Of a stretch of 64,000 nucleotides of DNA, positions 1 through 64,000 are shown in pieces (the first letter of the stretch is position 1; each line of letters opens with the position of its first letter). Made by a program: the position numbers and the translations under genes. Source of the stretch: a bacterium (GTDB taxonomy: Bacteria > Patescibacteriota > Minisyncoccia > Phycocordibacterales > UBA12088); NCBI GenBank assembly GCA_003252295.1, contig QKEV01000003.1, positions 128,701 through 192,700 of the forward strand. The letters are read 5' to 3'. The notes under the pieces are model-generated. The model worked only from the letters and a program-made list of their open reading frames with translations. It did no database searches and was not told the DNA's origin.

Positions 1-3000
1 TCGTGAAGCAGGTGGTCTTGAAACAGTAACGACGACGCTCACTGATCAGGCATGGGATACAACGGTGAGTGAAGCAGGGTTGTTCTCAATTGATGGTACC
101 GATACAACAGTTACTCTTTCAGAAGCAGGTCACTACCTTGCACTTTACAACCTTGGTATCCAGGTAACCACTGGTACCCAGAAGGGAAGTACGCATGGTT
201 TTCTTGATGTAAACGGTTCGCAAAGTCCGTATGGTCGTTCGAGTTGTTATATAGAAAATCAGACAGGACAAACAAAGTGTTGGATGTCTGGTGCTGCTAT
301 TATTGCGACTGCTGCAACGAACGAAACACTCAAGGTGCAGGCACAACGAAAGGATGATAATACACTCAGTCTTCGACGTATGAGTGGAGAAAGTGGTTTT
401 ACAATTTTGCGACTCGATGATGATTGGGAGTATGCACGAATACGTGAAGCGGGAGGTGGACAGGCGTTCAATAGTGCTACGTGGGCAACGGTAACACTTG
501 ATACCGAGGATGAGCTCGATGCTGGGTACAGTCATGCAGCAGGAGTAGTAACACTTGCAGATCCAGCTCGGTACCTGGTTACAACGAATGTTGAGTTTTA
601 CTCAACAGCAGGAGCAAAGAATAGGCTCAATGCAACTCGTCTAACTCTTGATGGTGCTGAGGTGAATGGTACCCGAGTAACGGCACTCATGACAGGAGAC
701 AACAGCTCGGTGTACTCTGTCGCATCATATGTGGGTATCATTGAAACAACAGCTACAAACCAGGTACTCACCCTAGAGGGTTCATGTATTGGTGAGACTT
801 GCAGTAAGGTTACAAATACTGCGAATCAAACGGGTATAACTATCGTGAAGCTTCCGAGCACCGTTGAAGTTGTTGGAGTGACTGAAGCAGGAGGTGGACA
901 GCAGGTCGACACAACAAGTGATCCAATTACCTGGGATACAAACAGCTTTATTGATACCGCAGCATTTTCTCACTCAACCTCACTCAACACCTCACAGGTA
1001 ACGGTATTGCAAGATGATGACTACCTATTCTTGAGTACTTTCTATAATTCACATAATACACCTGCGACCGTGATACTCGATCCCCACTGGGAGTGGCGAG
1101 TGAATGGCAGTACATTGCTTCCATACGGAAGCTTCAGTTACGTAAACCGTGGTGACGATAGTACTAACGGTGCGTGGCATTCAGGTGCATCGGGTGGTGC
1201 TATTTTCACATCGCTCACAACAAATGATTACGTTGAGGTGGTAAATACTGAGGAGAGTACAGGCACCTACACTGATCCAACATTCCAAGCAAACCTCATG
1301 GGGTTGCAAGGTTTACGTATTTCAACACTCGAGGAACCAGACATCACGGTGAGTGCTTCGGGCACACAGCAGACAACAGTCACCATTCCTACAGCAGATG
1401 CCTACCTTGGTGGAGCGTTCGTGCTCACTGCAAACAATTCGTTTCCAACTGAGACTGTTGAGTCAATCACTATTACTGAGAATGGTACCGTTGATGCACA
1501 GAATGATCTCTCAAACATTCGTCTCTTTTATGACTTAAGTACGACGACACCCTACGACTGTAGTACAGAAACGTACGATGGTACAGAGGAGCAGTACGGC
1601 GCCACAGCGAGTGCCTTTTCTGCAGCAAATGGTTCAGCAACGTTTACTGATTCTGTTGTTGCTTCAAGTACCCAAACCATATGTGTTTACGTAGTGCTCG
1701 ATGTTGATGATACAGCATCAGTTGGTGAGACTATTGAGGTAGAGATTACTGACCCATCAACAGACGTGGTGCTCGGTGGTGGTCCTGTTGGACCAAATAC
1801 AGCAGTGCTTTTGGACGGTACCACAACATTGCAAGATGATAAACTCACGCAGATACACTACCACTGGAGGAATGATGACGACACAGAGGCACTGGCAACA
1901 TCGGCAACAGGTGGTACTGAGGATACCGTACTCTCTGACTTGCCAAAAAACAACGAAAAGAGACTTCGTTTTGAAGTTTCAAACGAGGGAACTATTTCTT
2001 CTCCTGCAACACAATTCCTGCTTGAGTATGCGACACGTACTACGAGCTGTGCGGCTGTCTCGTCTGGGTGGACAGATGTTGGGATTGCTGGTGGAGCATG
2101 GGATTTGTTTGATAGTAGTAATCTTACCGATAGTGATGACACAACAAACATTGCACTTGCTACGGGAGGTGTGACGGATGAGAACACGACGTTCCTCACA
2201 CCAAATGGTGGAGTAAAGGATACGAGCTCACTCACGAGTGCTATCACACTCACTAGTACAGAGTTTGTTGAACTCGAGTACTCGATCATTGCTACCGATG
2301 TTGCTTATGACGGAGAGAGTTACTGTTTCAGGGTGACTGACAACGGAACACCACTGCCTGACTATCAGGTGTATCCGGAAGTCTCCATTGCAGCAGATGT
2401 GCTCGTCTCTGGTCTCGGTTCCCATACAGCAACAGTTGCTGCTTCAACATCGGATTTTTACATAGGTGGTAGCTGGTCAGTTGTCGACCAATCTGGAAGT
2501 CGAGATGTTACATCGATCACCTTGAACGAGACGGGAAGTGTTGATGCACTGAATGATATCTCAAACATTCGCCTCTTCTACGAGCTCGACACGAGTGTGC
2601 CGTATGACTGTAGTACGGAAACGTACGATGGTACGGAAGAACAGTACGGTGCTACTTCGAGTGCCTTCTCAGCAGCGGATGGTACAGCGACATTTTCTGA
2701 AACAGTGGGTATTTCTACCACTGAGACACTCTGTCTTTATGCTGTTGTTGATATCGATGGTACTGCTTCCGATGGTGACACGTTAGCACTTGAAATAAGT
2801 AATCCGGGAACGGAAGTCGTTGTCTCAACAGGGTCAGTAAATCCAAATGTCCCTGTGGGCCCTACTGGTTCAACAACTATCCAGAAGGCAGTGCTTGAGC
2901 AATCACACTACCACTGGCGGAATGATGATGGTACTGAAGCAAGTGCAACGAGTGCTACGGGTGGTGCGGAAGATACGGCAATTACTAACGTTAAAAAGAC

Positions 3001-6000
3001 GGAAACGCAGCGACTTCGCCTTGAGGTGAGTAATGAGGGTGGCACCTCAACAGATCCTTCCACGTACACACTGCAGTACGCGGAGTCATCAGGCTCCTGT
3101 AGTGCCTCAACCGGATGGGTGACGGTGGGTGCTGTGGGTGGTGCCTGGGCAATGAGTGACTCGGTAAACCTCACCGACGGCAACGATACGACGAACATCG
3201 CACTTGCAACAGGAGGTGTGACCGATGAGAATACGACCTTCCTCACACCAAATGGTGGGGTGTTAGATCTATATGCAACATCGAGTATTCTCACACTCTT
3301 GAACTCTCATTTTCTCGAGCTTGAGTACGGTATTGAGGCAACATCATATGCTGATTTTGGTACAACGTACTGCTTCAGGGTCCTTGGTGATGGTACAGAT
3401 GTGACAACGTACGCATCCTACCCACAGGCAACTATTCGGCAAAATCAGGATTTCTACATTCAGCGGGGTTCAACAAATATTCCAAACAGTGTTTCGAGTG
3501 TCACCATTGCTGCGGGAACTGACTATATTGCTCCGAGTGATGCATCGAAGGCGTTCATTCGCATCACCAATACGATGCACACTGGTGCGGGAGCAACCAC
3601 GGGAGGAGGTGCCCAGAATGCTGACAGTGTTACCACGTACATCAGTGATCCTGAGAACATTACCTCATCGGTAACCTTCAGTCGTACAGGAACATCGAAC
3701 TCTACGCAGATATACTGGGAAATCATTGAGTACACGGGACCAGTTGGAGGTGACAATGAGATGGTTGTGAGAGGTGTGCAGTCATACACTACAGGTGCAA
3801 AAAGCTTGACTGAAAATATAGCGGTCACCGGTGTCACTGATGATAATGATGTGGTGGTGTTCCTCACGGGGCAGAGCACACCAGAGGCTGCCACTACTGA
3901 GTATGAGACAGGTCTCTTTACCACTGACTGGGACGGAACTGCGGGGGAAGTGATACTTGAGCGTAATTCATTCGGAAGTGGTGCAGGTAACGCTGCTCAA
4001 GTGAGTTTTGCTGTAGTTGAGTTTACTGGCAGCAACTGGAAGACACAGCGAACAGAACATACGTACAATGCTGTCGGTACGACAGAAACCGGAACAATAT
4101 CGACCGTGAATGATGTTTCGCGTGCATTTCTCCATACGCAGCATAGGACGGATCAAGGCACGGTAGCTGATTATGGTCACCTCGTGTGGCTTTCGGGTGC
4201 GAGCACTGTTTCGTTTGCCTTGAACACTCAGGCATCAAGTCCTACCACACATACCTCAGTGGCTTGGGTTATAGAGAATACCCAAACGAACGGTATACCT
4301 ATGGCGGTAACGAGGAGTAATGGTTCACAAACCTCAGGTGGTGTAGAACCTTCCATTTACTCTATTGCTATTGGTAAAACTCTTGATGATATAGACGTGT
4401 CATCTATATTCACGACCATGTACTCAAATGGAGCTGATCTGGTACATCCGCACGCGATCATGGGTGCTACCATTGCTTCAACGACGCACTATGAACTGTG
4501 GATCTCAGATACTGGTTCATCACGAGCATATCGAACTGAAATAGTTGAATGGCCAACAGCAACACTTGCTGTACGGCAGAACTACTATCGTTTCTATGTT
4601 GATAACGATGCACTTGATCCGACTGATGCATGGCCGGCAGGTGCTGTTGATTTGGGGGAGAACGCAGCAATCACAGGACTCGACACACCACCTTCGAGCG
4701 GTGAACACTTGCGTCTACGCATGTCTCTAAATGTTTCCGGTGCGAACTTTTCTGCAGGACAGGGACAAGCGAAGCTTCAATACGGGGTCCGAGAGACAAG
4801 TTGTGGTGCAATAGCAATGTGGCACGACATGGGTGATATTGGATCAAGTACGGCAGTGTGGCGTGGGTATGATGGTACGCCGGTTGATGGAACAGCGCTT
4901 TCAACAAACCCTCCTACCGCTGGCGACCTCAATCTTTCAGTATCTGATATTGCAGGTACCTATGAGGAAGAGAACCTCACCGTGGCAAATCCATACAAGA
5001 TATATATCGGTGATGATGTTGAGTACGATTGGCACCTCGAGGCAAATGATGTGACTGATCTTACGAGCTACTGCTTCCGTATGGCATGGAGTGATGATGC
5101 TCCTATGGATGAGTACCTCTACTATCCGACAGTGACTATGGCAGGTTTTGAGGTAGAGCAACAAGATTGGCGCTGGTACAACGACGAGACCTCGATTACA
5201 CCTACCGTGGCGCTTGCGGCATCGAACACTGCACCTGTAAACATTGCCTACGGTGATCCATTGAAACTCAGGATACTCCTTGAAGAAATTGCTGGACGAG
5301 ACGGACAGAATGCCAAGTATAAGCTGCAGTGGTCTGAGTACTCTGATTTCAGTGTGGTGACTGATGTTGAAGATATGGACACCTGTGCCGTGGGTTCTGA
5401 GTGGTGCTACTTTGATGGGGCAGGTACCGAAGGGGCAACCATTACTGATAGTGTGCTCGAAGGAGCTGATAGCTGTGTAGCAAGTGTTGGGAGTGGATGT
5501 GGAACGCACAACGAAATGCCGTACGCACCTGATATTGTCGGTGAAGTAGGAACCACATCTACTGATAGTGTTGGTACGACGGTGACACTGCAGCACACGT
5601 ACGATGATCCTGTGTTCATTGTTGAGAGCATTGGTGGAGATGCGACAGGGGACACTGCAAATGCACCTGCGGTTGCCGTAATTACTGCTACCACTACTTC
5701 GAGTTTTACGGTTCGTATTCAAGAACCGGACAATGAGGCAGATGATCATGGTGAAGAGCTCGTTGGGTACTTCGTCATGGAGCGTGGTGCATACCAACTT
5801 CCCGATGGTAGGAGGATAGATGCTGACACCATGGATACTGCGCAGTACTACGGTAATGCAGTTAGTGGTGCGACAGATGATACGTGCAGCTTTACGCAAA
5901 CCTTTAGCACGGTACCTGTCGTCCTTGCTGCGCTTCAGAGCAACAATAATGTGAGTATTCCTGATTTCCTTACTGTTTCAAAGGCGCTCATTACTGTAGA

Positions 6001-7081
6001 TGACTTTGCTTGCTCGCTTGAAGTTCCTGATGGAGAGACGAATACACCAACAGATAGTGAGACTATTGGATGGATAGCACTTGATGGAGGAGTGTTTGCA
6101 AATAATGGTATTGCGCTTGAGGCAACCACGACGAGTGAATCGGTGACCGGCTGGACCGACACTCCTTGGTATGAACAGCTCTTCACGCAGCTATTTACAG
6201 GTGGTCCCGGCATTGTCGCTACGAAACAGACAAGAAATGGTGCCGAGGGTGGTTGGGTACGGTACGATAATGAGGACTTCAATTCGGTGCAGATGGCTAT
6301 CGATGAGCGTGATGACGGGGAACGTACACATACCACTGAGCGTATCGGCTACATTGCTTTTGCGGAAAGTGGTGTACTCTACCGAACAGGAACATCAAAC
6401 TTTACCTTTAGTGCAACTGCAGTGACCGAGTTTGAGTTTACCCTCGTGCACAACAATGCTCGTCCAAACGTAACGTACTTCTTTAGACTCTATGACGTGA
6501 ACAGTGATGAAGCGGTTGCAACTTCCACAACGAGTGTGTACCCATCACTCTCTACTGAGGGTGCGTCACTGTCGTTTAGTATTGGGGGAGTTGATTCTGG
6601 GGTAACAACAGAGGGGTTTGCTATGGATGTGACTACTACTGCCACGTCGGTACCGTTTGGTTCTCTTTCGCTTGGGGTACCAAAAAATGCAGCACAGCGC
6701 CTTACGGTATCAACTAATGCTACCGAAGGGTACCAGGTACTTGCCTACGAACAGCAAAACCTCATCAGTGGTGGGGGAACCATAGAAGATGTATCGGGAA
6801 CAAATGCTGCTCCAACCGCATGGTCTGTTGGTTGCCCTGCTGGTGCAACGAGTTGCTATGGGTACCATGCCGGAGACAATACTATGGAAGGTGGTTCAAA
6901 TAGGTTCCTCTTGGATGACACCTTTGCGGCGTTTACCGGCATCATGGAAGAGGTTGCCTATAGTTCAGGTCCCGCTTTGAACGAGTCAACAGACATTATA
7001 TATAGAGTAGAGGTGGGTGCTGGCCAACCGGCAGGAAGGTACCAGAGTAAGGTTACATATATCATAGTCCCCGTCTTCTAA
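1..7081 (+). CDS. Giant secreted/surface adhesin-like protein, 5'-partial (more than 2338 aa). It has a repeated YxWRNDDG...RLRxxVSNxG...YCFR module, tandem H-type-lectin-like domains and a C-terminal WxL-like domain ending TYIIVPVF.
   Basis: The reading frame stays open from nt 2 upstream of the listed GTG at 65, so the gene starts outside the window. There is an internal 1.05-kb duplication and a Thr/Ser/Gly/Asp-rich composition. The C-terminal 150 aa are paralogous to the C-termini of the ORFs at 16452, 24905 and 52612. Confidence 0.85.
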   Translation, partial: REAGGLETVTTTLTDQAWDTTVSEAGLFSIDGTDTTVTLSEAGHYLALYNLGIQVTTGTQKGSTHGFLDVNGSQSPYGRSSCYIENQTGQTKCWMSGAAIIATAATNETLKVQAQRKDDNTLSLRRMSGESGFTILRLDDDWEYARIREAGGGQAFNSATWATVTLDTEDELDAGYSHAAGVVTLADPARYLVTTNVEFYSTAGAKNRLNATRLTLDGAEVNGTRVTALMTGDNSSVYSVASYVGIIETTATNQVLTLEGSCIGETCSKVTNTANQTGITIVKLPSTVEVVGVTEAGGGQQVDTTSDPITWDTNSFIDTAAFSHSTSLNTSQVTVLQDDDYLFLSTFYNSHNTPATVILDPHWEWRVNGSTLLPYGSFSYVNRGDDSTNGAWHSGASGGAIFTSLTTNDYVEVVNTEESTGTYTDPTFQANLMGLQGLRISTLEEPDITVSASGTQQTTVTIPTADAYLGGAFVLTANNSFPTETVESITITENGTVDAQNDLSNIRLFYDLSTTTPYDCSTETYDGTEEQYGATASAFSAANGSATFTDSVVASSTQTICVYVVLDVDDTASVGETIEVEITDPSTDVVLGGGPVGPNTAVLLDGTTTLQDDKLTQIHYHWRNDDDTEALATSATGGTEDTVLSDLPKNNEKRLRFEVSNEGTISSPATQFLLEYATRTTSCAAVSSGWTDVGIAGGAWDLFDSSNLTDSDDTTNIALATGGVTDENTTFLTPNGGVKDTSSLTSAITLTSTEFVELEYSIIATDVAYDGESYCFRVTDNGTPLPDYQVYPEVSIAADVLVSGLGSHTATVAASTSDFYIGGSWSVVDQSGSRDVTSITLNETGSVDALNDISNIRLFYELDTSVPYDCSTETYDGTEEQYGATSSAFSAADGTATFSETVGISTTETLCLYAVVDIDGTASDGDTLALEISNPGTEVVVSTGSVNPNVPVGPTGSTTIQKAVLEQSHYHWRNDDGTEASATSATGGAEDTAITNVKKTETQRLRLEVSNEGGTSTDPSTYTLQYAESSGSCSASTGWVTVGAVGGAWAMSDSVNLTDGNDTTNIALATGGVTDENTTFLTPNGGVLDLYATSSILTLLNSHFLELEYGIEATSYADFGTTYCFRVLGDGTDVTTYASYPQATIRQNQDFYIQRGSTNIPNSVSSVTIAAGTDYIAPSDASKAFIRITNTMHTGAGATTGGGAQNADSVTTYISDPENITSSVTFSRTGTSNSTQIYWEIIEYTGPVGGDNEMVVRGVQSYTTGAKSLTENIAVTGVTDDNDVVVFLTGQSTPEAATTEYETGLFTTDWDGTAGEVILERNSFGSGAGNAAQVSFAVVEFTGSNWKTQRTEHTYNAVGTTETGTISTVNDVSRAFLHTQHRTDQGTVADYGHLVWLSGASTVSFALNTQASSPTTHTSVAWVIENTQTNGIPMAVTRSNGSQTSGGVEPSIYSIAIGKTLDDIDVSSIFTTMYSNGADLVHPHAIMGATIASTTHYELWISDTGSSRAYRTEIVEWPTATLAVRQNYYRFYVDNDALDPTDAWPAGAVDLGENAAITGLDTPPSSGEHLRLRMSLNVSGANFSAGQGQAKLQYGVRETSCGAIAMWHDMGDIGSSTAVWRGYDGTPVDGTALSTNPPTAGDLNLSVSDIAGTYEEENLTVANPYKIYIGDDVEYDWHLEANDVTDLTSYCFRMAWSDDAPMDEYLYYPTVTMAGFEVEQQDWRWYNDETSITPTVALAASNTAPVNIAYGDPLKLRILLEEIAGRDGQNAKYKLQWSEYSDFSVVTDVEDMDTCAVGSEWCYFDGAGTEGATITDSVLEGADSCVASVGSGCGTHNEMPYAPDIVGEVGTTSTDSVGTTVTLQHTYDDPVFIVESIGGDATGDTANAPAVAVITATTTSSFTVRIQEPDNEADDHGEELVGYFVMERGAYQLPDGRRIDADTMDTAQYYGNAVSGATDDTCSFTQTFSTVPVVLAALQSNNNVSIPDFLTVSKALITVDDFACSLEVPDGETNTPTDSETIGWIALDGGVFANNGIALEATTTSESVTGWTDTPWYEQLFTQLFTGGPGIVATKQTRNGAEGGWVRYDNEDFNSVQMAIDERDDGERTHTTERIGYIAFAESGVLYRTGTSNFTFSATAVTEFEFTLVHNNARPNVTYFFRLYDVNSDEAVATSTTSVYPSLSTEGASLSFSIGGVDSGVTTEGFAMDVTTTATSVPFGSLSLGVPKNAAQRLTVSTNATEGYQVLAYEQQNLISGGGTIEDVSGTNAAPTAWSVGCPAGATSCYGYHAGDNTMEGGSNRFLLDDTFAAFTGIMEEVAYSSGPALNESTDIIYRVEVGAGQPAGRYQSKVTYIIVPVF
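1340..3440 (+). repeat. In-frame tandem duplication (two units of about 1.05 kb) inside the first giant CDS.
   Basis: Protein segments NDLSNIRLFYDLSTTTPYDCSTETYDGTEEQYGATASAFSAANGSATF...HYHWRNDDDTEA...YCFRV and NDISNIRLFYELDTSVPYDCSTETYDGTEEQYGATSSAFSAADGTATF...HYHWRNDDGTEA...YCFRV are near-identical and about 350 aa apart. Confidence 0.8.
5578..6095 (+). other. Two tandem H-type-lectin-like domains within the first giant protein.
   Basis: Segments HTYDDPVFIVESIGGD...ITATTTSSFTVRIQEPD...VGYFVMERG and FTQTFSTVPVVLAALQSNNNVSIPDFLTVSKALITVDDFACSLEV...ETIGWIALDGG fit the H-type lectin pattern (F..PP.V.vsl...d....v.v.nvt.tgF.i....w......i.WiA). I could not run an HMM search to confirm. Confidence 0.45.
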
Positions 7082-7094
7082 TTAATGTGTATGT

Positions 7095-7375
7095 AATTAG
7101 CGAATTTCTGCGTTACTTCACTCGTTCAAATACTCACCGTATGTACAATACGGCTCGTATTTTCACTCGCTTGTGCCTTGAACTTCATCTAATTACATAC
7201 ACATTAAACCGCAAGCTATATTTGACGAATTTCTTCGTTGCTACGTTAAAAATATCATTCACCGTATAAAAAATACGACTCACTCTATTTTTAACTAGCA
7301 CCTCGAACTTCATTCAAATCTGTACACCCTACCACAAGGTAGATGTCTTGAACTTCATCTAATTACATATATTTT
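7095..7375 (+). repeat. Conserved intergenic element, copies A and B in tandem. Core is ttcaCCGTAT-N5-6-ATACGGct (or ATACGAct) followed by c(c/t)ttgaacttcatctaattacata.
   Basis: Hairpin cores at 7135-7157 and 7258-7281. The 23-nt motif cttgaacttcatctaattacata repeats at 7175-7198 and 7346-7369. Homologous copies occur at 22010-22232 and 56975-57095. Confidence 0.7.
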
Positions 7376-7480
7376 GAGAATAATGTATGTGTTCAAAAAA
7401 TATACAGATTTCCTGTTGTGCTATTTATTACCATCTTGCATGGTATTATCAGTAGGCGGTACACTAGTGGTACTAGCTAT

Positions 7481-10400
7481 ATGAATAGAAATATAGACGG
7501 ACCACCGTTTAATGGTGATGCAAGGAAAAAAAATGCACTTACTGATGTGCTTCCTAAACAGGGAGTACCTAGTACTGAGGTGCAGGAAAAGTACCTTGTG
7601 GGTGATGAAGCAGTACAGGCAATACAAAACGCCGAAGGATTGCATGGTTTTTCAGCAGATAGGGAAGAGGAACCTGGATCAAGTGTTAATGAGAACGCAG
7701 TAGAAAGTGCGGTAATTACGGTTGATAATCCTGCAGAAAAAAAGGAAAAGAAAGGCGGTTTTCTTGCTTCACTCTTTGGTGAAGAGATTGCTGATGGCGT
7801 TGAAGCGGTTGACCCTGCTCCAAAAGATCATACTTCTGTAGCTCCTGAAACTGTTCAAGATAGTCCAGTAGCAAAGACGGAGGGTGCACAAGAGGTGGTG
7901 CAAGATAGGAGAGGGGTGCAGGAGCAGGAAGGAGTTGGTCTTGAGACACTTCTCAAAAAAAAGGAAACCAACACAGAAGAAAATCAGCGAGAACAGGGTG
8001 ACAGGGTGGAACATGAGGATTCTCAAGAGAAGGTTAGAGAACTATCAAAGGAAGAAATAGAGTACAAAGCGTCACGAAAAGAGTATAAGCGATACAAAAA
8101 AGAGCTCCATAAGGTTCGTGAAAACTTTGAAAAACTTGCAGATGAGTATAAGGAGGAGAGTGAAAAATCAGGTTTCCTTTCTCGTTTTATGGACACTACC
8201 CCTGAGCTTAGAAAGAAAAAAAAGGAAATGGAAGAAGCTCTTGTGGTGTATGACCATTATCTCGAAAAAATACGTAATGAAAGGGAGAGGAGGATACAAG
8301 CTTCTGTTGAGAAGTTTTCAACTATTGCTGGTGCTGAAAAACAAGAAGATGAGGTGCAGTATATAGCACTTCATGAAGCACTCCTTGAAAAGCAAATAGA
8401 TAACGAGGCGGCAATGCTTGAGTCAATTAAGCAGCGGGAAAATAAAGATGGTGAACCAAACTTTTTTGCACTTCGGTGGATGAAGAAAGGTCTTGGTTAC
8501 TACAGTAAGCTTCCAAAAGCGGGACGTATTGCAATTGGTGCAGGTATTGGTGCTGCTGTTGGGTCACTGGCTGCTGTTGGTGCAGGAGCTGCTGCAGGAG
8601 GTGTACTTGCTGCTGGCGTTGCTGGTGGGTTTACGAAAGGTGCAAGAAAGACGGCTGGGGTATTCCTTGCGCCATTAGCAGCACTTGAAACAAAGAAATT
8701 TTTAGATAAGGAGGTTGATGTATATGAAGAGGTTGCAATGACGGAGCAGAAAAATACCTTTAGTGAGAAAAAGCTCAGTGAGAGTAGGCGTGAACGGAAA
8801 AATATTAAGCGTAATGTGCGTTGGGGGAAACGAAGTGCAACGGTTGGTGCAGCAGGTGCAGCCATGATCGTAGGAGGAGGAGGTAGTGCCCTTGCAGAGA
8901 ATGTTGCTGATGGTGTAGTTGATACGATCGGTGACGTACATTTTGGAGGTGTTGCGGAAGCCAATGCTGCAACTGAAGCACCACAACATTCCGCTTTGTA
9001 TAGGGAGGTTGAAGCTTCACGAAAAGCTTTCGAGGAAGGTGGTAATAGTAATCCAGAAATGAGGTCAGCAGTCCAGAACATAATGGGTAAGGCAGAAGCA
9101 GAATATGATGGTACAGCAGAAGTGGCGGTAAATAGTGCTACACCTGAAATAACCGGTACACACGATATGAGTTTTGTTGATACTGAGGAGCAGAGACCTG
9201 AAAGAACGGTACTCACTCGTCCGTCAGGGCAAAAAAGTTTTTTCCAGAACAAATTTGATGAAGCCCAGGAGCGTGTAGCACTTAGGCGTGCAAGTGGAGT
9301 ACCTGCGGGAGAGGTTGCTGGTGAGCAAATGGTAACTGAACAACCGGAGGGTGGTGTTGAGCATGTACCAGCAGCAGAAGTTGCTCCAGAACAGAGTACA
9401 ACAATGGAAGCACTGCAACAGTCCTCAGAAGGAGCTCTTACAGAGCCGGTTACTGAAGGTTGGGATATACAGCGAATACTGCAGCACATGCATGAGCAAA
9501 ATAGTGCCGACATGGAACATGTATCGACAGGAGAGGTGGCAGAAACACCTGCTGAAGCACCGCCTACCGAAGAGCAACCTGAAGTACTCACTGCTGTGGG
9601 TGAGTATGAGACAGGGTCAAGTGTCAACAAGGAACTGCAGGAATTCCTAGGAAAGGATACGTGGGTGCAAGAGCACTATCCAAATATCGATGAGGATATG
9701 CGTGGTAAAATAGCACATCGACTCTACCTTGAGCTTGCAAAAGATCATGAAGCTATGGAGCGTTTCAAGGTGCGTGGCGATGACTGGAACAGTGTGCATG
9801 AGGGAGATCACTATTCCGTTGGTATGAAGCGTGAGCTCGTTGAGAAAGCGATTAAACGTTTTTATCCAGAAGAGGGGACACAAGAGGTTGCATCTACAAT
9901 GGAAAGAAGAAGTGTTGCACAAGAGGCATTAGATGAACTGCGTGCTGAAAAAACTCCTGTTCCGACAGAGGAGAGTGTGCCTGCCGAAGCTGCAGAAGGT
10001 ACTGAGCCAGTACACTTAGCAGCAAGACACAAAGTATTATATGGAGATGCTAAGTATGAACCGCAGCATATTGAGGCAGATGAGCATAAGATACTGCGTA
10101 AACATCCTGCTGAAGTGCAGCAGTCAAATGAACCAACACCGCAAGCAGATAAGGGTGTTTGGACTAATCCTGACGACCATAAGCCGTTTGGCTCTGAGCG
10201 TAAAACCCCTGTTGAGGAACCTGTAAAAGCGTGGAAAAATCCTGATGTAGATAGAGCTGGAACAGCTGTGCCTGAAGAACATTCAGGTGAGTGGAAAAAT
10301 CCTGATCGTGGAGAAGTGTTATCTTCTCAAGCAGAAGCTGATCTAAAGTACGCACAGATGCAGATGGAGAAGCATGAGGTGCCTGACTACCAAGGTTTTA

Positions 10401-11284
10401 AGACACGACCATACATAGAAGAGCTCTTTAAAGAGGGGCATTTTGACAACACACTTGAGGGCAGAAAGAACCTTATTTTGAGCAATTGGGGACCTATCAG
10501 TCATGTACGTATGCAGGATATATATGATAATGACAAACTCCTTCATTTCTCATTTGGTGATGCTGCAGAACCACTAACACTTAGCTCTGGTATGGAAGAG
10601 ATGACAAAAAGTATGGTGAACCAGTTTGAGAGTAACTTTGCAAAGAAGGTGCCAAATATAGAGGAAATGATTGCTCAGGCTCGTGAAGATAATATCACCC
10701 TCGGTGAGTTTGTTGCACGGCTGTCTGATGCGGTAAAAGAAAAAGCTGATCATGCTGATGTTGCAGTTGAGTCGAAAGAAGTTCCTCATGTAGCAGATGT
10801 TGCTGTAGAGCAGCAGGTGGTAGTGCCGGAAGAGATACCACAGAGTGCTGCTGCAGATGCGCTTGAACAGGTGAGAGCAGAGATCGTGTATCAAAAACTT
10901 AAGGATTATACAGTACCAAAATTACCAGAAACAGTAGGGAAGGATGGTTTGTATCACACAGAACTGCAACCAGTCGAGGTGAGTGAAGATGTTCTTAAGG
11001 ATATTGAGAGGAACTACGGCTCTGAACATCCGGAATGGAGTGAGGGTACTGCCGCAGAGCTCTACCATAGTGAAGCAGGTAAGTCGTTTGTTGCTGCAAT
11101 ACAAGAACAAATGAAAGATATGGCAATAGATATACCAAAAGCATCAACGGTAAACATGAAGGATATTCGATTTGACTGGGCTGCTATGGAGAACATGACA
11201 CCAATCGAGTTCTTAGAGCAGTTGGAGCAGCATGAGCGTATGCTTGAGCGTGCAGACGGTACTGAGACAATTATTGGATCATAA
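7481..11284 (+). CDS. Large highly charged (E/K-rich) protein without a signal peptide. Two Gly/Ala-zipper hydrophobic hairpin segments lie mid-protein and there are long predicted coiled-coil regions. Function unknown.
   Basis: Long ORF. The listed GTG at 7418 is in frame, but the first ATG (MNRNIDG) at 7481 is the more likely start. Segments AIGAGIGAAVGSLAAVGAGAAAGGVLAAGVAGG and VGAAGAAMIVGGGGSALA look like glycine-zipper membrane helices. Confidence 0.6.
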   Translation: MNRNIDGPPFNGDARKKNALTDVLPKQGVPSTEVQEKYLVGDEAVQAIQNAEGLHGFSADREEEPGSSVNENAVESAVITVDNPAEKKEKKGGFLASLFGEEIADGVEAVDPAPKDHTSVAPETVQDSPVAKTEGAQEVVQDRRGVQEQEGVGLETLLKKKETNTEENQREQGDRVEHEDSQEKVRELSKEEIEYKASRKEYKRYKKELHKVRENFEKLADEYKEESEKSGFLSRFMDTTPELRKKKKEMEEALVVYDHYLEKIRNERERRIQASVEKFSTIAGAEKQEDEVQYIALHEALLEKQIDNEAAMLESIKQRENKDGEPNFFALRWMKKGLGYYSKLPKAGRIAIGAGIGAAVGSLAAVGAGAAAGGVLAAGVAGGFTKGARKTAGVFLAPLAALETKKFLDKEVDVYEEVAMTEQKNTFSEKKLSESRRERKNIKRNVRWGKRSATVGAAGAAMIVGGGGSALAENVADGVVDTIGDVHFGGVAEANAATEAPQHSALYREVEASRKAFEEGGNSNPEMRSAVQNIMGKAEAEYDGTAEVAVNSATPEITGTHDMSFVDTEEQRPERTVLTRPSGQKSFFQNKFDEAQERVALRRASGVPAGEVAGEQMVTEQPEGGVEHVPAAEVAPEQSTTMEALQQSSEGALTEPVTEGWDIQRILQHMHEQNSADMEHVSTGEVAETPAEAPPTEEQPEVLTAVGEYETGSSVNKELQEFLGKDTWVQEHYPNIDEDMRGKIAHRLYLELAKDHEAMERFKVRGDDWNSVHEGDHYSVGMKRELVEKAIKRFYPEEGTQEVASTMERRSVAQEALDELRAEKTPVPTEESVPAEAAEGTEPVHLAARHKVLYGDAKYEPQHIEADEHKILRKHPAEVQQSNEPTPQADKGVWTNPDDHKPFGSERKTPVEEPVKAWKNPDVDRAGTAVPEEHSGEWKNPDRGEVLSSQAEADLKYAQMQMEKHEVPDYQGFKTRPYIEELFKEGHFDNTLEGRKNLILSNWGPISHVRMQDIYDNDKLLHFSFGDAAEPLTLSSGMEEMTKSMVNQFESNFAKKVPNIEEMIAQAREDNITLGEFVARLSDAVKEKADHADVAVESKEVPHVADVAVEQQVVVPEEIPQSAAADALEQVRAEIVYQKLKDYTVPKLPETVGKDGLYHTELQPVEVSEDVLKDIERNYGSEHPEWSEGTAAELYHSEAGKSFVAAIQEQMKDMAIDIPKASTVNMKDIRFDWAAMENMTPIEFLEQLEQHERMLERADGTETIIGS

Positions 11285-11294
11285 GAGAAAGACT

Positions 11295-11630
11295 ATGGAT
11301 AATACAAACAGCACACTTTTACAGTACTTTGACCTTGAAGATGGTTCTGATGAGATGCAGGGTGAGTTTCTTGAAGAACTTGCCGAGACACTTTTTGGTT
11401 CAATTGTGCGTAAGGCATGGGTAGAGTTTGATGGTGATAAAAAGGAAACATTTGCAAAACTACTTGAGGAAAGCAGTGATGATCCCGAAAGTGTTGAAAA
11501 GTATACCGCAGTACTCACCTTTCTTGATGAACATATTGTAAACCTCCGTGATTTTATAGAAAAAGAACTCAGAGAGTTGCAGAAATCGTATAAAACAACG
11601 AGGGATGAACTCCAGGATTCACTGGTATAA
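11295..11630 (+). CDS. Small acidic hypothetical protein of about 111 aa.
   Basis: ATG at 11295 is preceded by a purine-rich AGAGAAAGA stretch. The longer listed start at 11232 overlaps the stop of the previous gene. Confidence 0.4.
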   Translation: MDNTNSTLLQYFDLEDGSDEMQGEFLEELAETLFGSIVRKAWVEFDGDKKETFAKLLEESSDDPESVEKYTAVLTFLDEHIVNLRDFIEKELRELQKSYKTTRDELQDSLV

Positions 11631-11635
11631 AAAGT

Positions 11636-12172
11636 ATGAAGCGAGAACTACTACGTAAAGGTGTACACGTACTTCTCGCTTTTTTCTTTGCAGCTGCCTC
11701 TGTTTTTCTTACACAACAGGTGCTGTTTCTGTTCGTTGGTGTACTCTTTGTTGCACTCATTCTCTTGAGGAAGACAAAGTTTGCACAGTTTTTGCGTGGT
11801 GTGCCACGGGTGAACAGTGGTGAATTCTTTTTTGTATTTGGTGTGACCAGTGTCATTTTTTTAACTGGTGGTGCCGAGTATCTCTTTAGGATTGCGATGC
11901 TCATACTTGCACTTGCTGATACCTCAGCATCACTTATTGGTATATTCTATGGAAAACATCAATACAAAGTGTTTGGTGAGATACGTTCATTTGAGGGGTC
12001 TTTTGCATGCGCTCTTGTATCGATGAGTATCTTCTTGTTGTTTGGGTACAGCTTTATTGCCTCAATACTTGCAGGTACTTTACTTGCTCTCGTGGAAGCA
12101 CTTTCCTGCAAGGGTTCAGACAACTTGTCTTTACCAATTACTGCTGTACTTACCGCCTTCTTTTTGGGGTGA
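11636..12172 (+). CDS. Integral membrane polyprenol (dolichol/phytol) kinase-like protein, CTP-dependent kinase / CdsA superfamily.
   Basis: N-terminal RKGVHVLLAF resembles the polyprenol-kinase N-terminal motif. About six TM helices. The C-terminal LADTSASLIGIFYGKH...FEGS resembles the conserved D..A..iG...GK...EGS block. Confidence 0.5.
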   Translation: MKRELLRKGVHVLLAFFFAAASVFLTQQVLFLFVGVLFVALILLRKTKFAQFLRGVPRVNSGEFFFVFGVTSVIFLTGGAEYLFRIAMLILALADTSASLIGIFYGKHQYKVFGEIRSFEGSFACALVSMSIFLLFGYSFIASILAGTLLALVEALSCKGSDNLSLPITAVLTAFFLG

Positions 12173-12262
12173 TATACACAGCTACTGCCCATTTTTTTGG
12201 CATAAGTACGGTACAATATGCGTATGCACATATGCATAGTTGAAAGGGCCGTTACGAGGGCC

Positions 12263-13654
12263 ATGCTTTTTGCTGTACTGACAGCAGTGCTTTTTGGGTT
12301 GGGTGGTTTGTATGTTTTTGCCCAGGATGGAGAGGAAAACTATGAAGAAGCGCTCGGAGTGGTACCAGAAGAGGAAGTAGATGAGGTTATGTCAGATGAC
12401 ATGACTGAAGTGGTAGTTGCTGATGAGGTGTCCGAAGAAGAAGCTGAAGTGGATACAGAAAAGACGCCAACCTATACAGTCTTTTCAGATGCAAAGTTCA
12501 CTGTTACTCCAGTTGTTGCAAATGAGAAGGCAAAACCAAGGGACATCATTAAAAAGGAACTTATTGTTACCAACAATACAGACCATCGCCTCGATCTTTA
12601 TATTTCTGTAGAAAATATTGACCCAAATGAAGGCGCACAGGAATTTGTAAGTCCCGGTGTCTCTGATCTTTCGACATCACTTGCAAACTGGGTGGAAATA
12701 ACACGTGGTGTCATAGAACTTGAAGCGGGTGAAAGTCGAAAGATACCGTACCTTATACATGTGAACCTTACAGCACAACCAGGAAGCTACTATGCTCGGA
12801 TACAGTTCAAAGAGGGTCCAAAACGTGCCGAGGCAACAGCGAGTGCGGAAGGTTCTGCACTCATGCTCAATCTTGAGGTTGAAGATGATGCTATTGAGCG
12901 CTTGCAACTCGGGAACTTTTTGAGTGAGGATAGTGTCATTTTTGGAAATAGTGTCTCATTTTCGTACCTTTTAGAGAATGTTGGCAATAGGCTCATAGAA
13001 CCTCGAGGATCTATTCGTATTTTTAACCGTCGCGGGGAAGAAGTGGGCAGTGTACCACTCAATGCTGATGGAGATGAGATAACTCCTGAAAATAAGGAGC
13101 AACTTGCAGCTGTGTGGAACGCGACCGGACGTTTCGGTAAGTACAAAGCGTACCTTGACCTTGAGTACGGAGAGAGTCAGCTTGCGAGTGTACAGGATAC
13201 GGTGTACTTCTGGGTGTTTCCATGGAAAGAGATACTCACTGCTCTTTTAGGGGTACTCCTCCTTGGTGTAGTTGGTACCTACATAGTACATATGCGATCA
13301 ATAGCTCGACCGGTGCCAGCACGAAGCAGGCAGATGCAGCATGCAGGGCAGTCAGGTGGACACAGGGGTGTGGTACCTTCTCCACAACAGGTTCGTCACC
13401 CAACTATCACACAGGTGATGCCGGCAGTAGCTCCTGCTCCTGTGCAAGCAACACCAGCAAAGAGTTTGAAGCACCTCGACATACTTCATGCAAATATGAA
13501 AAAACCTCAGACAGCAGTGCAGGGTGATACGGTGCGTTTAGGAAGTGTTTCTGAGAAGCGTGGCGGACAGGTTGTTACACTTGGACGAAACGTTCCTCAG
13601 GAAGAAGTTAGGGTAAATGGTAATGTTGTGCAGCTTTCATCACATCGTAAATAG
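12263..13654 (+). CDS. Cell-surface protein, DUF916/DUF3324-like (CscA-like) paralog 1. Signal peptide, two beta-rich domains, a C-terminal TM anchor and a Pro/Gln-rich cytoplasmic tail.
   Basis: Signal peptide MLFAVLTAVLFGLGGLYVFAQ. The block ANWVEITRGVIELEAGESRKIPYLIHVNLTAQPGSYYARIQF is shared with the ORFs at 13680, 17729 and 54694. TM helix ILTALLGVLLLGVVGTYIV lies near the C-terminus. Confidence 0.7.
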   Translation: MLFAVLTAVLFGLGGLYVFAQDGEENYEEALGVVPEEEVDEVMSDDMTEVVVADEVSEEEAEVDTEKTPTYTVFSDAKFTVTPVVANEKAKPRDIIKKELIVTNNTDHRLDLYISVENIDPNEGAQEFVSPGVSDLSTSLANWVEITRGVIELEAGESRKIPYLIHVNLTAQPGSYYARIQFKEGPKRAEATASAEGSALMLNLEVEDDAIERLQLGNFLSEDSVIFGNSVSFSYLLENVGNRLIEPRGSIRIFNRRGEEVGSVPLNADGDEITPENKEQLAAVWNATGRFGKYKAYLDLEYGESQLASVQDTVYFWVFPWKEILTALLGVLLLGVVGTYIVHMRSIARPVPARSRQMQHAGQSGGHRGVVPSPQQVRHPTITQVMPAVAPAPVQATPAKSLKHLDILHANMKKPQTAVQGDTVRLGSVSEKRGGQVVTLGRNVPQEEVRVNGNVVQLSSHRK

Positions 13655-13679
13655 GGTATATACAGTTTTTACAGCATGC

Positions 13680-15011
13680 ATGCTCGTATGCATTTTGTTG
13701 TCCCCCTTTAGTGCGTCTGCTGCTCAAGGTGATGGTATGAGTATCACCATTACTCCACCACTCTTTCAGCTCGCGCTCCAGCCAGGTGAGAGCTGGTCTT
13801 CAAATGTTACGGTGGTAAACAATAACGCGTATAGTCTGTCGCTCTATGCAAACCCTGTACTCTTTCGACCCTCAGGTGAGACGGGAAAACCTGCATTCCT
13901 TGTAAACACTATTGGTGACGGTCCCATGGCAACTGTTGACGAGTCGACGCTTGCAGGATGGATCACTGTGCCGGAGGGAGCTTTTGCTATACAACGTGAA
14001 CAAACATACTCACTTCCCATCACTATCCATGTACCTAATGATGCGACCCCTGGTGGACACTATGCTGCGATACTCATCGGAAACAATGCACCGGAGAGTG
14101 TCACACAAGAGGGAACGGTAAATGTAACGAGTTCTGTTGCAGTACTCATTTTTCTGACGGTTTCAGGTGACGTGGTTGAAGAGGGGCGTGTGCGAGAATT
14201 TTCAACGGAAAAGACACTCTATGAGACAGCAGAAGCTCACTTTACCCTACGTTTTGAAAATCAAGGCAATGTACACCTCTTACCCCAGGGGAACATAGTC
14301 ATATACAACATGTTCGGGAAGGAGCGCGGTACGATACCGATAAACCTCGATGGTAACTATGGAAATGTGCTCCCTGAAAGTATAAGAAACTACAGTTTTT
14401 CATGGAAGTCAGACTCAGGACTCTGGGACATAGGGCGATACAAGGCAATAGCAACCATAGGGTATGGAAAGAACGGTAAGCAGTCGACATACTCAGTAGC
14501 ATACTTCTACATTCTCCCGATCATTCCGCTCCTAGAGGTTATAGGTGGCGCCCTTTTCCTCATATTCCTCTTTACCTGGTCACTTAAGCACTACATCCGT
14601 CGTGCACTTTCACTTGAAACAAAACAAATGGGTATACAGCCTCAAGAGCAGTTACGAGAGGTGAGAGAAAAGACAAAACAGCAAGTACAGAACAGTAAGG
14701 TACGTATTGGAGCACTCGTTGAACCTATTCGTGAGGGATTTGTTGACCTACGTAGTGCTAGTGTAGGACGGCATGATGGTAGTAGTGTGGTAGGTAGTGG
14801 TGCACATGTTGATGCCTCGTCGTCTCATGATGTGTATAGCGCCTCTTCTTTCATAAAGAAGTATCGGTTATTCTTTATTTTCATCATCCTGCTCTGTATT
14901 GGGTGGTATGCACTTACCATTTACTTACGTGATGTAATGACCGAAGAACGTGCATACGATGCATCTGAAGTGTTACCTGATGGTAGTCATGTGCCAATTT
15001 ACTTTGATTAG
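13680..15011 (+). CDS. Cell-surface protein, DUF916/DUF3324-like paralog 2, with C-terminal TM anchors.
   Basis: Signal peptide MLVCILLSPFSASAAQ. Conserved AGWITVPEGAFAIQREQTYSLPITIHVPNDATPGGHYAAILIG. TM helices PIIPLLEVIGGALFLIFLF and FFIFIILLCIGWYALTIYL. Confidence 0.7.
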   Translation: MLVCILLSPFSASAAQGDGMSITITPPLFQLALQPGESWSSNVTVVNNNAYSLSLYANPVLFRPSGETGKPAFLVNTIGDGPMATVDESTLAGWITVPEGAFAIQREQTYSLPITIHVPNDATPGGHYAAILIGNNAPESVTQEGTVNVTSSVAVLIFLTVSGDVVEEGRVREFSTEKTLYETAEAHFTLRFENQGNVHLLPQGNIVIYNMFGKERGTIPINLDGNYGNVLPESIRNYSFSWKSDSGLWDIGRYKAIATIGYGKNGKQSTYSVAYFYILPIIPLLEVIGGALFLIFLFTWSLKHYIRRALSLETKQMGIQPQEQLREVREKTKQQVQNSKVRIGALVEPIREGFVDLRSASVGRHDGSSVVGSGAHVDASSSHDVYSASSFIKKYRLFFIFIILLCIGWYALTIYLRDVMTEERAYDASEVLPDGSHVPIYFD

Positions 15012-15064
15012 AATGGACATTACCAGTAGTAACAAAAATTAATAGTTTTTATAAGAAATAATAT

Positions 15065-16192
15065 ATGAAAAAAGTAACAAAAAATGTCTTTTTCGGTGGC
15101 GTGTTTGGAGTAGCACTCCTTGCAGCTGCGGTCGCAAGCTTGAGTGCTTCAAGTGACACGTACATCCCATTTTTGTCTCAGACTGAGACAGGTAAGACAA
15201 CTCCTGCTGAACTAGGGCAGTACCAGCAGCTCGACTGCGCGAGTATTGGGTATGATATTGCTCAGGCACAGCTCGCTCTTTCAAGTGAAACCCTTGCCTC
15301 AACACAGAACATTCAACTCGTGTTTGGAACGGTGAGCGGGAAGGGTGCCTGGGACAAGCTCAAGCGTCGTGAGATCGCTCGAAGTGAGACGGTATCGTAC
15401 TCACCAAGCAGTCTATCGTTTGTCACCTTCTCTTTCCCAACGCCGGTTGATGTAGATAAGCTTTGTCCAAGTAGTGATGGTATGGCGTACATGCGACTCG
15501 AGGGTGTTGAGGACACCGGAGTATTTATCCATGGTAGCTTAGCGGATGCCTACGCTGGACCACTCTACAACTGTGTACTCGATAACGGTATGCCGTGTAC
15601 GGGAACGATAATAGATATGGCATTTGTGTTCTCAACCCTAGCGAACAATGCACCGGTAATAGATGAGGTGCTACCGATTGAAGCAGTAGAAGGAGAGCCG
15701 CTCGCCTTTACTCTTACCGCTACCGACCCTGATGGTGACAGTGTCACCTGGGGTTCCGGTAACCTACCAGAGGGAGCGGAACTCAATGCGGAGACAGGTG
15801 AGTTTTCTTGGACACCGGGAAGTGACCAGGTGAAGGACTACAAGGTTACCTTTGTTGCAACAGATGATGGAGGTCCGGTAGAAGAATCAAGCAGTATTAC
15901 TGTCTTCATTCACGTGGTAGAGGTAGAGACACCGGTAGAGACCAACGAGCTACTTGAGGATACAGTTGTATCACTGGAACTTGATACAAACGTAGAGAAT
16001 TCATACTTAGCAAACATTAAAAATGTTGAGGATTTCATTGAAAAAGAGCAGTACCAAGCCGCGGAAAACCAGCTCAATGCGATCGTAAACAAGCTTGATG
16101 GAGACCTCAAGAAAGAGCTTATTACACAGGATGAGTACGACACAGTGCTCGCAAAAGTGAATGAACTCTTAGCGAAAATCACAGTAGAGTAG
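15065..16192 (+). CDS. Secreted protein with a cadherin-like / putative-Ig (He_PIG / dystroglycan-type) domain and a C-terminal coiled-coil.
   Basis: Signal peptide VFFGGVFGVALLAAAVASLSASS. The block PVIDEVLPIEAVEGEPLAFTLTATDPDGDSVTWGSGNLPEGAELNAETGEFSWTPGSDQVKDYKVTFVATDDGG matches the putative-Ig / cadherin-like pattern. Confidence 0.65.
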   Translation: MKKVTKNVFFGGVFGVALLAAAVASLSASSDTYIPFLSQTETGKTTPAELGQYQQLDCASIGYDIAQAQLALSSETLASTQNIQLVFGTVSGKGAWDKLKRREIARSETVSYSPSSLSFVTFSFPTPVDVDKLCPSSDGMAYMRLEGVEDTGVFIHGSLADAYAGPLYNCVLDNGMPCTGTIIDMAFVFSTLANNAPVIDEVLPIEAVEGEPLAFTLTATDPDGDSVTWGSGNLPEGAELNAETGEFSWTPGSDQVKDYKVTFVATDDGGPVEESSSITVFIHVVEVETPVETNELLEDTVVSLELDTNVENSYLANIKNVEDFIEKEQYQAAENQLNAIVNKLDGDLKKELITQDEYDTVLAKVNELLAKITVE

Positions 16193-16195
16193 AAC

Positions 16196-16243
16196 AGAAC
16201 AAAAAAACCACCGTGCATATTGCACGGTGGTTTTTTTGTTTAT
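16196..16243. terminator. Bidirectional rho-independent terminator.
   Basis: aaaaaaaccaccgtgcatattgcacggtggttttttt is a perfect 11-bp stem (ccaccgtgca / tgcacggtgg) flanked by an A-run and a T-run. Confidence 0.8.
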
Positions 16244-16451
16244 CCACATAATAGTGTGGTATTGCGTGTTGCAATAGCGGTATACTTACTAGTGAATGCA
16301 ATTGACAGTTTTTGTTCTGCATTTCACCATCACAAAGTCAACGTCGTTTCTTCGACGTCGCTAAATTTTTGTAGCAAAAATTTATCAGCCCCCTGTAGTT
16401 ACCCAAAAACAATTAGCAAGGGTACCTATCTTTATTAATTCACTTGCACGC

Positions 16452-17630
16452 ATGAAAAACACAACTTTAACTTTACCTATACAACTACGCACGGTAGCGT
16501 TAGTGACAGCACTTGCGCTCCTTGCATGGACTATTGGTCTTCCAGCCTGGATACATCAGGCGAATGCAGCCAATGTTGATGAATTTTCTGACACCTTGTC
16601 TGACTCAGATCTTGGTCTTCCTTCAGTTCATACACTTGTATTTGGACTCAATACAACCATTGCAGCCTCAGAGACTTTAAGAGTCACTTTTGACTCAGTT
16701 GGACAGGCTTTTGACCTTACCGCCCTCACAAATGGTGATGTTACCATTTCAGCGGTTTCTGGTGGCACAATAAATCAAGTTGCTTCAGTCGCAGCTTGTA
16801 GTGGTGCTACGAATGAAATTTATGTAAGCAACATTGATACAACAAATGACTACGTAGAACTCACTGTTTGTACAGGTGATTCAATTGACGCAGGAACAGT
16901 TACTGAGATAGTAGTAGGTAGTACAAATTTTATTGTTAATCCAGTTGCAGAAGGTTCATACGTTGTCAGCATTGGTGGAACTATGACTGATACAGGTGAT
17001 ACGCGAGTAGCTATCATTGACGATGTTACCGTAACCGCGGCAGTTGACACCATTTTCAGCTTCTCTATTAATGGTGTTGCCGGCGGTAAGACGGTAAACG
17101 ATGATGTAACCACAACCTTTGCTTCTTCTACCGCTACGACAGTACCGTTTGGTATCATTGCACCAGATACTCCTAAGCTCATGGCTCAGGAGCTACGAGT
17201 GGACACGAATGCCCTAAACGGCTTCTCGGTTTCAGTGTTTGCTGACCAGACCCTTACCGCAGGAAACGGTGCAACTATAGATCCGTATATTGATGGTAGC
17301 GAGCTTGAAGTTCCTGATACGTGGAATGGTCCAGCTGGTACACTCGGTCTGACCGATACCTACGGACACTGGGGACTCACCTCAGATGATGATGTAGTGA
17401 GCTCATCCACCGCTCCAGGCCTATGGGGTTCAGGTATTGCTAACTATGTAGGAAACTTCATCAACAACCCGGTAGAGGTCTTCTACAACAACACTCCTGT
17501 GGAGTTCGACCAAGGTGGTATGGGAGTAGGTTCAACAACCGTTGCCTACAAAGTCGAGATCAGCAACCTTCAGGAAGCTGCTAAGGACTACACCGCGACC
17601 CTCACCTACATCGCAACTCCAGTCTTCTAG
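16452..17630 (+). CDS. Secreted 392-aa protein with a WxL-like C-terminal domain, ending DYTATLTYIATPVF.
   Basis: Signal peptide LVTALALLAWTIGLPAWIHQANA. C-terminal VPFGIIAPDTPKLMAQELRVDTNALNGF...YGHWGLT...TLTYIATPVF parallels the C-termini of the two giants and of the ORF at 52612. Confidence 0.6.
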   Translation: MKNTTLTLPIQLRTVALVTALALLAWTIGLPAWIHQANAANVDEFSDTLSDSDLGLPSVHTLVFGLNTTIAASETLRVTFDSVGQAFDLTALTNGDVTISAVSGGTINQVASVAACSGATNEIYVSNIDTTNDYVELTVCTGDSIDAGTVTEIVVGSTNFIVNPVAEGSYVVSIGGTMTDTGDTRVAIIDDVTVTAAVDTIFSFSINGVAGGKTVNDDVTTTFASSTATTVPFGIIAPDTPKLMAQELRVDTNALNGFSVSVFADQTLTAGNGATIDPYIDGSELEVPDTWNGPAGTLGLTDTYGHWGLTSDDDVVSSSTAPGLWGSGIANYVGNFINNPVEVFYNNTPVEFDQGGMGVGSTTVAYKVEISNLQEAAKDYTATLTYIATPVF

Positions 17631-17728
17631 ACATTTCTCTCATGTGTTAGCAAGTGCTATACTAAACACCTCTGCGCGCTCTGCGCGTGGAGGTCTTAGT
17701 ATAGGCGTAACAAATGTAATAAACATCC

Positions 17729-18799
17729 ATGTTCACATCAACTTATAGAAACACCCTGTTCGCTTTTTCATCAGTACTTCTTTTCATTGGGCTTGTAGGA
17801 TCCGTATCGGTAGCAAATGCACAAGGTCTTGCGGTAAAAGTTCAGCCGAGCACTATTGATGAGAAAGTTGACCCGGGGCAGTCACTCGAGGGAGTACTCA
17901 CAGTGACCAACCAGAACGGTGGTGAACAAACCTACTACATTTCAACAAGAAACGTGGTTGGTATGCAGGAAAATGGAACACCAACCTTTGAGAATGAGGA
18001 TGCAGAGGATCCTCTTGAAGCTGCTGCGTGGATACATCCTTTCAAGGATGCAGTGACGATTCAGGTTGGCGAATCAGTAGAGATACCGTATCGTATCGAC
18101 GTACCTGCTGATGCATCTCCGGGAAGCTACTTTGCAGCATTTTTTGTTACCCGTGAGGCAGAAGCTGCAACAGAGTCAGGTGCTGGAGTTGGTTTCAATG
18201 TGGCATCGCTCGTAAACCTTCGGGTGAGTGGCGAGGTGAGCGAGGACATGCTCTTCCGTGAGTTTTACACAGACAAGTCCTTCTATACCGACCCAAGCGT
18301 GCTCTTCAATGCAAAAATAGACAATGAAGGAACCATACATCAGCGCCCTCGAGGTATCATCACAATCACCGATATGTTTGGCAACGATGTTGGACAGGTA
18401 ACGTTCAATGACAGTGCTGGAGCAATTCTTCCTAAGAATGATCGAGTCTTTGAAACAAGTTGGAACCATGATGGGTTTGCTCTTGGTCGCTACAGGGCAA
18501 GTGCGAGTATTCTCTTTGGTGAGTCACAGAAAAAGACTGAGACACGCGAGGTTAGTTTTTGGATCGTACCACTCAAGGAGGTGGGGATAGTGGTTGGTGT
18601 TATCGTGGCCCTTCTCCTCTTTATTGTCTTTGGTATTCGCCGTTACATCAGGAATGCGTTGAAGCGTGCGGGACATGATGTGCTGCCAAATGCTGAGAAG
18701 CACACTGTGTCTCTGGCAAAGAAGATGATACGTACCATTATGTGGATCATTGCATTTGTGATGCTCCTGTTTATAGGAATGATTGTGTTTTTCTCCTAG
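17729..18799 (+). CDS. Cell-surface protein, DUF916/DUF3324-like paralog 3, with C-terminal TM anchors.
   Basis: Signal peptide LFAFSSVLLFIGLVGSVSVANAQ. Conserved AAWIHPFKDAVTIQVGESVEIPYRIDVPADASPGSYFAAFFV. TM helices VGIVVGVIVALLLFIVFGI and IMWIIAFVMLLFIGMIVFF. Confidence 0.7.
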   Translation: MFTSTYRNTLFAFSSVLLFIGLVGSVSVANAQGLAVKVQPSTIDEKVDPGQSLEGVLTVTNQNGGEQTYYISTRNVVGMQENGTPTFENEDAEDPLEAAAWIHPFKDAVTIQVGESVEIPYRIDVPADASPGSYFAAFFVTREAEAATESGAGVGFNVASLVNLRVSGEVSEDMLFREFYTDKSFYTDPSVLFNAKIDNEGTIHQRPRGIITITDMFGNDVGQVTFNDSAGAILPKNDRVFETSWNHDGFALGRYRASASILFGESQKKTETREVSFWIVPLKEVGIVVGVIVALLLFIVFGIRRYIRNALKRAGHDVLPNAEKHTVSLAKKMIRTIMWIIAFVMLLFIGMIVFFS

Positions 18800-18817
18800 T
18801 CGACGTACAGTAGAGGT

Positions 18818-19192
18818 ATGTTTTGGGTACATTCTACGCATGAGATAAAAGCACTGCTTGTTGCATCACTGCTCTTATTTTCTGGTTTTGCTTTTACAAT
18901 AGGTAGCTCATGGCATGCTACCGCTACTCATGCACTGTTACTCCCAGCGAACTCAGTTGGAGTATTTGCAGGTGTGGAGGAGAATGAAGTGAATGCACTT
19001 GCTACACAACTTGACGCACGAGAACGTGCACTCAATGCACGGGAAGAAGCGCTTCTTACTGCTCAGAGTTCAACAACTGATGAGCTTACCTTATTGCTCT
19101 TGACACTCTCTGGTTTTGGGATGTTTGGACTCATACTCTTGAATTTTTACCTTGATGGACGAAGGAGGATGTCTATTGCACCTGTAGTGTAG
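18818..19192 (+). CDS. Small membrane protein: N-terminal TM, coiled-coil, C-terminal TM. Hypothetical.
   Basis: 124-aa ORF. It fills an otherwise empty 475-bp gap. It has two hydrophobic helices and an alanine/glutamate-rich heptad segment. Confidence 0.35.
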   Translation: MFWVHSTHEIKALLVASLLLFSGFAFTIGSSWHATATHALLLPANSVGVFAGVEENEVNALATQLDARERALNAREEALLTAQSSTTDELTLLLLTLSGFGMFGLILLNFYLDGRRRMSIAPVV

Positions 19193-19274
19193 TGGATAGC
19201 CTGTTCGGGCTATCCGTAGAATAAGGGTACAATGTAGGTACGGAGTACAGTAGCTGTATTCCGCAGCCCCCGAT

Positions 19275-20132
19275 ATGTTACAAAGTCTTGCAAAGACCAC
19301 AGCGGTCATTGTGAGCTCCACCGTCTTGGCAACGCTTGCTGTGAACGCTGTTGATATGAACGGCGCATTCTCCCACTCAATGCTTGGAGGACTGCTGTTT
19401 TCTGTTAGTAGTGAAGAAACTGAGACATGTCCTCCAAACATGGTGCTCGTCACACAAGCGCTCGTGCCATTTTGTGTTGATATGTATGAGGTGTCCGCAG
19501 GTGATGCGTGTGTATACGCTGAACCAGCTGATGAAGCAGAAACCATGTTAAATCTCAATGATAGAAAATGCACACCTGTCTCAGAGGTAAACAAAAAACC
19601 ATGGACTAATGTGTCACTCGATCAAGCACAGCAAGCATGTTCACGAGCAGGGAAACGACTTCCAACAGCGAGTGAATGGTACAAGGCAGCAATAGGTACT
19701 CCTGACATGTCCTCTGGTTGGAACGAAGAGCAGTGTAATGTTGCCAATAATCGTGCAGATGGTGCGTCACTAACGGGAGGTGGTATGCGCTGCATTTCTG
19801 ATGCTGGTGCGTACGACATGGTGGGAAACGTCTGGGAGTGGGTAGCTGATACTGTAGATAATGGTGTATGGGATGGGAGAGAGCTACCGATGACAGGTTT
19901 TGTGGCAGGTGTTGATATTGATGGTATACCGTACCTCACAGAACAAACAAAAAATGCAACCTTTAATAATGATAGGTTTTGGATGGATAGTACTATTCAT
20001 GCAGGTGTACTGCGAGGTGGATACTACAACAGTCAGAGTCAATCAGGAGTGTACGCTACCTACATGGCGAGCCCTCCAACATTTAGTGGTGATGCAGTGG
20101 GTTTTAGATGTGTGACAACAGTTCATGAGTAG
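19275..20132 (+). CDS. Secreted FGE-sulfatase (SUMF1 / formylglycine-generating-enzyme) domain protein.
   Basis: Signal peptide. Motifs KRLPTASEWYKAA, MVGNVWEWVAD, LRGGYY and GFRCV match PF03781 hallmarks (RLPTEAEWE, GNVWEW, RGGS., GFRC). Confidence 0.75.
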   Translation: MLQSLAKTTAVIVSSTVLATLAVNAVDMNGAFSHSMLGGLLFSVSSEETETCPPNMVLVTQALVPFCVDMYEVSAGDACVYAEPADEAETMLNLNDRKCTPVSEVNKKPWTNVSLDQAQQACSRAGKRLPTASEWYKAAIGTPDMSSGWNEEQCNVANNRADGASLTGGGMRCISDAGAYDMVGNVWEWVADTVDNGVWDGRELPMTGFVAGVDIDGIPYLTEQTKNATFNNDRFWMDSTIHAGVLRGGYYNSQSQSGVYATYMASPPTFSGDAVGFRCVTTVHE

Positions 20133-21996
20133 TACTATAAATACAAAAATTTGGTGGTGGGGAGGTTGTGTACTATTCATGTTTTTAATGATGTGTGTGC
20201 ATGTGGTGAGCTCACAGTCGACCTCATACTTGACGTACGTGAGCGATCGATTGACGCATAGTGCACCTGCTGCATCAACAAACCATACGATTACCTTTAC
20301 ATTGACACAGGCAGTACCAGCGGGCGGTGCTGTTGAGCTGCTCTTTGATGAAGGTGGAATAACTATCCCGGCAGCACTCGACTACACTGATGTTGATATG
20401 GCATTTGCAGCAGTAGCAGGTGGTCCCTATACGGAACGTCCTCTGTCATGGCTACAGAGCGCTGGAACTGATGATGTGACCGTGACGAGTGGTGCAAATG
20501 GGAGTGTGCGCTTTGACCTTAATACATCGGTAGGTATTGCCGCTGGTAATGAAGTAGTAGTTGAAATAGGTACTAATGCAACCTATGGTGCTCTTGGTGA
20601 TCAGCAAACGACACTGATCAATGCTACCGGTACGTATCCGGTAACCATTTACACATACGATGCTTCGGATATAGAAATAGATTATGGTAGAACAGTTTTT
20701 GTTGTAGTTGAGCCGGTGACGGCTGGTCCAGTGGATACCACAGACACTGACCCACCGATCATTATAAGTTCATGGCCAAGCGGCATTCTGCAAACGGGAA
20801 CAGAGGCAGCTGAGATGTATGTAGAGACAAATGAGTTGGCAACCTGTAAGTACGCAACATCGAGCATGTCGTACTCGCTCATGCCGTATACATTCTGGTC
20901 AACCTCAACATCTGATTATGCACTATGGAACTTTGCACAACTCACCGGACTCACTGATGGTGAGTCGTACATATACTATGTTCGCTGTATTGACTTTCGT
21001 TTGAATGAAATGAACCCGGATTACATTATTGCGTTTGAGGTAGGTATTCCTCCTGGAAGTTCGACAACTACCTCGACTAGTACGAGTGTCGGTACCGGAA
21101 TAGGTGATGTTGCAAGTTCTACCTGTATTGGAGACCAATGTGTTGGAGACGACATTGGTTCCGGTAGTGGTTCAACAGGTACGGGAGACGGTAGTAGTCC
21201 TACAGGAGGTGATAATAGTGGTAGTGGCAACGGAGGAGGTAGTAGTGGTGGTGATTACTTACCACAAGCTGATGTAATGATCGATGGTTGGGCATATCCG
21301 AACTCAACAGTGTATCTTTTGCGTGATGGGGTAGAAGTAGGTACTGAGTCACCAGGAGGTGACGCATACTTTAGTAACCTTACTGAAGGACTTGATCGTG
21401 GTTCGTACTCATTTTCAGTGTATGCCATAGATGCAAAAAATGGACGCAGTGCAACAATCAGTACCACGCTCTGGTTGCAACAAGATACGTACAATGAGAT
21501 CAGTAACGTCATGCTTCCTCCTACGGTGCATGTCGTTGAGAATTCTGTTGCACCAGGTGCACCATTAGAGGTGAGTGGATATACTGCTCCACGAGCAACA
21601 GTGACAACATGGCTCAGGCCAAAACTTGCAGAGGTAACGAGTGCTGATATTGTTGCAACAACAACAGCAACTGCTGCAGGTACCTGGGCGCTCACCATAA
21701 GTACTACAGGACTCTCTCAAGGAACCTATGAACTTATAGCACAAGCAGTAATGCCAGATGGAACAGTAGAGAGTGATAAGAGTTTGCGGAAGACTATCGG
21801 TATTGGGGTAGACGTGGGTGCAGATGGAGATTGTATCAGTATAGGAGACCTCAACTGTGATGGGTATGTGAACCTTGTAGACTTTTCTATCTTGCTCTTC
21901 AATTGGAACACCTCAAGTGCAACAGCAGATATAAATGGTGATGGTTTAGTATCATTGCCTGACTTCTCGATTATGCTCTACAACTGGACGGGCTAA
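20125..21996 (+). CDS. Secreted 623-aa protein with a Gly/Ser-rich linker, an Ig-like domain and a C-terminal type-I dockerin-like module.
   Basis: The C-terminus GDLNCDGYVNLVDFSILLFNWNTSSATADINGDGLVSLPDFSIMLYNWTG carries two Ca-binding F-hand-like segments (D.N.DG.V...D). Start codon overlaps the stop of the FGE-like gene (20125 vs 20132). Confidence 0.8.
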   Translation: MSSTINTKIWWWGGCVLFMFLMMCVHVVSSQSTSYLTYVSDRLTHSAPAASTNHTITFTLTQAVPAGGAVELLFDEGGITIPAALDYTDVDMAFAAVAGGPYTERPLSWLQSAGTDDVTVTSGANGSVRFDLNTSVGIAAGNEVVVEIGTNATYGALGDQQTTLINATGTYPVTIYTYDASDIEIDYGRTVFVVVEPVTAGPVDTTDTDPPIIISSWPSGILQTGTEAAEMYVETNELATCKYATSSMSYSLMPYTFWSTSTSDYALWNFAQLTGLTDGESYIYYVRCIDFRLNEMNPDYIIAFEVGIPPGSSTTTSTSTSVGTGIGDVASSTCIGDQCVGDDIGSGSGSTGTGDGSSPTGGDNSGSGNGGGSSGGDYLPQADVMIDGWAYPNSTVYLLRDGVEVGTESPGGDAYFSNLTEGLDRGSYSFSVYAIDAKNGRSATISTTLWLQQDTYNEISNVMLPPTVHVVENSVAPGAPLEVSGYTAPRATVTTWLRPKLAEVTSADIVATTTATAAGTWALTISTTGLSQGTYELIAQAVMPDGTVESDKSLRKTIGIGVDVGADGDCISIGDLNCDGYVNLVDFSILLFNWNTSSATADINGDGLVSLPDFSIMLYNWTG

Positions 21997-22009
21997 CCAG
22001 AAGCGTATT

Positions 22010-22232
22010 TTTGGCGACCATCTTCAGTATTTTCGTTGTTAGTTTGTTCACCGTATATCGAATACGGCTTACAAACACAACTCCTCAATACTTCGATATT
22101 CATCCAAAATGTACACTTCTGGAAACTTCAATATGTAACTCTTGAATGAATTCCTTGACGCCTTGAACCTTACTCAAGAAATTAATACCTTGCAGTTCAA
22201 GGGTATAGCTCCTTGGTGCCTTGAATTTGCTT
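22010..22232 (+). repeat. Conserved intergenic element, copy C.
   Basis: tttcgttgtt...ttcaCCGTATatcgaATACGGctt at 22047-22070, then ccttgacgccttgaacctta (22153-22172) and ggtgccttgaatttgc. It lies downstream of the dockerin gene. Confidence 0.65.
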
Positions 22233-22483
22233 TAAAGTATACTGCCAGCTACTTTCGTATTTTCAATTACTCAAGACCAAAACAATCAGGGTTTGTGTTT
22301 TAAATGTAAAAAAGTAAATTAAAAATTATAAAGATAGTGTGGTGGAATATTTTATCCACAAAAGTTTGTGTATTGTTTTTTTAAAAAAAAGTACAAGGAG
22401 TGCTATACTCTAAGTACGGCGCAAACTACATATGCAACGGGGGTTGCTATTACGCGCGTTCTTTAGTCATAGTTCATTAGAAT

Positions 22484-22987
22484 ATGGGTACTTTTATGGA
22501 TAAACTTAAAGGCAAGGGTCTTGTAGACAAGGAGGGGAATCCGATGGATCCTGCATCAGCTCAGCAAAACCAGCAAGCTCAACAAGGAGTGTTGCCTGGG
22601 CATGCTTTGCAGCTCCCAGTTGACGTATTTCAGTCAGATAATGAAATCGTTATTTATGCCCAACTCGCGGGTATGGACATGCAGACACTTGACGTGTCTA
22701 TTGCTGGTGAAAACGACGTCGTGAGTATACAGGGCTCTGCACTCCGGCCAGAGCAGCTCATGCATGACGCAAGTGCCTCACACAATGGTGATTTTACCCT
22801 TGAAGAGTGTCATTGGGGTGACTTTTACCGACAGATCATTCTTCCAGATGAGATAGATCCTGAGCATGCGGAGGCAAAAACAAAAGATGGTGTACTCGTA
22901 TTACGATTGCCACTCCTTGGAAAACAAGCAAAGGGTTTACGATTAAATGTGACTCGTGTAGACGACCACACAGTGCAGAGTCAATAA
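22484..22987 (+). CDS. Small heat-shock protein, Hsp20 / alpha-crystallin family.
   Basis: 167 aa. The alpha-crystallin domain ends ...AEAKTKDGVLVLRLPL. There is no signal peptide. Confidence 0.75.
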   Translation: MGTFMDKLKGKGLVDKEGNPMDPASAQQNQQAQQGVLPGHALQLPVDVFQSDNEIVIYAQLAGMDMQTLDVSIAGENDVVSIQGSALRPEQLMHDASASHNGDFTLEECHWGDFYRQIILPDEIDPEHAEAKTKDGVLVLRLPLLGKQAKGLRLNVTRVDDHTVQSQ

Positions 22988-22988
22988 A

Positions 22989-24473
22989 ATGCTTTGCTCA
23001 TCGCGAAAACATATGAGCAAGGGTGTAAGTATACAACGTAACACAAGGCATCTTGGGAAACTACTCAGTTTGCTTTTTGTGTTTTTACTTGTTTTGGTCT
23101 TGCCGCGACCTTCATACGCGGCGAGCTATGCGTTTTCTCCTGCAACAGGTTCCTATGAGGTGGGTAAGAGTTTTACTGTAAAGGTGATGGTGAATGCTGG
23201 TGGAGACGCAGTGAACACAGGTGATGCTACCATTACATATGATTCGAACTTACTCACCGCTGTGTCTGCTGCAAAAGAATCAGCGTTCAATCTTTGGGTT
23301 ACTGAACCGACCATAAAAGCTGGTACGATAACATTTGCAGGAGGAGGCACCACTGCTATTTCTGGAACAAAAGCAATTGTCACGATCACCTTCAAAGCAA
23401 AGGCTGAGGGTACGGCGACGGTAGCCTTTTCAAAGGCAACACTCTTAGCTGGAGCAGGACAGAATGTTCTTAGTGGTTCTGATGGAGCAACGTTTACTAT
23501 TACACCTGCAGCTGCTACACCGGAACCTACTGCAGATCCGGAGGAGGAGAATCGAAACACAAAGATACCACCACCTGATGCACCTGTTATAAAGAGTACA
23601 ACACATCCTGAGAGTGAAGAGTGGTACGCTGCGTCTGATGCTGCGTTTAACTGGGATATACCGTATGGTGTAACTGCCATGCGTCTTTCCTTTGATCAAG
23701 ATGAGAAGGGTGCTCCTACTGAACAGCACAAGCCACCGATAGGTGAGTGGAAGACGAGTGGTGTAACTGATGGTGTTTGGTATCTCCATGCTGATTTTGA
23801 AAATCGTGGTGGCTGGGGAAGTTCTACTTCCTTTGCGATACATGTGGATACAACACCTCCTGAGGAGTTTAGTGTTTCTGCTGCTGGTGGAGATCTTACA
23901 GCAGAATTGCGTTTTGAAGCAGTAGATGCACTCTCTGGTATTTCATATTATGAGGTGTCTATTGATGATGGTAGTCCACGAGACGTACAGCCAACAGAGC
24001 TTACAGATGGCTATCGACTCACCAATCTTGATCCGGGTGAGCATACGATAGCAGTGACAGCATTTGATATGGCAGGGAATGAACGTTCAGCAGGTGGATC
24101 GGTTGAGGTGACAGGCACAAAACAGGTTGAGGAGGAGGTCTCTGAACCAATAGGATTTGACGCTATCTACTGGGTATCACTCTTGTTCATGGCAGCACTT
24201 GCAGTGGTAATAACCATGCTCATCAAGGAACGTCGCAAGTTTGTTGAAGAAAAAGATCATATTAAACGTGAGACCATGGAGGTAGGTGACCGACTCATAA
24301 ACATTTTTGGTGTACTTCGTGATGAGATTGAGGAAAAGGTGATAGAACTTTCTCATAAGCCAAATATGACCGACAATGAACGTAATATACTCGAGGGCTT
24401 GAAAGATGCACTCGATATTTCAGAAGAGCTTATCGATAAGGAGATCGAGGATGTTAGGAAGCTCCTCAAGTAG
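22989..24473 (+). CDS. Membrane-anchored cohesin-like scaffold protein: signal peptide, cohesin-like domain, Ig/FN3-like domain, TM helix, cytoplasmic coiled-coil tail.
   Basis: SYAFSPATGSYEVGKSFTVKVMVNAGGDAVNTGDATITYDSNLLTAV...GTITFAGGG...IVTITFKAKAEGTATVAF...ATFTI has a cohesin-like beta-sandwich pattern. TM helix IYWVSLLFMAALAVVITMLI. Paralogous to the ORF at 58948 (GEHTIAVTAFDMAGNERS vs GEHVLTVTAFDNAGNSTS). Its ATG directly abuts the Hsp20 stop. Confidence 0.65.
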   Translation: MLCSSRKHMSKGVSIQRNTRHLGKLLSLLFVFLLVLVLPRPSYAASYAFSPATGSYEVGKSFTVKVMVNAGGDAVNTGDATITYDSNLLTAVSAAKESAFNLWVTEPTIKAGTITFAGGGTTAISGTKAIVTITFKAKAEGTATVAFSKATLLAGAGQNVLSGSDGATFTITPAAATPEPTADPEEENRNTKIPPPDAPVIKSTTHPESEEWYAASDAAFNWDIPYGVTAMRLSFDQDEKGAPTEQHKPPIGEWKTSGVTDGVWYLHADFENRGGWGSSTSFAIHVDTTPPEEFSVSAAGGDLTAELRFEAVDALSGISYYEVSIDDGSPRDVQPTELTDGYRLTNLDPGEHTIAVTAFDMAGNERSAGGSVEVTGTKQVEEEVSEPIGFDAIYWVSLLFMAALAVVITMLIKERRKFVEEKDHIKRETMEVGDRLINIFGVLRDEIEEKVIELSHKPNMTDNERNILEGLKDALDISEELIDKEIEDVRKLLK

Positions 24474-24482
24474 CTACTACTC

Positions 24483-24535
24483 ATAAATATATAATTAGGT
24501 ATATAACTAATTATATACCTAATTATATACCTACT
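24483..24535. repeat. AT-rich palindromic element (aggtatata ... tatatacct repeats).
   Basis: taggtatataactaattatatacctaattatatacct contains inverted and direct repeats. It lies immediately 3' of the 22989 gene and 5' of the giant gene. Confidence 0.5.
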
Positions 24536-24874
24536 GGCAAAGATAAAAAATTATTTTTTATGTGTTGTATCTAAGATGCTCTTGAAAAATAAACATACTG
24601 TTGCACAATTTTTCTAGAAAAATAGTTACACAACAGCTCTCACTCAAAAAGTGTAAGCTGTTTTATTTTATAAAAGATATAGGGGGAGAGATAAGTTATT
24701 TTTTTTCTTGTCTATGAAGAAACTGTGGGCTCACATACGGCTTGAGTGTTGTGTTTAAGGAAAGGGTATAAAAAATATTTTTTATACTATAGTTTATTTG
24801 TAATATGGCTAGAAATATACATATTTTATTATTTATGTTGCTGGTTCTGTGAGATAATGTAGGTATCGAATACT
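24536..24874 (+). promoter_or_regulatory. AT-rich upstream / promoter region of the 5883-aa giant gene.
   Basis: About 340 bp of non-coding AT-rich sequence with several TATA(A/T)T-like hexamers, for example tatactatag, taatat and atatac. No ORF. Confidence 0.3.
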
Positions 24875-24904
24875 GTGCGTGCACAGGGGTTGTTCGGTGT
24901 AGAA

Positions 24905-27900
24905 ATGTTGAAACGTTTTTCATTTATTTATCGAAACAAGATACCACTCATAGTGGCAACACTCGTTGTGTTCATAGCAACACTCGTTGTATTTGCAGTG
25001 GAAGAGGAGAAAACGATCCATGTTTTTCCAACTGCAGTGAAGAGTGAGAACTGGATGAAAGAGAATAACGCACTTGAGCAGAGTCTTGGTGATCAAGCGG
25101 TACTTGAAGACTTTGATAGAGATAATTCTGCCTTTGTAATCTTTATAGAACATGAAAAACCTGATGAGGTTAAAGAGGAGGTATCAGAGGAAGAGGGTGG
25201 CACTGAGGGTGTCACACCTAATGATGCAGCAGAGGAGACAGAACAAGATGGGGTAACTGAAGAGGTGAATAATGAAGCAGGTGAGAGTACTCCTGCTGAG
25301 GAAGTGATAGAGGAAGAAGAAGTAGAAGAGCAGGAAACAATAGAAGAAGAGGAATCAACTATTGCGCCGATGGAAGATCTCACTATGCATGAGTATCTTT
25401 TTGATCTTGGAAGAGGTTTTGTTGGAAAACAAGCACATGCACAGGAGGTGGTTGAAGATACAGAAGAAGTAGAACAGGTTCCTGAGGAGGTTGAGGAACC
25501 ACAGATGAACAGTGAAGAGGAGGCAGTTGTAGCAGAACCTGTTACAGAAGAAATTGTTGAGGAAGTGTCGGAAGTTGAAGATATACAAACAGACGAGACG
25601 TCTTCAGGTGTGGAAGAGACGGTATCTGAGCCAGAGGAAGGTATTGCTGATGAGATAATGGATGAAGAAGTGGTAGAGGATGATACTGAAAATTCTGACC
25701 AGGTGGAAGAAGTACAGGAAGAGCAAGAGATTAAGGATGTGGTGAGTGATGAAGAGGTGATAACCGATACTTCCGTTGAGGAGGGTGTAGATGAGGATGT
25801 CCGTGTATGTAAGGTGCTCGGTACAGAATGCTACACACTTGAGTTTGATGGCTTCGATATCGGCAGTGTGCTTTCAGAGGAAACGGTAACAGGGTACACC
25901 TTGAATGCATCACTCGCAGCGCACTCTGATATAGATAGGTTTACGGATGATAAGGTACTCGTTCGTTACTTCTACAAGGGTAAGTGGCACCTTGCTGGTG
26001 AGATTGCCATTCGAGATACCATTTCAAACTTTGAGAATGGTGGTCATTTCCGTTTTGCTCTGCCTGATCTTTCAGGATGGGATGCGCTCCATACCTTTAA
26101 AGTTGAATTTGAGTTTGTTCGTCAGAGTGATGTGCGAACTGATTTCTATCTCGACAGTGTTTGGGTGGAAACAACATACCGGACTGATGGAAACGAAGGT
26201 CCTGTGTTTCCTGACAATGTACTTGAAGAACTCGAACACCTCGAGCAGGCACGTCGAGGTGATTTGTTGCGGGTAGATGATGACACGGTCATTACACTTC
26301 CATACGCAACTACCGATGGTGATGATCTGGTCATTCGTTCAAGTGAGGTAGCACTCGAGAGTCCTGGTACTGGTGAGATGTACTTTTCGGTGACCAATAT
26401 TGGAGATTCCAAGAAAGACTTCTCACTTTCGTTTTACATGCCGGATGAAGAGAGTGAACCACAGATGCTGCGGCAGTGGATGTACAACATTCCAGAAGAG
26501 GAAGAGGTGATTGAGTATGGCAGTCTTGCTCAGTACTGTGAGGGGACGTGGGTGCCGGATGAAGATGAGCCAGAGCGCTACTTGTGTGCTGAAACCGGAG
26601 TTGATCTCTACTGTAGCGAGCTCAACAGTGATATGACGAACTGTATTGAGAACAATGTTGAAGTTGGGCGTCATACAGAAACAGCTTACCGTGAGGGTTG
26701 GCATGAGTACCTGCTTGATCAAGAAGTGAAGGAGTCATCTAATGAAGAGGAAGTTGGAGAAAATGGAGAAACTGCTACTGATGCTATGTCTGCACAGGTA
26801 GCAGCAACAGAAGATGAGAAAGAAAAAGAGAGTTTCATTGACCGAGTCCGACGTTGGTTTAGTTTTACCAAACAGCCGGAACGTGATGCTGCTGTTACCT
26901 ACACTTCAAAAAATACTTTTACCGTTGCTCCTGACCAAACACTCTTCTTCTCGTCTCGTATTGAGTACCCGCAGATATCTGAGGGTGGTTTTGCGGTAGT
27001 TGCTACAGCTCGTAACGAGGCACCAGCACTTGATATTTCTTGGAAGAGTGATTGGCGTTACCGACTACCTGTTGAGTTTGATAGGGACATGGTCGGAGAT
27101 CGTCTCGATCTAAAACTCACTGTTGATGATGTACCACACATGTTTTCACATGTGGGTGATTGGTCGCAACTCTTCATACGTGAAGCTGATTCACATAGTG
27201 CAGAGTGGCTTCCGTTCACCCATACGGTGGTGAGTGACAGTAGGGTAGAGCTTTCAGTCGATCTGAGCACACTCTCTTCTGGTGCGCATGAACTTGAGGT
27301 CTACTATGGTGATGATGAAGTAATGAAAGAAGAGCGTAAGTTGCGAGGCAGTAAGCTGTTTATTAATCCTGAAGCACTATCTCTTGGTAGAGATGCTGAA
27401 GGTGCAGCAGATGATCTTACTGAACTCGGTTACAGAGTTGGTACGGTACAAGAGGTGGTGCTTGATGATGAGCCAAACCATCGGGTCCTTGTTGGGGAGG
27501 AGGAAGATGGCAGTTTCCCAGAAGATGGAAAACTTGTCTTTGCGTACCGTTCAAACAGAGCTGAGTCAAGGGAAGGAGTGTTTGCCGATGTTCCTGACAC
27601 GAATGATTTCAGTATTGCGCGCGCAACCCTTATTCATGCAGGTAAGGGTGAGGTACCTGATACAAGTGTGATCAAAACGGTTGGCAATGAGTGGGTGCTC
27701 AACACAGGCATGAGCAAGCGCACCTTTACCCCAGGAAAGTATATTCTTGAGGTTGAGGTGGTTGAGGGAGATACACGATATGTTGATACACAGGAGTTCT
27801 ACTGGGGTGTACTCACCTGGAACACAACAAAGAGTGTCTATGAAGTAGGTGAGACCGCTACCATGCACATGGGAGTTCTTGCTGACAGTGGTAGTACTGT

Positions 27901-30900
27901 TTGCGATGCAACGCTTGAACTCACACTCCGTACCCCAAGTGGTGAGGAGGTAACGGTACCTGTGTCAGCAAGTGGTGTGTGTGTTGGTAACACTGTTGTT
28001 GGTGTACCGGACTACAGTGCTGCGTACACACTCGGAGAGGTGGGGACCTACGATGTACTCCTCAAGTCCATTGGCAAGGATGGCACGGTACTTCATCAAA
28101 TAGAGGATAGTATCGTCGTCGAAACAAATACACCGTATATTATTGAGCGAACAGGACCAACGAGAATCTATCCAGTTGCTGATTACATAATGATGCTTGC
28201 GGTTACCACAGATAACACGTACGTGGGAACTGTACGTGAGGTAGTGCCGGCGTCATTTAGGGTGTACGACTACGGAGATGCTCGTATCTACACTGAAGGA
28301 AATGAGACATTCATTGAGTGGGATGTGGCACTCATTGGCGGCGAACGTGCTGAACTTTCATACAGCTTCGATGCACCCGATATAAGTCCGTACGTGTACC
28401 GACTTGGTCCTGCAACACTTGGAGATGTATTTACTGAACTGCGGGAGTGGCAGATAGCTTCAGATGCCACAGGAAACATGCTCATCCTCTGGGATGATGG
28501 TGCTACGGTGCCTACCGGTTGGACCTGTGTATCGTGTACCTCTGGAGATCCGTTCTATCAGCGGTTTATCATGGGAAGCTCCACGTACAACACCACGGGT
28601 GGTGCGACGACGCATAATCATTCAGCAACAGGAAGTGTCTATACTAGTGGTGCCGGAGCGACAGAGAGTCTTGGTAGTGGTGTCATTGAGGTGGTTGGTC
28701 ACACACATACCTACACGCCAACTATTTCTTCAGAGAACAACTTGCCGTTGTATCGTCAGCTTCGCGTGCTCGAGTACAACTCTGCCGGTGAACCTACAGA
28801 GCTACCGGCAGGTGCAATAGTGTACTTTGATGCCACAGTGCCGAGTGGTTGGACTCAGTACGCAGCTCAGGATGGGTACTACGTGTACGGTGAAAATACG
28901 CCGGGAACGACAGGTGGGTCAAATACTCATAGTCACACCATTTCAGGTTCAACAGATACTTCAGTTGGAGACTCGGTGGGAAGCCGAGGAGGTGGCACAC
29001 AAGCTTCTGCTGCAACAGATGCACATACGCATACGGTTTCTGGTGGTACACTCACAGATTCAAATGAACCACCGTACGTTGAGATGATTCTTGGTAAACT
29101 TGATGCAACAACAACACTGCCAAATGGCATGATAGGTATGTGGACTGATGAAGTGCCGACTGGTTGGTTAACCATTTCGAGCTCAACGGAGACGCTCGAG
29201 AACAAGTTTATAAAACCTGCTGCAACATACGGTAGTGAGGGAGGATCAGCAGCACATGCTCACAGCGATGTTACAGGACTCACCTCAAGTTTGGTAGGTG
29301 GTGCAGCGAGTAGAGCTGGTAGCTCTGGAGTAGAACCACATACGCACACTGTTGATGTGACGAGCTTCTCAACGGAATCGAGTCTGCCTCCGTACGCTAC
29401 TGCTATATTTGGAAAACGTTTCTCCGATGACCCTATTTACACGCAGAACTACTACCGCTTCTACGTGAATGAAGACGCAGAACCACCAACAGATCCATGG
29501 CCAGCAGGAGTGACTGATCTTGCTGAGAATGCTCGTATCACGACGAGCGACTACACGAGTAAGGGTGATGTGGTACGTATGCGCATGTCGGTCAGTGTCA
29601 CCAATGCAACCTCAACCGCAGATACTGATGCCTTCAAGTTGCAGTATGCAGCCGGGTCAACCTGTAGTGACTCAGGACTCGTTTGGTACGATGTTGCACC
29701 AATAGGTTCAACGACGGCACCATGGCGAGGCTACGACAATAGCTCGCTCACCGATGGTACTGAGGTGAGTTCCACAACACTTTCCGTTTCAGATGTGTTT
29801 GAAACATACGAAGAGGAGAATCCTTCAGCGAGCACCACCAACGACATTGAGATAGACCAAGAAGGTGAGTGGGACTGGGTGGTGCAGCACAACAATGCAA
29901 GTGCGGGAACCGACTACTGTTTCAGGATGGTGCAGAGTGATGGAAGGGTGTTCTCTGGGTACAACAACTATCCGCAACTCATCACCGATGAGGCGCCGGT
30001 CGCTGCGACACTCCTTACGCCGTTTGATAATGAGAAAGCTTCAAGTACAGCACCAGTCTTCACCTTTTACACCACTGATCCTGAGGGAGATGCTATCCAC
30101 TACCAGATACAAGTAGATGACGATTATCTCTTTGGAAGTCCTGTAATAGATGCAAATTCAATAACTTCGACGAGTGATTTTGGAAACGTGGATACACCTG
30201 CAGATAAGGCACCGTTCAACTCGGGAGACACTATGAAGTACGATGGGGCTTCAGGTCTTTCCAACAATACGACGTACTGGTGGCGTGTTCGAGGTCGTGA
30301 TACAGAGGGTTCTGACCAATGGGGTGATTGGTCCGACGCAAGGAGCTTCACCACTGATACGTCGGTCACTATTTCTACTTGGTTCCAGACAACTGATGAA
30401 CAATTTGATACTGATACACTCACTGGTACAGAAAGTTCCGGTGGTTCTGATCAGGTAGTGCTTACTACGGGAAGTACAACAGGTTCGGTTGTTTCAACAG
30501 CTATTGATTTTGATTGGGGCACTGATGGAAACGCATGGGGATACCTCTACTTCACCGATACTGAGATATCGAGTGATTTGAAGTACAGTATTGAGTACTA
30601 TGATACCGATAGTGAAGAGTGGGGCTTGATACCTGATACAGATCTTTCTGGCAACTCTACTGGATTTGATACCTCACCAGTCACACTTCTTTCTCTAGAT
30701 ACATCTACCTATAACCAGATTCGCTTGGTTGCTGATCTTACCAATAGTGGTGCAAGTCCAATTCTCCATGACTGGACGGTGGAGTGGGGAACGAGGGTGC
30801 AGCAGCCGACACTTATGAAATTGTTTGATAATGAGAAGACGGGAACAACAACACCATCATTTGAGTTTACTACGACTGATCCACAAGATGATGATCTGGT

Positions 30901-39900: not shown

Positions 39901-42526
39901 GCACTACAGTTTTGCAGGTATGGATACAGAAGGGGTTCAGTTCAGTGGAAACCCAAGCATAACAACACTCAATGATGGTACCTACACGCTCGATGTGGAT
40001 GGAGGTACTATGATCACCGTATCTAGTTCAACCATCAACAACAACCCTTCACGAACGTTTGATGGTCTCAGCTTCTCAACTGGAGCAGGTGTCTCATCTG
40101 GATATAACGTAACACTGAGTGGTACCACAAATAATATCTGGCAGTTTACAAACCATACGGGAAACTACGATGGTGAGGATTACGACAATGATGGTGTTGA
40201 TGCTTGCGGTCAGATCAGGTGGTCTGATAGCGCTTGTCTCGAGGTGAGTCAGACACACTACCGCTTTAGAAATGATGATGGAGGCGAGGGTGCACCGAGT
40301 GGCGAGTGGTTCAATGCGAGTTGGGATAAACGACGACTCATTAAGGTATTCAACACGAGTGGTCCAGCAGTTACTAACTACGCCTTTAAGGTTGCAATAC
40401 CGTATGACGGAGATATGCAAGCTGACTTTGATGATGTTCGGTTTACCGATAGTTCAGGAACAACTGAACTTTCATACTGGTTTGAAGATGTACAACTCTC
40501 AGCCACGGCAACAGCATGGGTAAAGATACCAAGTTTGGAGGCAAATTCGGTAAATGAGATATACATGTACTATGGTAATGCACTCGTTGCGAGTGGTGAG
40601 AATGGTGCAGACACCTTCAGTTTCTTCGATGATTTTGAGGATAATGATATTTCTGAATACTCGGGAAGCGCGCAGGACCTTTCATACTTTGCTACAAATG
40701 CGAGCTATAACTACGAAGGGTCGTACGGTCTTGCAGCATCAGGAGGTAATACTGATAAGCAGACGAATGGCGGTATTTATCAAACAAGTACGACATTTTC
40801 ACAAGGTTCTACTGTCCGTTTCTTCCAAAAAATAACAGCAGGCACTGACGATGAACCATGTACACTCTTTGGTGTACAGGGTTCTGGACAGAACTACGCT
40901 GTGTGTCTTGATCAGTATCCATCAGACACGATTGTTATATCTCGAGATGTAACGAGTAACAGTGATGATGGAAGTGCAACGGAACTTGCATCAACAGGAG
41001 TGACCTGGTCAAGCGGTTGGTATGAGGTTGAAATAAACTGGCTCACCGATGACTCTATAGATGTTACTGTGTACGATTCTACAGGAAGTGTTTTTGCAAC
41101 AGTGTCGACAACTGACAGTACGTACACTTCCGGAGGTATGGGATTTGCCTTTTGGTACCAGAGTGAAGGGTGGGATTTCTACACGGTGCGTCCATACGTA
41201 GCAAGTGACCCAAGTTATACTATTGGTGCTTCTGAGCAACCGGAGGGCGGTGCTACATGGAAGGTTGCGCAGGATACACCGCTCACTGGACAGGCTCCAA
41301 ACGAGAACTTTAGGGTGCGCTTTACTGTTGAAAATACTGGTACACAAATAACAGGGCAGACTTGGCGGTTGCAGTATGCTCCAAAGAGTACGTACGGTGC
41401 TTGTGAGGGAGTACCATCTGTAAACTACAATGATGTACCGAGTGCTGTCTCATGTGGACTTTCTCCTGTGTGTATGACCTCGAGTATTGATATTACTGAT
41501 CAGGAGACCACAACAGAACATCTCTCAACAAACCTTTTTGGTACATTTGTGAATGGTTACATGACCGAGTCACCGTCAAATCAAACAACAGCTATGACCC
41601 TTGAGCAAAATGAGTACACGGAAACAGAGTACTCAATAGAGTTTACCGATTATGCTACTGATTCAAACTACTGTTTACGTACTACAAATGGTGGTACTGA
41701 GGTTGATACCTACCTTCGTGTTGCTGAAGCTTCTGTACGTTTTGCTCCTGTTATTACCAACTGGCGTTTGAATGCTGATGAGGATATTTCACTTGTTGAG
41801 GGAGAGACAACAACAGTCTATGCAACCGGTACCGTGAGTGACCTAAATGGTTTCGGAGATATGCTCTATGCGACAAGTACTATTTACCGTTCAGGAGTTG
41901 GTTCTGATTGCACCGCAAATGACAACAACTGCTATCCAATTACCTCACTCTCGTGTCCATTTACTAACTGTTCAGGCAATTCTTGTGATGTTGAGTGTAG
42001 TGCAGAAATTCAATACTTTGCTGAACCTACTGATGCTGGTACCTATGCTGGTGAGCACTGGGAGGCAAGTCTCTTTGTGATTGATACAACAAACAACTAT
42101 GCTACTGACACATCTGTTGCAGTTGATCTCAATACACTTTGGGCACTCTCGCTCACCTCGAATGATATCAACTACGGAACGCTTGGTATTGGGGAAGATA
42201 CTGGAGCAGTAAACGCCACAACGAGTTTACAAAATACAGGAAACGATAATGTAGATGTAGAAGTTGAGGGAACCAATATGACCGCTTCAGGTAGCTCTAT
42301 TCCAGTTGGAAATCAAATGTTTGCTACATCGAGCTTTACCTACTCAAGTTGTGTTATTTGTACAGCACTTTCAGGTAGTGCGAGTCCATATGAGGTAGAT
42401 CTGATAAAACCAACTTCTGCTTCAACACCGGTAACTGACACCTTATACTGGGGTATCTACGTACCAGTAGGTACTGCAGGAACATCTCATTATGGTCAAA
42501 ACACGTTCTATGCTATTGGTGACTAA
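24905..42526 (+). CDS. Giant (about 5870-5883 aa) N-terminally membrane-anchored surface protein. Modules in order: acidic low-complexity stalk; 3 tail-collar (MdpB-like) domains; FN3-like repeats; a 7-bladed lectin-like propeller; beta-helix-like 60-aa repeats; 3 tandem 2.3-kb repeats; DUF2341 plus LamG-like; a WxL-like C-terminal domain.
   Basis: One uninterrupted ORF of 17.6 kb, with a GTG at 24875 or an ATG at 24905 as start. TM helix IPLIVATLVVFIATLVVFAV follows the start. The C-terminal 300 aa are paralogous to the ORF at 52612 (EIQYFAEPTDAGTYAGEHWE vs LWYIADPTDVGSLYAGEDWR). Confidence 0.85.
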   Translation: MLKRFSFIYRNKIPLIVATLVVFIATLVVFAVEEEKTIHVFPTAVKSENWMKENNALEQSLGDQAVLEDFDRDNSAFVIFIEHEKPDEVKEEVSEEEGGTEGVTPNDAAEETEQDGVTEEVNNEAGESTPAEEVIEEEEVEEQETIEEEESTIAPMEDLTMHEYLFDLGRGFVGKQAHAQEVVEDTEEVEQVPEEVEEPQMNSEEEAVVAEPVTEEIVEEVSEVEDIQTDETSSGVEETVSEPEEGIADEIMDEEVVEDDTENSDQVEEVQEEQEIKDVVSDEEVITDTSVEEGVDEDVRVCKVLGTECYTLEFDGFDIGSVLSEETVTGYTLNASLAAHSDIDRFTDDKVLVRYFYKGKWHLAGEIAIRDTISNFENGGHFRFALPDLSGWDALHTFKVEFEFVRQSDVRTDFYLDSVWVETTYRTDGNEGPVFPDNVLEELEHLEQARRGDLLRVDDDTVITLPYATTDGDDLVIRSSEVALESPGTGEMYFSVTNIGDSKKDFSLSFYMPDEESEPQMLRQWMYNIPEEEEVIEYGSLAQYCEGTWVPDEDEPERYLCAETGVDLYCSELNSDMTNCIENNVEVGRHTETAYREGWHEYLLDQEVKESSNEEEVGENGETATDAMSAQVAATEDEKEKESFIDRVRRWFSFTKQPERDAAVTYTSKNTFTVAPDQTLFFSSRIEYPQISEGGFAVVATARNEAPALDISWKSDWRYRLPVEFDRDMVGDRLDLKLTVDDVPHMFSHVGDWSQLFIREADSHSAEWLPFTHTVVSDSRVELSVDLSTLSSGAHELEVYYGDDEVMKEERKLRGSKLFINPEALSLGRDAEGAADDLTELGYRVGTVQEVVLDDEPNHRVLVGEEEDGSFPEDGKLVFAYRSNRAESREGVFADVPDTNDFSIARATLIHAGKGEVPDTSVIKTVGNEWVLNTGMSKRTFTPGKYILEVEVVEGDTRYVDTQEFYWGVLTWNTTKSVYEVGETATMHMGVLADSGSTVCDATLELTLRTPSGEEVTVPVSASGVCVGNTVVGVPDYSAAYTLGEVGTYDVLLKSIGKDGTVLHQIEDSIVVETNTPYIIERTGPTRIYPVADYIMMLAVTTDNTYVGTVREVVPASFRVYDYGDARIYTEGNETFIEWDVALIGGERAELSYSFDAPDISPYVYRLGPATLGDVFTELREWQIASDATGNMLILWDDGATVPTGWTCVSCTSGDPFYQRFIMGSSTYNTTGGATTHNHSATGSVYTSGAGATESLGSGVIEVVGHTHTYTPTISSENNLPLYRQLRVLEYNSAGEPTELPAGAIVYFDATVPSGWTQYAAQDGYYVYGENTPGTTGGSNTHSHTISGSTDTSVGDSVGSRGGGTQASAATDAHTHTVSGGTLTDSNEPPYVEMILGKLDATTTLPNGMIGMWTDEVPTGWLTISSSTETLENKFIKPAATYGSEGGSAAHAHSDVTGLTSSLVGGAASRAGSSGVEPHTHTVDVTSFSTESSLPPYATAIFGKRFSDDPIYTQNYYRFYVNEDAEPPTDPWPAGVTDLAENARITTSDYTSKGDVVRMRMSVSVTNATSTADTDAFKLQYAAGSTCSDSGLVWYDVAPIGSTTAPWRGYDNSSLTDGTEVSSTTLSVSDVFETYEEENPSASTTNDIEIDQEGEWDWVVQHNNASAGTDYCFRMVQSDGRVFSGYNNYPQLITDEAPVAATLLTPFDNEKASSTAPVFTFYTTDPEGDAIHYQIQVDDDYLFGSPVIDANSITSTSDFGNVDTPADKAPFNSGDTMKYDGASGLSNNTTYWWRVRGRDTEGSDQWGDWSDARSFTTDTSVTISTWFQTTDEQFDTDTLTGTESSGGSDQVVLTTGSTTGSVVSTAIDFDWGTDGNAWGYLYFTDTEISSDLKYSIEYYDTDSEEWGLIPDTDLSGNSTGFDTSPVTLLSLDTSTYNQIRLVADLTNSGASPILHDWTVEWGTRVQQPTLMKLFDNEKTGTTTPSFEFTTTDPQDDDLVYEINWSTDYTFITGITSRVSDTDTGFQNITNGVDTSPFTSGDDIRFTVQGSDALTNGSTYWWRVRAKDPSGGDTWSDWSEKWSFTVDTSVVASTWFQTTNEQFDTDGLFGITTLGGNAEVATSVTDVLVAYGQAGSNAPKYRFWDGSSWGNEYSALDVGAVPYWVVTHAHPSAEMYALATIGLDADVNVQLYEDGSWGSLQEMTTTISNTNARGVDIAFEQSSGDLMVAYCDGDADPSYRVYNESTGWGTVGAINLSSTNNCEWIQLAADPVSDEIIVVSLDSTGSQYEAQVWNGTAWGNATIMGSMLTSGHEGIAVEYEESGDQAIVAVSDGNGNRIRYNTWNGTTWGTVSTEALGDNYEWGTFARDDGTDAMTLCYVDFDTDIGALFWTGSAWVAYTERETVGSTNSARPVACQYETEGVRDGYLMMSYSDDTNARYQAYNGATWSTEASISTITDSAPVQSVRSDDGLILSMFFDGTNGRYDFSYWNGSSWSTAETLESSPSVTGAPYKEPFMMAPRNSAVEGTMYSSAINYSDGTGPQWDLVSWNDSEPGASTLIYQVQYYDDSTSNWLLVPDSALLGNSVGTSTSPIDISNLSTVTYSQIRIKASFTCDSGSCPSLYDWTVTWSEGFTVSGIAREYDQTTAVTAGSIAIAVNGSLQVGKTGTVSGGVWTISNVTAFEDDVITVWIDGAAEANEAVGVTRYDGLGPITGMTLYERHLAIGSDDHPTISNTDLAYFDYSVSGDEDILHDVDINNDLYVCATGQATCGNEQLWVQDGSVFEPATSTSEFVYTHDVDIEGTIEGDSNTFEVSGSWTNEGIFNADGSSVVFDATSTSESIDSSSATTSSFYDVTFGQGASTATWSLSSPLDVNGSLTLASGTFAPGAGYTISVAEDLTVESAGVFTKNTGTTTLDGTLQSYWTDSSATLQDMGTVVVDGTSKTVSLGSDVRATTVVIGADDILALGGNTLELTGSFDNNGSLVPQLGEVLFIGTTVGNTVDGGASSFYDLSFNGSGGNWSFPSGRVSVSNDVSIVDGIVTMPNGTSTIGGSLTVTGGSFVHNNGVVYFTSNTTETITANSSLFYDMKFNGNGNWTITDTNATSSNDVSLLSGTLHAPTGTFAIGGSLIATGGIYNHSSGTLRLYGSGVEVLRVNNSNLNDVLIDGTGSYTMTDTNLSILGDLDMYTAGVTFPTGVLTLSGSLNNVSGSFTHNSGSVLFNATSTGHSVTVNGSPFYNVTFDAAAGGWTVTNSATSANNWSLLAASSFTAPNGGTVEVQGDFLNEVGGVETNWTGSTLYLNSGATSTINTKVLGADSYATLQVGANTGVKMWNSDASSYLIDSSGYLYSQDHAGSDGDLYVWGSYVRDSGTEYWSYATDFDGEDITGSERAVSVLFADGAYATVTEATLEILGTAAATTTIDRQGSGSYSVVLSDGAVNAQYYSFANLNSNGFTLTGSSSITKLGYGAYTLGVNGGSLITVSSTTLDANPARQWSGMNFATTTAISGYNVSLIGTPVSYWTFKDHTGNLSGEEYDNDPGGDPGNLRWDDSAFSITISGTVYSDVASGVPSFCDGSTDTVFLKVDGGGSWSTSCDAGTGAYSISGVDFSGDATLTLYLKSAGTTGAVVTKTPNGDIADMDIYEHYTIVRHEDVSPLAIADMDTFDSGDDSDVPFTVAVGTPNTLTVASDSGLYIWNGKEFAPDGNITLLGGGAGASYDGTLRFGTSSVLTAQGIETYTVGGSWIAVQPSTFIKAESTVVFSATTGGKILAPASTFNNVTFNGTGGVWSIASSTTVRGEIDLSAGTVTGSADLTVFLGPVTGAGVFDMTGGTVTILSGSDFGGTVDWTFNNLIFSTTTATTTTKVGAGNVVIDGTLTIGTNNTLEAGNVEWFFGGSGDVLIIDGVFDPQTSTTTYNGSSDLTVAATDYHMLNFAPTSGAPTYTIEAGNFSVDENMFVGSGSTVTVTADTNDPLITVLGDVTIAGNGTYIAAGSNDLFIGGSYDNNGTFTANAGGVIFNSTDTGETIAAGSSPLHHVYFTSDTGGWTLTENLTASGNFVLASSSDWTLASGSTLQVQGVFNNHVGGSATTWTGSTLTLNSGTSYSINGSGHTGDSYSTLNIGANTDVKMWYSSSTSYSVNASGSLYSQDHSGVDGDLYIFGDFVQSSGNQYWSYATDFDGSDLSGGTERKVDVYVANGSDVTLSGGTLELLGTSTATTTITNQGSGIYGFAVTGGTIDAEYYALRNLDATGLNISGSPTITSLSYGDYELAVNGGSLITVAGSAITANQLRIMYNNRFATSSGALSGTNVTATGVTGSSWRFTSHYGGLDGEGYDTDPGGDPGYVIWDDSAAQITISGNVLGTDEATVSSACDGSSQVVRFLINGASPQTTSCNAGTGYYAFTGIVYNVGDVFTVYLDTNGGAKASNVTVDPITNINDMHLYENRAIVRHESGTPVTITDLAVYDSDQDSDIPYDADAGSFTVTTGGKLIVWSGKSFAPGGDVTVASLGNGTSYDGDIELKDTASFIAAGTENHTIGGSFISGSGASLTAANSTFNFTSTSTGETIDTNTSAFANITFNGSGADWTFLEANATTTGDVTITNGTVTLATSSLAVGGSFVNTDTFIGTTTVFNFTSATAESVTFGGYDTGSLNFTGTGSWIMTDTDATTTGSVYIGNGLVILPSGTLAVRTSFENDGADMYHTGTLNLYGSEAAQTLAFGSSTAGSVLISGGGSWIFGNTQATTTGSVTIENGGLTAPSEALGIGGSLVSSGIFNANAGLLNFFATTTGHTVAVNGAVLGTVYFDGVGGGWTVAGSATSTSDWRLLHGSSFEMASSTILEVGGEFENIIGGSATNWTDSTLYLNASGTTFAINGKTDNGDSYANLIIGENTEVSMWNSSGATTTVDSTSYLYSQDHAANDGDLYIYGTYILTSGNEYWSYATDFDGTSLGGSSRAVDVRIASSSSVTVTGGTLEMLGVSGGTTTVDVIGGTGGYGFAIAGGTFNAEHYSFAGMDTEGVQFSGNPSITTLNDGTYTLDVDGGTMITVSSSTINNNPSRTFDGLSFSTGAGVSSGYNVTLSGTTNNIWQFTNHTGNYDGEDYDNDGVDACGQIRWSDSACLEVSQTHYRFRNDDGGEGAPSGEWFNASWDKRRLIKVFNTSGPAVTNYAFKVAIPYDGDMQADFDDVRFTDSSGTTELSYWFEDVQLSATATAWVKIPSLEANSVNEIYMYYGNALVASGENGADTFSFFDDFEDNDISEYSGSAQDLSYFATNASYNYEGSYGLAASGGNTDKQTNGGIYQTSTTFSQGSTVRFFQKITAGTDDEPCTLFGVQGSGQNYAVCLDQYPSDTIVISRDVTSNSDDGSATELASTGVTWSSGWYEVEINWLTDDSIDVTVYDSTGSVFATVSTTDSTYTSGGMGFAFWYQSEGWDFYTVRPYVASDPSYTIGASEQPEGGATWKVAQDTPLTGQAPNENFRVRFTVENTGTQITGQTWRLQYAPKSTYGACEGVPSVNYNDVPSAVSCGLSPVCMTSSIDITDQETTTEHLSTNLFGTFVNGYMTESPSNQTTAMTLEQNEYTETEYSIEFTDYATDSNYCLRTTNGGTEVDTYLRVAEASVRFAPVITNWRLNADEDISLVEGETTTVYATGTVSDLNGFGDMLYATSTIYRSGVGSDCTANDNNCYPITSLSCPFTNCSGNSCDVECSAEIQYFAEPTDAGTYAGEHWEASLFVIDTTNNYATDTSVAVDLNTLWALSLTSNDINYGTLGIGEDTGAVNATTSLQNTGNDNVDVEVEGTNMTASGSSIPVGNQMFATSSFTYSSCVICTALSGSASPYEVDLIKPTSASTPVTDTLYWGIYVPVGTAGTSHYGQNTFYAIGD
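28472..29420 (+). other. Three tandem phage tail-collar / MdpB-like domains inside the giant protein.
   Basis: Repeats of G.I..W.d.vPtGW...(sg. F)...G....g..GG...H.H...G, e.g. LILWDDGATVPTGWTCVSC...TTGGATTHNHSATGS; AIVYFDATVPSGWTQY...TTGGSNTHSHTISGS; MIGMWTDEVPTGWLTISS...EGGSAAHAHSDVTG. Each is followed by ...HTHT...LPPY....G(K). Confidence 0.6.
31283..32405 (+). other. Seven-bladed beta-propeller with RSL/AAL/PLL-type fucose-lectin-like blades, inside the giant protein.
   Basis: Seven approximately 50-aa repeats: KYRFWDGSSWGNE, SYRVYNESTGWGTV, YEAQVWNGTAWGNA, RIRYNTWNGTTWGTV, GALFWTGSAWVAY, RYQAYNGATWSTE, RYDFSYWNGSSWSTA. They match the (R)vY...nG..W.t blade signature of Ralstonia RSL / Aleuria AAL / Photorhabdus PLL lectins. 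Confidence 0.5.
33300..34760 (+). repeat. Degenerate repeats of about 60 aa (180 nt), beta-helix-like, inside the giant protein.
   Basis: Recurrent units F(Y)D(V/L/M).F.G.GG.W(S/T)......(T/V).NDVS...G.(L/V).(A/M)P.G(T/L).(T/A)(I/L)GGSL...GG.F.HN.G.(V/L).F.. Confidence 0.6.
34762..40250 (+). repeat. Three in-frame tandem repeats of about 2.3 kb (units near 34762-37149 and 37150-39442; third unit from 39443 to about 40250 is truncated).
   Basis: Each unit starts T(N/T)WTGSTL(Y/T)LNSG and contains YLYSQDH.G.DGDLY..G....SG..YWSYATDFDG...L.GGT.RAV.V, then Y..D.DPGGDPG...WDDSA, then ITISG.V....A.V.S.CDGS. The units are about 60-70% identical at protein level. Confidence 0.85.
40320..41200 (+). other. 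DUF2341-like domain followed by a LamG / concanavalin-like domain, inside the giant protein.
   Basis: WDKRRLIKVFNTSGPAVTNYAFKVAIPYDGDMQADFDDVRFTDSSGTTELSYWFEDV...ATAWVKIPSL...NEIYMYYGN matches the DUF2341 pattern (W.yR..i.i.....l.nf.v.......F.D.RF.d..G..L.Y.iE.....A.vWVk.P.l....IY.YYGN). Confidence 0.5.
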
Positions 42527-42541
42527 ACATACAATATATAT

Positions 42542-43225
42542 ATGAAGTTTTTGATCACCATTTTAATTGCAGTACTACTTGGAGGAGGAGGGACATTCTT
42601 GTGGGTGTACTATGGTGGTTTTGAAGAGGAAAAATCAGAAGCCGTAGCGTTTATTGATATGTACGGTGAGTATAATGAAGTGGCAGAACAGGTTGAGTTT
42701 TTGGTACATCTTCCTGGTACAGAGAATAATACCGATAGGGCAGAGTTATTTTCACTATTGAGCTCCATGCTTACTGAAACAATGGAACCAGTGCGACGTG
42801 AAGAGCTTGCTCGTCTCGCATACACGAATCTTGATGCACTTAAGAAAGAGGTGGATGCTGCACAAATTGCTCAGGCAAAACTATACGATGCACTACAAGA
42901 ACTCGAATTAGCTGCTAATAGTTTCAAATCAATTGAGCTTCGAACAAAAGCAGGTGAGATAGTATTGCTTTCTCGAAAACGAGCAGAGGTTTCAGCAAGG
43001 ATCACCTCTGTGCTATCAGAAACAAATGAGCAAACGCACTCTATTATCACTCGCATCCTTTCAGAAGAGGGTGTTCTGTCACATCAACATATTATTGAGA
43101 TAAATGCTACTACAGAAAGTGCCGAAGAGCGTTTTGCAACACTTGAGGGGCTATACAGTCAGCTTATACGTATGAAGGAAGAAGTGGATACGTTATTTAC
43201 TGAATTTGTTCAAGCCGCATTGTAG
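42542..43225 (+). CDS. Small membrane-anchored coiled-coil protein, hypothetical.
   Basis: N-terminal TM helix FLITILIAVLLGGGGTFLWVYY. The rest is helical and charged. Start is 15 nt after the giant gene's stop. Confidence 0.5.
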   Translation: MKFLITILIAVLLGGGGTFLWVYYGGFEEEKSEAVAFIDMYGEYNEVAEQVEFLVHLPGTENNTDRAELFSLLSSMLTETMEPVRREELARLAYTNLDALKKEVDAAQIAQAKLYDALQELELAANSFKSIELRTKAGEIVLLSRKRAEVSARITSVLSETNEQTHSIITRILSEEGVLSHQHIIEINATTESAEERFATLEGLYSQLIRMKEEVDTLFTEFVQAAL

Positions 43226-43285
43226 CTTTCCACAATACGGGGAAAAGACAGAAGTAAAGGGGATAAAAACACATATAATAGAAGT

Positions 43286-45772
43286 ATGAGGACAGTACGC
43301 ATACAAGTTGCTGTTGGGATGAGCTTTTTTGCTCTCATGCTGTCTTTGTTCTCCTATTCATTCGGCACAACTTTTGATACTGCGGAGCGTGGCACCCTCC
43401 TTGCAGCCGTTTGTTACGATGCTAACAACATGCCATATGACTGTAGTGATGAAGATTATATGGATTTGTTGGATGGTACTACAGATACCACTACCACAGA
43501 GAACACAACAAGTGATGAGACAGTGGTTGATGATGCAGCAACAAATGATGAAGTTACTTCTTCTGACGCTCTATCGGCACGTTGTCCATTTGAGAAAAAG
43601 GACAACAGGACCATTGTTGATTTTACTAATGGTGGAACAGAAGCGTTACAAGATCTTACTATTGTGGCAAATGGTACCCGTGATGATGCTGTTAACGATC
43701 ATGCAGTTTGGTTGACCAAAGGAGTATACAACATCCATCTCGCAAGTCAGCATCAGATAGATAATACTGATTTGAAGACGTCATACAATGAACGATGGTA
43801 CGTTGATTTGTACAACCCATCGGGATCCAAGATATTTACGAGTGATTCAATACGATACACATACCATGATGAACTGTATGTAGAAGAAACAGTTGAGCAA
43901 GATGCACAGATCACTGATACAGTAGCGTGGGTGGATGCTGTACACACAGCCTATTTGGCAGATAGTTCGTTTACTTTAGCGCCACTGTGCGTAGCATTTG
44001 ATTACCAAGGAGCACTTCCTGGTGATGAAGACACTACTGAAACAACTACAAAATATAGCGATGATCCTGTTTTATCTACCGTTCTAAAGTGTCCTCTTTT
44101 GGCAAAAACAGGACGGACAATTTTTGATTTTACTGCTAATGGTACAGTGCCGCTCGGTGATCACAGGGTGAGTGCTGATCCATCTACTGGTGTTCCTAGT
44201 GTTACTGGGGTGAAAGAGTTTTTATTGCCCGCAGGTGTCTATGCGGTGACAGCGGTGAGTTATGGTCGTGATTTAAATACTAGTGAATCAAATAGTCAGA
44301 TGTGGTATCTTCGTCTTTTAAACAAGAACAAAGGTTCTGTTGTAAGTACACCAACCACAAGTGATGTTTCTGAAAGTGAAACGTATCATTTAGATGTTTT
44401 GAGTAAAAATTTTACGGTTAATCAGCAGGTAGGGTATGCATATGCACAACATGGTTGGTTTTTACCTGATGATCCAAATAGTGTCGCTCCAGTTTGCGTT
44501 GTCTTTGATTTATTACAACCACTTAATGATACAACAACCACTACTACTGTAGAACCAGTAGTTACTACTCCGACGGATACCACTACTACGGTTACTGCTC
44601 CAACAGCAGTTACCTCAGCAACAGTATCTACACAACTAACAGCACCTTCAACTGCTTCATACAATATTTTTACCGGAGTTGAAGGGGAGGGTGCCTCTGA
44701 GACATCGGGAACCATTGTTATGAATAGCGATGGGGTGGCTGATGTTGAACGTGTAGTAACTACCTACAAGAGTGTTGGTGTAAACAACAGTACAGAAGAA
44801 GTGTATCTTCCTACACAAGTAGTAGAAGAGAGGGAAAAAATAATAACAGGATTGGATAAACCATTGCTGTTTTCTCTGACACAAATGATGGAAGTGCAAC
44901 GAAAAGAGGTAGTGAGAACATATATCGAACTTCATGAGACAGATGAGGCAAGGGTAGAAGAGAAAACACAAACAGTTGTTGCAAGAAAAAGTATAGAGGA
45001 GCATGTTGGTAGCAGTACTCCAGGTGATCTTGGTTATGTCTATGAGGCATTTCGATTACAGGAACGTACTGAACTTGATCCAGACAATAAAGATTCTGAC
45101 GGTGACGGAGTTACTGATTATGACGAACAGTATGTTTATAAAACTGACCCAAACAATGCATTTACAGGAGGTGATATTCTTACCGATGGAGAACGAATTC
45201 TCCTGGGACTTAATCCAAAAGACAGTTCACTTGACCCTATTCCTGTAGAGTCACCAAGATTTGCCGGAGAGGAGGCGAAAGACCTTTTTGTGGTAGAGAA
45301 CATTGATCTTGTGCAAGAAGATACAGCTGATTCTGATGTTGCTCCACAGAAGCAAATGCGAGTACGAGGAAAAGCACAACCAAGTTCTTTTGTTACTTTG
45401 TATGTATACTCAACCCCTATTGTTGTAACAGTACGTACAGATGAAAGTGGGGCATTTGAGTACTTGTTTGATAAGACACTTGAGGATGGAGATCATGAGT
45501 TGTTTGTTGCGAGTGTAAACACCTCTGGAAAAATTCTTGCAAAGAGTGAATCGTTCCCATTTATTAAAACTGCTGAAGCTATCGAGTATACGCCTATAAT
45601 TACCGTACAAATGGATGATCCTGTAGATACCTCAATGCAAACTTTTGTGACATTTATGCTCATGCTCCTCATACTTGTTGTGGTTGGTGCTGTTGTGTGG
45701 ATCGGTATGCAGAGACCACATGTGTCTGATGGGGTAGATACTATTGAGAAGCTTGAAGATGACATACGTTAA
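43286..45772 (+). CDS. Type-I membrane-anchored surface protein. It has two tandem Cys-bounded domains of about 150 aa, Thr-rich linkers, a calcium-binding TSP3-like DxDGDGxxD motif, an Ig-like domain and a C-terminal TM helix.
   Basis: Signal peptide. Repeats CPFEKKDNRTIVDFTNGG...LAPLCVAFD and CPLLAKTGRTIFDFTANG...VAPVCVVFD. DSDGDGVTDYDEQ. TM helix FVTFMLMLLILVVVGAVVWIGM. TATAAT at 43274-43279 lies 6 nt before the ATG. Confidence 0.7.
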   Translation: MRTVRIQVAVGMSFFALMLSLFSYSFGTTFDTAERGTLLAAVCYDANNMPYDCSDEDYMDLLDGTTDTTTTENTTSDETVVDDAATNDEVTSSDALSARCPFEKKDNRTIVDFTNGGTEALQDLTIVANGTRDDAVNDHAVWLTKGVYNIHLASQHQIDNTDLKTSYNERWYVDLYNPSGSKIFTSDSIRYTYHDELYVEETVEQDAQITDTVAWVDAVHTAYLADSSFTLAPLCVAFDYQGALPGDEDTTETTTKYSDDPVLSTVLKCPLLAKTGRTIFDFTANGTVPLGDHRVSADPSTGVPSVTGVKEFLLPAGVYAVTAVSYGRDLNTSESNSQMWYLRLLNKNKGSVVSTPTTSDVSESETYHLDVLSKNFTVNQQVGYAYAQHGWFLPDDPNSVAPVCVVFDLLQPLNDTTTTTTVEPVVTTPTDTTTTVTAPTAVTSATVSTQLTAPSTASYNIFTGVEGEGASETSGTIVMNSDGVADVERVVTTYKSVGVNNSTEEVYLPTQVVEEREKIITGLDKPLLFSLTQMMEVQRKEVVRTYIELHETDEARVEEKTQTVVARKSIEEHVGSSTPGDLGYVYEAFRLQERTELDPDNKDSDGDGVTDYDEQYVYKTDPNNAFTGGDILTDGERILLGLNPKDSSLDPIPVESPRFAGEEAKDLFVVENIDLVQEDTADSDVAPQKQMRVRGKAQPSSFVTLYVYSTPIVVTVRTDESGAFEYLFDKTLEDGDHELFVASVNTSGKILAKSESFPFIKTAEAIEYTPIITVQMDDPVDTSMQTFVTFMLMLLILVVVGAVVWIGMQRPHVSDGVDTIEKLEDDIR

Positions 45773-47129
45773 AACAGTTTTCTCAAGAGGTATTACTTTT
45801 CTACGTGAACATCCACAACTTTGGTTTACTGCGCTGGTTGCAGTAGTGATTCTCTCCTCGTATCTCTACTTTGCTTGGCGTTTTGCAAGCATTGCCCAAA
45901 ATGCACAGGAAGATCTCGTAAATGTGCGTGCAGGGTCATTTCTAGATACATTTGTCGTTTTTGTCCCTGATACCATTAATGACAGAGAACTGCTGCGAAC
46001 TCATGTATCACAACTACGAGAAGAGAACCCCACCATTGATTCACTTGTTATATATGCAGAGCATGGGAATGGTGACCTGCGGGTGTACTTATCGGACAAT
46101 GGTCCAAATGAGGGCACCGTTATCCAAGATGTCCCAGACCTGTACTCGCTTGCATACTCGACCGACAGTTCTTATACCATGAAGACACAACGTGACGGTG
46201 AGCGGTACTTCATTACAGCACGAGCAATACATGACCAAAATGGTTCACCTATTGCACTTGCGGTTATGGAACAGAGTATGGCAGAAGCTGACAAGCAGAT
46301 CACTGAAAATATTCAAATGAGTATGTACCTCCTATTGGGGGTACTTTTTGTAATAGTGGTACTGTTCTTGCGTCATGCTCGTATCGTTGATTTTGCAACA
46401 CTGTATAAGAAACAGGTTGAGATAGATAAAATGAAGGATAGTTTTGTCTCTATGGCGAGTCATGAGCTTAAGAGTCCACTATCAGTGATACGTGGGTATG
46501 TAGAACTACTGGAAGATGGAGCAAAGGATGAAGAAGAGCATGCAGAGTATTTGCGAAGAATAAGTATTTCAGCAAATGAATTGAGAGACCTCATTGATGA
46601 TATTTTAGATGTTTCAAGAATTGAAATGGGTAGGTTGCGTTTCTCTGCTGAACCAGTGAAAACTGCTGATATTTTACGCGAGGTGACTGACATGTTTGCT
46701 GTTCAGGCTGAGGGTAAAGGTTTAGAATTATCACTCACTATAGAAGAGGGTGCTGAAGATGCAGTAGCAAGTGTTGATAGGGGAAGGTTGAAGCAGGTTG
46801 CTGTCAATCTTTTTTCCAATGCGCTCAAATATACACTTGAAGGGAAGGTTGCTGTGACACAGAAGGTACTCGATGGAAAAATCATTGAATTTTCAGTAAA
46901 GGACAGCGGTATTGGTATGACTGCAGATGAGCTCAAGAAACTATTTGATAAGTTTTATCGTGCTGAAGCGAAAGAAGCGAGAGCAGTGAAGGGAACAGGA
47001 CTTGGTCTATGGATCACTAAGTACATTATTGAGCACATGAAAGGCACGATATCAGTTGAGTCAATCAAGGGAGAGGGTTCGAGATTTGTCGTGCAATTCC
47101 CGGTTAGTAAGGAAATACAAGTACAATAA
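45744..47129 (+). CDS. Sensor histidine kinase (HisKA + HATPase_c), 2 TM. No adjacent response regulator.
   Basis: H-box SMASHELKSPLSVIRGY. N/G boxes VNLFSNALKYT and GTGLGLWITKYIIEHMKG. Start overlaps the upstream gene's end by 29 nt. Confidence 0.85.
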   Translation: MRSLKMTYVKTVFSRGITFLREHPQLWFTALVAVVILSSYLYFAWRFASIAQNAQEDLVNVRAGSFLDTFVVFVPDTINDRELLRTHVSQLREENPTIDSLVIYAEHGNGDLRVYLSDNGPNEGTVIQDVPDLYSLAYSTDSSYTMKTQRDGERYFITARAIHDQNGSPIALAVMEQSMAEADKQITENIQMSMYLLLGVLFVIVVLFLRHARIVDFATLYKKQVEIDKMKDSFVSMASHELKSPLSVIRGYVELLEDGAKDEEEHAEYLRRISISANELRDLIDDILDVSRIEMGRLRFSAEPVKTADILREVTDMFAVQAEGKGLELSLTIEEGAEDAVASVDRGRLKQVAVNLFSNALKYTLEGKVAVTQKVLDGKIIEFSVKDSGIGMTADELKKLFDKFYRAEAKEARAVKGTGLGLWITKYIIEHMKGTISVESIKGEGSRFVVQFPVSKEIQVQ

Positions 47130-47130
47130 C

Positions 47131-47928
47131 TTACTGCAGTATGGTAAGTGTGTTTGCTTCAGGGATGTCACCAAGGTAGATAGTTGGAGGGATAGCGATT
47201 GCACTAATGCCATTTGTGTCTCGTTGTAAACTAATAGGTGCATTAGCTTTTATAAGTGTGTCATGAATCAGTGTGAGTGTGTTTTTGTCAGCACCATAGA
47301 GTACCACGGTTTTTTCTCCAAAGAACCAATCACCGAGTTCAGGTTCAAGTAAGTTCGCATTTCCTTTAGCGCGTATGAGTCCTTTTTGAACAATTTCTCC
47401 TGTAAGCGCCACACTCGTTTTTGCAATATCTGCTTTACTTAATGCTTGAAGCTTTTTAGTGTTGATGAGGATATCAATTGGATGATGTTTTCTTTTCATT
47501 TTACCCATAATGCCAATAGGGAGTACTCCAATTTCAATACCAAGTACGACCGCTTTCGGTTCTTCCCACTCATGTGCATGTGCCCAGTTTGAAAGCAGTG
47601 TCATTGCAGGGAGTGTGTCTCTATTTGAATTATCATGCAACCAAAAGATCCATTGCGCTCTCCGGACCGCTTGTTGCTCGTCGTGGAGGGTGAAGATATT
47701 TACATGATGGGGTTGAGGTACAACAGATGTGAAATTTTCAAAAGTGTCTAAAGTAAAAGCTCCAACAGAAGAGGAAAGCCATTGGGAAAATGTTGTGTTT
47801 TTTTCAGCAAAATCAATAAGAGAAAAAGCGAGTGCTTCGTAGTATGAAAGAAATTGTACTTGTTTAGTGTGTTGATGTTGCTTCATACGTTTTACTGTAC
47901 AGTAGTTAGTTTTTTCAAAGTGTATCAT
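47131..47928 (-). CDS. Hypothetical cytoplasmic protein of 265 aa.
   Basis: Clean ORF on the minus strand, convergent with the HK gene. No recognisable motif. Confidence 0.45.
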   Translation of the reverse strand: MIHFEKTNYCTVKRMKQHQHTKQVQFLSYYEALAFSLIDFAEKNTTFSQWLSSSVGAFTLDTFENFTSVVPQPHHVNIFTLHDEQQAVRRAQWIFWLHDNSNRDTLPAMTLLSNWAHAHEWEEPKAVVLGIEIGVLPIGIMGKMKRKHHPIDILINTKKLQALSKADIAKTSVALTGEIVQKGLIRAKGNANLLEPELGDWFFGEKTVVLYGADKNTLTLIHDTLIKANAPISLQRDTNGISAIAIPPTIYLGDIPEANTLTILQ

Positions 47929-48021
47929 GATAAAAAGTAAATGAAATTAGTAATTGCTCTCACAGGTAACTGGATAGTCAGGTAGAGTTTAGAGGTGCAC
48001 TCTTGTATACTTAGAAGTACG

Positions 48022-48360
48022 ATGGATGAAATTGAAAGAAAGGGAAGGAGACGCACACAAAGAAAACGTGGCTTTTTAAGTGTTACGTTTCGCACCATTG
48101 GTGCATTGGTGCGTTTTCTTTTTGAAAAAATGCGTGAGGATGTGGCAGTAATGCTAATAAATGCTCGGCTCTATATAGGTCTGGCATTCCTCATTGTTGG
48201 TCTTCTTTCATTCTCATCAGGGAAGTATTGTGATGGCAACTCTTCGAGTTACTATGCATGCACTCGTCCATCAACGTACTACTACTACTCATGGTGGGCA
48301 ACAATACTTGTAGTAGTAGGGTCATTCTTTATAGTTCTTTGGTTCCTTCGTAGAAAATAA
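48022..48360 (+). CDS. Small membrane protein with 2 TM, hypothetical.
   Basis: ATG at MDEIERKG. TM helices LYIGLAFLIVGLLSF and WATILVVVGSFFIVLWFL. Confidence 0.35.
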   Translation: MDEIERKGRRRTQRKRGFLSVTFRTIGALVRFLFEKMREDVAVMLINARLYIGLAFLIVGLLSFSSGKYCDGNSSSYYACTRPSTYYYYSWWATILVVVGSFFIVLWFLRRK

Positions 48361-48389
48361 TAGCTTCTGCGTAGTGCCAAACTTTGCAT

Positions 48390-49856
48390 ATGGGCAAAAA
48401 AAGGTACTTCATCTCGCTCTTCATAGGTGTATTTGTAACAGCGCTGACCATGAGCGTGGGAGACCTTTTTGCTGATGATCCACCAGAGATTACAGGAGTA
48501 ACAGTAGAGAGTACGTCTAACAATCAGGCGGTTGTGACCTGGTATACAGACAAGGCTTCTGATTCAATTGTTAATTTTGGAAAACAGCCACACTATGGCA
48601 TTATGCGCACCCCAGGTTTTGATAAGGTAGTGCACTCTGTCGTACTTGATGATCTGGATGCGTCAACGTACTACCATTTTCGAGTATCAAGTACAGATGA
48701 ACTTGGTAACCAGGGTGTTTCAGGAGATTATGTTTTTAGGACAGGTGGTTTTTTAGATATTGAAAACATACAACAGGTAAGTTCTGAAGAACAACAGATG
48801 CTTGTTGGACAGGCAAAAGATGTTATAGCTCAAATCACTGATCCTGCCGCGCTTGAGCTCGTGCAGACTGAGGTGCAGGCACAGGCACAGGATCTTTTAC
48901 GACCCCCTGAGGTCATTGGCTTACCACGAGCAATCGATATTACCTCAACAGAGGCAAAGATTATTTGGGCAACAAGCAGGGATTCAAACTCAATCGTTAA
49001 CTATGCGACTGAGGCTCAGTATGATGGTACCAACTATGCACAAACCGTTGCACAGCTTGATGACTCTACAAAAGACCATGAAGTGTTGCTCACAGGACTC
49101 AATCCAGCAACAACGTATCATTTCATGGTTGAGTCAGAAGATGAGTTTGGTCTTTCTGGAGCAGGAAGCGACGTTACCTTTACGACAAAATCTCCTATTC
49201 CTACCATCGAAGATGTGCAGATTATTAAGATCGAGGAGGACTCAGCAACATTTGCCTGGTCTACAGATATTCCAGCTGCTGGTGCTGTGATATATGAAAA
49301 CTCAGTAACAGGTGAAATACGCTCTGAGGGAAGTCCTGAATTTTTGACGACACAGACGGTGCGTCTCACTGACCTTACACTTGGAGTGACATATATAGCG
49401 ACAGTGCAAGCTGAAAATAGCCAAGGTGAGATGCGAGAGAGTGAACCAATCAGTTTTACCACTATTCGTGATGAGGAACCACCGATCATTAGTCGTGTGA
49501 ATAATGAATCAACACTGTACCCAGGTGCAGAGACACGAATTCAAACGATAGTATCTTGGGGTACTGATGAACCAAGCTACTGTAGGTTGTACTATAGCCA
49601 AGGTCTTGGAGGTGCTGAAAATGCTACTGAAATGGAAGAAAATACAGAGCCATCACTTGAGCATGTGCGTGTAATCACCGAGTTCTTGCCGTCAACGGTA
49701 TACAAGTACTGGGTGGCATGTAAAGATCGTTCTGGAAATGAGGAGGCATCAGATGACTTTGTGCTCTTTACCCCTGAAAAGGAAAAGAGCATCATTGATA
49801 TCATTCTTGAGAACTTCGAGGGAACCTTTGGTTGGGTAAAGAATATTGGAGGATAA
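48390..49856 (+). CDS. Secreted protein with four FN3-like (purple-acid-phosphatase N-terminal-type) domains.
   Basis: Signal peptide MGKKRYFISLFIGVFVTALTMSVG. Repeats VTVESTSNNQAVVTWYTDKASDSIVNFG...TYYHFRVSSTDELGN...FRT, ITSTEAKIIWATSRDSNSIVNY...TTYHFMVESEDEFG...FTT, and two more. Confidence 0.7.
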   Translation: MGKKRYFISLFIGVFVTALTMSVGDLFADDPPEITGVTVESTSNNQAVVTWYTDKASDSIVNFGKQPHYGIMRTPGFDKVVHSVVLDDLDASTYYHFRVSSTDELGNQGVSGDYVFRTGGFLDIENIQQVSSEEQQMLVGQAKDVIAQITDPAALELVQTEVQAQAQDLLRPPEVIGLPRAIDITSTEAKIIWATSRDSNSIVNYATEAQYDGTNYAQTVAQLDDSTKDHEVLLTGLNPATTYHFMVESEDEFGLSGAGSDVTFTTKSPIPTIEDVQIIKIEEDSATFAWSTDIPAAGAVIYENSVTGEIRSEGSPEFLTTQTVRLTDLTLGVTYIATVQAENSQGEMRESEPISFTTIRDEEPPIISRVNNESTLYPGAETRIQTIVSWGTDEPSYCRLYYSQGLGGAENATEMEENTEPSLEHVRVITEFLPSTVYKYWVACKDRSGNEEASDDFVLFTPEKEKSIIDIILENFEGTFGWVKNIGG

Positions 49857-49857
49857 T

Positions 49858-51309
49858 ATGCGATCGATCATTCAAACAAAAGACGTTGACGTAACGTACA
49901 ATAACGGAAAATCAAATGAGTTTAAGGCACTCAAAGGAGTGACTTGTGAGATTGCAGCACGTGAGTACATCATCTTTTTTGGTCCTTCTGGATGTGGCAA
50001 ATCAACACTCCTCTACTCTATTTTTGGCGTACTTGAGCCATCATCAGGCGACGTGATTGTGAAGGGTGATTCAATATATAAGTATGAGCCAATGGATCTA
50101 GTGATGTACCAGAGAAAAACGATGGGTATCATGTACCAATCCTTCAACCTTATTCCATCACTTACAGTTCTTGATAATGTCCAGTTGCCACTTATCTTTG
50201 CTGGTTTTCCACCTTCAACACGTGAGCGTACAGCTATGGATCTGCTCGATAGGTTTGGTATTGCGCATGTTGCACATAAGCGCCCTGGTTTGCTTTCAGG
50301 AGGTCAGCAACAACGTGTGTCAGTTGCAAGAAGTTTAGTGAATGATCCAGAGATTCTCATTGCTGATGAGCCAGTCGGTAACCTTGATTTCGTTTCAGCG
50401 GAAGCCGTTATGAATACGCTTCAGGAAATTAACATGAACGACAAGAAGACGGTTCTCCTCGTTACACATGATGCTAAGTATTTACCATATGCTCATCGAG
50501 TCTTTTACCTTGATTACGGAAGGATTGATCGTATTGTTCCAAACCCAGAAAAGCGGCAAATTATCAAAGTCCGCCCTGGTGAGACGATCGTTACCGAGCT
50601 TGAGCAGCTCGCACGTATTTATCCGTACGATTCACCTGAACAGTTGCGGGTGAAGAGTATTGTAAACTTCCTTACTCAAAACCTTTCTTATGATCAGATA
50701 GTGCGTCTTGAAAAAATGACACAGCATGTGATTGAAGGGGTATTATCCAAAGAACAGTTTGGTGCACTCATGACCACTGATTATGAAGCAGGAGGATGTG
50801 GTATTAAACCGAAGCAAGCAAAAGAGATGACTGAGAAAATGTACACCATACTTGAACAATCAGAAGATGTGGTGCGCTTTAGACGTGTTTCAAGAGATCA
50901 AAATACAATTGATCTTGCTCGTCTTGAACTCATTAAACATATCCATAAGTATATGGTAGAAGAGTGTCATGTCGAACTTGATTCAAAACTGCTTGAACAG
51001 CTCACAAAGATGGTTACCGTTCGTGTGTTTGGATATATTACGCGAGAAGAATTCCACAGGCAGTTACGTATGCCGGCAGACGAAGGTGGTGGTGGTTTTG
51101 ACATATACCTTGCAGCAGATCTCTCACGATACCTTGAGAAACTTATTGCTCAAGGGGTATCACATTTCCAACAACATCAAGAAGCACGTCCTGATGCAAC
51201 AAACCTCCATGCTCAGCAGGCCAAGAAGTTTGAAGATATGGATAAGGGTATATTATCGAAACTTACTCACCTTTTTTCCAAGAAAAAAGAAAAAGGGGAT
51301 AAAAAATAG
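49858..51309 (+). CDS. ABC transporter ATP-binding protein, MacB/LolD/FtsE-like, with an unusual C-terminal extension of about 250 aa.
   Basis: Walker A GPSGCGKST, signature LSGGQQQRVSVARS, Walker B ILIADEP. GGAGG Shine-Dalgarno 5 nt upstream of the ATG at 49858. The gene starts 1 nt after the previous stop. Confidence 0.9.
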   Translation: MRSIIQTKDVDVTYNNGKSNEFKALKGVTCEIAAREYIIFFGPSGCGKSTLLYSIFGVLEPSSGDVIVKGDSIYKYEPMDLVMYQRKTMGIMYQSFNLIPSLTVLDNVQLPLIFAGFPPSTRERTAMDLLDRFGIAHVAHKRPGLLSGGQQQRVSVARSLVNDPEILIADEPVGNLDFVSAEAVMNTLQEINMNDKKTVLLVTHDAKYLPYAHRVFYLDYGRIDRIVPNPEKRQIIKVRPGETIVTELEQLARIYPYDSPEQLRVKSIVNFLTQNLSYDQIVRLEKMTQHVIEGVLSKEQFGALMTTDYEAGGCGIKPKQAKEMTEKMYTILEQSEDVVRFRRVSRDQNTIDLARLELIKHIHKYMVEECHVELDSKLLEQLTKMVTVRVFGYITREEFHRQLRMPADEGGGGFDIYLAADLSRYLEKLIAQGVSHFQQHQEARPDATNLHAQQAKKFEDMDKGILSKLTHLFSKKKEKGDKK

Positions 51310-51315
51310 TGAACC

Positions 51316-52521
51316 ATGAGGATAGCAGACATTGCCAGACTTTCAACACGTATGTTTAAGACAAACCCGGCTCGTACCTGGTTGACTATTTTAGGTATGG
51401 GTGTTGGTACTGGTGCTGTGGTAACGCTCGTAGGTCTTGGTTTTGGTTTGCAAAATATTATCCTTGAGCAGATTGTCCTTGGAGATACATTGCGATCACT
51501 CAATGTGACACCTCCTCCAGCGAGAAGTGTGACATTGAATCCACAAACGGTGCAGGAGTTTTTCGAAATTGAGCGAGTAAAGGATGTTGCACCACTCGCT
51601 AGTTTTGAAGCAAACATTACATTTGAAGGGTATACCGGAAGTACCTTCTTACAGGGTGCAAACCCAAACTACTTTGGCTACACGGGTACCAAAGAAATAG
51701 CAGGTAGGTTGTTTACAGAAGATACGATTGATGAGGACAGAAACAGTGTCATTCTGTCGAGTGCTATGCTCAAACTCTTTGAAGTTGAGGATCCTGAAGA
51801 GGCTATTGGCAAACAAGTTTCCTTTAATGTGTTTGTTTCCACTGAGGATGGTGGCACTATTGAGACTGAGTTTAAAAAACGGTACACAGTGGTCGGGGTG
51901 AGTAGTGAGGAGAGTAGTCCGGATGCAATACTTTTACTCGATGAGCTTACAAGTCAGATTGTTGTTGATGAGTATGAACGTGCGCAGGTTTTAGTTGATA
52001 GTGCAGACTATCTTGATCAGGTTACCGAGGCGATCATTGAACGAGGTTTCGGTGTAACAGCACTCAGTAAAACTGTAGATCAAGCAAAGAAGATCTTTCA
52101 AGGTATTCAGGGAGTGCTTGCTGTATTCGGAGGTATCGCACTTGTGGTGTCTGCGATTGGTATGTTCAACACTATGACCGTTACCCTTCTCGAGAGAACT
52201 GGTGAGATCGGTATTATGCGCACACTTGGTGCTAGTTCAAACGATATTAAGATACTTTTCATTGCTGAAGCTGTTGTTGTGGGATTCTTGGGAGGTGTTG
52301 TTGGAATTATGATTGGAGTAGGTATCGGTTTTTCATTGAACACTATGGTAAATATCTTGGCTACATCAAATGGTGGAAAGGCTGTTGCTTTGTTTGCGTA
52401 TCCACCTATATTCATCATGTTTATTGCAGGATTTTCAGCAGTTGTTGGGTTTTTGACTGGAGTTTTTCCGGCAACTCGAGCTGCAGCACTAAACCCACTT
52501 GACGCAATTAGGTATAAATAG
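51316..52521 (+). CDS. ABC transporter permease, FtsX/MacB family (4 TM plus a periplasmic domain).
   Basis: N-terminal TM, large extracytoplasmic domain, C-terminal IGIMRTLGASSNDIKILFIAEAVVVGFLGG...FPATRAAALNPLDAIRY typical of the FtsX domain. Confidence 0.85.
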   Translation: MRIADIARLSTRMFKTNPARTWLTILGMGVGTGAVVTLVGLGFGLQNIILEQIVLGDTLRSLNVTPPPARSVTLNPQTVQEFFEIERVKDVAPLASFEANITFEGYTGSTFLQGANPNYFGYTGTKEIAGRLFTEDTIDEDRNSVILSSAMLKLFEVEDPEEAIGKQVSFNVFVSTEDGGTIETEFKKRYTVVGVSSEESSPDAILLLDELTSQIVVDEYERAQVLVDSADYLDQVTEAIIERGFGVTALSKTVDQAKKIFQGIQGVLAVFGGIALVVSAIGMFNTMTVTLLERTGEIGIMRTLGASSNDIKILFIAEAVVVGFLGGVVGIMIGVGIGFSLNTMVNILATSNGGKAVALFAYPPIFIMFIAGFSAVVGFLTGVFPATRAAALNPLDAIRYK

Positions 52522-52548
52522 GGAACTGTGTAATTTTCCACAATTTTT

Positions 52549-52600
52549 GTGCATAAGGTGTGCATAAGGTGTTTGAAAACTAGTGTATAATTAGTGGGAT
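52549..52600 (+). promoter_or_regulatory. Putative promoter of the 52612 gene: tandem 11-mer gtgcataaggt x2, then a TATAAT box.
   Basis: gtgcataaggtgtgcataaggt at 52549-52570. tgtataat at about 52583-52590, roughly 20 nt before the ATG. Confidence 0.35.
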
Positions 52601-52611
52601 AAAGGTTTTGC

Positions 52612-54492
52612 ATGACTGAGAACATACGACACATAGTACAAAAAAGAGGTAAGGTAGCGCTTGTTGCGTTGCTTTCTGTTGTTTCAGTATTCATCCTCAG
52701 TGTCTTGTTTGATACACAGGAGATGAGTAGTGTTCACAGTGTTCAGGCAACAAGTACCGCAACGACGACGGTACGAGTTTTGAATACTCCACCTGCATGG
52801 ACAACAACTGCATATGAAAAGTATGATTCATCAACAACCACTCCTACTAACGTAGGAACATCAACTGTATGGACTGCTCAGGCAACTGATAGTAATGGTG
52901 AGCCATACTATCTACTTGTTTGCATGTCGAGTTCGACACCAATTGCTATAGGTGGACAACCACCTGTTTGTGGTGGGGGAAGTACTGATCAGTGGGCTAT
53001 TTCTGCGCTTACACCGAGTGGTACCTTTGCGGAAGTTTCCACAACAACACAGGTATCTTGGAATGAGAGGAATCCTTGGTACGCTTACATTTGTGATAGT
53101 AATGCTGGTGATCCATCATGTAACGATATTATGTACAATGGTCTCGATGATGGTACAGCAGACCCTCAAGATTCACCGTTTATAGTGAACCACCCAGCAA
53201 GTTTTACCGTTGCAGCTGATGATTCTCCAACACTTCCAGGTGATACGGTGACCTGGACTACAACTGCAACTGATACCGTTGATACACTTCGTGGTACTGA
53301 CTCACTGCAACTCTTTGTCTGTAAATCAAATGATTTTGATGTTTCAATACCCGGATGTGGTCCTTCAGGTGCATGGGCAACAAGTACTCTCTTTGCTGCA
53401 GGTAACCCATCAACCTCTACAGTCCTCGCTATTCCACTTCAAGATACTGACCATGATGCCTACGTATATGTAGTTGATGAATTTAATCTCGCTGCAACAG
53501 GAGCTGCTCAAGGTTCAAATACAACACTAACGGTGAGCAATGCAACACCATACGTAGCAAGCTCTACGATAACTGTATATGACGTTGGTATGGTTGATAC
53601 TAATCTTAGACTTACGACTGAAGAGGGTGAGACTGAGAATTTTGTGATGCGTTTTGAGGTTGTTGATGATAATAGCTGTTTAAATGCTGCAAGTGGTAAT
53701 GAGATTACTGATGTTGATATTAATGTATTTCGTTCAGGAGTAGGATTACTAGACAGTACTGGTTGTGATGAGGCTGGAGAATACAATGCTAACAACTGCT
53801 ACACGGACACAACTAATGCTTCTAACTGGAGTCCGACATGTACCCAGGTACCAGGTGATTGTTTAGGTGCTACACAAGCGAGTGTGGAATGGGAGTGTAC
53901 GTTCCCACTTTGGTACATAGCTGATCCAACCGATGTAGGTAGCTTGTACGCAGGTGAGGATTGGCGTGGCGCTGCACGTGCAACTGATGATGATGCTGCA
54001 ACTACTGCATACTACTCAGTCGATGATGAAGCTGCTGACGGTGCTTCACAGTTGCTACAGTTCTTATCATTTAGGGCAACAGGTTCACCAATTGCTTATG
54101 GATCTCTTGAGCCAGGTGACTTCAATCCTCTTGAGTTCGCTACAACGACACTCTATGCTACAGGCAATACTGGTCTTGATCAGTACCTCTCAGGTGATGC
54201 GATGTGTGTGACCTATCCAACCTGTTCTAATGACCCGACAGATACCATTTATGTGCCGTATCAGCACTACTCACTCACCGAAGGAGCAGCCTTTGCTGCT
54301 GGAACACAGCTTTCTACAAGTACAGCACCTGCATACGTTGATGTGACAGTGCTCAAGACCACTGCTACATCAACACCGACGAGTGATGATACCTTCTGGG
54401 CTATTCAGGTACCAAGCAGTATTACTTTTGCCGGTGATTACATAGGACGCAACTACATTGATGCGGCAGTATCACCTAGTGGTGAATGGTAG
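52612..54492 (+). CDS. Secreted 626-aa protein whose C-terminal half is paralogous to the C-terminus of the 5883-aa giant, including the WxL-like domain.
   Basis: Signal anchor VALVALLSVVSVFILSVLF. Segments LWYIADPTDVGSLYAGEDWRGAARATDDD and IAYGSLEPGDFNPLEF...TFWAIQVP align with the giant's EIQYFAEPTDAGTYAGEHWEASLFVIDTT and INYGTLGIGEDTGAV...TLYWGIYVP. Confidence 0.7.
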   Translation: MTENIRHIVQKRGKVALVALLSVVSVFILSVLFDTQEMSSVHSVQATSTATTTVRVLNTPPAWTTTAYEKYDSSTTTPTNVGTSTVWTAQATDSNGEPYYLLVCMSSSTPIAIGGQPPVCGGGSTDQWAISALTPSGTFAEVSTTTQVSWNERNPWYAYICDSNAGDPSCNDIMYNGLDDGTADPQDSPFIVNHPASFTVAADDSPTLPGDTVTWTTTATDTVDTLRGTDSLQLFVCKSNDFDVSIPGCGPSGAWATSTLFAAGNPSTSTVLAIPLQDTDHDAYVYVVDEFNLAATGAAQGSNTTLTVSNATPYVASSTITVYDVGMVDTNLRLTTEEGETENFVMRFEVVDDNSCLNAASGNEITDVDINVFRSGVGLLDSTGCDEAGEYNANNCYTDTTNASNWSPTCTQVPGDCLGATQASVEWECTFPLWYIADPTDVGSLYAGEDWRGAARATDDDAATTAYYSVDDEAADGASQLLQFLSFRATGSPIAYGSLEPGDFNPLEFATTTLYATGNTGLDQYLSGDAMCVTYPTCSNDPTDTIYVPYQHYSLTEGAAFAAGTQLSTSTAPAYVDVTVLKTTATSTPTSDDTFWAIQVPSSITFAGDYIGRNYIDAAVSPSGEW

Positions 54493-54522
54493 TACTAGGA
54501 CATATTACATAGAACTAATTTT

Positions 54523-54549
54523 AAAAGGGCACGTATGTGCTCTTTTTTG
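54523..54549 (+). terminator. Rho-independent terminator.
   Basis: aaaagggcacgtatgtgctctttttt: a 7-bp stem with one G-U pair and a T6 run, 30 nt after the stop. Confidence 0.55.
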
Positions 54550-54693
54550 CTATGGTTTAACATCTAAAACTGTGGCGTAGTCATGGCTACCCACAACTTG
54601 TACCCAAAAGCAAGTATCATGTTTTCTTATTTATAGCTACAATAGATATACATCGGGACTTGTCCCGATTGTGGTTAATCACATAAATTTTGC

Positions 54694-55779
54694 ATGTTAC
54701 AACGGCTCGCAGTAGTAGCTGCCTTGTTAGTAATGCTTGTTAACGTGAATGTGGCTCACGCTGGTTTTGGAATAACGCCACCATACGTTCGTAACGATAA
54801 ACTTACTCAGGGCTCAACGTACACACAGGAGATAATTCTTGTGCGTGGTGACCCTGTTGAGGACCTGAAAGCTGAGATCACGGTTAACGTTCCAGGTATT
54901 GAGGACTGGATCACTATTGATAAGGGAAATGAATTTTTGCTTCCAGCAGGGGCTAAGCAGGTACCTATGCAGGTAACCGTTAGTGTCCCTGATAATGCGG
55001 CATATGAACGTTACCAAGGAAATATTCGTATACGCACCCTTTCACCTGACCCAGCAAGTGGTGTGTCTATCGCACTTGGTGCACAGATAGATGTTGATTT
55101 GCGTGTTGTTGATGAGATACGTGACTTTGAGGTAAAGCGTGTGCAAATGAGTGAGACTGAGGAGCCAACACGTCTGTGGTGGCTTGAGTTTCCAGGAAGG
55201 ATACAGTTTTCGATGGGTATAGAGAACACTGGTAATGCTCCAGTTGCCCCATCAAAGGTGCAGTTGGATATATATGATAGGAAGGGGAATATTGTACTTG
55301 AAACAACATATAATACGAATGAACTTGATGAGATCCTACCTTTCGAGACGCGTGAGATATATGCATTCATCCCTACTCGACTGCCTTCTGGCGCGTACCT
55401 CGTAAAGTACTCTATTTTTAGGTATGACGATGATATTAAACGTACTGGTGAACTAACGCTTTCTATACTGCCATCAGGAACACTGAGTTCGTACGCTGGG
55501 TACGGTTTTGAGGGACTTTCCATGTCTGACAAAATGACTATTTTTGTTCCGATTGGTCTCTTACTCCTCATACTCATACTGACCATTACGATTTTGTCTT
55601 TGCGAAAAAAGAATAAGAAACAGCGACGACATACACCGCGAGGGAAAGGAGGACATGAAGATTATGACGCATCTTACTACCGTGATCCGAGAACGCCACA
55701 ACGCAGGGCGCCACCACAGAAAACACAGTATGGTGGTAGTCATGAGGTTGTTGACCTATCTCGTACAAGGAGACGGTAG
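54694..55779 (+). CDS. Cell-surface protein, DUF916/DUF3324-like paralog 4, with a C-terminal TM anchor and a basic tail.
   Basis: Signal peptide LAVVAALLVMLVNVNVAHA. Conserved EDWITIDKGNEFLLPAGAKQVPMQVTVSVPDNAAYERYQGNIRIRT. TM helix IFVPIGLLLLILILTITILSL, then KKNKKQRRH. CATAAAT box 5 nt before the ATG. Confidence 0.7.
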   Translation: MLQRLAVVAALLVMLVNVNVAHAGFGITPPYVRNDKLTQGSTYTQEIILVRGDPVEDLKAEITVNVPGIEDWITIDKGNEFLLPAGAKQVPMQVTVSVPDNAAYERYQGNIRIRTLSPDPASGVSIALGAQIDVDLRVVDEIRDFEVKRVQMSETEEPTRLWWLEFPGRIQFSMGIENTGNAPVAPSKVQLDIYDRKGNIVLETTYNTNELDEILPFETREIYAFIPTRLPSGAYLVKYSIFRYDDDIKRTGELTLSILPSGTLSSYAGYGFEGLSMSDKMTIFVPIGLLLLILILTITILSLRKKNKKQRRHTPRGKGGHEDYDASYYRDPRTPQRRAPPQKTQYGGSHEVVDLSRTRRR

Positions 55780-55785
55780 CAAGGT

Positions 55786-56973
55786 ATGATTTCCTCAGTG
55801 CTCAGTGTAAGGTGTAAGGCACAACTACTTATTGTACTTGGAACTGTTCTTACAGGAATTGTATTTGCTCTGTCTACTCAAAGTGCGTATGCACAGTACA
55901 CTGCTACAACAACAGTATCATTAACGGTTTGTGGAGATGCTATTGTTGCACCTGGTGAGTTTTGTGATGATGGAATAAATACTGGTGCTTACGGTGACTC
56001 TATTGCTGGAAGGGTTTGCGATCCAATCTGTAGTGCGTGGGGACCGTACTGTGGTGATGGCGTAATACAAGCTTTTTACGGAGAGGAATGTGATGATGGT
56101 AATAACACCTCTGGCGATATTTGTAGTGCAACGTGTCAAAATGAGACCGATCCAGTTACTGAAGGTGGAGGTGGTAGCGGTGGTCCAGGTGGAGGTGGTG
56201 GAGAGAGTAGTGGTGGAAGTGGTATAAAAGGTGCAAGTAAAGACGGTGAGATTGATTATGAAGGTGACACGAATGTAAACATAAACGGAAGAGCATGTCC
56301 TGGTTCAACTATAACCGTGCTTCGTGATGGTGAGGTTGATCGAGTGGTGGAAGCAGATTCTTCTTCAGAGTTTAGTTTTACGCTCACTGATCAAACCCCA
56401 GGCATCACCACATTAGGTTTTTGGGTACTTGATAATGATGGAAGACGTTCAGTAACATACTCTGCAACATTTCAAATAATTGAAAATGCTGTAACGACAC
56501 TTTCTGGTGTACTCATTCCACCTACCATTGCAGTAGTACCTGAGCAAGTACCATACGGTGAGGCAGTTACCTTTGAAGGATGTGCGCTTCCTGCAACACA
56601 GATTCAGGCATACATTGATAGCAATGAGACACCAGATGAAACGTTGGTTGCAAATAATGGTGACTGGGCAATCGTGCATGACACAACAGAACTTAGTAAT
56701 GAATCGTTCCATACAGTGAAGGCGAACTACATAGATCCGACAAACATTGAACTCAAGAGCGGATATAGTTTGATTACTAGTTTTTATGTAGGGAACAGAG
56801 ACGTAAACACAAATATGACTGCAGACCTCAACTTTGATGGGTTTGTAAATTTGACAGATTTTTCCATCCTTCTCTTTAACTGGGGCATGACAGGAGGGAT
56901 AGCGGACATAGATCAAAATGGCAGTGTAGCGTTGTCGGACTTCTCCATCATGCTTTTTTACTGGACTGGGTAA
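55786..56973 (+). CDS. Secreted protein with a Myxococcus-type Cys-rich repeat region, an Ig-like domain and a C-terminal type-I dockerin-like module.
   Basis: CGDAIVAPGEFCDDGINTG...CGDGVIQAFYGEECDDGNNTSGDICSATC fits the C..CGDG....E.CDDGN repeat. The Ig-like block is shared with the ORF at 20125. C-terminus ADLNFDGFVNLTDFSILLFNWGMTGGIADIDQNGSVALSDFSIMLFYWTG. Confidence 0.8.
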   Translation: MISSVLSVRCKAQLLIVLGTVLTGIVFALSTQSAYAQYTATTTVSLTVCGDAIVAPGEFCDDGINTGAYGDSIAGRVCDPICSAWGPYCGDGVIQAFYGEECDDGNNTSGDICSATCQNETDPVTEGGGGSGGPGGGGGESSGGSGIKGASKDGEIDYEGDTNVNINGRACPGSTITVLRDGEVDRVVEADSSSEFSFTLTDQTPGITTLGFWVLDNDGRRSVTYSATFQIIENAVTTLSGVLIPPTIAVVPEQVPYGEAVTFEGCALPATQIQAYIDSNETPDETLVANNGDWAIVHDTTELSNESFHTVKANYIDPTNIELKSGYSLITSFYVGNRDVNTNMTADLNFDGFVNLTDFSILLFNWGMTGGIADIDQNGSVALSDFSIMLFYWTG

Positions 56974-56974
56974 A

Positions 56975-57095
56975 TATCGCCAGTTTTGGATAATTTCGTT
57001 GTTATCTGTGTCGATAACTTTTTCACCGTATACTTATACGGCTCAAAAGTGTATCTCCTTGACGCCTAGAACTTATCTCAAAACTGGCGATATTT
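56975..57095 (+). repeat. Conserved intergenic element, copy D, bounded by a perfect 17-bp inverted repeat.
   Basis: aaatatcgccagttttg (56975-56991) pairs with caaaactggcgatattt (57079-57095). Inside are gttatctgtgtcgataac and ttcaCCGTATacttATACGGctc (57022-57044), then ctccttgacgcctagaactta. Confidence 0.7.
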
Positions 57096-57187
57096 AAGCT
57101 TCGATGTTTTAAAAACAAAACCCTCAGATACTACGATATTGCATATGTTTTATTTAATGTGGTGTTAAGATAGTAATATAAGAATGT

Positions 57188-57796
57188 ATGAAAAAATTAC
57201 TACTCACATCAAATGGTCTTAGGAATGAACAAATTATTAAAACATTTCTTGATGAACTATCTAAAAAGGTTGAGGAGATCAATGCGTTAGTTGTTGCATA
57301 TGCACAAACTCAAGAGGAAGAGTTTTATGTAAATGAGTCAAAACAAGAGTTGCTTAAACTTGGTGTACAAACTGTTGTAGTAAAAAACATAAACGACTTA
57401 GTTGATGTGGATAAATTACCTGATTTTGATCTTATGTATGTCTGTGGTGGTAATACTTTTAAAATTTTACATAAACTACGAGAAACTAGGTTGGATGTGT
57501 ATATAACAAAGCAAGTTGAACAAGGGGCACTGTATGTAGGTGTATCTGCAGGAAGTATTATAGCTGGACCTGATATAGAAATTGCCGGTTGGGGCAGCGA
57601 GGGTGATGAAAATGAGGTTAACTTACAAGATCTAGAGGGTTTTAATTTCACAGACATTGCGGTTTTCCCGCATTTTCATGAAGAACTAAGGAGGGAAGTG
57701 GAAGAGTTTAGGAAGAAGGTTGAGTATAGGGTGGTTGAGTTGACAGACGAACAGGCGCTTATTGTAATAGATGATTTTGATAAACTTGTAGGGTAG
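57188..57796 (+). CDS. pepE: Peptidase S51 family (dipeptidase E / PepE-like).
   Basis: LLLTSNG, VCGGNTFKILHKL, GALYVGVSAGSIIAG and FNFTDIAVFPHF align with E. coli PepE motifs LLLSNS, VGGGNTFQLL, GALYIGWSAGA and LNLFPLQINPHF. Confidence 0.8.
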   Translation: MKKLLLTSNGLRNEQIIKTFLDELSKKVEEINALVVAYAQTQEEEFYVNESKQELLKLGVQTVVVKNINDLVDVDKLPDFDLMYVCGGNTFKILHKLRETRLDVYITKQVEQGALYVGVSAGSIIAGPDIEIAGWGSEGDENEVNLQDLEGFNFTDIAVFPHFHEELRREVEEFRKKVEYRVVELTDEQALIVIDDFDKLVG

Positions 57797-57806
57797 AAAT
57801 ATTGAT

Positions 57807-57830
57807 TGCTCGCGAATTAATTCGCGAGCA
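57807..57830. terminator. Perfect 24-bp palindrome / terminator hairpin.
   Basis: tgctcgcgaattaattcgcgagca, 10 nt after the pepE-like stop. Confidence 0.55.
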
Positions 57831-57879
57831 GAACTCTAAACACTAAACTTTTCACTCCAAACTCACTTAGCTATCCACT

Positions 57880-57910
57880 CAGAACTCAGAACTCAGAACC
57901 CAGAACCCAG
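57880..57910. repeat. Short tandem repeat (cagaact x2 then cagaacc x2).
   Basis: cagaactcagaactcagaacccagaacccag, upstream of a tatactatagg -10-like box and the ATG at 57933. Confidence 0.6.
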
Positions 57911-57932
57911 TAAACTACGGTATACTATAGGC

Positions 57933-58970
57933 ATGTACTACCAGCGTTTTTTTGGGGTGCTTTTACTTGTACTGTTGCTTGTTCCGCAAGGTGTTGGTGC
58001 TGTTCAAATCACTCTTGATACAGAGGAAGAGATGCAAAATCATCTTGATACTTTTTACGTACCAGTGCGTATTGATACTGAAGGTGAATGTATTAATGCA
58101 GTAAAGGTTGTTCTTGCTTACAATCCAGACGAAATTTCTATCAAAGATGTACTCACTGGTGATTCAGTGGTGACTTTATGGACAGAGAAACCTACTGTTG
58201 CACTAGAGGATGGCCATGAGATGGGGCGTGTGAGTTTTGAGGGTGGTATACCTGGAGGGTACTGCGGGAGGGTGGCAGGTGATCCTGGGCTTACTAATAT
58301 TTTAGCAAAACTTGCGGTGACAGGTGTTCCTGGGTCAGTTGAATTTGGTAGCACCTTGGAAACACAGATAGTGGTTGATCCAAACACCAAAGTATTTCTC
58401 CACGATGGACTTGGTACTGAAGCATCACTTACCACACTAGGTCTTGAACTTTCAGTAACACACTCAACAACCACAGGAAGTAATATCTGGCTTAGAGATG
58501 TACAAGCAGACACCATAGCCCCTGAAGATTTTGATATTACCCTTGTTGAGGGACCATCAGCAGGGAACCAGAAGCATTACATTGTTTTCAATACGACCGA
58601 TAAGCAGAGTGGTGTTGATCACTATGAAGTGCTGGAAACAGATCCTGACAAGTTTGGTTTCCTCTCCTGGTTGCCTAAAAAGGCTTACTGGGTGATAGCT
58701 GAAAGCCCCTTTGTGCTTCGAGACCAAAGGTTGCAATCAAAAATAATGGTGAAAGCGGTTGATAAGAATGGTAATGAGCGCATCAGTATATATACACCAC
58801 CTATTTCAACATTTGATCAACTTACAAGGATGAGTACCATGTTACCACTTCTTGGAATACTGCTCTTCATAGCAGTGCTTGCTGTCGTACTTTTGCGGAT
58901 GAGGAGGTGGTGTACAGAAAAAGAAAAGGTAAAGGAATCAACAAGTCATGACCATGAATCATATGAATAG
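57933..58970 (+). CDS. Membrane-anchored cohesin-like protein: signal peptide, cohesin-like domain, Ig-like domain, C-terminal TM.
   Basis: VQITLDTEEEMQNHLDTFYVPVRIDTEGECINAVKVVLAYNPDEISIKDV...GRVSFEGG has a cohesin-like pattern. TM helix LPLLGILLFIAVLAVVLL. Paralogous to the ORFs at 22989 and 58948. Confidence 0.55.
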   Translation: MYYQRFFGVLLLVLLLVPQGVGAVQITLDTEEEMQNHLDTFYVPVRIDTEGECINAVKVVLAYNPDEISIKDVLTGDSVVTLWTEKPTVALEDGHEMGRVSFEGGIPGGYCGRVAGDPGLTNILAKLAVTGVPGSVEFGSTLETQIVVDPNTKVFLHDGLGTEASLTTLGLELSVTHSTTTGSNIWLRDVQADTIAPEDFDITLVEGPSAGNQKHYIVFNTTDKQSGVDHYEVLETDPDKFGFLSWLPKKAYWVIAESPFVLRDQRLQSKIMVKAVDKNGNERISIYTPPISTFDQLTRMSTMLPLLGILLFIAVLAVVLLRMRRWCTEKEKVKESTSHDHESYE

Positions 58971-60828
58971 ATTGATACTGCTTTGTATTTTTGGATTGTC
59001 ATTCCTGTTTCTTGGAACAGGAACGGTGTTTGCTCAAGAGGCGGCATCACTCTCTCTTGTGCCAGCAACAGGAGTGTATCCTGTAGGTGAGGAGTTTACG
59101 ATTGAGGTACGACTGGATACAGCTGGTGTTCAGGTAAGTACGGCTGATGCAACTATTTCATACAATCCTGAAGATATGTCATTTGTCTCTGTTTCAGGGG
59201 AGGGGTCAATTTTTAATCATGTGAGTCAGGTGGTTGATTCTGAGAAGGGTGAGGTGAGTATCTCCGGATTAGTTACCGGTGGTCAACAGGATTATGTCGG
59301 TGTCTACGGTCTAGTGGCAAGTATCACTTTTATGCCGAAGAGAAACGTTGCAACACAGCTGCACTTTGCAAGTGGTGGTGCTCGGAAGCTTCAGTTGGGG
59401 GCATCTGTGGGAGATGCACTCAATATTCTTTCTGTGCTCAATACTGCTACCTATACGTTTGTGCCAAGAGAAAATACAGTAGCATCTGTACAGCAAATGG
59501 TGGCAGGAGATATGACAAGTAAGCTTGAAATAACACCACTCCCCGTTCCAGATGGTGATTGGTTTGCCACAACAACAGTAAAGCTTAGTTGGACGGTACC
59601 AGAGGGTGCCTTGGAGATGCGTACACTCACAACAGGTGATCCAAGTGATATGCCAACTGAGTCGTACCAAATACCAGTTTCATCTATCGTTGTTGATGAT
59701 TTAAAAGAGGGAACAAACTACTTTTTGCTACAGTTTAAATTTGCAAGTGGTGATTGGGATTCGGTGATACAGTACCCATTACAGGTAGATATCTCAGATC
59801 CTGATTACATTACGGTACGGGAAGCACAACGTGAAGATGGAGCTGATCCACGTGTATCTTTTGAAGTAGAGGCAGGTGACAGTGTATCTGATATTTCTCA
59901 TTTTGAAATGGGTATTGATGGTGAACCAGGAGAGAAGTGGGTTAAAGAGGAACGTTCAGATAAGTATAGACCAGAAGAGTTAACGGCAGGAGAGCATGTC
60001 CTGACGGTTACTGCGTTTGATAATGCTGGAAACAGCACCTCTTCTGATTATGTATTTCTCGTGAGTTCACTTGAACCACCAACACTCACTCCTGAGAGTG
60101 TTCCAGATAGGGTACTCACCGGAGATACTATTACTGTTTCAGGAAGCTCGTACCCAAATGCTCAAGTGACAACATATATTTCTCTGAATGATGGTGAAGC
60201 GTCAGAAAAAACAGTGAAGACAGATGGTGTTGGCAACTTTGTTGTAGATATAACTGATGGTGCGCGTGCAGGGAAGTATACGATGTGGTTTTCAGTAACT
60301 GATGAGCGTGGAGCAACGAGCCCTAATTCAATACGTCGTTCAGTAACCGTAACACAACCAACCATCATGCTGTTAGGTCAGAAACCAATTACGTACTTAG
60401 CGGTCATTGTGCCACTCATTGCACTCATCGTCCTTTTGGGACTCGTGCTCTGGCTAGCGTATACGTGGGTCCGTGGGTATAGGAACAGGGTAAGACATGA
60501 GACGGGAGATGCGTACTACGCAGCAAAGGGAGAGTTTGACAAGCTTCGTAAGGAACTTGTTGAGCAGATAGGTATGTTAGAAAAGGCAAACCAATTACGT
60601 GAGCTTACACGAGAAGAGATGCGTATTTTTATAAACCTTTCGAAGCGACTCGATAAGATGGAACGACATATTATCCAAGAGATAGAAGATATTGAGGTGT
60701 TTGATGAGGATGAGAGTCTTGTAGAGGAAGAGTTGCATTCAGACAAAGAGGGCTCACTGGAACACTACAGGGAGAAGGTGAAGTTTGGTGAGCAGAAGTA
60801 CGACGAATCACATATTATTCGTTTGTAG
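58948..60828 (+). CDS. Membrane-anchored cohesin-like scaffold protein: cohesin-like domain, Ig/FN3-like domains, TM helix, cytoplasmic coiled-coil tail.
   Basis: ASLSLVPATGVYPVGEEFTIEVRLDTAGVQVSTADATISYNPEDMSFVSVSGEG...VASITFMPKRNVATQLHF. TM helix AVIVPLIALIVLLGLVLWLAY. The tail ...ELTREEMRIFINLSKRLDKMER resembles the tail of the ORF at 22989. Confidence 0.65.
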   Translation: MTMNHMNRLILLCIFGLSFLFLGTGTVFAQEAASLSLVPATGVYPVGEEFTIEVRLDTAGVQVSTADATISYNPEDMSFVSVSGEGSIFNHVSQVVDSEKGEVSISGLVTGGQQDYVGVYGLVASITFMPKRNVATQLHFASGGARKLQLGASVGDALNILSVLNTATYTFVPRENTVASVQQMVAGDMTSKLEITPLPVPDGDWFATTTVKLSWTVPEGALEMRTLTTGDPSDMPTESYQIPVSSIVVDDLKEGTNYFLLQFKFASGDWDSVIQYPLQVDISDPDYITVREAQREDGADPRVSFEVEAGDSVSDISHFEMGIDGEPGEKWVKEERSDKYRPEELTAGEHVLTVTAFDNAGNSTSSDYVFLVSSLEPPTLTPESVPDRVLTGDTITVSGSSYPNAQVTTYISLNDGEASEKTVKTDGVGNFVVDITDGARAGKYTMWFSVTDERGATSPNSIRRSVTVTQPTIMLLGQKPITYLAVIVPLIALIVLLGLVLWLAYTWVRGYRNRVRHETGDAYYAAKGEFDKLRKELVEQIGMLEKANQLRELTREEMRIFINLSKRLDKMERHIIQEIEDIEVFDEDESLVEEELHSDKEGSLEHYREKVKFGEQKYDESHIIRL

Positions 60829-60854
60829 GAATATTTATCATTATAGTAAGAAGA

Positions 60855-60891
60855 AAACCCCATACGACTAGTACCACGTCGTATGGGGTTC
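60855..60891. terminator. Bidirectional terminator between convergent genes.
   Basis: aagaaaaccccatacgactagtaccacgtcgtatggggtt: a perfect 11-bp stem (ccccatacgac / gtcgtatgggg). Confidence 0.7.
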
Positions 60892-60900
60892 GGTGGCGTT

Positions 60901-61425
60901 TTACTTTCTTTTCCACTGGACGTAGCTTTTTCTGGCTACTTCCTCCTGAATACAAATTTGCATCTCTTGTTCTGCATGTTGTTCAGCGCTGTTTCTGCTG
61001 TTTCTAATTCTTTTTCCAGCTTTGTCTGCAATTATGGTTGCATCGGCACTTTTTGTTAGCCCTCCTGCAATTAGAGCGGGTGCCATTTGTTTTAATTTTC
61101 CAAGGAATCTCTCTTTGCTTTTTTGAAACCTGGACTTTTGTCCAACGAGTACAACTTTTGCACGAATTCCTTGCTCTGCCCACATTTTATTAATCCTTTT
61201 TGCACACACGGGATATGCATCGAGGTGTGCTTGGGTAACCTGCATGCTTCTGTATTTAGGCATTTCAATTTCAAACACATGCACACCTGGTGTTCTGTTG
61301 CTGCTTGGCAGCATTTCTTTGGCATTTGATATACCCTGTGCGATATTTTCAACGCATGCTGTCTGGCTGAAAGCCAGAAATAATATCGCTACACAAAGAA
61401 GTGCAGCTCTCCATGTTTTTTTCAT
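60901..61425 (-). CDS. Putative secreted protein or lipoprotein of 174 aa, function unknown.
   Basis: Signal peptide ALLCVAILFLAFSQTAC with a possible lipobox Cys. The remainder is basic and helical. Confidence 0.5.
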   Translation of the reverse strand: MKKTWRAALLCVAILFLAFSQTACVENIAQGISNAKEMLPSSNRTPGVHVFEIEMPKYRSMQVTQAHLDAYPVCAKRINKMWAEQGIRAKVVLVGQKSRFQKSKERFLGKLKQMAPALIAGGLTKSADATIIADKAGKRIRNSRNSAEQHAEQEMQICIQEEVARKSYVQWKRK

Positions 61426-61519
61426 TTTGCACCTCCTTTGGGCACACTAAATTTGTTGTAAGTAAAACGCTATTTCCTAGATTCGTAATACCATACTTTT
61501 ATAAAAAAAGCAATATTTT

Positions 61520-62260
61520 CTATATCCAGCCAACCGCGAGTGATCCTAAGTTAGAGTCAGTTCCCATGTTTTTTATGAGTACACCTATGTCACTGAGGGT
61601 TATCTTTCCATCAAGGTTGAGGTCGTATGCACGTTCGTAGGCCATGAAGAGTCGTGCTGATACAATACCAAAATCAAAGAGATTGACTGTTTTGTCACCA
61701 TTCACGTCAGGACTTGGGTGCTCAGGAGGGCGGATGGTAAGTACAAGTGCATTGTTGCTGCTTGAAACTGGCATACCGGTGCCATCATGAGCCAGCATCT
61801 CTGAATTCTCAATATCTATTTTTGCAATACCTTCAGCTGTTGGTATGACAATAAAGGTAAGCACTACCCCATTTCCTAGAAAGCCGTTTTCAGTGACCAT
61901 GCCACCAGAAAACGTTATTTTGTTATCACTGGTTATTGTTGGCTCTTGTGTCCACAAATCAATAATAGAGTTTTCCCTTGAAATAGCATCAATAGAGACA
62001 AGTTCTTGTGGGGCAACAATAGTTGCTCCTAGTACATTTATCGGTTCGTTTGCATCAGCTATAACTTGTATGGTTACCTGTTCTCCCACCTCAACAAAAC
62101 GGTTGTCTTCAGAGGAGAGGTATATTTCTTCAGGGTCACGTATGAGAGAAAACGAAGATGCGAGCAAAAAAGCGATTGGCAAGGTAATGGCAATTTTTGT
62201 TCTATGTTTCTTCAAGTGGTGTCGTACGCTCATTATGGTACTAGTATACAGGTAAATCAT
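61520..62260 (-). CDS. Secreted adaptor protein carrying both a cohesin-like domain and a C-terminal dockerin-like module.
   Basis: Signal anchor IAITLPIAFLLASSFSL. Cohesin-like VEVGEQVTIQVIADANEPINVLGATIVAPQELVSIDAIS...ITFSGG...VLTFIVIPTAEG. C-terminus DVNGDKTVNLFDFGIVSARLF...DLNLDGKITLSDIGVLIKNMG, a duplicated D.N.D(G/K).(V/I)...D segment. Confidence 0.6.
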   Translation of the reverse strand: MIYLYTSTIMSVRHHLKKHRTKIAITLPIAFLLASSFSLIRDPEEIYLSSEDNRFVEVGEQVTIQVIADANEPINVLGATIVAPQELVSIDAISRENSIIDLWTQEPTITSDNKITFSGGMVTENGFLGNGVVLTFIVIPTAEGIAKIDIENSEMLAHDGTGMPVSSSNNALVLTIRPPEHPSPDVNGDKTVNLFDFGIVSARLFMAYERAYDLNLDGKITLSDIGVLIKNMGTDSNLGSLAVGWI

Positions 62261-62440
62261 TGTCTTTGTGGTAAGTGAGTCCTTAGGTGCTGTAGATAAC
62301 AGTTGCGATTATGTTCATTGTAATATGTTTTTTACAAGAAAAGAAAAACTTTTTAGTAGTTCTGGTGTATATGCAATACGTCAACCTTTTTGATGTAACT
62401 GGTACATTTGCTTAAGCGGTAGTATAGTAAATATCTGTAA

Positions 62441-63697
62441 TTGTATTTGCCTATGAAAAAGTATCTTTCACTCTTAGTTTTTATTTTGGGATCAGTAGTG
62501 ATGCCGTTTTTTATTACGTCTGCACAGGTAGACGCACCCCAAGTAACAAGTGAGATCGATAGTGCTGAAGAGACTGCATCTGTAGAAGAGTATGTATATG
62601 ATGGTCCAGCAATTGATGAGAGTGCACTCAACCTGTTCTTTAGTCCAACATGTCCACACTGCCATAAAGAGCGTGAATTTTTGAAAAAAATGGCAGTAAA
62701 GTATCCTGAGCTTACTATTAACGAGTACGACGTAGCCAATAAGGAAAGTATTGTCATGATATTTGAGCTTGCTCGGAGACATAATATGGATGAAAGCATG
62801 CTTGGGGGCGTACCACTCACGTTCATAGGTGATAAGTACTTCCTTGGTTATGGAACAGATGAGACATCAGGAAAGGCGATCGAAGATGCAATAATCACAT
62901 TTCTTGGTGGTCAGGTTGCAGAACCTGAACGTGAAGGTGAGTCTTTTACACTTCCGTTTCTAGGGAAAATATATGCTCAAGATTTTTCACTTGGAGCACT
63001 GTCTGTACTACTTGGTTTCTTGGATGGTTTCAACATCTGTTCACTCGGCGCTCTCATACTTATTATTGGACTCACGCTTAAGTTGCAAAATAGAAAAGCG
63101 ATTATATTTCTTGGGGGGACGTTTATTGTTACAACAGCTGTTGTATATGGAGCACTTATTGTACTTTGGGCTAAACTGTTTGCAGTACTCGGAGCTTACG
63201 TTGATTACGTAAAAATATTCATTGCACTTTTGGCACTAGGAGGTGGTCTGTACTTCTTGAAGGAGTATTTTCGTATGGTAAAACAGGGTGCAATGTGTGA
63301 GATGCAGGAGTCAAAACTTATTAACTCCATGATGGAACGCACTGGTCGAGCTTTTGAGGACAATACGAAGTTGCTCTCTCTCATAGGAAGTGTATTTTTG
63401 TTTGCGGCAGTCATAGCGATCGTTGAGTTTCCGTGTTCTGCCGCGACCCCGCTTGTGTTTGCAGGAATAGTGAGTCATGCAGGTATTGGCTGGGCACTGC
63501 AGTTTGTCTACATCAGTGTATTCGTACTCTTCTACATGCTTGATGAGATTGTTGTGTTTGCTATAGCGGCGTATCGACTTAAGCTTTGGATGACAAGTGG
63601 GACCTTTACCAAGTATGCAGTGCTCACCGAAGCGGTGGTTCTTATACTTATTGCAGCGGTATATATTTGGCCACTGCTGAGTGCTTATTTTAGTTAG
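62441..63697 (+). CDS. Thioredoxin-fold (CPHC) domain fused to a CcdA/DsbD-like transmembrane thiol-disulfide transporter.
   Basis: Signal peptide. SPTCPHCHKEREFL is a thioredoxin/glutaredoxin-type CxxC. The membrane domain has conserved Cys residues in TM segments (GFNICSLGA and EFPCSAATPL), as in CcdA. Confidence 0.6.
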   Translation: MYLPMKKYLSLLVFILGSVVMPFFITSAQVDAPQVTSEIDSAEETASVEEYVYDGPAIDESALNLFFSPTCPHCHKEREFLKKMAVKYPELTINEYDVANKESIVMIFELARRHNMDESMLGGVPLTFIGDKYFLGYGTDETSGKAIEDAIITFLGGQVAEPEREGESFTLPFLGKIYAQDFSLGALSVLLGFLDGFNICSLGALILIIGLTLKLQNRKAIIFLGGTFIVTTAVVYGALIVLWAKLFAVLGAYVDYVKIFIALLALGGGLYFLKEYFRMVKQGAMCEMQESKLINSMMERTGRAFEDNTKLLSLIGSVFLFAAVIAIVEFPCSAATPLVFAGIVSHAGIGWALQFVYISVFVLFYMLDEIVVFAIAAYRLKLWMTSGTFTKYAVLTEAVVLILIAAVYIWPLLSAYFS

Positions 63698-63960
63698 GAT
63701 TTTCTAGAACTGGAACATTTAGGACAAACACAGCCCTTGGGTTTAATAAACTCATCAAAGTACTCTGTGCCATAGTCATAGGCAAGTTCAGTGCCTGCTG
63801 GTACGTTTTTTATTGCTTTTATATAGATATGCTTACCATTTTGTACTGATTCACAGTTTGGTGCGCAGGAGTGGTTGATGTAGCGTGCGAGATTTTTTCT
63901 CGTACTGCCATCAATAGTCCAACGAGCATTTATTTCAAAAAGGTAACGTGCACCCACCAT
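63694..63960 (-). CDS. Mini SET-domain-like protein of 88 aa (C-terminal SET core plus a Cys-rich post-SET).
   Basis: RYINHSCAPNCE (NHSC motif), GTELAYDYG (ELxxDY motif) and CVCPKCSS. A strong AAGGAGG Shine-Dalgarno (plus-strand cctcctt at 63969-63975) sits 8 nt upstream of the ATG. Confidence 0.6.
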   Translation of the reverse strand: MVGARYLFEINARWTIDGSTRKNLARYINHSCAPNCESVQNGKHIYIKAIKNVPAGTELAYDYGTEYFDEFIKPKGCVCPKCSSSRKS

Positions 63961-64000
63961 AGTCTCTGCCTCCTTGTTTGGAATGATGGTACCTATGTAT

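What the first reader, a model, noticed from the sequence alone, without database searches (positions are those of the whole stretch)
28472..29420. Triple phage tail-collar (MdpB-like) array with HxH metal-site motifs embedded in a cellular adhesin
Three consecutive units contain the collar signature G.I..W...VPTGW followed by GG..(T/A)H.HS..G and ...HTHT...LPPY...GK. Tail-collar and HxH boxes are typical of phage long tail-fibre tips (the T4 gp37 His boxes coordinate metal ions) and of MdpB-type proteins. No other phage genes are nearby. This therefore looks like a domesticated receptor-binding module rather than a prophage.
Basis: partly seen in the sequence, partly recalled or inferred. Interest (0 to 1): 0.6.

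Follow-up and report, generated by a model that had tools for sequence, protein, structure and literature searches.

The report
Triplicated phage-fibre-tip module in giant surface protein
Three tandem copies of a building block related to phage tail-fibre tips sit inside a 5,883-residue surface protein of a tiny Patescibacteria-like bacterium. They most likely fold together into one metal-stapled knob, and this module always comes in threes in at least 147 other proteins, yet no Pfam, NCBIfam or PHROGs model matches it.

Summary
Window 28463-29419 encodes three ~105-aa units, each with G.I..W/F…P(S/T)GW, GG..H.H, H.H and (L)PPY. The units are 32-38% identical to each other (BLAST E ~1e-15).

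- **No direct family hit.** No unit hits Pfam PF07484 (Collar), NCBIfam or PHROGs.
- **Remote links to phage fibres.** A profile of 62 units reaches trimeric phage tail fibres in the PDB: Pa223 gp60 (E 0.004) and SU10 gp16 (E 0.009). The SU10 alignment falls on the four His proposed to bind Fe2+. The profile also reaches single-unit proteins that match only positions 1-22 of the Collar model.

The feature is probably not an "array" of independent domains.
- Of the 147 best-scoring proteins among 1.84 billion representatives, 121 have 3 units, 23 have 6 and 1 has 9.
- Unit position is conserved across proteins.
- AlphaFold2 gives one rigid body for the three units (pTM 0.82), against 0.52 for one unit alone.

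Best explanation: a single-chain pseudo-trimer of a phage-fibre-tip protomer, with two inferred His6 metal sites and a variable distal loop. It would act as a binding knob on a giant cell-surface protein. The same triple module occurs in real phage tail proteins (phiAsp2 Pas28 and Pas29). The His geometry could not be measured, because no model coordinates were available.

The parts
24875..42526 (+). Giant ORF of 5883 aa that carries the module. It has an N-terminal TM helix (aa ~23-42) and an acidic low-complexity region (aa 61-330, 37% D+E). The triple module is at aa 1197-1515, an Ig_Rha78A_N-like domain at aa 1733-1827, three long repeats are marked by WSYATDFDG at aa 3381, 4176 and 4941, and DUF2341 lies near the C-terminus. 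A more likely start codon is the ATG at 24905.
   Evidence: The orthologue in a Patescibacteria MAG is 63.7% identical over 2030 aa. Family members are named 'DUF2341 domain-containing protein' from Cand. Paceibacterota.
28463..28801 (+). Unit 1 (aa 1197-1309): NMLILW…VPTGW…GGATTHNHS…(variable loop)…GHTHT…LPLYRQLRVLEY
   Evidence: 96 bits with a profile that excludes the window. It best matches unit 1 in 146 of 188 other proteins.
28802..29116 (+). Unit 2 (aa 1310-1414): GAIVYF…VPSGW…GGSNTHSHT…(loop)…AHTHT…EPPYVEMILGK
   Evidence: 93 bits. It best matches unit 2 in 150 of 188 other proteins.
29117..29419 (+). Unit 3 (aa 1415-1515): GMIGMW…VPTGW…GGSAAHAHS…(loop)…PHTHT…LPPYATAIFGKR
   Evidence: 84 bits. 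It best matches unit 3 in 152 of 187 other proteins.
28613..28621 (+). HxH-1 of unit 1 (H1247-N-H1249), inferred ligand pair of metal site 1
   Evidence: It aligns with His194/His196 of SU10 gp16.
28928..28936 (+). HxH-1 of unit 2 (H1352-S-H1354), inferred ligand pair of metal site 1
29255..29263 (+). HxH-1 of unit 3 (H1461-A-H1463), inferred ligand pair of metal site 1
28700..28708 (+). HxH-2 of unit 1 (H1276-T-H1278), inferred ligand pair of metal site 2
   Evidence: It aligns with His230/His232 of SU10 gp16.
29024..29032 (+). HxH-2 of unit 2 (H1384-T-H1386), inferred ligand pair of metal site 2
29339..29347 (+). HxH-2 of unit 3 (H1489-T-H1491), inferred ligand pair of metal site 2
28622..28699 (+). 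G/S/T-rich loop between the two HxH motifs of unit 1, inferred distal specificity-determining tip. The equivalent loops are 28937-29023 in unit 2 and 29264-29338 in unit 3.
   Evidence: The loop has low pLDDT (57-60) in an otherwise 84-98 model and no consensus in the family alignment. It is 23% identical to the orthologue, against 74-77% for the rest of unit 1. The loops of units 2 and 3 are 56-59% identical.
28511..28522 (+). PTGW of unit 1, the collar-like N-terminal signature. The unit 2 copy is at 28841-28852 and the unit 3 copy at 29156-29167.
   Evidence: W is 95% conserved. It corresponds to positions 1-22 of PF07484 in single-unit relatives.

Best explanation
The 319-aa stretch is one structural module, not three independent domains. 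Each ~105-aa unit is a distant homologue of the protomer that builds the homotrimeric, HxH-containing distal part of phage tail fibres. Known examples are SU10 gp16, Pa223 gp60 and the JUB59 receptor-binding protein, and the unit's N-terminal strand and PxGW motif are shared with the Collar domain.

Here the protomer has been triplicated in one chain, so the three units probably pack around a pseudo-threefold axis as a single-chain 'trimer'.

- **Base.** The N-terminal (G.I..F…PxGW) and C-terminal (PPY..VI) strands form the base, where the chain enters and leaves.
- **Metal sites.** The three HxH-1 motifs and the three HxH-2 motifs each supply six imidazoles to an axial, octahedral metal site. 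That gives two ions per module, Fe2+ or Zn2+ by analogy, which staple the module together.
- **Tip.** The G/S/T-rich loops between the two HxH motifs form the distal tip. The unit 1 loop is the most variable.

The module sits in a membrane-anchored 5883-aa surface protein of a Patescibacteria-like bacterium. It most likely acts as a rigid ligand-binding knob for attachment to another cell or surface.

Shown: the repeat, its conservation, the remote homology to phage fibres, the multiples-of-three rule, positional orthology, and the gain in AlphaFold2 confidence when all three units are present. Inferred: the pseudo-threefold packing, metal binding and the adhesive role.
For: 1. **Homology to phage fibres.**
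   - The unit profile A1 hits Pa223 tail fibre 9nxk_A (E 0.0038) and SU10 gp16 7z47_I (E 0.0093) among 177,635 PDB sequences. JUB59 C24 protein 6ov6_A is matched only at E 7.6, which is not significant. All three alignments fall on the PxGW / HxH / PPY motifs.
   - The SU10 residues aligned are His194/196 and His230/232. The SU10 authors propose these bind Fe2+ 'as occurs in T4 and JUB59' (PMC9509320).
   - These fibres are homotrimers.
   - The profile also reaches single-unit proteins that carry PF07484: P0057 (E 1.3e-9) and P0083, 'microcystin-dependent protein' (E 4e-6).
   - Foldseek of the three-unit model against BFVD hits phiAsp2 Pas29 and Pas28 (E ~1e-15, TMq ~0.6) and a 'Phage tail collar domain containing protein' (E 3e-3, prob 0.99).
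   - Pas28 and Pas29 each contain exactly three A1 units. Pas29 is annotated as a possible receptor-recognising protein with HXHY motifs.
2. **The triplet is the quantum.**
   - Among the 147 top hits retrieved from 1.84e9 representatives, 121 have 3 units, 23 have 6 and 1 has 9. Only 2 have 4 or 5.
   - These form 156 contiguous triplets and 5 hexads. In a few proteins the units lie in groups of 2 and 1, separated by roughly 180-280 aa.
   - All complete homologues from the first search have 3 units, except one with a single C-terminal unit.
3. **Positional orthology.** Unit i of the window best matches unit i elsewhere in ~79% of proteins.
4. **AlphaFold2.** The three units together give pLDDT 86 and pTM 0.82, with seven strands per unit. 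Unit 1 alone, with a deeper alignment, gives pLDDT 77 and pTM 0.52 with three strands. The HxH segments drop from 97-98 to 67-78.
5. **Conserved ligands.** The four His per unit are 92-97% conserved, and no column has a conserved Asp, Glu or Cys. A complete site therefore needs His from more than one unit.
6. **Cellular, surface context.**
Against: - No coordinates were available, so neither the pseudo-threefold packing nor the convergence of the His side chains was measured.
- The PDB profile hits are only modestly significant (E ~0.004-0.009), and T4 gp37 and gp12 were not recovered.
- Foldseek of the three-unit model against PDB chains found nothing. The single-unit model's hits to fibre chains are not significant (E 0.6-6).
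- HxH-1 is incomplete in at least one unit in 65 of 189 triplets, including unit 1 of the closest orthologue. Site 1 may therefore tolerate fewer than six His, or may not be a metal site in all members.
- The top-150 list is ranked by summed score. That favours multi-unit proteins and says nothing about rare 2-unit forms lower down.
- Nothing here tests the adhesive function.
Confidence: 0.62

Rival explanations
1. The giant protein is itself a homotrimeric fibre. The three units are three successive layers along it, and each HxH site is formed by the same unit from three chains, as along the T4 gp37 needle.
For: All solved relatives are homotrimers in which HxH motifs from three identical chains meet on the axis. 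Phage fibres often carry several successive HxH boxes.
Against: A homotrimeric shaft would not require unit numbers of 3, 6 or 9, yet 145 of 147 proteins obey that rule. The three positions are differentiated and orthologous across proteins. A monomer AlphaFold2 run already gives a confident rigid body, pTM 0.82, which is unusual for a protomer of an intertwined trimer. One unit alone loses confidence.
Confidence: 0.15
2. The units are three autonomous, monomeric lectin-like or collar-like domains arranged as beads on a string. Each would bind its own ligand or metal.
For: The units are tandem and of equal size, with short linkers. Tandem carbohydrate-binding modules are common in large adhesins (general knowledge).
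Against: Copy number would then be expected to vary freely, and it does not. A pTM of 0.82 for 322 aa is not expected for flexibly linked beads. The isolated unit is predicted with much less regular structure. Each unit has only four conserved His and no other conserved ligand residues.
Confidence: 0.1
3. The His pairs form a catalytic metal centre, for example a hydrolase or lytic enzyme acting on a host envelope polymer, rather than a structural staple.
For: The His residues are strongly conserved. Some giant proteins of predatory or epibiotic bacteria carry degradative domains (title of bioRxiv 10.1101/2023.11.21.568195).
Against: No enzyme family is hit in Pfam, NCBIfam or the PDB. The homologous His in phage fibres are described as structural iron ligands. 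No conserved acidic or nucleophilic residue accompanies them.
Confidence: 0.05
4. The region is a remnant of a prophage tail gene fused by accident or misassembly into a cellular ORF.
For: It is homologous to phage tail proteins.
Against: The module is in frame within an uninterrupted 5883-aa ORF. The same module sits at the same position in an orthologue that is 63.7% identical over 2030 aa and in many other giant proteins. No phage families were found in the neighbours. tblastn against 50,697 phage genomes finds nothing.
Confidence: 0.02

Closest known systems
Actinoplanes phage phiAsp2 tail proteins Pas28 and Pas29 (NC_005885)
   Same: Each contains exactly three A1-type units in one chain (full E 1e-22 to 1e-24). 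Their predicted structures are the best structural matches of the three-unit model (Foldseek E ~1e-15, TMq 0.59-0.61). They lie just after the large pas27 'tail protein' gene, which is annotated as the putative major tail protein. Pas29 is annotated as a possible receptor-recognising protein with HXHY motifs.
   Different: These are phage virion proteins, not cellular ones. Their units are longer (~130 aa) and carry four HxH each. BLAST-level similarity to the window is absent. No position-by-position orthology with the cellular triplets could be shown. Their structure and stoichiometry have not been determined, as far as the record shows.
Short tail fibre gp16 of E. coli phage SU10 (PDB 7z47), tail fibre gp60 of Pseudomonas phage Pa223 (PDB 9nxk) and the receptor-binding protein of phage JUB59 (PDB 6ov6)
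   Same: The profile alignments cover PxGW…C.G, two HxH motifs and a terminal PP(Y/F) strand. The aligned His of gp16 are the proposed Fe2+ ligands. These chains are also the only kind of PDB chain that the single-unit model retrieves.
   Different: They have one unit per chain and assemble as homotrimers at the end of a fibre shaft. The window has three diverged units in one chain, embedded in the middle of a giant protein. Significance is modest (E 0.004-0.009), and E is 7.6 for 6ov6.
Pfam PF07484 Phage tail collar domain / MdpB (microcystin-dependent protein)
   Same: They share the N-terminal beta-strand and PxGW(..CDG) signature. Single-unit relatives of the window's units hit PF07484, two of them above the gathering score.
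   Different: Only profile positions 1-22 of 57 are shared. The window's units do not hit the model. The middle of the Collar domain is replaced by a GG..HxH segment.
T4 gp37 long-tail-fibre tip (His boxes binding seven Fe2+) and T4 gp12
   Same: They show the same principle: HxH motifs from three strands coordinating axial metal ions in a fibre tip (established knowledge of PDB 2XGF).
   Different: No sequence-profile match was found at E <= 10. They are homotrimers, and the relationship is only by way of SU10 and JUB59.

Membership tests
Pfam PF07484 (Phage tail collar domain) / MdpB | Match to the family HMM at or above the gathering score (24 bits) | tested here: not met
   There is no Collar hit for the array at E <= 0.1. 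Of 62 family units, one reaches E = 0.1.
Pfam PF07484 (Phage tail collar domain) / MdpB | N-terminal strand plus PxGW(..CDG) motif (profile positions 1-22) | tested here: met
   G.I..W/F…P(S/T)GW is present in all three units. Eight single-unit relatives match exactly positions 1-22, or 2-33 in one case, of the profile.
Pfam PF07484 (Phage tail collar domain) / MdpB | Remainder of the domain (profile positions 23-57) | tested here: not met
   No relative aligns beyond position 33. In the units this segment is replaced by …GG..HxH.
HxH metal-binding phage tail-fibre tips (T4 gp37 / JUB59 RBP / SU10 gp16 type) | Conserved HxH motifs on beta-strands | tested here: met
   There are two HxH per unit, 92-97% conserved over 567 units. 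They lie in or next to predicted strands.
HxH metal-binding phage tail-fibre tips (T4 gp37 / JUB59 RBP / SU10 gp16 type) | Detectable homology to solved members | tested here: inconclusive
   9nxk_A scores E 0.0038, 7z47_I E 0.0093 and 6ov6_A E 7.6. T4 gp37 and gp12 are not found. Structural hits of the single-unit model are not significant.
HxH metal-binding phage tail-fibre tips (T4 gp37 / JUB59 RBP / SU10 gp16 type) | Six His from three strands coordinating an axial Fe2+/Zn2+ ion | not testable with these tools
   Model coordinates are not returned, and AlphaFold2 places no ions. The site is inferred from the 3n rule and from the lack of other conserved ligands.
HxH metal-binding phage tail-fibre tips (T4 gp37 / JUB59 RBP / SU10 gp16 type) | Homotrimer of identical chains | tested here: not met
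   The window has three diverged units in one chain. The monomer model is already a confident rigid body.
Unnamed triple-unit HxH module family (giant Patescibacteria proteins, ~500-aa stand-alone proteins, phiAsp2 Pas28/29) | Exactly three (or 3n) units per module | tested here: met
   The window has 3 units. Among the 147 top relatives, 121 have 3, 23 have 6 and 1 has 9.
Unnamed triple-unit HxH module family (giant Patescibacteria proteins, ~500-aa stand-alone proteins, phiAsp2 Pas28/29) | Position-specific orthology of units 1, 2 and 3 | tested here: met
   146/188, 150/188 and 152/187 best matches fall on the same position.
Prophage or phage tail gene cluster | Neighbouring phage structural, lysis or integration genes | tested here: not met
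   Neighbours carry cohesin, dockerin, Ig-like, HSP20, histidine kinase and ABC/FtsX domains. There are no PHROG hits for the array or six neighbours.

The most novel reading that the evidence does not exclude
The module is an obligate single-chain pseudo-trimer: a phage receptor-binding fibre tip whose three protomers were fused into one polypeptide. The family is large, with 5,394 clusters at 50% identity and no matching model in the Pfam, NCBIfam or PHROGs libraries searched. On this reading it is a principal, exchangeable host-recognition device of Patescibacteria giant surface proteins, and specificity is written in the unit 1 distal loop. Phages (phiAsp2, SU10-like contigs) and cells would then share, and possibly exchange, the same single-chain receptor-binding cassette.
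Probability: 0.3. Interest if true: 0.75.

Novelty: new variant of a known kind. Interest (0 to 1): 0.55.

Why it matters
How ultrasmall episymbiotic Patescibacteria recognise and hold on to their hosts is largely unknown. Their giant surface proteins are mostly unannotated.

If this module is a phage-type receptor-binding tip made monomeric by triplication, three things follow:
- It gives a concrete, expressible ~320-aa fragment with which to look for host ligands.
- It defines a large domain family (thousands of clusters) that the searched libraries do not cover.
- It offers a natural example of converting an obligate homotrimer into a single chain. That is useful for engineering phage receptor-binding proteins, which are hard to express because they need trimerisation chaperones.

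It would also extend the set of proteins carrying phage-type HxH metal sites beyond virions.

Tried and rejected
- **Direct family searches found nothing useful.**
  - Pfam, NCBIfam and PHROGs on the array and on each unit. The only Pfam hit was a spurious MbtH match at E 0.016.
  - phmmer of the array against the PDB gave only chance hits.
  - tblastn of the array against 50,697 phage genomes gave no match.
- **Structure searches.**
  - Foldseek of the three-unit model against PDB chains gave no meaningful hit (best E 0.13, TM 0.07). This is expected if each PDB chain equals only one unit.
- **Other searches.**
  - The search for related loci with the alignment failed for lack of a conserved 7-10-column block. 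The single-sequence scan gave two orthologous loci.
  - Literature searches for a described single-chain or pseudo-trimeric HxH fibre tip, or for such a module in Patescibacteria, found nothing relevant in the held library. This is not proof of absence.
- **Ideas considered and rejected.**
  - A second, degenerate triplet elsewhere in the giant protein, as in P0095. The profile finds none.
  - Independent triplication in phages versus cells. This was left open, because the phage units are as diverged from each other (25-40%) as the cellular ones.
  - All-or-none loss of HxH across the three units as a test of shared sites. Losses are mostly single-unit, so the test neither supports nor refutes shared sites.
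Full report
**1. The observation**

The finding lies inside a single uninterrupted ORF, 24875-42526 on the + strand, 5883 aa.

- **Units.** I delimit three units: u1 28463-28801 (113 aa), u2 28802-29116 (105 aa) and u3 29117-29419 (101 aa).
- **Motifs.** All three P[ST]GW motifs, and six of the seven HxH motifs, of the whole protein fall here.
- **Similarity.** The units are 32-38% identical pairwise, with BLAST E 3e-16 to 3e-15. A profile built only from homologues' units hits each at 84-96 bits and nothing else in the protein.
- **Uniqueness in the window.** No other six-frame ORF in the window matches.

**2.

- Pfam gives no PF07484 (Collar) hit for the array. The giant protein hits only Ig_Rha78A_N and DUF2341.
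- NCBIfam, PHROGs and phmmer against the PDB give nothing.
- tblastn against 50,697 phage genomes gives nothing.

**3. Relatives**

A search of 5.8 billion proteins found 39 relatives.

- **Unit count.** Every complete relative has exactly three units. The one exception, P0024, has one unit at the C-terminus of a fibre-like protein.
- **Conserved residues.** An alignment of 62 units (A1) shows near-invariant W, GG, H.H, H.H and P.Y.
- **Size of the family.** Searching 1.84 billion cluster representatives with this profile gives 5,394 proteins at E <= 1e-3 and 529 at E <= 1e-30.
- **Multiples of three.** Among the 147 top proteins retrieved, 121 have 3 units, 23 have 6, 1 has 9 and only 2 have 4 or 5. 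These make 156 contiguous triplets and 5 hexads. In a few proteins the units lie in groups of 2 and 1, separated by roughly 180-280 aa.
- **Giant relatives.** Many hits are giants of 5-6.8 thousand residues. The named ones are 'DUF2341 domain-containing protein' from Candidatus Paceibacterota, plus one MAG labelled Woesearchaeota.
- **Closest genome.** The nearest species-representative genome is an uncultured Patescibacteria MAG. Its orthologue is 63.7% identical over 2030 aa.

**4. The link to phage fibres**

- **PDB.** The A1 profile hits Pa223 tail fibre gp60 (9nxk_A, E 0.0038) and SU10 short tail fibre gp16 (7z47_I, E 0.0093). The JUB59 receptor-binding protein (6ov6_A) is matched only at E 7.6, which is not significant. 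The alignments run through PxGW..C.G, the HxH motifs and the terminal PP(Y/F) strand.
- **Metal ligands.** In SU10 gp16 the aligned residues are His194/196 and His230/232. The authors suggest these bind Fe2+ and stabilise the fibre 'as occurs in T4 and JUB59' (PMC9509320).
- **Oligomeric state.** SU10 gp16 and Pa223 gp60 are described as homotrimers.
- **Background.** T4 gp37 carries seven iron ions coordinated by paired His (PMC11705849).
- **Single-unit relatives.** The profile reaches 50 short single-unit proteins. Two carry PF07484 in the precomputed annotation: P0057 (E 1.3e-9) and P0083, 'microcystin-dependent protein' (E 4e-6). Rescanning shows that eight such proteins match Collar only at its start: profile positions 1-22 of 57 in seven of them and 2-33 in one. 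Two are above the gathering score.

The units are therefore distant relatives of Collar-bearing phage-fibre protomers. They share the N-terminal strand and PxGW, then differ.

**5. Triple modules also exist in phages**

- P0035 is a ~420-aa triple-unit protein without a signal peptide. It sits next to genes with weak SU10_adaptor and Phage_phiTE_241_C matches and an Amidase_2 gene, a context that looks like a phage tail and lysis module.
- P0035 matches Pas28 of Actinoplanes phage phiAsp2 at 33% identity, E 2e-16.
- Pas28 and Pas29 lie directly after the large pas27 'tail protein' gene, which is annotated as the putative major tail protein. Pas29 is annotated 'possible receptor recognizing protein; contains HXHY motifs'.
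- Each of Pas28 and Pas29 has exactly three A1 units.

**6. Structure prediction**

- **Three units together.** With a 25-sequence alignment, AlphaFold2 gives mean pLDDT 86 and pTM 0.82. The model is all-beta, and low confidence is confined to the G/S/T-rich loops between the two HxH motifs of each unit.
- **One unit alone.** With a deeper, 62-sequence alignment, AlphaFold2 gives pLDDT 77 and pTM 0.52 with only three strands. In the triple context the same residues score 85-98 and form seven strands.
- **Viral models.** Foldseek of the triple model against BFVD gives Pas29 and Pas28 (E ~1e-15, TMq ~0.6), a tail fibre protein of Aeromonas phage MJG and a 'Phage tail collar domain containing protein' (E ~3e-3, prob 0.98-0.99).
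- **PDB chains.** The triple model finds nothing against PDB chains. This is what one expects if each solved chain corresponds to one unit only. The single-unit model retrieves only trimeric fibre chains (8on5, 6ov6 A/B/C, 9nxk), none of them significant.

**7. Further evidence that the triplet is one entity**

- Unit i of the window best matches unit i of other proteins in 146/188, 150/188 and 152/187 cases. The triplication is therefore old, and the three positions are differentiated.
- The four His columns are 92-97% conserved. The other columns at 75% or more are I, P, W, G, GG, P and Y, with no conserved acidic or Cys residue. Two His per strand cannot complete a site within one unit.
- HxH-2 is intact in all three units in 160 of 189 triplets, and HxH-1 in 124 of 189.
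- In the orthologue comparison, the unit 1 inter-HxH loop is 23% identical, against 74-77% for the rest of unit 1. The loops of units 2 and 3 (56-59%) are not more variable than their scaffolds.

**8. Context**

The giant protein has an N-terminal hydrophobic helix and a 37% D+E region. Its neighbours encode:
- cohesin, dockerin, He_PIG/Big and FGE-sulfatase domains;
- HSP20;
- a histidine kinase;
- ABC/FtsX transporter components;
- Peptidase_S51.

No phage families were found. This is a cellular locus rich in surface proteins.

**9. Interpretation**

The best explanation is a single-chain pseudo-trimer of a phage-fibre-tip protomer.

- **Base.** The collar-like N-terminal strands and the PPY C-terminal strands form the base.
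- **Metal sites.** The three HxH-1 and the three HxH-2 motifs form two axial His6 metal sites.
- **Tip.** The inter-HxH loops form the distal tip.
- **Role.** The module serves as a rigid binding knob on a giant surface protein.

Steps shown: repeat, conservation, remote homology, 3n rule, positional orthology, and the dependence of AlphaFold2 confidence on having all three units. Steps inferred: pseudo-threefold packing, metal binding and ligand binding.

Rivals are listed with their evidence: a homotrimeric giant fibre, independent beads, a catalytic centre and a prophage remnant. I put about 0.62 on the main model.

**10. Novelty**

The kind of module, an HxH/collar-type phage fibre tip, is known. 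The triplicated single-chain form is not covered by the Pfam, NCBIfam or PHROGs libraries searched, and neither is its strict 3n rule or its wide use in giant Patescibacteria surface proteins. It was also not found in the held literature. I therefore class it as a new variant of a known kind, of moderate interest. The direction of transfer, phage to cell or cell to phage, is undetermined.

Noticed in passing
L001 5697-10037 (also L002): The stand-alone ~500-aa triple-unit homologue P0004 lies in a TasA/SipW-like cluster. The cluster holds two archaeal/SipW-type signal peptidases (TIGR02228), a TasA/Peptidase_M73-like protein and another protein with a SipW-dependent-type signal peptide (TIGR04088). 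P0004's own N-terminus (…GAYFTDNETS…) looks like that signal type but did not hit the model. This suggests the triple module can be a component or tip of a TasA-like fibre system.
   Followed up: partly
L003 5458-11246: A ~420-aa triple-unit protein without a signal peptide (P0035, seen on 17 contigs) sits among genes with weak SU10_adaptor and Phage_phiTE_241_C matches, an Amidase_2 gene and a 2708-aa methylase-containing gene. This looks like a phage that uses the single-chain triple module as a tail protein.
   Followed up: partly
window 35015, 37400, 39695 (aa 3381, 4176, 4941 of the giant ORF): The motif WSYATDFDG recurs three times at ~780-aa spacing, marking three very long internal repeats in the C-terminal half of the giant protein. 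They are rich in 'FNG.G.W' beta-helix-like segments, and no Pfam model covers them.
   Followed up: no
window 22989-24473, 58948-60828 (cohesin); 20125-21996, 61520-62260(-) (dockerin): The window encodes several cohesin- and dockerin-domain proteins in a Patescibacteria-like genome. This hints at a cohesin-dockerin surface assembly system around the giant protein gene.
   Followed up: no
window 65-7081 and 7418-11284: Two further very large ORFs (2338 aa and 1288 aa) have no Pfam hit at E <= 0.001. The 1288-aa ORF also has no PHROG hit.
   Followed up: no
L007 (orthologue), unit 1: In the closest orthologue, the first His of HxH-1 in unit 1 is replaced (TTSTHT instead of TTHNHS). The adjacent loop is almost completely different (23% identity). 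This is the most divergent spot of an otherwise 64%-identical module.
   Followed up: partly
L008 (JBLIMJ010000001.1): A 57%-identical orthologue of the giant protein lies on a contig of a MAG labelled Acidimicrobiales. All other close relatives are Patescibacteria, so this may be a mis-binned contig.
   Followed up: no
P0100, P0105, P0117, P0135, P0189 (representative proteins): In some family members the units lie in groups of 2 and 1, separated by roughly 180-280 aa. P0100 keeps six units in all, arranged 2-1-2-1. This fits units that must meet in three dimensions rather than simply follow each other.
   Followed up: no
P0041 (197 aa, on a 90-kb contig): This homologue has a normal unit 1 and the first half of unit 2, then runs into unrelated sequence and stops. 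It looks like a frameshifted or truncated copy.
   Followed up: no
window 24875-24905: The mechanical ORF starts at a GTG. An ATG ten codons downstream (MLKRFSF…, nt 24905) immediately precedes the hydrophobic helix and is a more plausible start.
   Followed up: no
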